In this document: in pieces, positions 1 to 64,000 of the stretch | Layout of the letters: every line of letters begins with the position of its first letter | Numbering within the stretch: position 1 is the first letter of the stretch | NCBI GenBank assembly: GCA_004431415.1 | Contig: QPMI01000601.1 | Span: forward strand, 186,001-250,000 | Length of the DNA: 64,000 nt | Source of the DNA: Cyanophora paradoxa CCMP329 | Lineage: Eukaryota; Plantae; Glaucophyta | Reading direction: 5' to 3' | Made by a program: the position numbers and the translations under genes | The notes under the pieces: model-generated | Seen by the model: the letters and a program-made list of their open reading frames with translations, nothing else | What the model was told of the DNA's origin: nothing | The model's database searches: none

Positions 1-853
1 TAATGGGATTTACAAGATGATAAGTTTTATTGATATATTGAGTCGGAAGGCTTTTGTGTATCCGTTTAAGAAAAATGAAGAAATCCGTAATATTTTGAAT
101 AAGTTTAAGGTTGAGGCAGGTAAGGTTAATGGATTGGCGGGAGATCATGAGTTTAGCAGTGCGATGTATAAAGAATGGTGTGATGCTAACGGTGTGAGAT
201 TATATACAGATGTGGCGAAAGATGACCATGTAACCGTTGGAAATAAGTTAGGAATTATTGACAGATTCACACGGACATTTAAGCAATATTTGAGGAAGGC
301 GATGACATCAAAGGGAACCACAAAATGGATAGATTTAATAGGTGAAGTTCTTTCGATTTACAATGGTTCACCTCATAGTTCCTTAAAAGATGATTCACCC
401 AATGCAGTATTTGCAAGTGATCAGAAACAGCTTTTTATACATCTACGTGATGTTGTGCATAACAAGCATGTGCAAGAGAAGGAAAAGAAGGATACAGTAA
501 AACCGGGTGATACTGTGCGAGTGTTGGAAGGTAAAAAAAGTGCGTTTGAGAAAGAAGGCGCGCGATTCAGTCAGAAGGTCTATAAAGTCGGAAGATCTGA
601 CGGGAATAGGTTTAAGGTGTTGGAGGATATGGACGGAGACGAGAAGGAGGTAAAGAGGCGCTTTAAGAAGCAAGAGTTACAGAAGGTGAGCGTGAAAGAT
701 GTAATTAAGATACCGTCGCAAAAACGAATAGAACGAGTAAAAAAGGTAAATGCTGTGAATCAGAAGATGAAGAAGGAAGGGATTAAACCGAATCGAAAAG
801 TAACCGTGAGGAAGAAGTATAATTTAAGAAGTAGTGCAAAGGGTGTAATGTGA
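1..853 (+). CDS. rve-family integrase of Polinton/Maverick/virophage type (probably 5'-partial)
   Basis: Intronless AT-rich ORF with FIDILSRKA (D1), LAGDHEF (D2), GIIDRFTRTFK (third acidic residue), KWIDLIGEVLSIYNGSPHSSL and the C-terminal VKPGDTVRV...FEKEG..FS..VYKV motif typical of Polinton integrases; basic tail. Confidence 0.85.
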   Translation, partial: NGIYKMISFIDILSRKAFVYPFKKNEEIRNILNKFKVEAGKVNGLAGDHEFSSAMYKEWCDANGVRLYTDVAKDDHVTVGNKLGIIDRFTRTFKQYLRKAMTSKGTTKWIDLIGEVLSIYNGSPHSSLKDDSPNAVFASDQKQLFIHLRDVVHNKHVQEKEKKDTVKPGDTVRVLEGKKSAFEKEGARFSQKVYKVGRSDGNRFKVLEDMDGDEKEVKRRFKKQELQKVSVKDVIKIPSQKRIERVKKVNAVNQKMKKEGIKPNRKVTVRKKYNLRSSAKGVM

Positions 854-926
854 ATCAATCGGAGATGTGGAAGTGTAACGGGTGTAACTGTGAATGGTTT
901 AGTGGTTGTTGTTTTTTATGGATTCA

Positions 927-1062
927 ATCGATTAAATGGGTATTTCATCGATTGTCCGATGGTGAATTGTCGGGAATCTCTCGATTGTTGTAGGTTTCAT
1001 CGGGAATCTCTCGATTAAATGGGTTTATTGGGTGGTGATATTTTCCGATTGTCGGGAATCGT
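927..1062. repeat. Subterminal short direct repeats (TCGGGAATCTCTCGATT x2, TCGGGAATC x3, TCGATTAAATGGGT x2)
   Basis: Read directly downstream of the integrase stop. Confidence 0.75.
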
Positions 1063-1139
1063 AAAGTTGTTACTGAATGTCGTAAATAAAAGGCGCTAAA
1101 ATTTGGGTGTAATGCGCATATGTCATGTGTAGCGCTAGC

Positions 1140-1396
1140 AGCACCGCGCGCGATGCTGACCATGACCAATCTGAAATTCGAAACGACCTCTCAGAGTCTC
1201 GACATTTTAGAAGCCCGCGGAAACAGCTGGCAGTTACGGCGCGTAGCGCCTGAAAACACGGCGAAATCTGGGTCGTTTTAGGTCGTTTTTCGCGTATACG
1301 AAAACGTACCCCCTGCTCACTACAGTGACTGAGTGAGTGGGACGCAAAAAGCTCACTCACAAAGTGAGCCCGCGGACCTCACTGGGCGCAGCCCTA
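1140..1396. mobile_element. Right end of a hAT-like element
   Basis: Ends ...CTCACTGGGCGCAGCCCTA (reverse complement TAGGGCTG..., the same start as the TSD-confirmed hAT at 61139). Multiple CTCAC/GTGAG subterminal motifs at 1316-1385. No partner end in the window. Confidence 0.55.
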
Positions 1397-2988
1397 GATA
1401 CGATCAACATCTGACTCAGTGAGGGAATTCGAAGCACATGTCCATCACTAACAAGCGCAGGACAGAACTGATCATGAACAAGATAAATCACAGGAAGCAG
1501 ACAGGTAAGCGGAACAACAAGACGACGTCGACGTGCACGTGGAGGCTGAGGCGAAACTTTTGAAACAGGCCTAGGACGATGCGAATCGAAAGGGCAGAAT
1601 TCGAACTACGGCACGAGCGCGAGGAGGACACAGAAGACGGATCAGGCGGATCAAGAGCAGGCCAGGCCTAGATCAAAGGAATCACTAAAGCCGGTCGGGG
1701 TCGACGTCGAGGCGGGCAGTCACGTTGCACACTGAGTCGAACTGCAAACGACGGCGAACGCGAACGACGTCGACAGGTCGAATACGAGGACTAGCGCTGG
1801 AATGAATTCTATAGCTAGCTATAGCATCAACACGTGCACTACGATCAGAATCCGAACCAGACCGAACTAAACTACAAGACGGAGAACTCGGAACGCCGGC
1901 GCCGGCGTCGGCGGGATACCGTAGTACGACCAGCGAAGCAGAATTCGAAGATGAAGCCAGCTGCAGATCTAGATCATAGGCGGCAGCTCGCGATCGGTAC
2001 CAAGGACAAGGACCGGATCCGGATCCGGAGGGCCGGGCCCGGCCCGGCAAACCGCCGGAGGGAACCAGAAGGAGATGCAGGCTCGGCAAGCCAGCGACGG
2101 GTGCGACCCCGAGTCCGGGAAGAGATCGGGAAAGAGGGAACCGGAGCTGAGGGCCCGGGAGCAGGGCCGGGCCCGGCCGCGGGGCCAGGAGATCTAGAAG
2201 GCAAGCCCGGCGAGAAATCTGACCCGGAACCGGAACCCAGCGAACGGTGACGACGAAGAGGCCCCCGGGGAGTCAAGACGGGGGAGCTCCGAGCTACGGT
2301 TCGCGAGCAAAGCACTGACAGCCGGCGCCGATCGCGAGCTCGAGCACGTGCACGGCGGAGGAAGTACCCCGCAGACAGGGGCAGGCAGAGAGTCCAGGGT
2401 CGAGCCAGAGCCTCGCGATCGGAGACCCGGCCCGACGACGGGAACGCAGCGGAGGCCTACGGGAAGGAAGAGGCGAGGAGAGAGCCGATCGCGAGGAGGG
2501 GCCGGAGGTCATGATCAGGGATCCGGATCCGGAAGGGCCACGAACAGGTAATGGAGATCGCGCGCTGCCGGCGCCGCGGCCGAAGAGAGGGCAGCGAAGC
2601 AGGAGGAAGGGCGGGTGACGCCGGGCGCCGGAACAGACGACACGGGGGCCCTGGGCGGTGCAGAGAGATCTAGAGACGAGCTCGAGCTCGAAGGCGCAAG
2701 GGCCCGATCGCGACGAGGGCGCCGGCGGCGAATCTCACGAGCGCCAGGAAGCGGGACAGGACCCGCAGATGCATATGAGACCCGAGGCGCCGATCGCGAA
2801 GGGAGAGCAGGGAGCCGGAATATTAATGACGGAGAGACCGAAAAGAGGACAGTCTCACCAACACTCGGTTGTGGGGCAGAGGCCGTTTCACAAGTTTGCC
2901 TAGCTAATTATAACTTAGAGGATTTTGCAAACGTCAGGGTACCGGTACCGGTAGACTCGGCAACGGCAGCAAACAGCATGTATATAAA

Positions 2989-4335
2989 GAGCCACTGACT
3001 TGCCGCGCGCGTCAGTTGGGTCCGGGGAAGGGAATTTAATCATGTGAACGGGACTGTTGCACTGCAGTGGCTTGGCATTCACAGCGCGCACAAGACTCGC
3101 ACAAAATGGGCGGGGGGGCTGCAGTTTGGCAGCCCCGTGCGGGACTGCACTGGACGTTCGCACCGGCCGCCGCTTGCAGCTGCTTGTCCGTGCAGCGATT
3201 GCAGCCGCGCCGCGAGGCGAGGTTGTGACTGCCAGCAGGCGGAATCGATCCCGCAGCAGCCGGCTGCCCGTGCTCTGCGATTGAGCGCTGTGAGCTCGTA
3301 TCGCAAGTCGAGCACTTGGTGCGCCTCGCGGACCGACGTGTACAGTCGCCGAGGCGGCGGCCGCGGGTTCCGCGCGCGCAGCGATGCTCTGCGGCTCCGG
3401 CTCATCTGCGACAGCGTATACGCGCATCGAAAAGGTAAGTTTCGAAGGCTTCGAAAGCATAATGACCGCGTACCACGTGAGCGGTTCTTTGCACAGGATG
3501 CAGTTGCGTGGTGTGCCACAACTTTCGCCGGTCCGAAGCGCACGAAGTGGGCAGCGCAGAGGTCACAGCCCCACACGTCTTTGCTGCCGGTGGCTTTGCT
3601 CTTCTGCTGACAGTCCCCGCACTCAGGCCGCTCGCTGAACGCGTGGGCGCCGCTGGTCGAGCTGCGGGTTCCTCCAGGGCGACCTACGCTGGCTGCAGGC
3701 GCGGGGGCGCGACATCCTGGCACATGACTGTACAGCGCGTCCCTCGTGCAGAAGTGCTGGGCGCAGTGCAGGCACTTGCCGCCGTATTGGCGCCGAGACC
3801 CGCCACAGCCCGGCAGGCCGCAGGGCTGGCTCGCTGGCTCGATGTCGACTCCGATAGCAATGTCCGCGGGGGGCGCCGATCCCCGCGGACGGCCAGACCG
3901 TGGGAGGCTCATCGGCGGGCCAGCGCGGGAGATGTATCGGGTACGTCAAAAAGACTTTTGCAGGGTAAGTTAACGCACTCTCCAATGCGATTGGCTAGCG
4001 CGCGGGGCGTCCTCCTACACGACCGCGCTCGCGCCCGGCCTCGCTCCCGCTGCACAGAATGTCGGGCATGATGCAAGCATTGACCACGAACTGGTCTGGC
4101 CCGTATATCTGCTCCCTGTGCGTCGCTGGACCCATTTTTGTCCCGGGTGTTGGTGCCTGTTCCTGGATCACCCTTTGGTCGGACGGGACCGGGAGACACG
4201 GTTTCGGGGTCCCCTGGGGATGCGCTTTCAGGACGTACCGCGCGGCCCGGGTTTTGCGGAGGTCGGGGAAATGGGATTTGGGGTAGGGTTGGGCCCGAGG
4301 GACAGGGACAGGGGAAGTGATTTTCCCTTCCCCAA
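2989..4335 (-). mobile_element. Non-autonomous Helitron2/Helentron-like element, copy A
   Basis: On the minus strand it starts TT-GGGGAAGGG, which folds with CTTCCCC (5' hairpin). The 3' end has the complementary CCCTTCCCC (3024-3032), an ACTGAC..GTCAGT hairpin, then TTTAT. No TSD. Shares ~386 bp (3948-4333) and ~53 bp (2989-3041) with copy B. Confidence 0.7.
3079..3912 (-). CDS. Cys/His-rich zinc-finger-like cargo ORF inside Helitron2-like copy A
   Basis: CGLPGC-x10-CLHC-x4-C-x7-H-x3-C (AN1-like spacing) and CGDC...CDLC..H...C. The ATG lies 36 bp after the shared 5' block. The C-terminal half is uncertain and may be frameshifted. Confidence 0.45.
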   Translation of the reverse strand: MSLPRSGRPRGSAPPADIAIGVDIEPASQPCGLPGCGGSRRQYGGKCLHCAQHFCTRDALYSHVPGCRAPAPAASVGRPGGTRSSTSGAHAFSERPECGDCQQKSKATGSKDVWGCDLCAAHFVRFGPAKVVAHHATASCAKNRSRGTRSLCFRSLRNLPFRCAYTLSQMSRSRRASLRARNPRPPPRRLYTSVREAHQVLDLRYELTALNRRARAAGCCGIDSACWQSQPRLAARLQSLHGQAAASGGRCERPVQSRTGLPNCSPPAHFVRVLCAL

Positions 4336-4505
4336 TAACACTGTGACAGTAAACAGCAACTCGCCGAGTCGCGATCGTGAGTCGTGAATCCCCGACTCGC
4401 GTGATCAGCCTGCAGCTGCAGCTGGCAGCAATTGCAAGCTGTTTTGGGCGAGCAACTATATATAATCTGTCAATTGCAATAGGACTGATCATCGGATCAT
4501 GAACT

Positions 4506-4651
4506 GATCGTGTCCCTTCTCGTGATCCCTCTTGATTCTGTATTTTGTGCTAGTTTACTGTATCTTTGATTTTATGATGCCTTTGTTAACGTTGTCTTTA
4601 ATATCACTACCTACGGCGGGTTCGCCCCACCGTAGTCTCTCAAAAAAAAAA
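4506..4651 (+). mobile_element. 5'-truncated non-LTR retrotransposon/SINE 3' end
   Basis: T-rich UTR, stem-loop CTACGGCGGG-TTCG-CCCCACCGTAG, A10 tail (4642-4651), and a perfect 11-bp TSD GATCATGAACT at 4495-4505 and 4652-4662. Confidence 0.85.
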
Positions 4652-5153
4652 GATCATGAACTACGTACTACTAATGCAGCACTTGTACATGTGCACGTGT
4701 ACTACATCGATCGCGAGAGTCTTTACAGTTAACGTTTCTCTAGATCTCTTGCAATTGATGGCCACCGGACCAGTACCGGCCGCGGTTAATCTAATCTAGA
4801 GGTACACTCGCAAATGAATAAAATTGAACTAGCTATAGAATTCGAAGTCATGCATATGGTAGCATGCACACGCTGCGCATGTAGTGTTCACTATTACTAA
4901 TTACAATACTAGTACTAGTTGCCACAGTGCATATATATATACGAACCGTAGTACGACGCAATAAAGACGTCTGCATGGGTGTCTAAAGGCCGGCGCGATA
5001 TTAAGTTCGCACTGCCACGGCCAGACCTGAAAGGATATCGATGCACTAGTACTGGTACTAGCTGCAACTAAACCGAACTTCGGAATACAACGACCAGCTG
5101 CTCGGTCCAGCCTGGCAGGCTCAAATCTAGATCTTGACGTCGACGTGCCCGTT

Positions 5154-8100
5154 CTACAGATTCGATGCCGACCCGACGGGTACAGGAGACAGCCGGCCAT
5201 TGAGGTCCGACACGACGGAAACGTACTGTACCCCGTACGGAGCGTCCTTTGAGGGGTCCTGCGGACGATTAGAGGCACAGGGGTACGGGTGCCGATCTGT
5301 TTGGCGTACGGGGATGAAGGCGCCGGCGGGGTTGGGATCGACCTTGGCGGGGGCAGGGGCGGGCTCGGGCTTGGGCGGCGCGGCCGGCTTGCAATTGGCC
5401 GGGGCGGGCCAGTCCAGGATGTATCTGCGGAGACTCGGCTCCTCTCCAGGGCGGGGAGAGGAGGGGAGGGGGGGGGGGAGATAGAGAGAGACAGGAGGGA
5501 AAAAAGAGGGGGAGAGGACGTAGAAGCGCACCTCAGCCCGAGGCCCAGGAAGCAGATGACGGCGCCGGCCTCGGTCCAGAAGAAGCCACACCTGCGGGGA
5601 TTCGATCGCGAACCAGCAAACGCGATCGAAGTTCGCAACGGGCGCACCAGTCCACCAGGCAGCCGATGCGGGGGTTGCCAGGCTGCAGGCGGATCGGATA
5701 ATCGTATGCATGACAGTCAGCCTCGGCTCCGGCGCGGGTAAACCCACCGCCGGGAATCGAACCTGGGAGTTGCGGAAGCCGGGGAGCGCGAAGATCATGG
5801 CCGACCAGATGGCGAGGAAGGGGGGCTGGACCTGCGGGGGGCACCCGCGGCCGCGTCGGGGGCGATCGCGAGGCCGGGGCTAAGATTGGGTTCGCATTCG
5901 TTCAAGCAAAACGTGTGCACCTCGCGCTTCTTCCAGACGACGATGGAGAAGTAGGTCAGGAACTCGACGCACAGGATGAGCAGCATCGCCGTCAGCACGA
6001 AGAAGGGGTACACCTGCGCGGGTCGGGGATCGCGAGGGGACCGGAGGAGGCGGCGCGCCGGAAGGGAGGGGTGGATGCGCGGGCACGAGGAAGATGCCGG
6101 GGCGGTCGAAGAGGATGGGGATGATGAGGGTGTGGGACGTCTGCGGCGGGAAGGCGACCGTGGGCGTGGGCCTAGGCCTCGAGCCGGGGGAAGGCAGGGG
6201 AGGCGGCGGGCTCGAGCTCACGGGGTCCGGGTCCACCGGGTTCAGCTTCCGGTCCCCGGGGTTCTGCCGCCGCCCCTCGCGATCGCGAGGGCGGGGCGGG
6301 GCGGGGCGGGGGGATCCCGGAGGGGAAGAGGGGTGCGGGTGCGGGAAGGCGCACGACGGTGAAGACGGAGTTGTCGGCCGTGTCCACCTGCACCCCCACG
6401 AAGAGCTGCGCGCCGGGAGCGGCGCTCGTGATCAGAGCACGTTGACGTCGACGGCGCCGCGCGCAGGTGCGCGTGGCCGGGCTGTTAAAATTCCAGCGTT
6501 CCGTCCGACGTGTACGCACGTCATCAATGTCGGTGCCGCCGCTCGCCGCTGCAGAGAGGGCGGCCTCCCTCCGGGTCAGTCGACGTCGCTGTGGCTGCAG
6601 GGAACAGAGAGAGCCGGGGCGAATTTGAGCGCGCACCTCCGTAGGCCGCGATGATGAGGTCGACCGTGTACGAGTCGATCTGAGGCGCGCGGTTCGAGTC
6701 CGAGCGAGAAAGAGAGAGAGAGAGAGCGCGGCGGCGCACAGGGTACTTCAGAGGGTGCTGGTGGTGGAGAAAGCGAAGGGCCGGGGGAGGGGTAAGCGCA
6801 GTTAGAGCGTGTTCAGGAACACGCAATCGCAATAAACGAATCGCGTACCCCTTCGACGGGCTGGGTGCGGCGTGGGTGAGAGAGGCCAATACTTTAGAGA
6901 CGCAGCAGGGGGGGGCAAGCGCAGGCGGGCCGGGGCTACAGCGAGCTGCAGCCACCAGGGGCGGCGCACGACTGTGATGGGGAAGTCGGTTGCGATCTGG
7001 TTCGGGGCGAACGCGCGGTTCGTCTGACCGATGAGGAGGGAGAAAGGCTTGCGAGGCAGGGAGTCATGCATATGATCAGCTGCAGCAAGCGCCGGGGGGG
7101 GGGGTACGGCGGGGGGTACCTTTTTGACGACGTTGCCCGAGCCGAGCGCCAGGTTCTTATCGGCTTTCGACGCCGCCAGGATGGCCGCCCGCTCCGCCTG
7201 CGGCGAAAGCTGAAGTCAGAGGGGGGTGGGCGATGGGGCCACAGGGGTACGCATACCGTGTACTTGTCGCCGGTAAGGAAAGTCGTAATCAGGAAGTCCC
7301 TGGGGGGTGCGGGTCAAGGGAAGCGGTAACGGAGGAAACGGAGCGTTAGTCTTGATCATGAGCACCAAATGTTGGTGACGAAGACCTGAGGGGTGTCAGC
7401 GGGCCGGGGCGCGCGGCGGGGGGTCGAATCGCGAGGCGGGGGCACCTGCATTGTGGCCGTGTTGCTGTTGGGCTGCACATCCACGACCTGCGCGCACGAC
7501 GACGTTTAATTTGATCTCGCGCAGGAGGCCGGAGGAGTTCGAGGGCGCGCGGGTCGGACCTGGATCGAAAGGAGCGCAGAAGGGAGGATCGAAGTGTCCT
7601 CCGGGTTCTGGAACCAGGCACCCAGGATCTTGAGGAGCTCATCCTCGCTCGGATAGACTGCGAGGCGACTCGACGGGGTTGGCCCAGGCCAAGGAGCCGC
7701 CCATGCATATGGCTGCAGCTGTGGGCGGCAGGGCAGGGGCGCACGGCGGTAGCGCTTGTCCGACGAGGGCGGGGAGAGCGTCTGCATAAACCTCACCACG
7801 CCTGCGGCGACGGCGAGCGTCCGACGGTCAGTCACGATTACCGGCCTGAACTCTCCGCAGAACACCCAACGGCTGTCGCTTCGGAACAAGATAAGGTGCG
7901 CATGCGGATCCCCGGCCCGCGCGCGGGCGGCGATATTTGCCCGCAGCTTCTCAGCCTCCCTAGGCGGGCAGTACGCGCTCCGGCGGTCCCAGGCGCAGCC
8001 TAGTTACAGCTCACGGAGGGGCGGCGCCGCCATCCGCACGATTGGGTCCCCCGGGGCCCGCGGCCGGCCGGCCGCGCGCGGCCGCGGGCCCGCGCCGGCC

Positions 8101-8337
8101 CCGCGGCAGCTCGGTCGGGCCGGCGGCTCTAAACTCGCTCACCTGTGATGTAGAAAGAGATGAACACTGCGCGGTGGTCGGCGGGCGGCTCGCGTGCGCA
8201 GGGGGCGGTCGGGCTTCGAGTTCGGAGCCCGAGCTCGAGCTCGAGCGCCAGCGCGCGTGCGCACCAGCGACGGCGAGAACGACCACGCCCCATAGCTCCG
8301 CCGACTCCACCGTCTTCCCGAACAACCGCGCCTTCAT
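5154..8337 (-). CDS. Multi-exon membrane protein of unknown function
   Basis: Exon peptides MKARLFGKTVESAELWGVVVLAVA, EDELLKILGAWFQNPEDTSILP, YPFFVLTAMLLILCVEFLTYFSIVVWKKR and CGFFWTEAGAVICFLGLGL, separated by typical short introns. Confidence 0.55.
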
Positions 8338-8432
8338 CTTCGCGCGCGCGTGCAATTGCTCCGGCGCCCGGCAACCTTCCACCTTCGCCAGGCTGAGGTA
8401 TATACCCAGGCTGGGCCTGTTCCCCCTACTTT

Positions 8433-9712
8433 TTGGGGAAGGGTAAAACACTTCCCCTGTCCCTGTCCCTTGGGCCCAACCCTAACCCAAATCCCATTTC
8501 CCCGACCTTCGCAAAACCGGGGCCGCGCGGTACATCCTGAAAGCGCATCCCCAGGGGACCCCGAAACCATGTCTCCCGGTCCCGTCCGACCAAAGGGTGA
8601 TCCAGGAACAGGTACCAACACCCGGGACAAAAATGGGTCCAGCGACGCACAGGGAGCAGATATACGGGCCAGACCAGTTCGAGGTCGTTGCGCGCATCAT
8701 GTTTGACATTCCGTACTGCAAGAGCGAGGCCGGGCGCGAACGCGGTCGCGTGGGAGGACGCCGCGCGCGCTAGCCAATCACATTGGAGAGTGCGTTAACT
8801 TACCCTGCAAAAGTCTTTTTACGGTCTCCCCCGGCCACTTTCTCCCCCCACGCTTTCTCCCCCGGGCGCCGCAGCTCGGCTCGGCTCAACAATGGTTACG
8901 CCTCTCTCGCGCGCGGCAGTTTGCTGTGGCTCAGCGGCTAGCCGCGCCAGCCGCGCACGCTTCACCCGCGCCAACCGCGCCCCGACGCAATTGCACAAGC
9001 CGGCCGCAAGCCGACCGCACTTGGCCGGCTATGCCACTTGCAACAAGCCGACGCCCGCGGCCGCGCGGCGCGCGCGCCGCGCGACGCAGAGCCCCCGCGC
9101 GCGCGCGATGCGCATGCCTAGGCCTGCTGCAGCCGGCACCGCTGATCATGATCATGAGCTGGCCCGCTGCGCAGCTTTCTGAGCGGAACGTGAGCTTGAG
9201 CAGCGTCCCCGCGCCCGCGCCCAGATCGCGCGGAGGCCTAGGCCAGCCCCTAGCTATATATATAGCCACGCCGTGACGCACGTGCACCCGCAGCACATGC
9301 GCACTCGTGCACCCGCCACGCCTCACGCGCGCGACGGCCGCGGGGCATGCGCAGCCTGGCAGGAGCTCGAGCACGTCCATGCATATGGCCAGACAAGCTT
9401 AAGGTTCCCTCCCCCTTCCCAAGGCCCGCGCCTTACATAGCTATAGCTAGCTCGCTAGGCCCTGATCATGAGGCCTACCTCTAAGAGGACAGCTCGCCTC
9501 GATCGCGAGGACAGCCGCTGAGCTCGCCTGGCATGGCCAGCCTCGGCCGGAGCCGGCCCGGCGGCTCGCCTGGCCACCGCGCGCGCGCCTTCTTAAGCTT
9601 AAGCTTAATTATATAAGTCCCTGCAGCTGCCCTCTGCATCTAGATCTTGGATTCGCCGAGGTTAAATGCCCTTCCCCGGACCCAACTGACGCGCGCGGCA
9701 AGTCAGTGGCCC
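8433..9712 (+). mobile_element. Non-autonomous Helitron2/Helentron-like element, copy B
   Basis: 5' end TT-GGGGAAGGGTAAAACACTTCCCC (8435 onward); 3' CCCTTCCCC (9669-9677), hairpin, then TTTAT. The internal 8821-9660 segment is unrelated to copy A. Confidence 0.7.
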
Positions 9713-9849
9713 TTTATTTTACTTCGCGATCGAACTCGAATTTCGTATTCGAAATTTCGAATCGCCAGCGCCAGCGCGGCCGTGGGCGCGGCGCCGGTAC
9801 TGCTATTGGGGCGCTAGCACTCGGCGGTCGCCTGCTATTCGTTTCAGAT

Positions 9850-12800
9850 CTACCGGTAGGCTAGATTGCCCGAGATAGAGGGCGCGCGGAGGAGGCGGAC
9901 GAGTTGGTCGGCGGTGCGCTCGTACGTCTCGTGCGCCCGCACCCACGCCGCTGCCCGCCGACCCATCGCCCCCGTCTCCGCCCTGTGGGGGAGCCGCCAG
10001 TTCAGCTGCAGTTGGCGGGGCGGGGCGAGGCGGGGCGGAGCAGGGGGGGGCGGCGGGCAGGTCTGACCGGTTGGCGGCGGCCCGCCGCATCGCGTCGACG
10101 AGCCCCGCCCGCTCCACCCGCGCCCACGTCCCTGACCCCAGTCGGTATGCGCGCACAAATGCAACATGAACCGGCGGGGAGGGGATCGGAAGGGGGCCGG
10201 CGCACCGAAGTCGGAGGAGCCGTCGTTCTGCGCGAGGAGGAACTCGTACCCGTCCGCCGGCTCGGGGCTCCTGCGCCCCGCCCCGCCCCGCTCAGATCAG
10301 ATCCGACCCGCCCCTCGGGCCTGAGTCGGGCCGGGGTCGGACCAGGGGAGGGGAAAGGATAAGGAGGCGTTGGCGATGGGCGCGAGGCCGCCGAAGCCGG
10401 GCACGAGCACCGGGATCCCCATCGCCATCGCTGCGCGCCGTGCGGCGAGGGGGCCCGCGGCTCAGGGTCCGCGGCATCCCCGCCCCGCCCCTTCTCCTAG
10501 ACCCATTCCACCCTATCCTTAGCGCCGGGGGCCGTCGCTCCGCTTCAACTTCGGGCCCCGCGGCCTTCCTTCCGTTGGGGGCGCTCCGGCTGGCGCGCTC
10601 GAACCTTCGCGGGGCGGCAGGCCGAAGCCTGCGCCCGGCGCGCCGCGGTCAGAGAGGGGCGGCGGGCGGGGGAGGGAGGGGCCGCAGGCGCTCGCGCACC
10701 CTCGCCCTTGGAGGGGAAGATGAAGGCATGGGCGCTGCGCCGGCGGCTCAGCGGGGGCCGACGGGGGCGCCCAGCGCTGGGGGCAAGGCGAGGCGGGGGA
10801 CCTGCGCATGAGGCGGACGATCTCGCGGCGCGGCAGCGTCCCCGTGTGCACCTTCACCTGCCCCCCCGAGAGCCCATCAGGCCCGGGCGGGGCGGGGCGG
10901 GGCGGGGCGGGGCGGGGCACGTTGGGGGGCAGGCTGCGCCGGATCTTGCGGAACTCGTGGTCCCCCCGCTCCCCGTGCGAGACCTGTCGGCCCGAGGCTG
11001 AGCGGGGGAGGGGGGAAGGAAGGGGGGTACGCCGCCTTCAGGAGGAGCTCCACGTCGTCGCGGCCGGCGAAGGCCTCCAGGAACGCCTGCGCCGAAAAAC
11101 GGGGTACCAGTGGGCGGCGATCGCGAAGGGGGCGGGCTGGGGGGGTATGCACCTCGTACGCGAGGCCGTACCCCTTCCTGCGCGACCGGGTTTCAGGAAA
11201 GGGGGTAGGCGCTGCGAAGACCTGGACCGGGGGCGGGGTACCGGTGGTTAGTCCAGGAGCCGTCTGCTACCATAAGGAAGCGGAAGGGTCCTGCGGGGGT
11301 ACAGCAGAGCAATCAGGGTCTCTCTGCTCGATTTCCGAACCCGGGCCGGCCGCGCGCCCCGCGCCGCGAGCGGACCGTCTGCTGGGCGGGCCCCCTCCGG
11401 GAGCGGCTCAGGCCAGGCGGCCGGGTCCACCCCGAGGGGTACCACGTGCACGGGGACCTGCGGGGGGCTGTCGGCTGCGGGGGTACTCATAAATATGTTT
11501 GGGAGAGGGTACGGGCCTTGACGCCGCCGCGGCGGAAAGCCTCCGCAGCCTCCTCGGAGGGCACCTGGGTACCCTTTAGAGATGGCGGACGAAGCCGCGG
11601 GCCGGGGCGGCAGGGCGGGGGGCGCACGGCGAGGGCGTCGTACCCGTCCCGGTTGATCGCCCTGGCGAGTGGGGTTCGGGAAATCAGACAAATGAGGAGA
11701 GGGAGGCAAGGGGATAAATAGCCGGTGCGGGGTACCGGGGCCAGGCGGCGGGTACGCGTGTGGTCTCCCAGGCGGCGAGCAGCACGCGGCGGCGCGCCTT
11801 CCGCAGGGGCCGGGGTACCGCCGCCCGGTCCATAGACTCCTGGGTAGGGGATCAACGGGAGGAAGCCTGGGAGGGGTACGCGGAGACTTGCCTCGGGCAT
11901 GTGGTAAGCGAGGTAGAGGGGGGCGGAGCCGGGGGCGGCGGCCGCCGACGCGATCTCCTCCCCCACCTGCCGGGTACGCGATAGCCTTGGGTGATAGGCA
12001 CTGGGGTACCCGATCGCGAGACGCGCACTTCGGGGCGGAGCTGGTCGAGGTCCGATTCGGGGGGTACGGCGTCGCCGCCGGCGGGGCCGCGGAAGGGCGC
12101 GTAGCGGATGGGGGTACCCCCTTTGATGAGGGCGCGGGCGATGTCGAGGGCCGAGAAGCCGTACCCCGACGGCAGCCCGAGGTAGGAGTGGAAGACGAGC
12201 TCCGGGGGCGTACGGCCGGGCGGGGCGCAGGGGGCGCCCCCTGGCCCGAGGAGGGAGCCGACGAGAGCGCCGGCGGCGGCGGCGGGGAGGAGGGGGCCGG
12301 GGCCGCCGGGCCCGGGGGGGCTCGGGGGCCGGAGCGAGGCCAGGATCGCCGGGGTCTCCACCAGGCGGGCGGCCCCGGCGTCCGCCGCGCGGGACGTGAG
12401 CAGCAAGTCCGAGACCTTCGCGGGGGGGGGGTACGCCTGAGCGCCGCGGCGGGAGGAGGGGGTACGGGCCGCGGACCTCGATGAGGGCGCGCATGCGGTC
12501 GGTCAGGGCGTGCTGGGCGGGGGGTACGGCGTCGGAGAAGTCGGCCTCGCGGGCGCTGGCGGGCAGGGGGAAGACGAGGGCCCCGGGGGGCGGCGGCCCC
12601 GCCCCCGACGCCTGCGCAAGAGGCCGTGAGCGCAGACGGAGCGCCGGCGCTGGCGGGTGGCGGGGAGGGCGCACGGCGGGGTCGGCCAGGAGCGCGACGA
12701 GGCGGCGGCCGGAGGGGCGCAGCTGCGCGGGCGGGCGGCCGGCTGAGATGGGGCGGGGCGGCGGGGCGGGGAACCGGGCGGGGAGCGCACGGCGGCGGCC

Positions 12801-13481
12801 GCGGAGGAGAGGAAGGCGGAGAGCTCGGCGGGGCGGAGGCTCGCCCGGACGAGGAGGACGGCGGAGGGGGCGGCGCCGGGGCCCGTCACGTTCAGCAGGC
12901 GCAGGAGCCCCGCCGCGTACTCGTGGCTCCACCTGCGCGCGGCCCATTCAGAGCGGCGCGGGCCCCGCGGGAGCAACCGCGCGCCTGGGAACCGTCCCCG
13001 GACCTCCGGGCGTGCCGCCGCAGACGGAGGTCCACGCGAGCGGGCGGCCCGCGTCGGCTGCTGCGGACGTGTCCGGAGCGGGCAGAGAGGACGCGGGAAC
13101 GAGCTCATGCAGGGGCCGCAGGGCGAGGCCGCGGAGCGCGCCGGCGCCCGGGATGGGCCGATCTGGTTGTTCGTGGAGCTGCGTGACCTCGACCACGGCG
13201 CCAGTGTGGCGCTCGATGAGTCCGAGATCCGCATGGTAGATGTCTTTCTGAGCGGCCAAGAGCGGTGGACGCGGGGCCGGACGCAGTGGCGCGCGGAGCG
13301 AGGCGGCCGAGAGCGACGCCGGCTCGCGCGTTGGGTCTGCGCCGGCGTCGACGCTCCGCGCAGGCGAGCTGGCTGCGCGGAGCACGAGGGCCTCGAAGAG
13401 TGCGGCGAGCGCCGTCACGAGGAGGAGGGCGAGCACGGCCCGCCGCACGACGCTGGCGCGCCAGCGCGGCGCGACCGCCAT
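9850..13481 (-). CDS. GT-B fold family 4 (group 1) glycosyltransferase with N-terminal signal anchor, multi-exon
   Basis: SGYGFSALDIARAL, VPSEEAAEAF, VHVVPLGVD, AFLEAFAGRDDVELLLK, AFIFPSKGE / FGLPPRE, MGRRAAAWVRAHETYERTADQL; TM segment AVLALLLVTALAALF. Confidence 0.85.
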
Positions 13482-13766
13482 GCAAGTTCCAGCTTTGGCG
13501 CGTGCCTTGGCCAGACGAAACTGCTTGGTTGCTGCCAGTAACTGCTCGATTTCGAGCCTGAAATTCGAGGACGGTGACGGGTACGTGTTTCTCAAGAGCT
13601 CGGCTGCCAGCTGCAGGCTAGATATCGATTATCCGGCCAGCTGCTGACGAAATATACGTAGCTAGGCTGCCCGAGTACCTGTCGGAGCACCGACCGCTCT
13701 GTCGGAGGCCGCGGCCATCGGTTCACGCAATTCTGAACGCGCCGCTCTGGCCAATCGAACGTAAAG
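13482..13766. promoter_or_regulatory. Short divergent (bidirectional) promoter region
   Basis: 285 bp between head-to-head ATGs; CCAAT at ~13751. Confidence 0.45.
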
Positions 13767-16291
13767 ATGGTTGCCGCCGCACTGAATCACCTAACGCGAG
13801 ATGGCTGGATGTGCGTATGCGTCCGACCGAGCCGCATCTCCGACCGTTGCTGAGCGACCTGACCTGGGCGCGCGTACGCACGCAGCCTCTTCGCGTCCCG
13901 TTCGGTTAGGTTGTTCAGTTTTGGTGCTCCAACCCTGCCGCCACTCGCGACGCCTCTTATCTTATCTTTGGCGCCCGGCTCACACGGTCGACGTCAACCG
14001 CCGCGCCGGCGCACGCAGGACAGCTCAGCGTCGGCGCGGGCCCCGATCTCTTCGCTGGCGGCTCTACGTCCCTAATCGACTTGCTCCGCAGCGCTGGTGA
14101 TCTACCTGAGCGGCATCGGCCTGAAGGACGAGGAGATCGGCCTGCTCCTCACCCTCACCCTCGGCGCGCCGCCCCGCGCGCCCCGCGCGTCTTACTCTAA
14201 TCGATCGCGATCGCGCGGCAGTGGGGGACGCGTTCATCTCGCTGCTGCTGACGGCGTGGGCGGACCGGCTGGGGCGGCGGCGGGTCCTCTGCGCGGGGGC
14301 GCTGCTGAAGCTCTGCGCCGGCGCCGTCTTCGCCTCCTCGCGCGACTTCGCCGTCCTGACCCTCGCCGCCACCCTCGGCGTCCTCTCCCCCAGCGGCAAC
14401 GAGGGCACGCCCCCGCCCCCGTCCCCGCCCGCACGCCTTTCCTTCCCGCCCCCGCCCTGAGACCGAGGCGCCGCGCGCGCGCGCGTGCGCAGTGGGCCCC
14501 TTCCTGGCGATCGAGCAGAGCGCCATCACGCAGCTGCTCCCGGACGACCAGCGCACCGCCATCCTCGCCTGGCGCGTACCCCCCTCCCCATCCCCCCCCC
14601 CTTCCTCCCCTTCTGAGCCGGGCGCTGGCAGGTACAACATGAGCGGATCGCTCTGCACGGCGCTGGGGGCCCTCGCCGCCGGCTCGCTCGTCACGGGCCT
14701 CACGACCGGCTCCCTCGGGCGCGCCCCCGTACCCCCCTCCGAGGCCTACCAGGACGTCATGTGCGACTCCGCCAGCCCGTCCTTTCCTCGCTCCGGGACT
14801 ATGAATCAGCGTACCCCTCTCCGCTAGGATCGTGTATTCGTGCCTGGCGGTGGTACTCGCAGTGCTTCCCCTGTGCGCATCGGAGGCCGTGGAGGAGCGC
14901 GACGCCTCCCGCGGTACCCCTCCCCGTCCCCATTCCTTTTCTCCCGTACCCCTCCCTCCCTGACGCCTGTGCTCCTCCTCAGCGGCGTCGCTCTCGAGCT
15001 CCAAGAACCCCATTCAGGCGTTTTTCGGCATCCACAAGTCCTGGAAGGTCGCCGTGCCCGCGTACCCCTGCCCGCCCTTCTTCCCGTTCTCACCACGTAC
15101 CCCCCAGATCGTGTTGCACCTCTCAGTCCTCTTTGCGATGGATGCGTTCGCAGGCGCCCTCGTTCTTCAGGCGCGGTACCCCCCGGCCCGCCCTGGCGGC
15201 CCCCGCCTGACCCGCCGCTCGCGTACCCCCGCAGTCCATCATCTCGTACTGGTTCCAGGCGCGCCCGGGCGCCGAGTCCTCCCCCCCCCCCCTCCTGATC
15301 GCGTACCCCGGCAGATCGTGTACGGGGCGGCGCCGGCGTCGCTGGGTACGATGCTCTTCATCTGCAACGTCGTCGCCGGTGCCCTGACCCCGCGCCCCGG
15401 CCCCGCTCGAGGCCCTCGAAGCCGTGAGCCCGCCCCGCTGACGGGCGGCCGGCGGGGCAGGCATCTCGTCGCTGCTCGCCGCGGCCGTCGCGGCCCGCAT
15501 CGGCCTCATCGTCACCATGGCGCGCTCCCGCAGGCTCGATGCCTCAGATTTAACTAGTTCCACTGCTAAGCGAGGGTGCAGGTGGTGACGCACCTGCCGA
15601 GCAACGTGCTGCTCCTGCTCGTGCCTCTGGTGCCCGGCGGCATGCTCCCCGCCATGGCCGTCCTCTGCCTCCGCTACTGCATCAGCCAGGCCCGCCCCCG
15701 CCCCGCCCGCCCACGATCGCTCGCCCCCTCCGTCGCTCCTTTTTAACCGCGCCGCACGCACAGATGGACGTGCCCACGCGCCAGAGCTACGTGGTCGCCG
15801 TGGTGCGGGGTGAAGGCTCGCAGGGGCCCCTCGCGTTGTCCCGCTGATCGGGGCGCACCTCGAGGGCAGGTCGACCCCTCGGAAAAGACGGCGGCGGGAG
15901 GCGCGCGCCCCCACTCCCTCCTCGCCTGGCTCCCGTACCCACGCGGCGCGAGCTGACGGCGCCCCCGCCTCGCCGGCAGGGGTGACGAACATCGCGCGGA
16001 GCGTCGGGGCGGCGCTCGCGCCGCTCCTCTCCGGCCGCCTCATCGCCAACCGCGCCACGATCTCGTACCCCTTCTATCTCGCCGGCGGCCTCAAGGCACG
16101 ATCGCCCCTCCTCCCCGCCCGCCCCGTCTCTGAACACCCCCCAACCGCGCGCCCCGGGGCAGATCGTGTACGACCTGCTCATCCTGGCGGGCTTCAAGTC
16201 GGTGCGGCCCCCCGAGGAGCGCGTGCGCGAGCAGGCGGCGGCGGCGGCCGGCGAGAAGCAGCCCCTCCTCGCCGGCACCCCGCGGGGGTAG
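13767..16291 (+). CDS. Major facilitator superfamily transporter, ~15 introns
   Basis: Spliced protein MVAAALNHLTRDGWILFASRSVRLFSFG..LVIYLSGIGLKDEEIGLLLTLTLVGDAFISLLLTAWADRLGRRRVL..SPSGNEVGPFLAIEQ..LFAMDAFAGALVLQ..THLPSNVLL..SQMDVPTRQSYV..GVTNIARSVG. One apparent 1-nt deletion in the T-run at ~15021. Confidence 0.9.
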
Positions 16292-16613
16292 AGCGGCACG
16301 GTCGGCGTGGAACGGTACCCCTAGCTTGGCCGCCGTTCCGGGTACCGCCCAGGATAGCACCGGCTGCGGCTTCTCCCCGCTCGCCCCCGCGCCGCTGCAG
16401 CTGCCGCTGCGCCCCTGCCTGTCCCGGAGTCCGACCGCTGCCTTCCCGGATCCAGTTCGTGGGAGTTAGTTGGCTTCCGCGGGTCTAGATTTCATTTAGA
16501 TCAGTTAGTCGGTTCCGGCTAAATTGCGGATTCTGATTCGGGTATTATGCGCCTGTACAGTCAGATCTAAAGTATCAGTGCTATTTACACCCTGGCCTTC
16601 CCGCTGCACGCCG

Positions 16614-17353
16614 CTAGGCGCCGGGGTCCGGGGCCTTGGGGCCGGGGCCCTCGCCGGCAGCGGCGCCGCTGGTGGCGAGGACGACGGCGCGGCGGTGCTC
16701 CTTGTCGGCGCCGCCGGTGAGGACCTGGATCATCTGACCCCAGCGGTGCCGCGCCGCATCCTGCGAGTCCATCACCCGCCTCGCCTGCGCGCCCCCGCCG
16801 GTTCGCGACGGGGCGAGGGAGCGAGGGACGCCGGCGAGCGAGCGCGCGCGGACGTGCCTGGGACCAGTGCCAGGCGCAGGAGAGGCCGACGGGGATGCTG
16901 AGGAGCAGGAGGAGCGCCCTGTGGGAGAGCCGCCGAGAAAGGAGCGCCCGCGCGTAGTCCCACGCGCCCGCCTCCGCCCGCTTCGAACTCGCGCCCCCGG
17001 CGGCCCTGTCCGCGCCGCTCGACCACGCGCGCTGCCACTGCTCGCCGCTGGATCCGAAGGCGCCGAGTCGCTCGTTGTACGCGCGGCGCCTTGCCGCGTC
17101 GCACAGCGTTTCGTACGCCTCCGAGAGCAGCTTGAAGTGCTCGGCCGACGCGCTGCCCGCCACGTCCGGATGGTGCTGCGGCGGCGCGAGTCAGCATCGC
17201 AGGCGACTACGCGCACACCGGGCCCACGCGCGTTCACGCGTCGGCGCGAAGTGCGCTGCGAACCTTCTTGGCCAGCTCGCGGAAGCGCGCGGCAATCTCA
17301 GCCTCGCTGGCGTCTCGGGAGACGCCAAGCCTTGCGTAAAAGTCGCCCTTCAT
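16614..17353 (-). CDS. DnaJ (J-domain) protein with C-terminal TM segment
   Basis: MKGDFYARLGVSRDASEAEIAARFRELAKK|HHPDV...FKLLSEAYETLCDAARRRAYN; two introns. Confidence 0.9.
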
Positions 17354-17746
17354 GTGGTTCGCCACCGCGTCAGCGCGTGCTTTGAACGACACGCGAACCC
17401 CGCCCAATTCGCTTAAAAATCCTTCAGTGGTGACTCGATGGGGAGAGTCGGCGGCGCGACTCCGCGCTCGCTTGCTTCTCGGCCCGCTTCTTGTCTTTCA
17501 CGTGTACCCGGGAACTTTCATTGAAGACGAAATGCGTTGACCGGCCTCGAGTCCCTCGACCGGTGCCAAGCGTGAGGCAGTGTCTTCTTGCCAGGAAGCT
17601 TAGCCTAGGAAGCTTATGCGCTTTCCGGGATCGAGACCGCCAAGCTAGGGTAACACACCGTACCGCGTGACCCGCGAGATTTTCAGCGCGGCAGCCGCGG
17701 CATTGTCCGCAAGATGCTGCATGGTCGATAGCATCGCAGGGAGGCC

Positions 17747-20700
17747 ATGGAGGGCCTGAGCGAGCGGGCGCGTGCCCCATCGGCATCGTGTACCTGCGCC
17801 TGCCCGCTTCTGCGATCAGCGCCCCTTGTAGGGCGTCAAGGAGCACCTCTCCCGCCTTCGTCTCCCCGTGTCCTGAAGCGGCCGGCCGCGGACGCCGAAT
17901 GCAGCTGCGTCTGCCATGCATCGGTCTTGACAACGCTCGACCTGGAAGGGCAAGAGCCTCTCACCCCTAAGGCGAGGCGATTCACGCTCCCGCCGCTCCT
18001 CCTCGATGCGCCGTCCTCTCTCGATCACCGCCCCCACCCTATTCCGGCAGCCTCGCCGTCCCCTGCCGCAGTGAGCCGCATCAGCCTTCACATCACGCCG
18101 GAGTCGCGGGCGGACGCGCCTCTGGCCCTCGAGAGCGGCGCCCCGCGCGAGCCGCTCTTCCAGCCGCGGCGGGCCTCAATCGACCAGCAGGAGGGCCCGC
18201 GCCCGCCTAGCCGCGAGGCCCGGGACCCGCTGCCCTGCGGGCACCCGAGCGCGGGGCAAGACCCGTGCGCCGCGTGCAAGGCGACCGCGGGCGGCGGCGG
18301 GGCGAAGGAGGCGGCCGTGCGGGCCCCGTCGCTCCTGGAGGGGACCGCGCTCGGGGCCGGCGAGGAGGCGGCGGCGGGGGCCGGGGCGGAGGAGCCGGAG
18401 GCAGGGCAGAGCAGCTACAACTCGGAGGAGGAGGCGGAGGCGGCGACGCTGAAGGCGGAGGAGGCGCACCCGCACGCGCCGAACGCGGAGCTCGACCTGG
18501 ACAGCTTCCGCGCGCAGCGGCGCCTCTGGCTGCAGCGCGCCCTCTCCGTCCTCGGCTTCGTCTCGGTCGCCGTCTCGGCCGCCAGCGACCTGGGCCCCGG
18601 CGGCATCGGCGCCACGGTCTCCATCTTCGGTCCGCGCGCGCCTCTGCTCGACTGGCCGTCCCCCACCCCCGCCCCCGCCCCCGCCCCCGCCGCCGACGCC
18701 CCCGCGCGCAGTCGCGATGGTCTTCTTCCTCTTCGTCTCGCGCTGGTGGCGGTGCGTCCGTTGCCCCGCCCCCGGCGGCCCGGCCCCGGGCCGCCCCGGC
18801 GCCGACGCGGCGGCAGGCACCCCCTCGGGCGCCACTGGTTCCTCTTCGCCGTCGCCTCGAGCTTCCTCTGCATCCACGTGCCCCAGATCGCCGCAGGCGT
18901 GCCCATCATGAAGGTGCGCCCCGGCCCGCCCCGGGCGCCGGCCCGGGCCGAGGCTTCGCGGCGGGGCGCAGGCGGAGGTGCCCTTCGCGACGATCATCGT
19001 CTTCTGGACGGGCGGCGCCGCCGCCTCCTCCCGCTTCCTCTACCAGGCGCGCCCCGCCGCGCGGCGCGGCGCGGGGCGGGGCGGGGGCGGCGCGGGCTGA
19101 CGCGGGGGCGGGGCAGTGCTTCCTGGACGGCTTCGTCGCGGCCCTCTACGTCATCCTGAAGCGCGTGGCGGACCCCGACGGCTTCTACGGCCGCAACGCC
19201 AGCGGCGTCCAGGTCCGACACCGCCCGCGCCCTCGGGCCTGCCGCGCGGCGGCTCGGCCTCACGGCGGGGCCCGCGCAGCCGCTCATCGCCGTGTGCCTC
19301 ACCGCCGTCTTCTCCCTCATCACCGCCTACGCCCGCCTCCGCGAGGTGCGCCGCCCCGGGCGGCCTCGGCTCCGAATCCGCGCGCCCCGCCGCTCGCTCA
19401 GCGCGCGGCGCGCGCCGCTGCAGACGCACCGCTTCTACAAGGTGTTCCTGCGGGGGAAGACGGTGCGGCTGACGGTGCCGCGGGCGGCGCGGGCGGTGCG
19501 CGAGGCGATGCACCGCGCCTCGCGCGCCACCTCCGGCTCCTCGTCCCTCCGGCGCGCCCTCCGCTCGGCCCGCGTGGCGAGCAGCGCCGAGGAGCCCCAG
19601 CCGGCCGCCGGCGTGCGCCGCCGCAGCCGCTGCACGTGCGGCGCCCCCGACGAGGCGGACGTCGACGCCGGCCGCACGCCGCTCACGGGCGCCGCCGCCG
19701 GCCCCGGCGCCGCCCGCCACAGCCCGCACTGCTCCCTGGCGTCGCCCGCCCCGGCGGAGGCGGCGCCGGTGGGCGCGCAGGGCGGCGCGGAGGCCTCCGG
19801 GGACGAGGCGGGGGAGGGGACGTCGGGGACGGACTCGCGGAGCCCGAGCCTGCGGTCGGTGCAGGCGCGGATCGCGCAGACGGGCACCCAGATGGGCCGC
19901 TGGAGCCTCCGCTTCCGGGACGCCGCGCAGGAGGAGGCCTACCGGCGCTGGCGCGTCGCCTCGTACCGCCGCCGCCTCCTCTTCATGTCCTCCTCCTTCC
20001 TCGGCGCCTACATCGCCGTCCGCCCCGCCCCGCCCCCGCCCCATGCGCCCCCCCCTTGACCGGCCGCCACAGAGCCTCGCCTCCCTCTACTTCAACTACC
20101 GGGGGAAGAACGCGGAGTCGGCGCGGCTCGTCCTCTACGCCCCGCTGCTCGCCGGGGCCGGCGCCGCGCTGCTCTTCCTGCTGGTGGCGCTCCTCCCCGC
20201 CGGATGGCGGCTGCTCTTCGCGCGCGGCTGGGGCTCCCAGCACATCGTCGCCGGCTCCATCCTCTGGATCTTCGCCACCTGCGCCTTCACCCTCAACAGG
20301 CGCCCCCCTCCTCCTTCTTCTTCTCTGCCACGCCCCCTCGCGGGGTCTGACGGGGCGGGCAGGCTCCCCGGGCGGAACGGGGCGCTGGACACGATGCCCG
20401 GGACGGACCCCGACCTCTCCGCCTTCTACGCCGTCCTCGCGTCCGCCCCTCCCGCGCCCCCGCCGCGCCCCGCCGGCCTGTCTGATCGCCCCTCTCCGCG
20501 GATAGCCTGGCCGGCGAGTCTGCCTTCTCCCTCGTCGTGCGCCGGCGCCGCGCGAGCCGTCCCGGGCCGGCCGGCTGACGCGGGGCCCCGCCCCGCCCCG
20601 GGGGCAGGCGCTGCGGGTGCGGTTCTTCTGGGCGGCGGCGGTCGCGGCCGGCTCCCTCGCGATGGCGGTCGGGATCGCCTTCACGATGCTGCGCGGGATC

Positions 20701-20895
20701 GCCGTCATCGCCTCCTGCCTCCCCTTCTGGCCCGCCCCGCCCCGCCCCACCCCTGCGCCCCCCTCTGACGGGGCGCCGGCGCGGCGCAGGCTGATGTCGC
20801 TGGCGGCGTGCTGGGAGCTGGAGCGGGAGGACCGCCTCGCCTTCGCCGAGGAGTCCGCCATCCGCCTCTGGACCGGCGCCGACGAGGACGCCTAG
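17747..20895 (+). CDS. Multipass membrane protein (two TM clusters) of unknown function
   Basis: Hydrophobic exons (HWFLFAVASSFLCIH, FLDGFVAALYVIL, LLAGAGAALLFLLVALL, FFWAAAVAAGSLAMAVGIAF) and RWSLRFRDAAQEEAYRRW before the second cluster. Confidence 0.65.
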
Positions 20896-21477
20896 CCCGC
20901 CCCGCCCGCGCCCGCACGTCGACCCGGCCCCGCACCACTAGTACTAGTCGTAGTTTACGTTCTTCTTAGTTGCAGCTGCATGCGTATCGCTTGATCTTAT
21001 CTATAATCATTGCGCCGCATACATATTATATTATATTATAATAAAGTGAACCTTTTTGCAACTGAACGATGCCGCGCTCGAGCGCAATGCTTGCCACGCG
21101 TACGAATTCGAAGCTGCTCGCCGATCGCGAGTCGCCCTTAAGCTTGAGGTTGCGCTTGAGCTTGCGCTGCTCGCCGACGCTAGCGATCAGCGGCTAGTGC
21201 TGCACATAGCGATCGCGGACGCCCGGGCCGGCCGCGGGCAGCCCGGCCCTGCAGCTGGCATATATAGCTATATAGGACTTCACAATTGCAAGACTGGACG
21301 CGACGGTATTCGCGTACCCCGGCGGGCGGGCGAACTCGCCGCAGACCGCTTAGCGAGCGGGGCCGGCGAGCTCCTGATATTTGTTGAGAAAGCGACGAGC
21401 TCCAGGCGGCAAGTCGGCTCCTGGAGTCCCGACGCATTTGAATTTGCGGCCAGCGAGGCCGTGAATCGAGCGTAACA

Positions 21478-24400
21478 ATGGCGGCGGGGACCGTCGGAAC
21501 GGCGCTGTCGCGCACAGAGACTCTTCTTTGCTTCGGCAAGCTGCGAATGCGCGACGGTGACCGCAACATCATCGCTGGGGAGATCAATTTGTACCATGAG
21601 ATGGACCTCGGGCGCTGCCACCTGGTCAGAACGATAGGCCCCAATTGCAAGCATTGGTGCAAGCAAGCGTCCGCGCGTACTCTTCGGCTCCAAGCGGCTC
21701 CGAGGGGGGCGGAGATTACGCTCCTCAGCCAGAAGGTTCGAATTCGCCGCCGCTGCCGAGGCTCGCATGCAAGGCATTGCAAGCCCCGGATGATCTGCGT
21801 GAGAGCTTCAGCTCACTTCGAATGCTGCAGATATTCGCGCAGGCCCGGCTGGTCTGGGTGGTCGAGGATCCCGCCGGAACTCGAACAGAGCTGACGAGAA
21901 ATGGCGAGAGTGCGTTCGCCCGCGCTATGCTTGAGCTGCAAATAATCTAAGAGAATTTGGCAGGCGCGCATATCTCGTGCGGATACACGCTCGCCCTGGA
22001 GCAGCAAACGGGACGCCCCGAGGCATGGACAGCCGTGCAGCGCGCTTCGTGGCAGCTCGAAGTTTTTGCCGAGCCCCTCCGCCTCCCGGCAATATTGATC
22101 GAAGACCCGCCGGGCGCCGCGGCCGTGTCGGCCTCGCAGTCCTGGGCCGACGGCGCGACGCAGTCCTGGGGCGGCGCCACGCAGGCCGACGACTTCGCCA
22201 TGACCCAGCCGATGGTGCGCGCGCGCCCGGAAGGAAGCTCGCGCTTGCGCGGCTCACCTTACCACCGACATTGCAGCATGCGGCGCCGACTGCGCCGATG
22301 GCCCCTCCGCCGCCTGCGCCCATGGGCCCGCCGCCGCCCGTGACGCCTCAGGGCGCCAGGCGGCCCGCGGGCGAGGCTCCGGAGTCGGAGCCGGAGCCGA
22401 AGCGCCCGAGGTGCCCGCCCCGTGCGCCGCTCTACGGCCGCCGCTGACGCGCCGGCGGGGCAGGCTGGACTGGGCGGAGGCGGCGCGGGGCGCGGCGGAG
22501 AAGCCGCCCCTGGCGTGGTCGCCCCTGGAGCTCGCCGGCGTCATCCACGGCCTGATCGCCCGTGCGCCGCCCGCCGCCTCGCTCGGCGCCCCCCGGGCCC
22601 GACCAGCGGCCGGCCGGCAGCGGGGTACCCCGACGCGGAGGACGGGGCGATGTGGGAGGAGGTGTGCCGGCGGCTGTGCGCGGAGAAGGTGCGGGTGAGG
22701 GCGCTGCGGAACGCGGACGCCGTGCTCGCGCCGCTGGGCTTGAAGGAGGTCGGCCCGCGGGAGGAGCTGCGCGCCGTCTTCGAGGAGATCCTCGCCCGCG
22801 TCTACCCGCAGGCCCCCGGCCCCAGCCAGGGCCCCGCCCTCCCCCTCCCCGGCCCGGAGGCCCCCGAGGCGGCGCGTCTTCCCTGGCCCGCCCCGGCGCC
22901 CTCCCAGGCCCTCCCCGGCCTCGATCCCTCCCAGGCGCCCTTCCAGCCGCCAGCGCTCTCCCCGCCCGCCCCCTCGGCGCCGATGGCGCAGCCCGAAGCG
23001 TCGGACGCGGAGCGCGCCGGCGCCGAGTCGCCCGCCCGCAGCCCGACCGCGGCGGCGGAGTCGACGACGCCGGGGCCGGCGGGGGCGGCCGGCGGTGGGG
23101 CGGGGCCCTCGCCCGGCCTCGTGCGCCTCGAGGAGGGGAGGAGCGGGAGGAGGGCAGCCCGCAGGCGCCGCCCAAGAAGCCGGCAGCCGCCTCGGGGCCT
23201 GACCCGGAGGCTCCCGCGCCGCCGGCGGAGGCGGCCGCGGCTGCGGCGCCCGGCGGCGGCCCCGCGGGGGAGGCCCCGGAGGCCCCCGCAAGGACAGCGC
23301 CCGCGCCCGCAGTCCGGCCCCAGGCGCTCCCGGACATCCCGCGCTTCCCCCCCGGTTCTCCCGCCCTTACTTTGCGGTACCCTCCGCCAGTCCTGACGGG
23401 GGGGCGCAGAGGTGGGGACGGAGGCGGTGAAGGGGGTGGAGGTCGTCGTCGGGAAGGTCCGGGCGGCGCTCGGGGAGGGGGCGATAGGCCCGGCCCGCGC
23501 CCGCGCCTTCCTGCAGCAGGCCGGCCAGCTCGCCGCGGCGGCGGAGCGGGCGGCCCAGCCCGTCACCGTCGGCGTCGTCGGCATCTCCGGCGCCGGTCCG
23601 CCCCCGCCCGTCCCTTCTTCCGTCCCGAGCGCCGGTCCAGACAGGGGGGGTACCGCAGGCAAGAGCTCGCTCCTGAACGCGGTGCTGGGGGAGGGCACTG
23701 TGCTCCCCACTTCGGGGATTCAGGCCTGCACCGCCTCCAAAGTACCCCTCCCCCTCCCCCTTTCTGTACCCCCGGCCGAGTCCTCCCCCCCTTCCCGCCG
23801 CTCAGATCTTCGTGACCCGAACCGAACCCGCGCCGGGCGTGGAGCGCCCCTTCTGTGCCGAGGTCCGGTTCGTGGACTCGAAGAAGGTGGCGTACCCCCC
23901 TCCCCCGCCCCCTCTCCATTCCTCAACGCGGCGGCAGTGGGAGGAGGGCGTGCGGCGCTTCCTGGAGTCGATCCGCGACGAGGAGACCGGGCGCCTCGAC
24001 CCCAAGCGGTACCCCCCCTCCCCTCCCTCCTCCCTTCTCCCCCTCGCCCCGGCCTCACCGCCGCGCCAGGGCGAGGAAGGAGCTGGCGAAGGAGAAGCAG
24101 GCCGTGACGGCGGTCTACGGCAAGATCGCCGAGTGGGACGAGCTGGTGGCGCTCCCCGCCGGCAGGTGCCCCGCCCCGCCTCCCCCCGCCCCCTCGCCTT
24201 TGATCGACCCTGCACCCCAGGAGGGCGATGCGGGGGGCGGGGAAGGGGAAGAGCACGCGGGCGAGGGCGGCGGGGGCGCTGCACGGCTGGGTGCAGCGCT
24301 TCACGGAGGCGCCGGTGACGAAGACGGGCCGGCGGCAGCGGAGGGGCGGGCAGCTCTGGCCCCTCGTCGAGGAGGTCCGCCTCGAGGGCCCCTTCCGCGG

Positions 24401-27400
24401 CCTCGCCCCCGGCGTCCGCCTCGTGGTGCGGCGCGCGCGTACCCCCCCTGAGCCTCCCCGCCCGCCCGCCGGCGACGCGGCGCCGACGGGGGCGCGCGCA
24501 GGACCTGCCGGGCGTGGAGGACCAGAACGCGGCCCGCGTGCAGGCGCGCGCCTCCCGGGGGCCCCGCCCTCGCCCCTGCACCTCCCGTGACGCCGGGCTC
24601 AGGTGACGCTGGACTTCATGAAGTCGTGCAGCCTGCTCCTCGTCGTCTCCTCCGCCCACCGCGCCTCCGACGAGAAGGCCCGATCGGAGTACCCCCCGAG
24701 GCGGCAACCCCCTGGACCTGAGGCGGCGGGGCGGGGCGCAGACGGCGTGGGAGGTGCTCGGCTCGACCTTCCGGCGGCAGCTCCTCATGGACGGCGCCTG
24801 CGACGGCCTCGCCTTCGTCGCCACCAAGTACCCTCTTTCGTCGATTCGCGTACCCGCCCGCGGCGCGGGCGGCTGATGCGAGTCGGGGCAGGGCGGACCA
24901 GGGGGAGGCCTCGGAGCTGCGGCGCAACCTGCGCATGGGCCGCCCCGCGGCCGAGGAAAGCGAGGAGGAGGAGGATGGGGCGGAGGGGGAGGGGGAGGGG
25001 GGCGAGGGGGAGGCCGAGGAGGGCGGGGATGAGGACTGGGGCGAGGAGGAGGAGGAGGAGCCGGCCGAAGAGGAGGAGGAGGAGGAGGAGGGCGGGGCGG
25101 GGCCCTCCGAAGGCGGCGGCGGCGCCCCCGACGAAGCGGCCTTCAAGGTGCGCGCCACTCGACGCGGGGGCCGACCGGATCGCGAGCGGGCGCCTGACGG
25201 GGGGCGCTGGCGGGGGCGGGGCAGGCGCGGAACGAGCGGGTGAGGGCGTCGATCCGGCGCAACTTCACTGAATTCCTCCGCGACGCCTACGGCGAGGGCG
25301 AGGGCGACGGCGAGGGCGGGGCCGGGGCCGAGCGGCCGGTGCGAGCCGGCCGCGCGCCCCGCCCCGCCCCTCCGCTGATTGGAGAGCATGTGCAGGGCGG
25401 GGTGCCGGCGGGGCTGGGGGACGCGGGGTCCCTCCCCGTCTTCACGGTCGCCTCCCACGACTTCGCCAAGCTCGCCGGCCGCATGCCCGTCCGCCCTTTT
25501 CCTTTTCCCGCACCTCTCCTGCGGCCGGCGCGGCTGATGGGGCGGGGCGCAGGGGCGGCCGGCGGCCTTCTCAACGCTGGAGGAGACGGAGATCCCCGCC
25601 CTGCGCCTCTTCCTCGCCGAGCGCGCCGGCCTCCTCCGCCGCAAGGCGAGCCCTCTGGCGTCTGCGCGGCGACGCTCGCGTCTCGCTCACCGGGATGGCA
25701 GGCCCTGCGGCGCCTGGCGGCGAGCGGGGGCGCTCTGGCGGAGGCGCTGGCGGCGTACCTCGCCGACCCGGCGGCGCGGGAGGCCTCCGAGAGCGGGCGC
25801 GCCGCCCTCAGGCAGGAGTACCACGCCCTCGCCGGGGCGACCCTCGAGCGCATGCGCGCCGCCGTCGACGTGCGCCGGCTCCCCCTCCCTCCCGCTGCCG
25901 TCCTCTAGGCCTCTGACGGCCCCGGGCCGCAGGCGCGCGCCGCGGAGCTGCGGGAAGCGATCAAGGGGAAACTGCTGCCCGCCATCGCCCAGGGCCGCGC
26001 CCTCGCCGCCTCCAAGTGCCCCCAGGCCGTGCGCCCTCGCCCGCGGCCCCCGCCCCGCCCGCGCCGGGCCCCCCGAGCGGCGGGGCGGGGCGCAGGCGGA
26101 GGACTGGAGCCGCGGGTGCAGGCATTGCATGACCTACCGGGCGACGATGGCGCGCCAGGGCGTGTGGAAGCAGAACGTCAACGAGGTGCCCGGGGGCGTA
26201 GGCCCCGGCCCCGCGAGGCCGGGGCCGACCGGGCCGGGCGGGCGGCAGCTGCTGGCGGAGCCGTTCTACGGCCCCGTGGGGCGCGCCTGGGGCGAGCTCT
26301 TCCAGCACGCCTTTCCCAAGGTCCCGCCGCCCCCCGCGCCGCCTCCGCCCGAGCGAGCCGCGCCGACCCCGCCGCAGATCGCCGGGCTGGTGAAGGCCGA
26401 CCTGGCCGCCCTCGCCGCGTCCCTCCTGCTCGGCGCCCGCGCCGCCGCCGCCAAGTGGGTGCGCCCTCGCCCGCGCCCGCGCGCGCCCCCGCGCCCGGCG
26501 GCGCCTCCCGCCCACAAGCCGCGCCACAGTTCGACACGGCGCGGCTGGCGGAGCAGGAGCCGGCGGCGCTGGGCGCCGTCCGGGCGGCACTGGGCGCCGC
26601 CCTCGACGAGATGGACGCCGAGGTGCGCCCGTACCCCCCCCGAGGGCGGGGCGAGATCGGAGACGTAGACGGGGCGCGCAGGTGCGGGAGCTGCAGAAGC
26701 AGGGCGCCGGCATCGCGCCGGCCGCCGTCAAGTCGGACCTCGCCGACACGTGAGCCACGCCGGCTCCCCCGCGCCCCTCAGCAGGCCGCCCACGCCGCTG
26801 CAGGTACTTGATGGCAGCGGCGGACCGGGGCACGGGCGTCTTCGCGCGCATGCGGGCGGCCTTCGAGGGCCGCGCCCGCTGCGAGTGCCCCGCCGCCGCC
26901 TTCGGCGACGCCGAGCGCGAGGTGCCGGCCCCGGCCCGCGCGCCCCCCGCTCTCTTCCCCCGCCCACGCCTGCCCGCCCGCCCCGCCGCCCCGCAGTTCG
27001 CCGCCCTCTTCAACTCGATCCTGGCGGTCTTCGCGGCCAAGTCCAACGAGGCGGGCCCGCCCTCTCTTGCGCTCCGGCGGCGCCGCTCAGCTCGCGCAGG
27101 CGGCGGCGGCGGGCGTGGGTGCGGCCGAGCCGTACTTCGCGGGCCTCTGGGAGCAGCAGCCGGCCGACCCGCCCGCCCTCCACGTGCGCCCCTCTGCACC
27201 CGCCCCGCCCCGCTCGGCCCCTCGCGAGCGAGCGCCGCGGGGCGGGGACGCGCGCAGAGGGCGCGGCAGCACGCGCGGGAGGCGACGGCGCGGGCGGCGA
27301 TGGTCCTCCGCCTCGGTGCGCGGCCGCCCCGCTGGCTCGAGCTCGCCGTCGTTCGGCGCTCACGCCGCGCCGCAGTCGAGCACGTCACCGGCGGCGCCGC

Positions 27401-28034
27401 GGCGCCGACGGCCCCGCCGGGGCGCCGCGGGAGGGGCCCTCGGCTCGGGCGCCGCGGCGCAGCCGCAGGCGAGCGCGGCGCAGCAACCGCAGGCCCCGGG
27501 CCCGACGGCACCGGCGGCCCCGGGCGAGGTGCCGCGCGCGCTCCCCAGGCTCGCGGCCATCGAGATCCCTCACCCGCCCCCTCGCCGCGCACAGGTCGCC
27601 AGTTCCTCACCCGGCGGCGAGGGGGCGGCGCGGGGCGCGCACGGGCTCGTGCCGATCAAGCGCGAGCCCGGGGAGGACGCCGGGGAGGAGGAGCGGAGGC
27701 CGGCCGCCCAGGCGGCGCCGCGGCCCGGGCCGCCGGGGCCCTCCGCGCCGCAGCTGGTGCAAGTGAAGGTGTTCCCCCCTGCAACAGTTCCCGCCCCAGC
27801 GCAGGCTCCCCTGCAGCCGCCCCCCATCCCCCCGCCGACGGCGCCGCGGAGCGAGCTCACGGCGAACTACGTCCTGCCGCCGGTCACGAGGTGCCCGAAG
27901 GCCGGCTGCGCCACCGAGTTCCCGCCCTCGGACTTCTACGTGCACTGCCCGAGGTGCCGCTTGTACTTGTTCGCCGGCGTCTTGAAGGCCTCGCCCGCCG
28001 GCCGCAGTCTTCTTGCTCGGTATTCTCGCTGCTA
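21478..28034 (+). CDS. Dynamin-like GTPase of nuclear GTPase SLIP-GC (NUGGC) type, multi-exon
   Basis: VTVGVVGISGA|GKSSLLNAVLGEGTVLPTSGIQACTA, LWPLVEEVRLEGP..GVRLV|DLPGVEDQNAAR, FVATK, helical C-terminus, and terminal CPKAGC..CPRC Zn-ribbon. N-terminal boundary tentative. Confidence 0.8.
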
Positions 28035-28410
28035 GTGCTCAGTGAGGTTGTGACGGCTGAAGGCTGCTGAATGAATGCGACCCAATGAAAGATATCGCGA
28101 CTCACCGAAGCACGAATGATCATGCATGCGGCCACCGGTGCCTATCAGTGGCTAGTACACTGGCTACCACCGGCGCCGGCGAGGAAACTAGGCCTAGGCC
28201 TAGGCCTTCGATTCAAATTTTAAAGGCTTGTCGTCTCGAGCTCGAGCTCACGTCGACGTCGACTCGAGCTCGAGCTAAATATTAATGTGATGAATTCAAA
28301 TTCCGAATTCGAGATAATTGTATAACACCAGCGATATCTGGCGCTTAGGCGGCGACGTGCTGAGGCGACGTGCGGGTAGTCGCCGGGTACGTGAAAGAAG
28401 TGAACGAAGA

Positions 28411-30620
28411 ATGGCGGCCGCGGACGAGCTGTCAATCGATATCATCAGCAGCTTTCTCGCCAAGCTCGACGTGGTGGAGCGGTGCCGCTGCGGGGCGACG
28501 TGCAGGCGCTGGCGAAGGGCCGCCGCACAGCCGCCCTTCTCTGAAGAGCTCGTCATCGCGTGCGCGGCCAGCCCGCGCGTCCGTTGAGTCGCGTCGAGCA
28601 ACTTCGGCGAGCAGCGTCGCGGGGGATGTGCCTGACGGGGACGTACGGTCCGGGTTGGCGGAGGGGCAGTCGGAGCTCACCGCCCAGCTGACTAAAAGGT
28701 ACGCGGGCGTGCGCAGGTGACGCCTTGTCTGACTAGTGGAGCAGGAACGCGCAGCTAAGATTTCTGGGCATGACTGAAGAGGCCGAGGCGAACGAGCGGC
28801 TGCTTGCGGCGGTGGGGGCCGCAGGACGGCGCGCCCTCTCCGTGGCGCACGCTGCGGCGGCCATGCGCTCCGCCGCGTGCGCGGGCGTGCGGCGGGTTAC
28901 GCTCACCGGTGCGTTCGGTTCTGCGAGCCCGCGAGGCCCTGCCTTCTCAGAGTCTTAGTACCGAAGCTTAAGGGCCGCGTGCGCGCGCCAGTGCTGCTGG
29001 CGCGGCCGGGCAGCTGGCAGAGCGGCGGGCTTCCCGCGCTGCGAGGCCTCGCCGAGTCGCTGCCCGAAGGGACCGAGGAGCTCGAGGTCAACTGCCCGGG
29101 CGCCGTCCGTGCGCCCCCCCCGCCCGCCCGCCCGCCGCCGATCGCGAGGCGCCGCCCGCCCCGCAGGCTGACGTCGGCGGCCTCGCGCCGCGCAGCACTC
29201 AGCACGTACTCGCCCAAGGCCATCGTGGCGGGCCTCGCGCTGCGCGAGGCCGCCCCCGCCTCCGCTCCGTCGCGCTCCGCATCGCCGCCGGCGCCCTGGG
29301 CGCAACCGACCAGGCCCGCCGCCCGCCGTCGAGCTTCCCCGCCCTTGAGCTCACGCGCGCGCGCCCGGCAGGTGCCTCCCGCGGCGACAGAGCGCGCCGG
29401 GTTCGTTCTGCAGTGCGACGGGCCTGCGGCGCTCGCGGCACTGCCGGCCGCGTGCCCCGCCCTCCGCGCCGTCCACCGCCTCGACCTCTCCCTCCCCGCC
29501 GGGCCCCCTCAGGGCCTCGCCGCCCTCGCCGCCACGGGCCTCCGCTGCCGCCAGCTCTCCGTCCGTACCCCTCCCACCCCCCTTCCCCTGCTCGCTCCCG
29601 TGACGCCGCGACGCCGCCAGGTGCGGGGCCCTTCGGCGAGGGGCCGAGGGCGGAGCTGCGCGGCGCGGCCGCCGCGGCGGCGCTGGCGGCGCTGCTCTCC
29701 GACCCGGCGCCCGACTTCGGGGCGCCGGCCCCGGCCCTCCGCGCCCTCGTCCTGGAGAAGTGCGCGCTGCCCGAGGCGCGGGAGTGGCCCCCGGGCGCCC
29801 TCCGCGGCCTCCAGCGGTGCGGCGCCGGCCCCGGCCCCGGGGCGCCCCCCGGTGCGCTCGTGCTGCGCGGCGACGCGCCCGCCTCCCAGGCTGGAAGTGC
29901 GGGACTGCGCGCTGGACGCCGCCCAGGTCTCCTGGCTCTTCGGTGCGCCCCCTCGAAGGCGGCCCGCTCGGAGACACCGCTCACCCCAGCCTCCCCAGGG
30001 GGCGACCACGCTCCGACTCTGCAGCAGCTCGAGCTGCAGGCCCGCCAAACCCCCCCCCTCCCCCCCCCCCCCCCCCCCCCCCCCCAACCCCCTGCCTCCG
30101 CCCCGCCCCTCTAAACGCCATGCACCCCCGCAGGTCTCTCTCGACGGAGTCCCACCCCGTGCGTTCGGTCCTCTCGACACGTGTACCCCCCGCACACCTT
30201 ATAATTTAATAATTATATTACCCCCCGTTTTCAGGCGCCCTCGCAGCAGCCGCGGAGGCTCTGCCGGAGGGTACCGCCGTGAAACTCTACGTGAGCATGG
30301 TCGGTTCCTGTACCTCTCCGGCTTCAGAGCCCCATTTTACCATCCCTTCTCTTTTTCTCCCGCAGACGTGGTCCGAGGAGGAGTCGGGGGCTCTGCTCGA
30401 GGCGATCGGTGCCCCCGCCTCGCCCCTCGCCCCCCGCTGCCCGCCTCGGAGCGTGACGCGCGTCGGACGCGCGCGCAGCCGCCTCGCCGCGCCTGGCGGG
30501 GGCCGTCGACGTGCCCTTCGCGCCCGCGGGGAAGCGCGCGCGCGCCTCCTACGACCGCTACTGGGGGCGCCCGCCCTCCAAATCCCCGCGCCGGCGCCGG
30601 GGGCCCGCTCGGCAGGCTAG
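28411..30620 (+). CDS. F-box protein with LRR-like C-terminus
   Basis: MAAADELSIDIISSFLAKLDVVERCRCGATCRRWRRAA; later LPAACPALRAVHRLDLS and LRALVLEKCAL. 3' end approximate. Confidence 0.7.
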
Positions 30621-30752
30621 GGTCGAGGGGGGTGAGGGGCGCGGCAGGATGTGGTGGGGAAGCCACCGGCACATATGCATCATCTGTCTCTCTGCTAGGC
30701 TGTTTCATTGCAGTTACACATCAATCGATATCTACAGAGTAATTACACGTAT

Positions 30753-30813
30753 GTATGGCTGCCACGGCAGCCTTGCTTACAGCAAGCTAAGCACAACATG
30801 TCTTGTCATGAAG
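30753..30813 (-). repeat. Y repeat, terminal copy (61 bp)
   Basis: GTATGGCTGCCACGGCAGCCTTGC...TCATGAAG, identical to 34572-34632. Confidence 0.95.
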
Positions 30814-31221
30814 TGAAGGTCTAGATTCGCGCTTGCCAAAGCCGCGAAGCTAAGATCATGACTCGCTCGCTCACAAGAAGGGCAAGCTGCAACTGCGCTC
30901 GAGGACATCAGCTAGCGCACGCTGCAGAGTGAGTCTTGCGGACGTAGAATGATTGAACATTAGTGATCAATTGTTGATCAATTATTCATCAAAAGATATC
31001 AATGGTTGGCACTAACAATGGCTTAAAGATGACTGAAGGCATAGTAAACAATGGGCATTGCTAACACACATTGAAAGCGGCTAAGCAAAGCCGCTCGAGC
31101 GGCTAGGGAACAAGCCGCTCAGCAAGTTACACAGCTTGCCCTCGCTTGTGAGCGAGGGAGACAAGCGCCGACAGCACAGCAAAGGCGCACAACTGCGAAG
31201 CAAGACTCTAAGACGAGACAA

Positions 31222-32222
31222 TCAACTACTGCGCCGAGTACGCGCGACTTGCTGCCGACATGACTGCAGCGAAGCTGACGGGCCAGCGTAACGAGCACCA
31301 GGCCTAGCCATGAGCGCAGCCAAGGGCGGGCGCTCAGCAGAATCGATATAGCGTCGGTAGACCGCTGACAACAAAGACCAGCGACCAACCGCTTGAACAA
31401 GCTCTTCAGGCACGCCCGCAGCAGCCAGAGCAGTAGCTCCACCGCGACGCAAGCCATGAGGTGTGATACCAGTGGCGTCCAAGCCCGCCGCGTCAAATGC
31501 GAACCGGAGAACATAGGCCACGGTCTGAGCTGACAGAGAACGAGCTGCGTCCCGAAGCTGCCCAAAAAGAGGTGCGCCCGGATCCGCGAGCGCTAGAGTC
31601 CGCAAGTAGGTTCGAAACCAGAACACCGGACAGATGACCGACTCTGGGACGGCGCCCAAGACAACTTGCGCGCCTTGGCGACGACGATCGGTCTTGGAAC
31701 CGGCAATGAAGAGCACGACGCGATCCGCGCGGATGGACACATCTTGCCGCCGGAGTGCCACGATTTCGCCACGCCGCAACAGGCCAAAGAAACCGGTAAG
31801 CAACATCACAAGGGCGCGAAGGAGCTTGTTTGAGGGGAACGAGCGTAGGTACGAGCAATCGCCTCCAGGTGGACGGACGTGACCAATGCAGATTGCTTTG
31901 CTGGTTTTCCACAAAGTCGGGCGATTCCTTGCAATGTTTGCAGCACAAGGGGGTGAGCAAATGCAGTAGTAGGCAACATCCTCTGCCTTGTCTGATGTAG
32001 CAGAGCAGAGTGACACTGGTCAATTGCTGAGAGACCGTACTCTTCATCAGCAAGAGCCACCAGCAGTGTTGCGACGCCAGAAGCTGTTGGTGGCCAGGCT
32101 GGAATGCAGTGAACCGCGCAATGGCCTTCATAGAGGACGACCCAGCGGGCGTAGAGGCTTTGGGTTCGCTCGCTCACAGAGTTTGTTCTGTAGAAAGTGA
32201 CCCGGTTGAGCAGATCAGCCAT
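31222..32222 (-). CDS. Tyrosine recombinase of the retrotransposon (1-nt frameshift at ~31835)
   Basis: N-terminal ORF 31806-32222 joins ORF 31222-32016 if one C is added in the C4 run. Catalytic LLRRGE, SKTD, HGLRRGGA, GRW and YRRY are present. Confidence 0.9.
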
Positions 32223-32377
32223 ACGAGCACCTGCATCACCAGAGTCAAGGGTATGTCAGACTACATTTCTTCTTCTTCTTTTTAAAGCCCCCACTCAAGC
32301 TTTCTATCCCTGTTGCTGGACAAAGTAAGCTGAGCAGAGATGAGCAGGAGTTGAATTCTGCAGCAAGAGCCTTCAAT

Positions 32378-34342
32378 CTACTCCCACGACACATAAAGAG
32401 CAACAAGAATCCAGGAAGGTAACTGTGCCGAGCGAGGCCCGCGATAGCACACGTCATATGCTGGGCCAAGCACCATTGCAGGTGCACGCAAGGCAAGCTG
32501 CAACTGTGGCCACCATGGAGCTGAGGGCCACTGAGGGACAATAAAAACTGCCGAGGCCCTACACTGGCGGACATGTGACACAAGGTGCAAGAGGACATTT
32601 GGGTCCGGAAAGACGTAATTACGAGCACCACGCCAGGTTGCTGTAAAGCAATCATATCCTTCAGCATGTCGATCATTCAAATCAATGGAAAAGTATCGAT
32701 TTAGGTGAGTGTTGGCTGATGAGGCCATACGATCAATATCAAAAGGTCCAAATGTCCGACTGACCATGGCAAAATACCCAGGTTTCAAAGAGTAGTCGGC
32801 GGGGTAAAAGTAGCGACTCAAAGCATCGGACCACTCATTGTCAACACCAGGAATGTGTTCTGCTTCAATGCTGATGCAATTGAGCAGAGCAATATCCCAA
32901 ATTGCTGCTGCAACTCGGCAAAGGTATTCATGTCTTCCGCCACCATTGTTGATGTAGGCCACAGTCACTGTGTTGTCCGAGCGAACTAAGATGTTCTGAT
33001 TGCGCAATAAACCTTGATAGTGCTGCATAGCGCGAAGCACTGCCATTAACTCGCGCCACGACGAAATTTGCTGAGCTTCTTCTTGGTTCCACAGGCACTG
33101 GAATGGGGCAGGCTCAAGCTCCCAAGCCACAGGTTGAGCATCACCAATTCGGGTAGTGATCCAGGCTCCTGCACCAACATGGCTTGCATCCGTAGTCAAC
33201 ACAAGGAGCCTTTCAGGCCGAATAGGGCAGCGGCCATTGTATCGGTGGATGTTGGCCAGCCACCACTCAAGTTCCCGACGAGTCTCATTGGTGAGCTCCA
33301 CTGGATGATTCCAATGCCATTCTCTTGCCACGACATTGATGTATCGAAAGAGGGACCTGGTCTTGATGCGAGCTGGAGCCAAGCCCCGTGCCATGGACAC
33401 AAGGGTGCCGGCGACCTTGGCCATTTCACGTGCAGATGCTGATTTCTTTTTCTTCAGAAGCCCTTTGATCAAAGCAAGCAGACGACCAAGCTTGTCTTGG
33501 GGTACTTCAAACAACATGCGGGCGGAGTCCACTATGAAGCCCAAGAAAGCCACCGACTGTGCTGGGGTGAGCTCAGATTTGCTGTTGACCACAAGCTTGA
33601 GGGCAGCAAATGTTTTGAGGACGAAATCCCGCAATTCACAGGCCTTCTCGTAGGTTGGAGCAGCAAACCACCAGTCGTCAACATAGTTCACCACGAAGAT
33701 GCCAAAGCGGCGGAAGTAGTTGACCACTTGTCGCATGATCTTGACGAATGCAAACGGTGAGTGCTTGAGGCCGAAGGGCAAAACTGTGTACACATAGAAT
33801 TTGCTGTCAAACTCAAAGCCCATGTTCCGCCAGTCTTGCGGTGAGACTGGCACGTGGTGGTATCCAGATTCAAGGTCAATAGTGAACATGTACCAGCCTT
33901 GGCGCAGCATGGCTGCAACATGCTCAAGAGTCTCATACTTGAAGGGGATGTCCGGAAGGCCTTTATTGGTAGGCCGGCCATCCCAGATGAGCCGCAACTT
34001 GGATCCAGTCTTCTTGGGCACCACGGACAGTGAGCAGACAATGTTCACTTGAGCTTCTTCAACTTCTCTGATCGCTCCCGTGCGCAAAAGCTTCTGAATT
34101 TCGGTTCTCACAAAGTCCTGATGGTCCACAGCCGCAGACTTGTGGTTGGCCCGGCGCTCTGCTGGCAGCCGCCTCGCTCCTGACAAAGGGAAACCACGCA
34201 AGATCCAGTTGAGCACGACATCATTGGCTCCAATCGCTCTCCACTGTTGGACTGCAGCTTGAATGCAGGATGCAACAAAGCCTCCTGCAAAGTGAGGTGA
34301 GGCCTTGCATTGGCAGACATGCCCAATTATCGCGGTGCCCAT
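32378..34342 (-). CDS. Pol: reverse transcriptase, RNase H and Dam-like methyltransferase domain
   Basis: RT: DLESGYHH, LPFGL, YVDD. RNase H: TTDAS, RELMAV, RSDN, HIPGVDNEWSDALSR. MT: DIDRMAS..N..RYFS..DCFTATW..YVFPDP..VPQWPSAPWWP. Confidence 0.95.
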   Translation of the reverse strand: MGTAIIGHVCQCKASPHFAGGFVASCIQAAVQQWRAIGANDVVLNWILRGFPLSGARRLPAERRANHKSAAVDHQDFVRTEIQKLLRTGAIREVEEAQVNIVCSLSVVPKKTGSKLRLIWDGRPTNKGLPDIPFKYETLEHVAAMLRQGWYMFTIDLESGYHHVPVSPQDWRNMGFEFDSKFYVYTVLPFGLKHSPFAFVKIMRQVVNYFRRFGIFVVNYVDDWWFAAPTYEKACELRDFVLKTFAALKLVVNSKSELTPAQSVAFLGFIVDSARMLFEVPQDKLGRLLALIKGLLKKKKSASAREMAKVAGTLVSMARGLAPARIKTRSLFRYINVVAREWHWNHPVELTNETRRELEWWLANIHRYNGRCPIRPERLLVLTTDASHVGAGAWITTRIGDAQPVAWELEPAPFQCLWNQEEAQQISSWRELMAVLRAMQHYQGLLRNQNILVRSDNTVTVAYINNGGGRHEYLCRVAAAIWDIALLNCISIEAEHIPGVDNEWSDALSRYFYPADYSLKPGYFAMVSRTFGPFDIDRMASSANTHLNRYFSIDLNDRHAEGYDCFTATWRGARNYVFPDPNVLLHLVSHVRQCRASAVFIVPQWPSAPWWPQLQLALRAPAMVLGPAYDVCYRGPRSAQLPSWILVALYVSWE

Positions 34343-34410
34343 CTAGCACTGCTACAGCTGATGGTCCATGCAGCCGCTGGCTTGAAGATGGTGACACGCG
34401 AACGGGAAGA

Positions 34411-34632
34411 AGCTTAGAGGCCTTGGCTGCGAAGCAAGACTGAGGCTTGTACCCCAGGGGCGCACTTATAACTTGTAAGTGCGCCCCTTGTACATATGTG
34501 CGTAAGCAAGGCTGCCTTTATTTGGCAGCCATACACTGCCCTATGCTACGCTGACGCTCACATAGGTTCGAGTATGGCTGCCACGGCAGCCTTGCTTACA
34601 GCAAGCTAAGCACAACATGTCTTGTCATGAAG
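34411..34632 (-). repeat. Internal Y-X junction copy lying between gag and pol
   Basis: X (34411-34574) and Y (34572-34632) overlap by GTA. Confidence 0.95.
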
Positions 34633-35364
34633 AATATAAGAGTGAGCGTGTCAATGTGCTTGTTGGTTCAAGTCTTGAGCTCACATGCACACACAGTGCC
34701 ACAATGCACCCACAGTGCCACAACACATTTGCACAGGCATGGACTTTCTGGATGAATGCGCCAACCTGCGATATCAGCGGGAACAGTTGGCATCATGGAA
34801 TCTTCGTACCCTTGTGTACTCCTCACCTGCAAAATGCACTAGGTTAATTTCAGAGCGCCCAGTATGCGATAGCGACACACGGGAAGGCCGGAGGGGGCCA
34901 GGAGCTCGACAGCCAGCAGCACTCCTGACCTGTGCTGGAAACAGGTCAGTTGCCGGGAGTCAGCTGGGGCTCTGCCAGGTTGGAGTCATCCAGACGGCAA
35001 TATATGCCACTAGCATTGAAAAGAAAAGTAGACTACAATCACAGTCACACTTCACAGTGTTAACACATGCAAATGCACACAGGACCAATGCATAAAGCCA
35101 CAGCACGCCGGCGCCACCACGGCTGGTAATGACTATGCCGCACCCGGCCACAATGCCGCACCCGGCCACATGTACACCATCACATGAAATGGAAGCATAA
35201 TACATGTATTGCATGTTTAGGGAAGCATACACGCACACTCTAGATCTTCTGAAGACTGCACTTGCATATGCTAGCAATACTTATGCTTGCAAGAACACAC
35301 CGAAACACTAGTATCTAGCGAAATGCGAAACGAAAACTGCGCGTCCACACAAGGGCGCGCACGT

Positions 35365-36453
35365 CTACTTGGGGGGGTCGCGCCAGCCGGGGCGCGGCTC
35401 GTTCGGGCAATCCTTCACGACATGCCCGGGCTTGTTGCAGCGGAAACACATCCCGCTGTTGCGCTGCGACGGCGGGCGATCGCGGCCCTGGTGCTGGGGC
35501 CGCGGGTTGGCGTGCTGCACATACGGGCGCCCGCCGGCGGCCTCCGGGCCAGCAATGTTGAGCGCGTGCGCCAGCGCCGCAGCCGTGCCCCGATACTCCT
35601 CTGGCACACCTGCCAGCCGCTCGGCAAGCTTGTCGCCGCCCTTGTCGCGAATGTCGATCCGCTTCCGGAGCTCGTCGAGGATTTTGAGGCTCTGCTTTAC
35701 GTGATCGTAGCACGCAGTGCACGAAGAGCATCTCTTGAGCTGAAACTTAAGCTGCGATAGCTGCAGGGCAAGCTCACGAAGCCACGGGTTTTTGAGCTGC
35801 ATAGCCTCATGGTTGTCTTTCTGCTGCTCGCCGAGCTGCTGCTGCTGCTGCTCTTGAAGCTTGATGACCGCGCTATCTATCCCACGCTGAAGTAGCTCAG
35901 CCCACGCTGGCGGAAGCGCACCCGCTGCCGGTTTGGTCGACGTTGGGGCAGTCGAGTTGCCAGCGGGTACAGCATAAGGGCCTTGAAGGTGACGGGTGAA
36001 GCCGGTTGACGGGCCAGCCGCGCCCGGATCCACTTGCGCCAAGTTCGGAAAGTTGCGCGCAGCCACTTGCTCTTCCTCGTCGTAGGCGCCACCGAACTGC
36101 TCACGCTGTGCCAGTCTAACGGCAACGTCGTCCTCAGGTTCATCTTCTGGGTCGGACTGCTGCTGGTCCGGATCCGGCGACACGGCTTTCTCCTTGCCTT
36201 TGCGAGATCGCGTCGGCGGAGGTGCAGGCTGCTCCTCCTCCGCACTGTCGTTGGCCGGAGCTTGAAGACGAGATGACGACCTCCGGGCCTGGGGCGCGGG
36301 GGTCGTCGCCGTCTTGGGTTTGGCCGACTTGCGCGCACCAGTGGCCGTTGACTTGCGTTTCTGCGCCGCCTCGGCACAGGCGACGAGCAGAATGATGGTC
36401 AAGACGACTACGAACAGAGGGGCCCACGATGGGCTCCTCCGCGAGCGAGCCAT
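35365..36453 (-). CDS. Gag-like protein with CCHC zinc knuckle and N-terminal hydrophobic signal-like segment
   Basis: CFRCNKPGHVVKDC near the C-terminus; coiled-coil/poly-Q middle; N-terminus MARSRRSPSWAPLFVVVLTIILLVACAEA. Confidence 0.85.
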   Translation of the reverse strand: MARSRRSPSWAPLFVVVLTIILLVACAEAAQKRKSTATGARKSAKPKTATTPAPQARRSSSRLQAPANDSAEEEQPAPPPTRSRKGKEKAVSPDPDQQQSDPEDEPEDDVAVRLAQREQFGGAYDEEEQVAARNFPNLAQVDPGAAGPSTGFTRHLQGPYAVPAGNSTAPTSTKPAAGALPPAWAELLQRGIDSAVIKLQEQQQQQLGEQQKDNHEAMQLKNPWLRELALQLSQLKFQLKRCSSCTACYDHVKQSLKILDELRKRIDIRDKGGDKLAERLAGVPEEYRGTAAALAHALNIAGPEAAGGRPYVQHANPRPQHQGRDRPPSQRNSGMCFRCNKPGHVVKDCPNEPRPGWRDPPK

Positions 36454-36459
36454 GACCTC

Positions 36460-36623
36460 AGCTTAGAGGCCTTGGCTGCGAAGCAAGACTGAGGCTTGTA
36501 CCCCAGGGGCGCACTTATAACTTGTAAGTGCGCCCCTTGTACATATGTGCGTAAGCAAGGCTGCCTTTATTTGGCAGCCATACACTGCCCTATGCTACGC
36601 TGACGCTCACATAGGTTCGAGTA
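36460..36623 (-). repeat. X repeat, terminal copy (164 bp)
   Basis: Identical to 34411-34574; contains hairpin GGGGCGCACTTA-TAACTTG-TAAGTGCGCCCC. Confidence 0.95.
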
Positions 36624-37122
36624 GTTCGCAGCTGTCACTGAGTCAAGACACCTCGAGCTTAAGCTTCAGCACACAAAAATCTTTTGCACAGAAGAAGTAC
36701 AGCGCAACTTGGCAAGTATACGTATACGTACTTCAAAACTGCACAAAGTCGTACACAAACCTTAAATCTCCGTAAGTCTCAGATCGCAAGATTCGCCTCA
36801 CTCTTACACGCAAGCACGACTCAAATCTAAGCTTACTAGTTGAGCAATCCAAATACAGTGAAACGCTTAAGCTCCGATTTGAAAACGAGAGGCCGTATAC
36901 GTATCGAGTACGATATATCGATATCTAGGTCTGAGTTCGACTTGACTTAAAAGGTGAAATAGTGAACAGGCGTTGAGTTCTACATCTGGACACGATATGT
37001 ACAATTACAATCAGTTCAAATTCTAGAAAAGCACGCGATATGTAAAGACCCTCGACGTTTCTTGCAGTGCGCTGCGGTTGCTGCAACTGCAAGTGGAGGG
37101 ACCCGGCGCGGCCGCTGGGTGG

Positions 37123-40100
37123 TCAGTGGTGGGGGGGCCGGCCCTCGTCGCCCCCCTCGCCCTCCTCGTCGTCCGAGTCGTCCCGCGCCCCAAAGTACGG
37201 CGCCTGCCCCCGGCGTTAAGGGAAGGAAGAAGACGTGGGGCGGGGCGGGGCGGGCGGACGAAGAAGGGGTCGTCGGTGGCAACCTCGGGGGGCACGGTGG
37301 AGAGGAGCTGCCCGAGGCGCCCCGACTCGCGCTTGAGGTGCAGCAGCATCGGCCGGAACAGCAGCAGCGAGACCGCCGCCAGCAGGCCCAGGTGCGCCGC
37401 TGCGACCCGCCCCGAAGTCAGCGGCCCTGCTTCCCTTCCTCGCCTCCAAGGCTCAAAGCTTAAGCAAGGCGCCCAGAACTTCTTGGGCGCGCACCGAGGA
37501 AGGCGACCTGGGCGGTGGCGACGGCCGCGAGGCGGTCCATCTGCCCCGGCCCCGCCGCGTCAGACTCCGATCGCGGGGGGCGGGGGCGGGGGCGGGGGCG
37601 GGGGCGGGGGCGGGGGGCGCGAGGGGCGCACGTGCTCCTGGAAGTAGAGGTTGATCGCCCGCTGCGTCCCTGCGGGGGCGGGCGGCCTCGGGGTCAGGGA
37701 CCCGCAGAGGCGAGCTGGAGGGGGTTACCGCTGCGGGCGCCGCACCGTCGAAGAAGTCTCCGATGGCGGGGGACGTCGACTCGACGAGGAACGCCAGCGC
37801 CCGCGAGCGCGCGCCGAGCGCCCCCGCCGAGTACGCCCCGGGGGGGAGCTCCCGCGCCCGCAGGCCGTGGTAGCCCCGCAGGGGCGCCCCGGGCTCCGCG
37901 CTGGGGGCCGCCAGCGCCGCCTCCGGGATGCGGTTGGGGTAGCCGTCGTACCTGTGTGCACGCCGGCAGGCGGCCTGAGCAGAGTGAACAGAAAGGAGAT
38001 GAAGGGCCAGCCGCACCGGCAGGCCTCGGAGTGGAGGAGGTCGAGGCAGGGGCTGGCGCGCACCGCCTCGGCGGGGGGCGCGTAGCCCGGGGCGCCGTAC
38101 CAGAACTCCTGCAGCAGCCGCTCCGCGCTCTCCAGGAAGAAGTAGACCAGCGAGTCGAAGCCCTGCGCGGGGTGAGGGGCCGGCCGGAGGGAGGGGGGCG
38201 GGAGGGAGGGGGGGTACCTGGGTGATGCGGGCCGGCTCGACGCTGCGGTTGGGGACCCCGCACGCCGTCTGGTTGAGGAGGAGGCACCCCGGCTTGTACA
38301 GCAGCTCCTCCATCGGCGGGTACCTGCCGCCCAGCATTAGAGTCGAAACAGCAAAGGAAGAAATGAAGAGGGGACCGGAGGGAGGAGCCCGGGAGGCGGA
38401 AGGCGGGGTCCCCGAACTTCAAACCCTCGTGCACGCGCCGGCAGAAGCGCGCCGTGGAGGCGAGCAGGGGGCCCAGCAGCGCCCTCGGCAGCAGCGCCCC
38501 GTCGTCCAGCACCAGCTCCCGCGCCAAGAAGGAGACCTGGGGCGGCTCGGAGGGGGCGGGGGGGAGGGGCGCGGGAGCGGGAGGGGCGCACCATGCGGGA
38601 GGAGAAGCGGCGGCGCCCGCCCGACTCTGCGCGCGGCGGGCTCGCCGGGGGCGAGGGCGAGGGGAAGCGGGGGGGCGGGGGGAGGGGGGGCTCGAGGGGC
38701 GCACGGATCTCGGAGGAGATGTACTTGCCGGAGTTGATGGCAAGGTACATCGTCAGGAAGTTCGCCAGCGCGCTGCGGGGCGGAGGGCGAGGGGTCAAGG
38801 AGGGGCAGGAGGGGCGCGGGGGAGAGGGCCGCGCGCACATGACGGCGACGAGGGTGAAGGCGAGGGCGAAGCGCGCCGCGAAGCGCCGCAGGATCCCCGC
38901 CCGGCCCCGCCCCGGCCCCGCCCCCGCCCCCGGGCCGGCCCTCTGCTCCCGCTCGGCGGCCTCGTCCCGGGGGCCGGCGGGGGCGGCGGGGGCGGCGTGG
39001 GGGACGGTGAACTGCTGCGCGAAGGGCGAGAAGGCGATCGAGCGGCCGCGGTGCTGCAAGCCGCCCGCCTCCTCCTCGGGCTTCAGCTTCGGGCCGCCGC
39101 CGCCGCCGGCCCGAACGAGCAGGTCCTCGCCCGAGGGCGGCGCCGGGTGCACGGCGGCGGCGGCGGCGGCGCTGGCGCCCGAGAGGAGGCGCCGCCCGCC
39201 CCGCACGCTCCCCTCCCACGAGGGAGCACCACGGGCTGTGCCCCGCCCTTGCCCTCCCCGGGCCCCGCCTTGGCGGCGGGGAAGCTCCCGGCGCTGGCGA
39301 TGAGCATGTGGACGAAGGCCGCGTCGTCATCCTCATCGCCGCCCCGCTCCTTGGCGCCCTTGGCGGGGGCCGGCGCCCCCCGGGGCGAGCCGCCGCGGGA
39401 CGAGCCCGAGGCCGGCACGAGGGGCCCGAGCCGGCGCCCGAGCCCGAGGCGCCCGAGCCGAACGAGCCCCGCCCCGCGCCCCGCTCCGTGCCCTGCCCCG
39501 GGGCGCCCGTCAGCGGCGGGAGCGCCGCTGCGGCGGCGTCGGCGCCGGCGCCCCGCACCGCGTCGAGGATGAGGCCCGGGGCGCCGGCGGGGCCCTGGGG
39601 CGGGATGGCGATCGCGACCACCGAGTCGCGCCCCGCGCCGGCCCCGCCCTCCTCCTCCTCGTCGTCGTCGTCGTTGTCGGGGCCGAGGGCGAGGGCGGCG
39701 GGGGCGGCGGGGGCGTGGACGCTCCCGCCCGCCTCCGCCTCGCGGTCCGTGAACGTGCCGGCCTCCGAGTCGAGGTCGAAGACGCGCGAGCCGGCCACCG
39801 CCGCCCTCCCGGGCGGCCTGCGCCGCGCCTTGCCCTTCGGCTCCTCCTCCTCCATTTCCTCCGCCGCGGCGAGCTCCGCATCGGACGAGGCGGCCGAGGC
39901 CGACCCGCGGCGCCCCGCGCGGCCCCGGCCCCGGCCCCGCGCCCGCAGCCGCGCCCTCCCGCCAGCGCCCTCGAGCTCCGCCTCGAGGCTCTCGCGGCGG
40001 GCGAGGGTGACGTCCATGCCGGCCCCGGCGCCGGCCTCCTCCGCCTCCTCCTCGTCGGGCATGGAGAGGGGCACCTCGGAGGGGCGCCGGTCCAGGGCGC

Positions 40101-43100
40101 CCCCGAGCGACTGCTCGTCCCCCTCCTCCTCGTCCTCCGACTCCGCCACGTACTCCCGGCTCTGTGCGCGCGCCCCGACGTGAGCCGCCCCCGTCGTTAT
40201 ATTCAGAGGTCCCTCGAGCTCGCGAGCACCTTGTAGAGGGCGTAGACGCGGCGGAAGCTGCGGCGGGGGACCTTGGCGAGGACCTCGCCGCACCCCACCG
40301 ACGCCTCCCGGATCCTGCCCCGCGAGTCGTTGAGACTACGCAAGGGGCGGCTCGGCTCGGACGATAGGGGAGCGGGCGGACCGGCGGAAGATGGCGTCGG
40401 GGCGGAGGGCGACAAACGCCAGCGCCACAATCGTCAGCACCTGCGCTCGCCCGGCCCGGCTCGAGAGGGCGGAGGCGGAGGCGGGGGCGGGGACGGGGCG
40501 GGGTGGGCGGGCCTCGAAGAGGAAGAGGGCGAGGAGGATCATCTGCCGCGCGAACGTCGCCGAGTAGATCTCGTCCTGCGCCCCCGGGCCTCAGAACAGG
40601 ACAGCACGAAGAAGAAGCAGCAGCAGCGGAGGAAAGGCGGCGGGCCTCGAAGGCGGTGACGACGGTGTTGAGGGAGGCGAGCACGGAGTAGAGCCTGCCC
40701 CACCCCGGCGCTCAGGGGAGGCCGGGGGCGCGGGCGGGGGCCGGCTCGCGGGGGGAGCGCGGGCACCCGTTGTCGAGGAGGAAGCGGAGCGGGGCGTGCT
40801 GCGTGCTCCAGTCCCCCGCGAACTGCGAGGCCGGCCCGCTCGCGATCGCCGTCGCCGCCGCCACCGCCTGCCGCCCCGGCCCGCCCCGTCAGTCAGCCCG
40901 TCAGCGCCAAGCTGAGGGGGCGCGGCCCGGGCCCGGGCTCGCTCGCCTGCTCCATGAGGTCGAGGGCGTTGAAGTGGTCCAGCACCAGCGCCGGCGCCTG
41001 CGGGGGAGGGGGCTCAGGCGCGACTCGTCGGGAGGGAGGGGAGGGGGTGCAGGGCACCTGCGTCGGGGGCGACACGAGCCGCAGCGCCGGCCACACTGCG
41101 CGCGCGCGCGGCGTCAGCCTCGCGCCCGCCCGACTCCGCCCCCCTCAGCGAGGGGGCCGGGCGCACCGGGCCGCTGCCAGACGGCGGGGGTCCAGGCGAA
41201 GGCAGCGGACTTGAGGTACAGCGCCTGGTGGATGCGCTGCGCGTCCCCCGCGAAGCGCCGCAGCGAGGCGGTGGCCGCCGCGTAGGCCGCCGTCTCGTTC
41301 GCCGAGGCCGCCATCTGCGCCGACCGCGCGAAGAACATCACGTCTGCCGGCGATCGCGGCGGCCCGTCAGAACAGATACACCCAATCTGAAGCACTGCTG
41401 CATTCGGACCCATGAGGAGCTTGCGGCGGAGGCCGGCGTTGTTGAGGTCCGTGAGGGACTCGTCGTAGAGGCGGAAGAGCTGCCGGGGCCGCGGCCGGGG
41501 CGGTCGGCGAAGGCGCCGGGGCGAAGGCGAGGGGCCCTCCGGGGCACCTGCTGGGAGACTACGAAGAAGACGACGGGCTCGGCGACCAGCACCCCCACGC
41601 ACCCCGCGATCACCCAGAAGAGCGTCTGCCGCGGGACGTCAGCGCCCTCGCGGCCTTTTCGCGCGCTATTCTTGTTATTTGATTTCGGGTCTTTCATAAA
41701 TTGTGGGGCCGGACGGGAAACGGATTAAGGTTCAGCAGGAAATTCGCGCGAGTGCTTCGAGAACTCAACGTGCTAGAAGTATGCCCCCCTGCCCCTCGCA
41801 CCTGGACGGCGCGGTTCTTGCGGAGGCGGGGGGCGGCGGCCCCGCGGCGGCGCCCCGCGACGCTCCCGTCGCCCACGCTGGAGCCGCCGTCCGTCGAGGA
41901 GCCCCGCGCACTCGACGCCTCCGCGTCGCCCCCGCCCCCGGCCCGCGCGTTCTGCTCCTCCACCTTCAAACGCGAGTCAGGCCCGAGAAGAAAGCAGAGA
42001 AGTGAGCGGAGAAGAGCGGACGTAGTCGGCCTGGGCGAAGAAGGAGTCGGCGGCGCCGGCGTCGTTCTCGATGTCCCGCAGGAAGACCGCTGCGAGGTGC
42101 GGGAAGCTCGGCGCGGAGCGGAGGGAAGCGGGTGGGGCGGGCGGGCGGACCGTAGTGCCGGAGCAGGGGGACCGAGGTCGGGAAGTGCTGCCGGGGCGGT
42201 GAGGGGAAGTCCCTCCAGGAATCAAAAACCCGTCCGGGCGCCGCACCTCGAGCATGCGCTCGTAGACGGCGGCGGCGCGGCGGCGGGCGCGGTCGACGGC
42301 GTCGAGGCGGCGGCCGGCGGAGTCGGCGTCGCGGTGGCCCGTGGAGGCCGCCCACTTGTAGAAGCCCCGCAGCAGCTTCAGCGCCTCGTTGTGGCTCTGC
42401 ACGCAGAGCCGAAACCAAAGGCGAGCTCAAAGCTTAAGACTACGAAAGCGCCGCGGCGGGGCAGGCGGACCCGGATGGCGGTGCGCATGTCGCGCTGGAA
42501 CTCCATCATCTGCACGATGTTGAGCTTCTGGCCCGAGCGCCCCGCCGCCGCCCCCGCCGCCGCGTGCGCCTGCCCCGGCCCCGCCCCTCAGCACGGGAAG
42601 AGAGGGAGGGCAGAAGGGGCGGGCCTGGTCATTTCGGAGCTGGTAGGCGAGGAATCGGTGGTCGAAGCGCGCTTTCAGCTGCGCGAACCGCTGCCACTCC
42701 CCCGACACCTGTGAAGATCTAGAAGTCAGGCAGAGCTGAGGGGCGGGGCGGGGCGGGCGGGGCGCGCCTCGCCGTCGGGGGCGTTGAGGGCGTGGAGGAA
42801 GACGATGCGGGCGAGGGAGACGAAGGGGGAGCCGGCGGCGAACTGGCGCGCCCCCTCCGCGAACACCCCGTCCGCCCGCTCCATCTGCGGGGATCCGAGG
42901 AGGTGAGCCCGGGGCCAGGCCCGGGGAGCCTAGGGCGGGGTCGGGGGCAGGCCTTCTCGGCCTCCTCGCCGCCGGAGGTGGAGCCCTCCTTGTCCTTGCG
43001 GTCGTGCAGGAAGCGCGTCGCAACCTGGGCGGGCGGCGGTGAGGAGAGGAGAAGGGGCCGGGCGGGGCGGCGGGGGGCCGGGCGCGCGCGCCTCGACGTC

Positions 43101-45134
43101 GGTCTCGATCCAGAAGTAGCGGGCGCTGACGCCCAGCGCCCCCACCTCCTCCGCCACCGACGCCCGCGCCGTCGTCGCGATCGCGTTCAGCGCCGGCGGC
43201 GGGGGCGGGAGGGCCGGGGCGCCGGCGGAGGCCGCTCCCAGCTGCAGGGAGCTGCGCGAGGCCGCCGCGATGCTCGCCATGCTCATCGACCGCACGAACG
43301 AGGCCACGCCCGAGACCTGGCCGAGGGCCCTCATCAGTTCAAGAGAGTGAGGAGCTCTTAGTTGGGGGGCGGACGCGGGCGTGGGCGTGGACGATGGCGG
43401 CGGAGTGGACGGCGAGGAGGCGGCGGTGGCGCCAGCGCGCGAGGGCCGCCCCCGGCACGAACGCCAGCGCCGTGGCGAGCAGCAGCGCCACCGAGGCCCC
43501 GAGGCGGGCCCCCTCGGGCGTCGAGGCCGGCAGCAGCGTGAGCAGCAGCGTCGCCAGCCCGAAGAAGGAGGTCGAGGAGAGCAGGCCCGCCCGCAGCGCG
43601 TTCACACGGTACTTGCTGCTCGCGGCGAGCGTTAGCCGGGCGGGGGCGGGGGTTGAGGGGGCCGGGCGGGGGCCGCACTAGAAGGGCAGGACGATGGCGT
43701 AGAGGGCGGAGAGGGCGGCGGCGACCAGCGCGAGGACGAGGGGCACGACGGGCGAGTCGGGCGGGAGGAGCGCCGCCACGAGGACGAGGAGGGAGCGCCC
43801 CGCCGTGTACGCGAACTCGCACCGCCCGTGCGCCGCCGCCACCAGGTCCCCGCTGCGCGGCCTTAAGCTTAAGGACGAGAGAGAAGATTTTGTGAGATCA
43901 GCACCTCTTCCAGGAGTAGTTGTAGTAGAGGAGGGAGACGGTGAGGCCGAAGGCGAGGAAGGGGAGGAGGAGGAGGCTGGAGACGGCGCTGTAGAGGGCG
44001 AGGGGGAAGGCGAGGCAGGCGGCCCCGAGGGGTGCCCCCAGGTCCTCCGCCAGCTGCGGCGAGCCGGCCGCGCACTGCAGCCCCACCAGCAGGTAGCTCA
44101 GCGTCTGGTCGAGGGAAATCAGGGGGCTCTCGCGATCGGGGGGAAGTCCGGAGTCGGAGGGGGCGCGAATGGGGGTACCGGGATGAAGAACGCCGTGACG
44201 AGGGTACCCGTGAGGAGCCGCAGCGCCTTCACCGGCCACAGCGTCGTGTAGATCTTGCGCTGGGGTACGGCGATACATAAGTCGGGTGTGCAGGGTACGG
44301 GGTTCCGGGCGGGAGGGGGGTACGGGCGCACGCGGAAGAGGACGGCGACGAGGGCCGTGTCGGCGAGGGCCTGGGGGGCGCGGGCGCTCAGGGGCCCCGC
44401 ACCACATCGAGAACTCAGCGCATCTAATCCAATCTATGGCTAAACCTAGACCAGCAAGAACACGTGCAAAGCCAGCACGCTTTAAGTCCAGGAATTCAGT
44501 TCAATCTCGCACCAGGAAGACGAGGGCGACGGAGAGCCAGAAGAGGGCGAGGAAGCCTGCGCGCGGGCGGGTTCGATTCCAAGGCGGCTGGGGGCGCGCG
44601 GGGCGGGGCGGGGGCGGGCCGGCGCTGCCGAGGGGCCCCAGGACGATGCTCGAGAGGTTGCCCAGCACGTCGACTGCGAGGGCGTGAGGGGATCGGAGGC
44701 GCGGGGCGGGCGGGCGGGGGCGGGGCGGACTCCAGCGGACGGCGCCCGGGTGCCAGGCCGAGGCGGACTGCGCCGCGTACGCCAGCAGCTGGAAGAAGTC
44801 CGGGATCCACAGCAGCTGCCCGCGACCGGCCGGCCGGGCGGAAGCTTTAAGTGAGCCGACGAGGGGCGGGCCGAGCCGCCCAGCCGGGGCGCCCGGGCGC
44901 ACCGGGCCGATGAGCTTCTCAGTGGACGTCTTCTCCTTCTCCCGCTCGCACAGCGCGTAGAAGCTGAACGCGGCCGCCCGCCCGCGCTCAGAAGCGGCGG
45001 GGGGGCCGTGGCGTGGCGGGCGCGGACACTGGGAAGAGGAGGCCGTCGAGGCGGCGCTTCTTCTCCGCCGTGCGCGGCAGCTCCGCGAAGAGGGCGCCCC
45101 GCCCCGCCCCGCCCGACCCCCGCCGCGCCGTCAT
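37123..45134 (-). CDS. TmcB/TmcC (tiny macrocysts)-like large membrane protein: N-terminal TM region, TPR-like helices, C-terminal TM region
   Basis: IYTTLWPVKALRLL, AAAHGRCEF, VNALRAGLL, RFDHRFLAYQ, YERMLE..FPTSVPLLRHY..FLRDIEND, SGRRRF, HEGLKFGD, LFRPMLLHLKRESGRLGQLLSTVPPEV. Start codon uncertain. Confidence 0.7.
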
Positions 45135-45776
45135 CGGGCCCGCGCCCCGCCCCCCGTCGCCCGCGCCGTACGCTCGCCCCTGTCGCGAATTCGAACTCGG
45201 CGCGGTCCGGCTCGCTTCGCGTCGCGCGCGCGTGGCGGCCGCGGCCGCGGGCGCACCCGCGCCATTCGAAGATCTAGACGCGACGCCGCCCTCGCAGCCG
45301 CCGACGCCGCCGGGTCTTAACGAGGTTAATCAGGATAAGATAAAAACCGCCCTGGAGAGAGCCCCGCCGTGCGCTGCTTGAGCGGCTGCGCGGCGCGGCG
45401 GCTGCGGATGCTAGGAACTGCTGATGTCCAGCTAAGGGACGTCGATGAGCCGGCACCGTTCGAGGACTGCGCGGGTTCAGCGCGCGAGCTGCGCAGCCTG
45501 CGCAGCGCAGCCTGCGCCGCGCGCGCGCGGCCGAGCAATATTTTAATTCGCATGCCGCGACTCCCGCGAGCTCCGACAGCCTCCGAGTCGCCATTTGGGC
45601 TCATGGCTTCCGTGCATTTATGATTCATCGCAACTTTCGCTCGAATAATGCGTTCGCGGCCGACGGCCGTACGCCTGTTCGGCGAGAGGGCGCGGCTTGG
45701 CGAGCTCGTATACCCGAGAAATCTCCCCCCCCCCCCCCCGCAAACAAACCGCTGCGGCGACCGCAGAAAGCGAGCG

Positions 45777-48700
45777 ATGGAGGAAGCGCACGCCGTCGAT
45801 TCCGGACCCTCCTCGCACGCTGTCGAGCTGGAATACTTGCCAGGTTTGCGCGCCGAGCGCTGGATGCGCGACATCGGCTGCCCCGCGGCACATTCGCGCC
45901 TTTCTCTGATCGAAAACGCCCGCAGACGATGTGCTCATCGCAATCTTGTCGATCCTGGCGAAGGGCGGGGCGCGAAACCTCGCGCCGGTCGCGTCCGTGA
46001 GCAAGAGGCTGCACTCGTTGTGCGGGGCGCCCGCGCTGTGGGAGGCTCCCACCTTTCTGCACTCTGATCCGCCCGCGTACTTCGTCGCTGCGTGCAAGCG
46101 CTTCGGGCGGCACTTCCGCCGCCTTTGCATCAGCGGGCTTGCCCACCTGTCGGGGCCTGACGCTTCCAAGGGACTCTCGTACTGCACGAATCTTTCGCAC
46201 CTCAACATCTCGAGCTTCCTCGGCGTGAAGGTTCGCCCTCTAGATGATCATGCGCGCTAGCTCCATGGAATTTGAATTTGAATCCGTCGCAGAAAGGGGT
46301 GCGCTTCGACGATGACACGCATATGCAGGAGATGTGGACGATGTGCCCGACTCTCAGTATCCATCCCCTGCCGTACGTTTGGAAGCGCCTCCCTCGGATG
46401 CCAGTGCGTACGCGCATGCGGCCATGGCCACAGTCAGCGGAGTCTTGTATAGATAGGCTTCAAGGCTTGAGCCTTGCATAATTATAATCTGATGTGTTTG
46501 ATACACGTGGGCTCGCAGAACCTGGTCCACCTGAACGCTTCGGACGTCGCCATCACGGCCGGTTGCCTCGCCTCGGCGCTCAAGTCCTGCGGCGACAAGC
46601 TCACGAAGCTGTATTTGAAGTAAATAAGCTTTCATAACTCGTTTCTGCGGCCCGTTGCTCCGGCTGACCTTTTTCACAGCAATACGTTCATTTTTCATCC
46701 ATCGGCTGGATGGTTCCAGAGGCGCCCTGTTGGCACGACGCCCTGTGCCCAGCACAACTTCCCGAGCCTTGTGCCAGCATCCAAGCCTTGCACATGCGTG
46801 CACGCGGCGAGCATCCTGCATGCCTTCGCCGGCGTTGAGTGCGTGCGATCAGTTGTGAGCTCAGCGCTAGCTGCAGAGTCTTACCTCATAGATACAGGCT
46901 GCCACGACTCGAGGAGCTCGATCTCTCTCGCACGATCTGCGACGAGCAGAACCTGTTAGCTTTCCTTGCGAGCCTACCTTCCCTCCGGGAGCTCTTTCTC
47001 GTGCGCTCCCAGATTTAGAGATCGAAGTCGCCGATCTAGAAACGATCGCAAAAGTTGTCTGCACAGGTAAAGCCAAGGCAGGAGCCGGAGCCGCCACCGA
47101 TCGCGAGCTGGTCGTGGGAACATTCCTGGAAAAATCAGCGCAATTTGGATCACTGGTGCATGTGATTTTATCCTCAGCCCCTTCTAGATTTCCGTAACCC
47201 GCTAGCGCTCGCTCATCGACTAGTACTCCGGGAGCGCAGGAGCGGAAAGAACCTGGCGAATGCTCTGCAGGCCAGAGGCGTCTCCGTGATTCGCAAAGAT
47301 TTCCTCAATCTGGTCTGCCGTTCCGAATATTAATGGCTTGCTGCCCCGCGCCATTAAGCCGGTCGCGATCCCCCCAGATGAAGAAAATGATCGACGCGAT
47401 TTCCCTAGGCTCGAACTTCGAAGCGATCCATGCGAAAGTATGCAATTCTTTGCGCATTTTGATTCTCTGTTCCGCTCACTCCGGCCCCGTGTGCCTCAGG
47501 CTATCGCGCTGCTGCCGGTCGTCCGGCGGTGCGCAGGCATCGATGCTCGCCTCCAAGACGGATCGACCCTCTTCCTGGCCGCAATGTATTCGGGGGTGCC
47601 CCCCCCCCCCCCCCCCCCCCTCTTTGCGGAGCTATATATCCCTTGGACCCCTTGCCGGGCCTTGCGGCCAGACCGACACGCGCTTGGCATGCGCGCAGCA
47701 CTTTGCGGCGGCGCAGCGCCTCGTGGAGGAATTCGGGGCTGACCCACTCGCCCGATGCCGGCCGGCCTACTTCCGCGGCCAGGATGATCCCTGGGTGCGC
47801 CCTATAGCTAGTCTATTCCCTCGAATCCGCCTCCCGCGTCCCTCAAGCTGCCCTGCAGACTCCACCCTACCCAGCCTCGAGCTCTGCGATCACGACCGCG
47901 GAGATCGCTAATTTCCTGGATGATGATATCCAAGCATTCGGTAGGCCGCTCTTTACCACGCCCTTCCCGCTCGTGATATGTTTCTGCAGCGCAGGGTGAA
48001 GCTCCGGGCATCACGATCAAGCCAGGCGCATCGGTTCTGCACCTTTTCGCCCTATCTTCATATGCATGGTGCGCAACTCGCCAAGAGCACGCAATTGCGA
48101 TACTAGGACGGACTGTGCCGCGGCCGCAGTGGCATTCGGGCTGCGGCAGACTGCGAGGCAGTGGACAAAGCGCTCATTTCCCAGCTACCCGAGGTGATTA
48201 AGCTTCGAAAATTCGTACATGCGCCTCCACCAGTACTTAAGCATCCGCACAGATGCTCCGGAACTGGGGCGCTGCCCGCGTCGTCAACGAGCCCTCCTGG
48301 GATGCCCACCATGCTCCCCCTATGAACGCCTTCTTCGAGTCGGAGCAAGCCCACCCGATTTTTTGGAATCTCCTTTCCAGTCGATGCCCTGCCCTAACTA
48401 ACGCGCACGTGCCCTTGCTTCTTTCAGAGCGCCATCTACATATACCTGGGGCGAATCCGAAGAAGCTCCTTTCGCAGAATCGATCTGCCCGCACGCCCTG
48501 CTTCTGGAGCTGGGCGCCGACCAGTCGCTCACTGATGCACGCGGGCGGACTGTGCTGCACGCCGCCGCCTCGAGCTCGTCGACGTCGGGGCGCGCCGACA
48601 CCGTGCGAAGGATCCTCGCGGCCCTCCCCGACATCATCAACGCCCGAGGTCCCCACCCGCAGCAATCGATTCAAGCTCGCGTCTCCCCTAGGCCTCCAAT

Positions 48701-51700
48701 TGTTACTTACGTCCCCGGCCGCAGACGTCGACGGCTGCACGGCGCTCCTTCTCGCCATACGCCGCTTCGGCGCTTTTGGTACCAGTGCTTTCTGGTACTA
48801 GCGCTCATCATACTATGTACGCACCCGCAGGAAATCCCGATGGCGACCTGGAGTTAATCCGAGCCATCCTGGAGCAGGAGAACCCCCGGGCCGACGCGAC
48901 GATAGCCGCTTTCAATGCGCGCGGCTTCTCGCCCCTTCACGAAGCCGCTGGTCGCAAGCTGGGCGACCCCGCCTCGAAATGTTCGCCGCTGGGCGCCCCC
49001 TCCCCCGGCCCATCATCTCTCTCTCCTGAGATGCGTTCCTCAGGGCGAGGCGACGATCCCAAGCGAGCCAAGCTCGTGGAGCTCCTACTGGGTGCCCTGG
49101 CCACCCGCATGCGCGCTTGCGCGTATTCCATTGCAACTTGAGTGTACCGCCCGGCCCGCAGCGCGCCCCGAGGTCGACGTGAACGCGATGGATGAGGAGG
49201 GGCGCACGCCGCTTTATGTTGCAGCGTTCTCTGGCGGCGTCAAGACCGTCGAAGTGCGTCATCTGCCAGTGTCGGTATCTTTCTCGGCCTGAAGCGTCAT
49301 GCTTTATCCCGCAGGCGCTGCTCGCGGCTCCGGGCGTCGACGTGAATGCAGGCCGCCGCGGCGCGACGCCGCTCTATGGCGCCTGCATGCTCCACAACGT
49401 CGATGCCGTCCGCGGGCGAGCTGCGGCGGCGCCTTCGTTTCCTCGCGCTTCCTGAGCGCTCGCGTTGCAGGCTGCTGGAAGCGGGCGCCGACCCATCCGC
49501 GCGCCCGCCGGGGCACGTTTCCCCCATCATGCGTCTTTTCAAGGAGCTCGAGGTTAGTGAATATAAAATACATCTAATTGTTTTTAGCGATTTCAATGCA
49601 TTCGAATGCTTTGCGGGCAGATTGCACCCGCGACCTCAACAGGCCGACTTCGACCCTGCGCCCAAGTGGACGATGGCTACCTAATCGACAAGAGCCGTCT
49701 CATGTATGAATCGAGAGTTCTTTCGCGCTCCATCCTCGTGCGTGCTCTCCTTCCGACCCCCCGCCCCCCCCCCATCTTTCACTCCCTTCCCCCCCCCTTT
49801 CACTCCCTCCTCCCCTTCCCTCCCCCCCCCCCCCCCCCCCCTTCCCCCTTCCCGACACCCCTTTCGTGCGAGTTTCTCTCTAATCACGAGCCTTTCGTGA
49901 TCACAGAAAGACATGCGTCAACTTTTCAAGTCCAAGGGCGCAGTCATCGAGCGCGCTGGTGTGTGTGGGGCCATTTATTCGATACATCAATCCTATCTTA
50001 ATCTTCAGGCGTCTTGACGTCCGTCTTCCAGACACGAACGGCAAGTCGGCCCTGCACCTCGCTGCCGCCCTTCAGGTGTGACGCGCGCCTTTGAATTCGC
50101 CCCCGCTGATCATGAAATGCGAGCGTGGGCGTGCGCAGGGCCCCGATCCCTTCGCCGCCCTGGAGGAGGAGGAGGACGACATTGCTGCCCGTAACGCCCG
50201 GGACCCGACGGGCGCGCCGCCGCCGCCGCCTCGGCCCAGCTTCCATCGATATCGCTGATTATAACCCGCGGGCAGGGCGGACGCCGCTGATGGCGGCGTG
50301 CGAGGCGGGCCACCTCGACGCCGTGTACGCCTTCGTCAACTTCTCCGACCCGTTGCTGGCCGTGCGGGCAGAGCCCCCCCAATTTTCCTCTTCTCTTGAG
50401 ATCGCGATCAGGACGTGGACGGGAACACGGCCCTGCACGTAGCCCTGGGGCCCTCGGGCGCGGGCAAGGCCGACCGCATCAAGATCGCCTCGCTGCTCGC
50501 CCGCGCCCACGGCCGCACCCAGGCCCGAACCCTCGCGCTGCGCCCTCCAGCAGGTGCGCCGCGCTCACTCGCGAAGCAGGCGGCCAAGGCGCGGAACCTG
50601 GAGGGCCGCACGCCCCTCCATATTCTCGCTGCCTCCGCGTGCGTCTCGCTCGGCCCGCCCCACCCCGCCCCTCCTCGCAGCCGCCCCGGCCCTCAGCGCG
50701 CCGGCAGCTGGCGGGAGGGCGTCGCGTACGGGAGGCTCGGCGCCGTCCTGGCCCCCCACTCGGACCTGACCGCTCGCGACCTGCTCGGCCGCACCCCGGT
50801 GCCTTGGTCTCCTCTGAAACTCCGCGCTCGCGAGCGATCCTGATCGCGGGCGGGCGCGTGCAGCTCCACATCCTGGGGCGCCTCTCCGGCAGGGAGCTGC
50901 ACGTCGCTCCGTCGGTGTCGGCGGCGGGCCGGGTCGCGGACCCGACGCTCATCGTCCTGCGATCGCTCCTCCAGCACCCGCAGGTCTGCATGCCCTGGAA
51001 GCAGTTGGCTTCACTTTGACGTGAAGCAGGCCAAGGAAGCGCTGGCCGTCACGGACAACGAGGGGTGCACGCCCCTGCACCACGCTGCCCGCGGGGGAAA
51101 CGCGGAGGTGAGTGAGTTGCCACAGCTATCGGTTTGCAATCTTCAGTTGCAGGCCTCGAGTTCTGAGTCGACGCAGGCGGTGGAGTGGATGCTGCAGGCG
51201 GGGGCGCCGGCTGCCTCTGCGCGGGAGCGCGAGGGGCGCACGGCGTCCGAGGTCGCCCCGCCCGCCACCCGCGCCCTCATCCACCGTCCGCGCTCCCGCT
51301 CTTAGCTTCCCGTTCGGAGAACGCCGTTTGATTTCCTTTCAGGGTTCCTCGAGACGGGGGAGATGGAGGGGGCCCCAAGCAGCGGCAGCGGCGGCGGCGC
51401 CGGCGGGCGCGGGCGCAAGCGGGCGCAGCGGTCCGAGGCGGAGGCCCCGACCGCGGGCGAGCGCGAGGAGGGCGGAGCGGAGGCCGAGGCGGAGCCTGCG
51501 GGGCAGCCGGCGCGCGCGGCCAAGGCGAAGCCTGCTCCCGCTGCGGTTCGCGGATTCCTCTTCCTCTCGAGCTTTCGCAGGCCAAAGCAGCAGCGCCTAT
51601 CTGACGGAAGCGCAGCGGCGGGGTCGGCGGCAAGCAGCGGCCGTTGCCGCGGGCGAATCGGACGTCTCAGACTTCGAGGAGGGCGGAGCGGGGCCGGCGG

Positions 51701-52073
51701 CGAGCGGGCCGGCGGCAGCGGCGGCGGCGGCGGTGGGGCCGCGGCGGGCCTCGCAGCGGCCCTCGAAGGCCCGCGGGATGAGCTTTGCCGAGGAGGAGGA
51801 GCAGGAGGAGGTCGAGGAGGAGAGCGAGGATGAAGAGCTCGAGCCGCCGGCCGGGGCAAGCGAGCGCGCCGGGCCGCCCCGCCGCCGGCGAAGCGGGGCC
51901 GGGCTGCGGTCGCGGCCGACGCGGAGGCGCCGGCCCCGAGCTCGAGCGATGAGAGCACCGAGGAGCAGGAGGGGGAGGGCCCGAAGGAAGCCACCGCGCC
52001 GGGCCGGCGCCGCCGCGGGGCCGCGGGCAAACCGGCTGCCGGTCGGGCCACGCGCTCCAAGGGCCGGAAATGA
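45777..52073 (+). CDS. F-box + LRR + ankyrin-repeat protein (probably one gene; could be two)
   Basis: LP|DDVLIAILSIL (F-box); CTNLSHLNIS and NLVHLNASDVAITAGCL (LRR); GRTVLHAAA, GCTALLLA, GFSPLHEAA, GRTPLYVAA, GNTALHVA, GCTPLHHAA (ANK). An in-frame intron at 47313-47377 joins the two halves. Confidence 0.7.
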
Positions 52074-52329
52074 TCCCGGCGACGCATTTTCAATTTTAGC
52101 TAGCAAACGTTTTTACGCACCTTGCGCATGCCATGAATTAACCGATGTACCTGCACCCTCAGCCTCGCGCGCCCCTGGCCTCCGCCATCCCCCGTCCTCT
52201 ACGCCCGACCGCCGGCCGCGTTGGTTCTCACAGTGCATTTCGAATTCATGCGTGCACATGCATATGCGCATGCCGGTTCACATAGCGCACTGCACGTGTG
52301 CACGTGCACGTGCCCAGGCCTAGGGCTGC

Positions 52330-54442
52330 TCAGGCGTGCGGGGCGGGCCTGGGCTTGAAGCAGCAGACGACGTCGTAGAGGTGGCCCCCGAGGAACTCGG
52401 CCACCTCCTTGTGCTGCCGGCCCGGCCCCGGGCGCACGTCAAGCGGGGCGGGGCGGGGCGCGGGGCGGGGCGGGGCGGCGGACCTTGACCATGGCGAGGT
52501 GGAGGGCGTCGCAGGTGAAGGCCGCCCGCAGGTTCGTCTCCACCCCGCGCCCCATCCCTGCCCCGGCCCACGCTCAGCGGCACGGCGCGGGGCGGGGCGG
52601 GGCGGGTTAGCCGACCCTCGAGGACGAGGAGGTCGGCGTCGCGCGCCTCCGCCGCGCACGCCTCGCTCACCTGCCCCCGGCCCCGCTCGTCGGGACAGAG
52701 CGGGCGGGGCGGGCCGGCGGGGCGGACGCGGGCGAGGTCGATGACGGGGAGGCGGTTCCCCGAGGCGACCGTCGTCAGCCGCCCCTCCCGCAGCGCGCCC
52801 GCCATAACCGCGTCCACCGCCGCCACCTGCGTGAGGGCGACGGTCAGGCCGGCACCGGCACACGAGGGGCGAGTCAAGGGGCCGGGAGCGGGGGGCGGGG
52901 GGCGCGCCCGCTCGAGGAGGGGGCCCAGTTCGTCGTGCGTGACGTCGTTCAGCGACGGCTGCGGCGGCCCGTGAGCGGGGCGTACCCCGGGAGGGGGGGG
53001 GCGTGAAGGCACCTCGGAGTTGGCCGCGAGGCAGACGCGCACGCCGCGGCGCAGCAGCTGCGCGGCGACGGGGGTACGGTCAGGCCCGCGGGGGGTACGG
53101 CCGGTGCCGGGTCAGCCTGCCTCGCGGGTGAAGGGCATCATCCCGAGCACGACGTCGCTACCCGCGTTGTCGATGAAGCTGGGGGTACCGCTTCAGCGGA
53201 AGGCGGAGGGTACAAGCGAGCCGCCGGGGGGGGTACGCACACGAGGGCCTTGCGGTAGGGAGACGCGGCGAGGCGCGCGGCGAACTCTTTGGAGCCGTCG
53301 ATGAGGAACGGTCTCCTGCGCCACCGTCGGCCTAGAAAGCGGGCCCCTCGAGATTCGAGCCCGCACCTGAGGCCCGCGCGCGTCGTGCGGAAGTCGGCGT
53401 TGCCCTCCTTGTACAGGTCGATGGTGGCCTGCGGGAGGGGGGTACGCCGTGAGCGAGCGCGGGGGCGGTGTAGAAAACGGCGCGCGGGGGAGCCGAACCT
53501 GGGCCCCGAGGTCGAAGACGTTGCCGGCAAAGACGCCCTCGAGGACCGCCTGCGGCGAGAGATCGTGCGTGAGGAGCGGGCGCGTGCAGCCGGGCCGGCA
53601 GCTCAGAGGGCGGACCTGGAGGCGCTCCTCGGGGGAGGCGATGGCGTCGTGCTCGGCGAGCACCGACGGCAGCACCGCCAGCGCCGCGTCATTCTCCTGC
53701 GCCACCCTTCCAGCGTCAGGCGGGGGCGAGGCGGGGCCGCGCTGCGGGCCTCGTGCGCGCGCGCCTTCGCCTTGACCTCCACGTACGGGTCCGCGAAGCT
53801 GCGGCGCATGGGGCTCTGAGCGGGGGGCGCCGGCGCGGCGCTGCGAGCGGGACGGGGCGCGCGCGGACCCGTTCTCTGCGGAACGGCGTCAGTGGCGGCG
53901 GCGCGAGCGGCGGCGCGGGGCGCGGGGCGGGCGGGGCGGGGCGGACCGCGGAGGAAGTCCTCACGGACCTCGCAGAAGCGGGCGATGGAGGGCGGGCCGT
54001 ACGCGTCGGGCCTCGACTTGACCTCCTGCATCGCCGCCATGAACTGCTCCGCGAAGCGCGCAGCCCGCCGCTGCGCCTCCTCGCCCCCGCCCTCCGACGC
54101 CGCCGCCTGGTCCCGCATCGACGGCACCTGCGCGCGCCCGGCTCGCGCGCGCGGCGGGGGCGGCCGCGCGCAGGAAGGAAGCGCTTCTCACCGATTTCTC
54201 GAAGATGGCGACCCACTCCAGGAGCGTCTTGCGGTCGTGGTCGAGCGCGATGGTACAGCAGCTGTACCGCGCGGGGTCCGCCTGCGATGCGGCGCTAAGA
54301 GATGGAAATAGCCCCCGCCGCACGGCGCCGCCCGCGGAGGGCCCGCGCGCAGCACTGGCGGGGCCGGCCGCGCGCAACCCGCGGGCTGGGGCGGGGCGAG
54401 GCGTCCTGAGGCGCGCACCAGCAGCGGGAAGGCGGGCGCCAT
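52330..54442 (-). CDS. DUF89/ARMT1-like damage-control phosphatase (PANK4 C-terminal / At2g17340 type)
   Basis: FADPYVEVK..ENDAAL, GVFAGNVFDLG, FIDNAGSDVVLGMMP, LAANSE..LNDVT, SGNRLPVIDL, DLLVLEGMGRGVETN. Confidence 0.9.
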
Positions 54443-54576
54443 GCTCGCCAGCTGCAAAGGGTCGACGGGCCACTGCTCCCTCGTTTTTTTCCTGGCGCGA
54501 ATTGTTGTAACCCGGCTCCGTTTTTTTCCCGAACGGCCAGCACGTGTGTAGCTCGCTGTGGGCTTAGCTGCGCAAG
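54443..54576. promoter_or_regulatory. Very short divergent promoter region
   Basis: Only 134 bp between the head-to-head ATGs of the DUF89 and NmrA genes. Confidence 0.45.
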
Positions 54577-57500
54577 ATGCCGAGCTTCCTGCGCCGCCGC
54601 AACAGCGGGAGCGGGCTTCACAAGCCTCCGGATGGCCTGCCTCAGACGGGCACCTCGCATTCCATCTACGACTCGTCTTACGTCGGTTCGCCCGTGGCCG
54701 ACCGGCCGCACTCATCTCACGCGCGAGCTTCTCTTAGCTTTCTGGCTGCTGTCTGACGCCGCGCTCGAGCAGCGGGCGGCGCGGGGTCCGTTGGCGGCGG
54801 TCGGCTCATCCTCGTGACGGGGGCAACCGGCCACCAGGGCGGGAGCGTCGTGCACCACCTCCTCCAGCAGGGGCAGTTCCGGGTGCGTCTGCGTCTCTCA
54901 GGTCCCAGCGGGCCCCGCCACGCCGACGCAAGCACTGACGCTCATGAGCTTTCAGGTGCGGGCGCTCACGCGCAGGCCGGACAGCCCGAAGGCCCGGGCC
55001 CTGGCGTCGCGCGGCGTGGAGGTCGTGCAGGGCGACTTCGTGCGCCCGCGGGCCCTCCCTCGCCCGCCCGCCGCCGCCGGGCGCTGAGCGCCGCCGCGCC
55101 CGCCCCCGCCCGCGCCCGCGCAGAACGACTACGAGTCGGTCGTCCGCGCCTGTGCGGGATGCTACGGCGTCTTCGCGGTGACGAACTTCTGGTGGGCCGC
55201 CCCCTCCCCGCCCCGGCCCCGCCCCCGCCCCGGGCCCGCCGCGCCCGAGCCTCCGCCCGGGCGGCAGGGAGCACGGGGCGCAGGAGAGCGTGCACGGGCA
55301 GCGGATCGCGCAGGCGGCGCAGCAGTGCCGGGTGCAGCACCTCGTGCTCTCGACGCTGGAGTCGGTCTCGCAGGCGACGCGCGGGCGCGTCACCGAGGCC
55401 CGCCAGTTCGACGGCAAGGCCGAGGCGCGCCGGCCCCCACGCCCCCCAGGGTCCCGTGCGGCCCCTGATCATGACGGCCCCCGCGAAGGTGGCGGAGCTC
55501 GTCAGGAACATGCGCATCCCCGCCACCTTCATCCGGCCCGCCCTGCCCCGCCCCGCCCCGCCCCGCCGCTGAGGCGGGCCCCTTGCGCAGGCCCTCCTTC
55601 AACTACGAGAACTTCCGCTCTCTCTTTAAGGTGCGGCGCAGCCTGTACCCCCTCTCCCCCCCCCCGCCCCCGGGGCGAGGGGGCGGGGGTACGGCAGCCC
55701 TCGATGGACACGGACGGCCACACCGTCGTCTTCCGCCTCCCGGTGCGCGGGGGCGGGAGGAAGAAAGGCGCCCGCCCGGATTCGAACCTGCGCCTCACGA
55801 GGGAGCGGCCTGCAGCTCGGGAGCAAGCAGCTCTTCATGATCGCAGCGGAGGACATCGGCGGGATCGTCGCGAGCGTCTTCGCCGGCGGCCAGCAGCACA
55901 TCGGTGCGGGCCTCGCGCCGAACCCCCCTGGGACGGGGATCGAGCAGCGGTGACGGCATACCCCTCCCGGCAGGCCTGAACGTGGGCGTGGCGGGGGACC
56001 GCCTCTCGGGCGCCGAGATCGCCGCCGCCTTCTCCCGCGGTGCGCCGCCGTACCCCTCCTCTCTTTAGGCTGTACCCCTCCCGAACGGCGCGCCCGCAGC
56101 GACGGGCCGCCCCGCGCGCTTCGAGTCCATCTCGCTCGACAAGTTCCGGCAGTTCCGGTACCCCCCGCCGCCAGCACCAGTCCGGACAAGCAACCGAGCT
56201 CAGCGAACCAACGGCAGGGACGGGGCGGAGATTGCGGCGATGTTCGACTACTACCAGAACTACGCCCCGGAGCGCGACCCAGCCACCAGGCCCGCCCCGC
56301 CCGGCCGCCGCCGCCCGGCCTCGGCCTCGGCCTCGCGCTGAGGGGGGCGGCGGGGGCAGCCGGCGGCTGTACCCGGCGCTGCGGGGCTTCGAGGCGTGGG
56401 TGCGGGAGACGGGGTGGACGGGCCCGGCCCCCAAGCTCGCGGCCGCGGAGAGCTCCTCCATCCTCTCCTCCTTCCTCGGCCTCTTCGGGACGAGCCCCGA
56501 GAAGGCGTCGCCGGCCCCGCCCCCGCCTCCGCCCGTCCTCGATCCCTACTCCACGCCCTCCAGCAGAGCTTCCGCCCCGCCCCGCCCTCCCCGCCCCCGC
56601 CTACCACGCGCCCCGGCCGCGGCGCCGGCCCGCGGCCGGCCTCGCCCTCCCGCAGCGCGCCGCCCCGACGGCGATGGCGCACCCGCCCTCAGCGCCGTCG
56701 AGCAACGCGGTGCTGGTGATGGGGGTGACGGGGAACCAGGGCGGGGCCGTCGCCTCGGGGCTCCTCGCCGCGGGCCGCTGGGAGGTCCACGGCCTCACCC
56801 GCCGCCCCGCCGACGCCAAGGCCCAGGAGCTCGCCCGCCGCGGCGTCCGCATCGTCCAGGCGCGCGCAGCGTGCCCCGCAGGCCCCGCGCTCCCCCCCTC
56901 ACTGTCCCCGACCTCGCAGGGCGACCTCGCCGACTCGAACTCGCTCGTGGAGGCGATGCGCGGTGCCGGCCCCCTCCGACCCCGCCGCCCGCCCGGCCCA
57001 GCGAACCCTCCCCCCCCCCCCCCCCCCCCCCCCCGCAGGGAAGCGGGCGGTCTTCTGCGTGCTGCCGTTCATGGGCGACTACGCGCTGGAGGTGGCCCAC
57101 GGGCGGCGCGCCGTGGCGGCGGCGCGCCAGGCCGGCGTCCAGCACTTCATCCTCAGCGGCGGCGACGACGTCTCCGGCGTCTCCAAGGGCAAGATCAGCG
57201 GCGCGGCCCACTCTCCCTTCTCCTCCTCCTCGCCTCCGCCCCGTCTTCTGAGGCGGCGGCGCAGAGTGCTCGTTCATGGACGCGAAGGCGGCGGTGGAGC
57301 GCGAGCTCGCCGCCTCCGGCATCCCCTTCACCGTCCTCCGCCCCGGTGCCCTCCCTCAGTCTAGAGGCGCCCCCGCGAAAGCCCCCGCCTGAGGCCCCGC
57401 AGGGTGGTACATGGAGAACGTGGCGACGAACTCGGCGCCGCAGCCGCGGGGCGACGGGGCGCTCGTCTTCCGCCTCCCGCTGAAGCCGGCGGGGCGGCTC

Positions 57501-59179
57501 CCGCTCTTCGCCTGCGCCGACCTCGGGCCCATCGTCGCCGCCATCCTCGACGCCCCCTTCCGCTGGATCGGTGCCCCGCCCCTCTTCCGCCGGCTCGACG
57601 CGCCCCCGCGAGCCGCCCGCCCCGCCGCAGGCCAGTCGGTGGACTGCACGGGCGAGCACCTCTCCATGAAGCACCTCGTCGAGACCTTCTCCAGGGGTAC
57701 ACCTTTTCAGTTGGGGGGGGGGGGGGGGGCATCGCCAGCTCGGGGGTGACGGGGCGCCGCCAGTGACGGGCCGCCGCGCCGCCTACGAGGAGATCTCCAA
57801 GTCCCAGTTCCGCAAGATCGTGCGCTCGTACCCCGCGCCCCGCCCGACCCGTACCCCCCGAGCCCGAACGCGTTCTTCCTCCCCCGCAGCCGACGCCGCT
57901 GGCTGTACCCCTCGCCGCTTTCTACGCGTACTTCGAGGTCCGTGTGCCCCCTGTCCTATGCCGCAGTGCCCGGCGATCCGATTCGGCCGTAGGCGTACCC
58001 CGAGCGCCGCGACACGCGCGCCTGCCGCGACGTGTACCCCCGCGTCCGTACCTTCGAGCAGGTGCCGCGCACGCGCTTCGGGGGCCCCGCCGGCGCTGAG
58101 GCGGGGCGCAGTGGCTCATGGAGACGGGGTACAAGGGCCCGGACCAGCCGGGGACGGCGGCGGGGCCCCCGAGCGCCAACACGCCGGCCGCGGAGCCGGC
58201 GCGGCGCCTGAGCTTCGGGCAGGGCCCGCCGGCGCGGGCGCCGGACGCGTACCAGACGCCGCCGCAGGCGTACCAGGCGGCCGTGCCGGCGCAGTACCTC
58301 ACGCCGACGCCGGCCAGGCCTACGGCGCCCCCGCCCCGCGCCGCAGCCGTCCTACGCGGCGCCCCCGCCGCCCCGCCCCGCCTCGCCCATGCCGGCCTAC
58401 GCCCCCCGACGGCCGCGATGCCGGCGCCGCCGGGCGGCGTGCACGGCTCGTACCGGCCGGACGACAGCAGCCGGTCGCTGTACGGCTCGGTCCGCGGGGG
58501 CGCCGGGGGTCCGCAGATCTCGGGGCGGGTGTGGCGGGACGCGGGGCCGGCCTCGGCGACGGCGGCTCTCTTCGGGGACCCCCTCAGCGGCACCCGCCCC
58601 AACATCGCCTCCTCCGTCCGCCCCGCGAGCCCCCTCCCTTCGTACCGGCCGCCCGCGCAGGGCCCGCCGGCCTCCCCGGGGCCCCCGCCCCCGCCCCGCT
58701 GGTCCCACGACGCCAGCGACTCGCAGCCGTACGGGTACTACGCCCCTCCCGAGCTCGCCCCCTCGCCGCACACCAGCTGGCGCCCCGCGGGGCCGGCCGC
58801 CCCGCCCGCCATCGGCTCGGCCGCCGGCCTACCCCGCGCCTCCTCGGGGGGCGCCCAGACGAGCTCCATCTACACCTCGTCCTACAAGGCGGCCGGGCCC
58901 GCCGCCGGCGCCGGCGCCCCCCATGGCCAGGGCGCGTCCATCTACACCTCCTCGTACGGGGCCCCGCAGGGCGGATCCATATACACGACCTCGTACGGGG
59001 CGCAGCCGCCCGGGGCGGGGGCCCCGCAGGGCGCCTCGATCTACACCTCGTCGTACGGGGCGGCGGCGGCCGGCGGCATCCACGCCTCCTCCTTCGCCCC
59101 GCAGGCCCCGGGGCGCGTCTCGGGGCGGGACTCGGGCGTCCACGCGCCGGGCGCCCGCGGGCCCGTCATCTGGGACTAG
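54577..59179 (+). CDS. Protein with two NmrA-like (atypical SDR) domains and a Pro/Tyr-rich repeat tail
   Basis: ILVTGATGHQGGSVV..VRALTR..VEVVQGD..GVFAVTNF and VLVMGVTGNQGGAVA..VHGLTR..VRIVQGD; tail with SIYTSSYG repeats. Fusion of the two domains needs an indel or intron in the linker. Confidence 0.8.
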
Positions 59180-60022
59180 GCCCCGCCGCGCTCTAGATCT
59201 CTCTCTGCGTCTTTTCATTCTCACGCACCACCAAGTCGTTTTGTTGCCCCGCCGCGCCGCCGCGCCGGAGTCGCGGCCACGCTGACAAGCTTAAGCGCGC
59301 GAGTCCCTGCGGAGCAGGAGTGGCCTGGAGTTGATTTATAAATTTAAACGTGATCATCGGATACTAGTAGTGGCCAGTGGGGGTTCTTTTTCTAGGTCTT
59401 CGACTCGCGCTCGCCCCCCGCTCGTCTCAGGATGTGCAAGGTGGGGTCTAAATAATAGAGACAGCATCTAGATCTGCAGCTGCAGCTAACTTAGTAACGC
59501 TCGATCTCGCAGCAGGACAGATTTAGACAATCCGACGGGTAGCAAGGGGGGATATTAAAAGCAGCTGATTATTTAAAATTTGAATGCAATTTTGAGCCCT
59601 GGATATACCCGACCATCCCTCCTGCCGTGGCCCAGCTGCAGTGGGGGGGGCCGTGTCTTAACGATAGAGTACTGTGGGGCCGAGAGGCCTCATCCCTCCT
59701 GGCCATGGAACCCTAGGCCTGGATATAGTAACAGTAGTACAATGAACTATAGTACCTTTTCACCACAGTACCAGGCCAGGCTGGGAAATTGCAACTCGGC
59801 GGCCGACGCTTACCTTTTGCTGCCAAATTTGACATTTGGGACCTGCGAACTACGGCTGGTCTGAGCTTGGAGAAGCAAAAAAATGCCACTGGAAACCTTG
59901 CCCAATGGTATATTTGTCCATTTCATTTGTTGAGTAGTAAAAAAACATTCGGTTCCAGCCCGCATAGTACTGTGGTTTCGTGTACCCATGGGACCCTTTC
60001 GCTGGCGGAAAACGCCAATCGT

Positions 60023-60196
60023 TTACTACAGCGAGTCGAGTCAAAAAGCTTCAGTCTGAAACTCGGGCGATTTCGTGATTGGTCAATTTAAATCAAATTG
60101 GCTGGGTATGTCATAATTGCTTACTACGGCGAGTCGAGTCAAAAAGCCCCATGCAGTCGGAAACTCGAGCGATTTCGTGATTGGTCAATTTAAATC
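60023..60196. repeat. Imperfect ~72-bp direct duplication (60023-60094, 60121-60196)
   Basis: TTACTAC.GCGAGTCGAGTCAAAAAGC...GAAACTCG.GCGATTTCGTGATTGGTCAATTTAAATC occurs twice. Confidence 0.85.
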
Positions 60197-60219
60197 GATG
60201 GACTTATATATATATAGCT

Positions 60220-60510
60220 CACAGCTCGTTTTTTTTTAACCGGTCGACCCAAGTTCACCCAACACGGCTGAAAACCGGTTAAAATGAAATCGCTCTTCGG
60301 CTACATATGCATGGGTTGGCTGGGAACGCGGGCGCCGGCTAGCCCGGCTAGCACTTATCTACCCGGAAGCTTGCCGGCTACACGCTGACGTTGGCGCACT
60401 AGCCGGCTCGAAGCGGGTGAAAAGTTATCGCGATCGCCGGCTGCCCTAGGCCTTGCCCATACGTATACAACGGGCATGTCGAGTCGATTGGGAAAACAAA
60501 ACGAGCTGTG
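60220..60510. mobile_element. 291-bp MITE, CACTA/EnSpm-like termini
   Basis: TIR CACAGCTCGTTTT...AAAACGAGCTGTG (17/18 match), flanked by CT on both sides (2-bp TSD). Confidence 0.6.
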
Positions 60511-61138
60511 CTGTACGGTCTGTACCCAGCTAGCAAGCGGGGGGGGTGCGGGGGGGGCGGAGCCCCCCCTGCTTGTACTAGTAGACGTCGACCTCGAGGC
60601 TCGAGCACCGCGGCCGATGGCGCGATCGATATCGCGAGGCCTCCGAGTCTTCGAGCTCTAAACTTTTTTTTTGAAACCGCCGGGCCGTCGCCGGGCGACG
60701 CCGGCCCGGCCCGGCCCGTGACTCAACTTCACTCAAGGGCCGACAGAATCCGCAAGCTTAATTCAATGGCTAGTAAAAGCTCTACATGCTTGCATTCGAG
60801 CGTCATAGCAGCATGCAATCCATGGCTATGGCGATCGTAGAGCTAGCGGTCGCGATCGTGGAGTTGCTTCCAGGACTATGGGCCCATACAACGCCGTACC
60901 GCAGTGTCAGTGGTAATGCACTCGAAAAACGATTCTTATGCTCAGAGTTCGGACTTTCCAGAGAGCATTTGGGAGGAAAGGGGGGCCAGGGCGGGCCTTG
61001 TCGGCCCTTGTGCGGCGAAGTTGTGCCGCGCGCCTTGCGCTGCAGCCTGCCAGCCTGGCAGGCTGCAGGCCCTGAGGCCGCTCACGCTACGAGTTTTTTG
61101 GACCGGCGGATCTTCGCGCCATACAAACCGGATCCGAG

Positions 61139-62028
61139 TAGGGCTGTCGTCAGTCACTGACAGTCACAGTCAGAGGGTCTGACTGACCTCACTGGGTCAG
61201 CTTTTGGCTGACTGACGTTTTCTCAGTCCCATACAACACCCTGCTGGGAGCGTGCCCCCCTGCGGGCTTTTTCCATCTAAAGCTGACGTGGGTCGACCAA
61301 AAAATGATCTTCTGTCGTCGAAATCTTCAAAAGACCGCCCATGTGCATGGTAAGAGGCTAATGGAGTCTGACGTGCGCCTGGCGGGGGCCGAATCTCCTT
61401 TTCTCGTCCTTTCTGCTCGCATAACGTGCCTGGCCTGATGCTTGGCAACTTGAATGAAGTAGATAGATCGCGCTTGGGTCAATTCCTGCCAATTTCCTGG
61501 TCATTTTTCCCGGCTTTTGCACGGTAGCCTGACTAGGGTTGGTGAATTTCATGAAATTCAAAAATTTGGCGTTGAAACTGAAAGTCGACCCTTTGAAAGC
61601 TTTGAAAATTCAATTGAAATTTCAATCCGCAGTGCAGCACTTGCAGAGACCCTACGCACTTCGGAGAGTCTCTTTCACTCTAGATTGTCTCTAATCGACT
61701 TCAGTCTCACTCTCTGAGTCTCTTTACGGACTGGGAGGGCTCCTGGGAAGGCTGGAGGGGCTGGGATTCCTGGGAAGGGGGAGCTGCAACGAGGGTGCGA
61801 AAACGGCGAAATTCAATATATTTTATTATTTTTATATTCTATTTCAATGCAATTTCAACGGGCGGCGTTGAAATTGAAATTGAATTTTCAATTTCAATGC
61901 AATTTCAATGGCTTGAAATTTCAAGCTGCCAACCCTAAGCCTGACTGAACCTCGGGTTGACTGATTCAGTCACAGTCAGGGGGGCTGACGGACTGGGTCA
62001 GCCGGGGGACTGACTGACGACAGCACTA
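61139..62028. mobile_element. Non-autonomous hAT element
   Basis: TIR TAGGGCTGTCGTCAGTC / GACTGACGACAGCACTA, 8-bp TSD GATCCGAG (61131-61138, 62029-62036), CAGTC/GACTG subterminal repeats. Confidence 0.92.
61534..61937. mobile_element. Nested non-autonomous hAT element (404 bp)
   Basis: TIR TAGGGTTGG / CCAACCCTA, 8-bp TSD AGCCTGAC (61526-61533, 61938-61945), TTGAAATT subterminal repeats. Confidence 0.92.
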
Positions 62029-62570
62029 GATCCGAGTCAAGTTGATTGACTAAACTCGGCCGAGTTGCTAGACTCGTCCCGGTGTCCGAGTCAAATTAGT
62101 ACGGGCCGGTCCCGAGTCTAGCAACTCGGTGAAGATCTGATTGGACACTGAAGATCTTCGAAGATCTCCCGGAAAACTATTTGATTGGCCAGCCTTGATT
62201 TGATATATACCTAGACTCGATATTCGTTGATGTATAATAATATAGCACGCGGAATATACCAGAGCACTGACTGCCATTCGGCATACTAGGAGCATACTCG
62301 GTACCGGACAGAATCTGCCAGCTCGAGGCCAGGCCCAGTCAGCCGTTACTAACCGACAATGCCAGCGCCTGTGGGGCCCGCCGAGTTCTTGCGAAGATTT
62401 GGACCCCCAAAGAACTCGTAGCGTCAGAATCCTCAGATTGCGAGTTCCAGTGGCTGGCAGTTTTTTCCCGGCCCGGGGGCGCGCCGACGCGGCGCGGTTG
62501 CTGCCGCAGTGCTCGAGCTAGGCTGCTGCCTGCAGCTGCAGCTGCAGCCTGCAGGCTGCAGCAGCTACTA

Positions 62571-62684
62571 CCGTGTAACACTATATTATGACGGTCAAAT
62601 TATGTCGTTATAAAACTGGACCCTTCTCTTGGTGAAATATGACGGTCCCAAATTATGTCGTCATGAAATTTTCAGGCTTGTCGA
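62571..62684. mobile_element. Possible left end of a Tc1/pogo-like element
   Basis: TA|CCGTG start and an internal direct repeat ATGACGGTC(CC)AAATTATGTCGT x2; interrupted at 62685. No partner end seen. Confidence 0.35.
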
Positions 62685-62830
62685 TAGGGCTCCGGCCCGG
62701 GTCCTAAAACCTGGACCCGCGACCCGCGGGTCGGGTCGACCCCCTGACCCGTGACCCACGGGTCCGACCCGGGTCGCTGGGGGGGGTACCGGTTGCGCCG
62801 AAAAACCGCTAAAAAAACACGGGTTCGCTT
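62685..62830. mobile_element. Left end of another hAT-like element (extends rightwards)
   Basis: Starts TAGGGCT with dense GACCC/GGGTC subterminal motifs. The right TIR (expected TSD CTTGTCGA) is not in the window. Confidence 0.55.
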
Positions 62831-63647
62831 CCGACAGAGACATTTCTGTCAGCGGCGCCCCGAACTCGGCCGGCAGCCAGTTGAGCGGCGCGGTCTTAGT
62901 CTTGCGGTTGCTCGGTTGGCTTCATAGCTATCGTGTGCATCATCCTCGTCGGCCCCCGTACTTTCTCTGGCGCAGCTCGGGTCGACGGCGTTTTGTGTGC
63001 CAGGTGCGACGCAGCCTTCGGCGTCCTCCTGAATCACTGGATCGATGTCAGGGCTAATGGCGCGCGCTCTTGGCCTCCCGCTGCGCGTTCCCGTGCAGGT
63101 CGCGCAGCGGCCGCGCCGCTGATCATGATCGGACCGCGAGGGCGGCTAGAACATGCATGCAACATTGGAGCATTGCAGCAGGATGCTCTTCCATGAGTCC
63201 AGCGAAGGCCGGCTCTCCATTGCCGGCCGCCGAGCGAAGGTGCGGCGCCGGCGGCCGCGCCCCGCGGGAGTCTTGCCACGTGCGCCCTCCCTGCTGACTC
63301 TACGCTCTTTGTAGCCACACTACGCTCCCGCGGCGCGCCGCGGGCGGCGAGCGCGCCTCGCCGTAACCGAGACCAGCTGCAGGCGCCGCGGCGCGGCTGG
63401 ACTACGGCCGAGCCAAGGTGCGGCGGCCGCGGGGCGCGGCCGCGGGCGCCGCGCGCGCTTCCGCGCGCTTTGGGCCGATGTATTCTCCTTCGCAGCGGGC
63501 GCTGGCAGCCCGGCGCCTTCGCAGCGGGTGCTTCGCAGCTGCGACTGCCTTTCGAAGCTCGGCGACTGCGGCTTCCGACTCCTTGAGCTGCAGAGAATTT
63601 TATGTGTAATTCAGTAACGGCCGCGCGGGAGCTCGAGGCCTGCAGAT

Positions 63648-64000
63648 CTAGATAGCGCTAGCGCTGCAACTTGTTCTGGATCTCACCTCTTCCTCGGTGG
63701 AGCCCAGCTTGATCTCGAGGTCGCGTACCTGCTGCGCATGCTCCGTCTTGAGCTTCTTAACTGCCTCCTTCTGCGCGAGTTCTAGCTCGCCCTTCAAGTG
63801 TTCCAGCTCTTCTTCCTTCAAGGCGCGCTCCTTCGACAACTTCTCCTCGACCTGCCATGTACAGCGGATATTTATAAATTAAATCGACGCGCCGCCCGCG
63901 CATCACGGGGTCGCGCGGGGAGTCGCGCGCACCTCGCGCACTTGCTGCTTCCATTCTGCCTCCGTCAATTCCTTTTCCCTGCCCTTCTTCACCAGGATCG
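63648..64000 (-). CDS. Partial coiled-coil protein (spliced, runs off the window)
   Basis: ILVKKGREKELTEAE..VEEKLSKERALKEEELEHLKGELELAQKEAVKKLKTEHAQQVRDLEIKL. Confidence 0.5.

What the first reader, a model, noticed from the sequence alone, without database searches (positions are those of the whole stretch)
30753..36623. YR retrotransposon built as two modules with identical ends: X-gag-Y | X-pol-YR-Y
Seen: in coding orientation the order is X, gag, Y-X, RT/RH/MT, YR, Y. The repeats are 100% identical; gag starts 7 nt after the first X and pol ~70 nt after the second X; GTA is shared at both ends and at the internal junction (empty site ..CGTAT-GTA-GTTCG..). Known: PAT/Ngaro elements have split direct repeats A1..B1A2..B2 and integrate circles via YR; as I recall, the internal B1A2 normally lies downstream of gag-pol. 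Inferred: here the circle-junction template also acts as terminator and promoter, making gag and pol separate transcription units. Each half (2.05 kb and 3.8 kb) has complete ends, so the element could behave as a segmented/bipartite retroelement, or be permuted or tandemly amplified by its own recombinase.
Basis: partly seen in the sequence, partly recalled or inferred. Interest (0 to 1): 0.85.

Follow-up and report, generated by a model that had tools for sequence, protein, structure and literature searches.

The report
Split-repeat DIRS retrotransposon, junction between gag and pol
This is a young tyrosine-recombinase (PAT-like DIRS) retrotransposon of the alga Cyanophora paradoxa whose internal "circle-junction" repeat lies between gag and pol instead of at the 3' end: a real and inherited layout variant of a known element type, not a new kind of element.

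Summary
A 5,871-bp element on the minus strand (30753-36623) reads X(164 nt)-gag-Y(61 nt)·X-pol(RT/RNase H/Dam-like MT)-YR-Y. Both repeat pairs are 100% identical. They are the only direct repeats of 60 nt or more in the 64-kb window. One trinucleotide (TAC in coding sense) is shared at both ends and at the Y·X junction.

The host is Cyanophora paradoxa. Its proteome holds at least 19 near-identical gag gene models, and two of them are numbered next to a pol fragment.

The element fits the split-direct-repeat (A1...B1A2...B2) PAT-like DIRS type. What is unusual is the position of B1A2. Five relatives at 33-41% pol identity have gag abutting pol. The window's own clade (47-79%) has a non-coding leader upstream of pol, and short-read contigs break exactly at the X-like and Y-like borders. 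The layout is therefore inherited, not a one-off.

Published work already places the internal repeats between MT and YR in nematode Pat1 and kangaroo, and says "other configurations exist". I found no description of the gag|pol position.

Separate transcription units and bipartite behaviour remain untested inference. The YR reading frame is broken in this copy.

The parts
36460..36623 (-). X1 (= A1), the 164-nt 5' terminal repeat. Its first three bases, TAC (36623-36621), are the shared trinucleotide. It contains a 33-nt palindrome with a TATAA-like loop.
   Evidence: 100% identical to 34411-34574.
35365..36453 (-). gag ORF, 362 aa, with a CCHC zinc knuckle at residues 336-351. GC3 is 0.73.
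   Evidence: One search gives the ORF. One search gives zf-CCHC at E 1.3e-05; the exact sequence is in the Cyanophora paradoxa EukProt cluster. One search gives GC3.
34633..35364 (-). Non-coding tail of the gag module, 732 nt and 51% GC.
   Evidence: No ORF there has family support.
34572..34632 (-). Y1 (= B1), the 61-nt internal copy of the 3' terminal repeat. It contains a TGTAA motif and two short palindromes.
   Evidence: 100% identical to 30753-30813. Sequence read.
34411..34574 (-). X2 (= A2), the internal copy of X. It overlaps Y1 by the trinucleotide 34572-34574. Y1 and X2 together are the circle-junction copy and fold as one long hairpin.
   Evidence: One search gives the repeat; the 222-nt junction folds at dG -63.1 kcal/mol, z -8.1, with 0 of 200 shuffles as stable.
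34343..34410 (-). 68-nt leader between X2 and the pol ATG. It contains a 5-codon upstream ORF.
   Evidence: Read directly.
32378..34342 (-). pol ORF, 654 aa. RT is at about 34015-33530, RNase H at about 33220-32813, and the Dam-like MT at about 32773-32504. GC3 is 0.55.
   Evidence: RVT_1 at 1.3e-18 and RT_RNaseH at 8.6e-05. Dam PF05869 at E 7.6e-4, below the Pfam cut-off. BLASTP 3e-27 to the Dam-bearing C-terminus of P0082.
31854..32222 (-). YR N-terminal piece. It starts with its own ATG, 155 nt after the pol stop.
   Evidence: aligns to residues 1-121 of the L004 YR and 4-129 of the L005 YR, in one frame.
31839..31854 (-). Frame break inside the YR. The reading frame changes here, whereas relatives are uninterrupted. 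It is either a defect of this copy or a long-read indel error.
   Evidence: the two tblastn segments lie in different frames and leave 14 nt between them.
31222..31839 (-). YR catalytic piece. The motifs LLRRGE, HGLRRGG, GRW and YRRY are visible.
   Evidence: Phage_integrase at 1.4e-11; 47% identity to the L005 YR.
30814..31221 (-). Non-coding tail of the pol-YR module, 408 nt.
30753..30813 (-). Y2 (= B2), the 61-nt 3' terminal repeat. It ends with the shared trinucleotide (30755-30753 in coding sense).

Best explanation
This is one PAT-like (split-direct-repeat) DIRS retrotransposon of Cyanophora paradoxa, 5,871 bp long, inserted recently into an AT-rich stretch downstream of a host gene.

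Its layout is A1-gag-B1A2-pol(RT/RH/MT)-YR-B2. The internal Y·X (B1A2) is the copy of the circle junction. DIRS-type elements need this copy to rebuild complete ends from a transcript that starts inside X1 and ends inside Y2. That job does not depend on where the junction sits inside the transcript, so the element can work with the junction between gag and pol.

Integration is by the YR across the shared TAC. This leaves one TAC at each end and no target duplication.

Shown here: the anatomy, the domain content, that this is a young multi-copy family, and that the layout is inherited within a clade. Inferred: the replication route, by analogy with DIRS-1 and the Goodwin-Poulter model.

Also inferred: because each coding block is now preceded by a full X and followed by a full Y, the internal X and Y probably give a short gag mRNA and a subgenomic pol-YR mRNA. 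That would replace the ORF overlap that relatives use to couple gag and pol. A read-through RNA from X1 to Y2 would be the replication template.

This particular copy may be non-autonomous, because its YR frame is interrupted.
For: Anatomy:
- Repeat pairs are 100% identical with sharp borders and a 3-nt overlap.
- Domains are gag-CCHC, RT, RNase H, Dam-like MT and YR.
- The Y·X junction forms a strong hairpin (z -8.1). The B1·A2 junction of a standard-layout relative, L001, does the same (z -5.0).
- L001 shows the usual order A1-gag-pol-YR-B1A2-B2, with a 2-nt overlap at the junction.

Young multi-copy family:
- Gag models at 95-100% identity carry at least 19 Cyanophora accessions.
- Gag models numbered immediately before 99-100% identical pol fragments occur on two other contigs.

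Inherited layout:
- Pol of the window, P0001, P0002, P0003 and L091 forms a clade with SH-aLRT 100.
- In that clade pol is preceded by a non-coding leader, not by gag.
- The k=31 Logan contig L091 holds only leader-pol-YR-tail. It stops exactly 30 nt after the CTTCATG motif that starts Y in the window. L091 and L004 also start at the same homologous position.
- Relatives outside the clade have gag abutting or overlapping pol.

Literature:
- The ICR is essential for DIRS-1 retrotransposition, and the junction trinucleotide defines integration (PMC7192593).
- The position of the internal repeats varies in the PAT group (PMC4157794; PMC8969392).

Motifs compatible with expression from X:
- A TATAA-like loop lies about 55 nt before the end of X, and no ATG lies between it and the gag ATG.
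Against: - No transcript, circle or genome-wide copy data could be reached, so promoter and terminator roles for the internal X and Y are untested. Cyanophora promoter and poly(A) signals are not known to me (one search found nothing).
- Only one full copy was seen. The other Cyanophora copies are known only through gene-model numbering, which gives adjacency but neither strand nor repeats.
- The relatives' layout is inferred from where assembly contigs end, not from complete elements. No X-like or Y-like sequence homology beyond a 13-nt motif was found.
- The YR frame is broken in this copy.
- Gag GC3 (0.73) differs from pol GC3 (0.55). This could mean that the two modules have different histories.
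Confidence: 0.7

Rival explanations
1. A truly bipartite pair. A gag-only element (X-gag-Y) and a gag-less element (X-pol-YR-Y) share ends. They circularise and integrate separately, and here they sit in tandem because the YR joined one circle to the end of the other, or resolved and re-fused a two-junction circle.
For: - Each block has complete, identical ends and a single shared TAC at the joint.
- Two directly repeated Y·X sites on one circle are a natural substrate for resolution by a tyrosine recombinase (inference).
- Gag GC3 is 0.73 against 0.55 for pol.
- Gag gene models (at least 19 accessions) far outnumber pol models (2). A gag fragment (g7811) also sits next to a full gag (g7812) on tig00001254.
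- The contig evidence from L091 and L004 fits this reading equally well.
Against: - A solo module has no internal junction copy, and that copy is essential in DIRS-1 (PMC7192593).
- Gag sits next to pol at two further loci.
- The excess of gag models can be an annotation bias. Augustus trained on a GC-rich host favours the GC-rich gag over the 52%-GC pol.
- No solo module was actually seen.
Confidence: 0.17
2. A one-off rearrangement or assembly artefact at this locus. For example, ectopic recombination between two standard copies, or a long-read mis-join, could have placed a junction copy between gag and pol.
For: Only one complete copy was examined. The assembly is PacBio-based (PMC6704402). 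The YR frame break could itself be a consensus error.
Against: - Borders are exact, and both repeat pairs are perfect.
- The same gag-pol adjacency occurs on two other contigs.
- The sister lineage from other samples shows repeat borders at the homologous places on both sides of pol-YR, and the group is monophyletic.
- Gag and pol are separated by about 1 kb with no trace of the ORF overlap seen in standard relatives.
Confidence: 0.05
3. A permuted insertion of an element whose canonical order is X-pol-YR-Y·X-gag-Y. The circle carries two equivalent junctions, so either can be used for integration and both orders should exist.
For: This follows from the circle model with two Y·X sites (inference). 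Gene numbering in the two other loci gives gag before pol but no strand, so either order is possible there.
Against: It does not change what the element is. In both orders gag and pol are separated by a junction. There are no data on the frequency of either order.
Confidence: 0.08

Closest known systems
Nematode-form Pat1 (Panagrellus/Caenorhabditis/Pristionchus) and kangaroo (Volvox carteri), PAT group of DIRS elements
   Same: They share split direct repeats A1...B1A2...B2, RT/RNase H followed by an MT domain, and a YR. The internal repeats lie inside the coding region, so one ORF sits in its own repeat-bounded block (PMC4157794). Pat1 gag also has a zinc finger, as here.
   Different: In those elements the junction lies between MT and YR, so the YR is the separate block. 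Here it lies between gag and pol, so gag is the separate block. Kangaroo also has an inverted YR and no zinc finger. Membership by RT phylogeny with named references was not tested.
Standard-layout PAT-like/Ngaro/VIPER elements (A1-internal-B1A2-B2), e.g. relative L001 found here, TOC-type elements of Chlamydomonas
   Same: They share the same kinds of repeat, a junction overlap of 2-3 nt, a hairpin spanning the junction, and three ORFs in the order gag, pol, YR.
   Different: There the junction copy lies 3' of the YR with a short non-coding tail, and gag abuts or overlaps pol. Ngaro and VIPER lack the MT domain that is present here.
DIRS-1 of Dictyostelium
   Same: It has a YR, RT/RH/MT and an internal copy of the joined termini (the ICR), which is experimentally essential. 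A trinucleotide at the circle junction is proposed to define integration (PMC7192593).
   Different: DIRS-1 has inverted terminal repeats and an ICR complementary to both ends. Here the repeats are direct.

Membership tests
PAT-like (split-direct-repeat) DIRS retrotransposons | Split direct repeats: A1 at the 5' end, B1A2 internal, B2 at the 3' end, with A1=A2 and B1=B2 | tested here: met
   the 164-nt and 61-nt pairs are both 100% identical and adjoin at 34572-34574.
PAT-like (split-direct-repeat) DIRS retrotransposons | Reverse transcriptase plus RNase H of the DIRS/Ty3-related type in one pol ORF | tested here: met
   RVT_1 at 1.3e-18, with RT_RNaseH weak; thousands of homologues with the same length and domain order.
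PAT-like (split-direct-repeat) DIRS retrotransposons | Methyltransferase (Dam-like) domain after RNase H, which separates DIRS/PAT from Ngaro/VIPER | tested here: met
   PF05869 at E 7.6e-4, 19.6 bits, below Pfam's 28.1 cut-off. BLASTP 3e-27 to the C-terminus of P0082, which passes the cut-off (39.8 bits).
PAT-like (split-direct-repeat) DIRS retrotransposons | Tyrosine recombinase instead of a DDE integrase, and no protease | tested here: met
   Phage_integrase at 1.4e-11, with no rve or protease hit in the ORFs scanned. R, HxxR and Y motifs are present, but the ORF is frame-broken in this copy.
PAT-like (split-direct-repeat) DIRS retrotransposons | No target-site duplication beyond the trinucleotide shared with the circle junction | tested here: met
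   TAC at both ends and once at Y·X, and the flanks are otherwise unrelated.
PAT-like (split-direct-repeat) DIRS retrotransposons | RT/RH groups with named PAT references (Pat1, kangaroo, TOC3) in a phylogeny | not tested
   No named reference sequences were available. The tree holds only anonymous relatives.
PAT-like (split-direct-repeat) DIRS retrotransposons | Replication through an extrachromosomal cDNA whose ends are restored on the internal junction | not testable with these tools
   This needs cDNA, circle or retrotransposition assays.
DIRS1-like elements | Inverted terminal repeats plus an internal complementary region | tested here: not met
   the terminal repeats are direct. Only part of Y is complementary to an inner stretch of X (I4).
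Ngaro / VIPER | Split direct repeats but no MT domain | tested here: not met
   An MT-like domain is present.
LTR retrotransposons | The same long repeat at both ends, a DDE integrase, and a 4-6 bp target duplication | tested here: not met
   X is absent from the 3' end and Y from the 5' end. There is no integrase and no duplication.

The most novel reading that the evidence does not exclude
The element is a truly bipartite retroelement. The gag module and the pol-YR module are transcribed from their own X copies. The element's own recombinase can split them from the two-junction circle, and they integrate and amplify separately, so gag modules behave as a satellite of pol-YR modules and their copy numbers are uncoupled.
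Probability: 0.15. Interest if true: 0.75.

Novelty: new variant of a known kind. Interest (0 to 1): 0.45.

Why it matters
DIRS-type elements are the least understood retrotransposons. Only DIRS-1 has been tested at the bench, and the role of split direct repeats rests on a model.

A family in which the junction copy separates gag from pol is a natural experiment in three ways. First, it shows that the junction's position within the element can vary. Second, it offers a way to set the gag:pol ratio by separate transcripts rather than by ORF overlap. Third, it gives a circle with two equivalent recombination sites, which predicts permuted copies and sub-circles that can be looked for directly.

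To my knowledge it also adds glaucophytes to the hosts of PAT-like elements. I found no paper reporting DIRS elements in Cyanophora, and the genome paper does not annotate them.

If the layout is merely a positional variant with one transcript, the interest is limited to TE annotation.

Tried and rejected
- Phage database search with the whole element: no match, as expected.
- Rfam and tRNA scans of the window: nothing found.
- Look-up of the short 'gag cluster' member P0074: it returned unrelated bacterial contigs L006 and L007, a spurious low-complexity cluster member.
- Metagenome scan with a pol alignment: only relatives at 31% identity or less, and the three full-length ones (L008-L010) contain no repeats at all, so they do not bear on the layout.
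- YR protein search: no Cyanophora gene models, so the gag/pol/YR order in other copies could not be read from gene numbering.
- Alignment of X with the regions upstream of pol in L004 and L005: no homology.
- Window gag against relatives' gag regions: only the zinc knuckle matches.
- The original PAT (de Chastonay 1992) and kangaroo (Duncan 2002) papers are not held. Their layouts are cited second-hand from PMC4157794.
- Search for glaucophyte poly(A) signals: nothing found. The TGTAA in Y and the AATAAA and TATAA in X are therefore noted but not used as evidence.
- Pfam on long ORFs from other parts of the window: no hits.
- The careful tree did not finish, so the quick tree is cited.
- The YR was never read through its frame break. 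Its two pieces were searched apart by reference.
- An intron as the cause of the YR break was rejected, because relatives have only 5-6 residues across the 14-nt gap.
Full report
On the + strand a 164-nt sequence occurs at 34411-34574 and 36460-36623. A 61-nt sequence occurs at 30753-30813 and 34572-34632. Both pairs are 100% identical. They are the only direct repeats of 60 nt or more in the 64-kb window, so chance is not an issue. No further X or Y copy lies in the window.

The coding strand is the minus strand. In coding sense the order is:
- X (36623-36460);
- a 362-aa gag ORF whose ATG is the seventh base after X, with a CCHC zinc knuckle;
- 732 nt of non-coding sequence;
- Y (34632-34572) overlapping the second X (34574-34411) by three bases;
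- a 68-nt leader;
- a 654-aa pol ORF with RT and RNase H and a C-terminal Dam-like methyltransferase region. Pfam E is 7.6e-4, below the cut-off, but BLASTP gives 3e-27 to the Dam-bearing end of a relative;
- a 155-nt spacer;
- a tyrosine recombinase (Phage_integrase 1.4e-11);
- 408 nt of non-coding sequence;
- the second Y (30813-30753).

TAC (GTA on the + strand) begins X1, ends Y2, and is present once at the Y·X joint. The flanks share nothing else.

The YR is in two frames. Compared with the uninterrupted YR ORFs of relatives L004 and L005, the window aligns in one frame up to 31854 and in another from 31839. Only 14 nt lie between the two segments, where the relatives have 5-6 codons. This is a frame break, not an intron. 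The assembly is PacBio-based (PMC6704402), so a consensus indel cannot be excluded. Otherwise this copy depends on recombinase from other copies. The catalytic motifs downstream are intact. I searched the two pieces apart and did not join them.

**3. Host and copy number.** The gag ORF is found exactly in EukProt's Cyanophora paradoxa proteome. Its 90% cluster holds eleven EukProt sequences under at least 19 accessions, at 85-100% identity to the window. A second gag family at 47% identity has six models. The host DNA around the element is 70-80% GC and the element is 45-65% GC. The element sits in an AT-rich stretch just downstream of a GC-rich ORF that ends near 37125.

Pol appears in the annotation only as two 125-aa RT fragments that are 99-100% identical to the window. 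Each is numbered directly after a gag model on its contig: P010053/P010054, and g16766/g16767 on tig00020961. Gag therefore lies next to pol at two or more other loci, and the family is young and multi-copy. No paper I could find reports DIRS elements in Cyanophora.

**4. What kind of element it is.** Direct split repeats, RT/RH/MT, a YR, no integrase or protease, and a junction trinucleotide add up to the PAT-like (split-direct-repeat) branch of the DIRS order. The trinucleotide shared by junction and termini is a described DIRS signature (PMC7192593).

The Y·X junction folds into a long hairpin (dG -63 kcal/mol, z -8.1), because the end of Y is complementary to an inner stretch of X. A relative with the ordinary layout, L001, has the same design at its B1·A2 junction (z -5.0). 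L001 reads A1-gag-pol-YR-B1A2-B2, with a 2-nt overlap at the junction. The window's junction is thus an ordinary junction in an unusual place.

**5. Is the place unusual, and is it inherited?** Outside the window's clade, gag abuts or overlaps pol in every relative I could read: L001 (33%), L002 (39-41%), L088 (38%), L089 (37%) and L090 (35%).

The window's pol groups with P0001 (79%), P0002/L004, P0003/L005 and L091 (about 50%) in a clade with SH-aLRT 100. This clade is nested among the standard relatives (quick tree). In L004, L005 and L091 pol is preceded by a non-coding leader with stops in all frames, and no gag.

The short-read contigs are telling. L091 was assembled by Logan with k=31. 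It holds a 107-nt leader, a 654-aa pol, a 334-aa YR and a 496-nt tail, 3,650 nt in all. The window has 3,597 nt between X2 and Y2. L091 stops exactly 30 nt (k-1) after CTTCATG, the motif that begins Y in the window, and it is preceded by the same CCTTCA context as Y2. L091 and the 73%-identical L004 start within 2 nt of the same homologous position, while the k=141 contig L005 runs about 140 nt further upstream. That is the pattern expected if a repeat ends just upstream of pol and another begins after the YR tail.

I take this as good, though indirect, evidence that the [repeat]-pol-YR-[repeat] block is a trait of the clade and not an accident of this locus. X itself is not alignable between the lineages.

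**6. Comparison with the literature.**
- Szitenberg et al. (PMC4157794) describe the internal repeats of nematode-form Pat1 and of kangaroo as lying between MT and YR. They describe a different placement in the echinoderm form, and a placement downstream of YR in Ngaro. They score 'translocation of the internal repeats' as a character.
- Goubert et al. (PMC8969392) state that A1-internal-B1-A2-B2 is the commonest layout, 'although other configurations exist'.

The general fact that a junction copy can cut the coding region into repeat-bounded blocks is therefore known. I found no description of a junction between gag and pol. However, I could not read de Chastonay 1992, Duncan 2002, Goodwin and Poulter 2001/2004 or Repbase. 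I therefore rate the novelty as a new variant of a known kind, with that caveat.

**7. How it most likely works.**
- Established by analogy: DIRS-1 needs its internal junction copy to complete retrotransposition from a transcript that lacks the outer ends (PMC7192593).
- Inferred here: a read-through RNA from within X1 to within Y2 carries one complete Y·X. The ends of the cDNA are completed on this copy. The YR then recombines the junction TAC with a target TAC.
- Consequence of the layout: about 1 kb with many stops and ATGs separates gag from pol, so pol can hardly be translated from the full-length RNA in the way that overlapping ORFs allow in relatives. A subgenomic pol-YR RNA from X2, and a short gag RNA ending in Y1, are the simplest solution.
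- Compatible sequence features: a TATAA-like loop lies about 55 nt before the end of X. No ATG lies between it and the gag ATG. Only a 5-codon upstream ORF precedes pol. TGTAA lies 30 nt before the end of Y.
- None of this is tested, and Cyanophora signals are unknown to me.

**8. Rivals.**
- A truly bipartite pair of elements cannot be excluded. Each block has full ends. A circle with two direct Y·X sites is a natural substrate for resolution. Gag GC3 (0.73) differs from pol GC3 (0.55). Gag models outnumber pol models, and a gag fragment sits next to a full gag on tig00001254. Against it: a solo block has no junction copy, the gag excess may be a gene-finder bias toward GC-rich ORFs, and no solo block was seen.
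- A one-off rearrangement or mis-assembly is unlikely, given sections 3 and 5.
- A permuted order (pol-YR first) may coexist and is a prediction rather than a rival.

**9. Verdict.** The finding is a real, well-delimited PAT-like DIRS element with a clade-specific relocation of the circle-junction copy to the gag/pol boundary, in a host group where such elements had apparently not been described. It is interesting to transposon specialists and easy to test further, but it is not a new class.

Noticed in passing
window 31839-31854: The YR reading frame is interrupted in this otherwise pristine copy, whose repeats are 100% identical. It is either a long-read consensus indel or a copy that depends on recombinase supplied in trans.
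   Followed up: partly
window 35365-36453 versus 32378-34342: Gag has a GC3 of 0.73, while pol has 0.55 and the YR 0.52-0.58. The two modules differ in composition, and gag is closer to the GC-rich host.
   Followed up: partly
window 36624-37130 and 30690-30752: The element sits in an AT-rich island (41-45% GC) directly after a GC-rich minus-strand ORF that ends near 37125. The island carries several TACGTATAC-like motifs near the insertion point.
   Followed up: no
window 1-2000, 46000-50000, 60000-64000: There are other stretches of lower GC (45-62%) in a 70-80% GC background. Long ORFs from 17-853 and elsewhere have no Pfam hit. Whether these stretches are other mobile elements was not resolved.
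   Followed up: partly
EukProt Cyanophora models tig00001254_g7811, g7812, g7821: One contig carries a 128-aa gag fragment, a full gag at 99.7% identity numbered next to it, and a gag of the second family (47% identity) nine genes further on. This suggests clustered or nested insertions.
   Followed up: no
L008-L010 (metagenome contigs of 6.3-6.7 kb): These PAT-like pol-YR elements at 31% identity have about 1.1 kb upstream of pol with no ORF of 120 aa or more, and no internal repeats at all. Where their gag lies is unclear.
   Followed up: partly
L006, L007: Short proteins of 40-48 aa placed in the gag 90% cluster come from unrelated bacterial contigs next to a Peptidase_M24 gene. They are clustering artefacts, not gag copies.
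   Followed up: yes
window 35120-35200 and 34690-34730 (gag 3' tail): Short tandem duplications of about 19-20 nt lie in the non-coding tail of the gag module.
   Followed up: no
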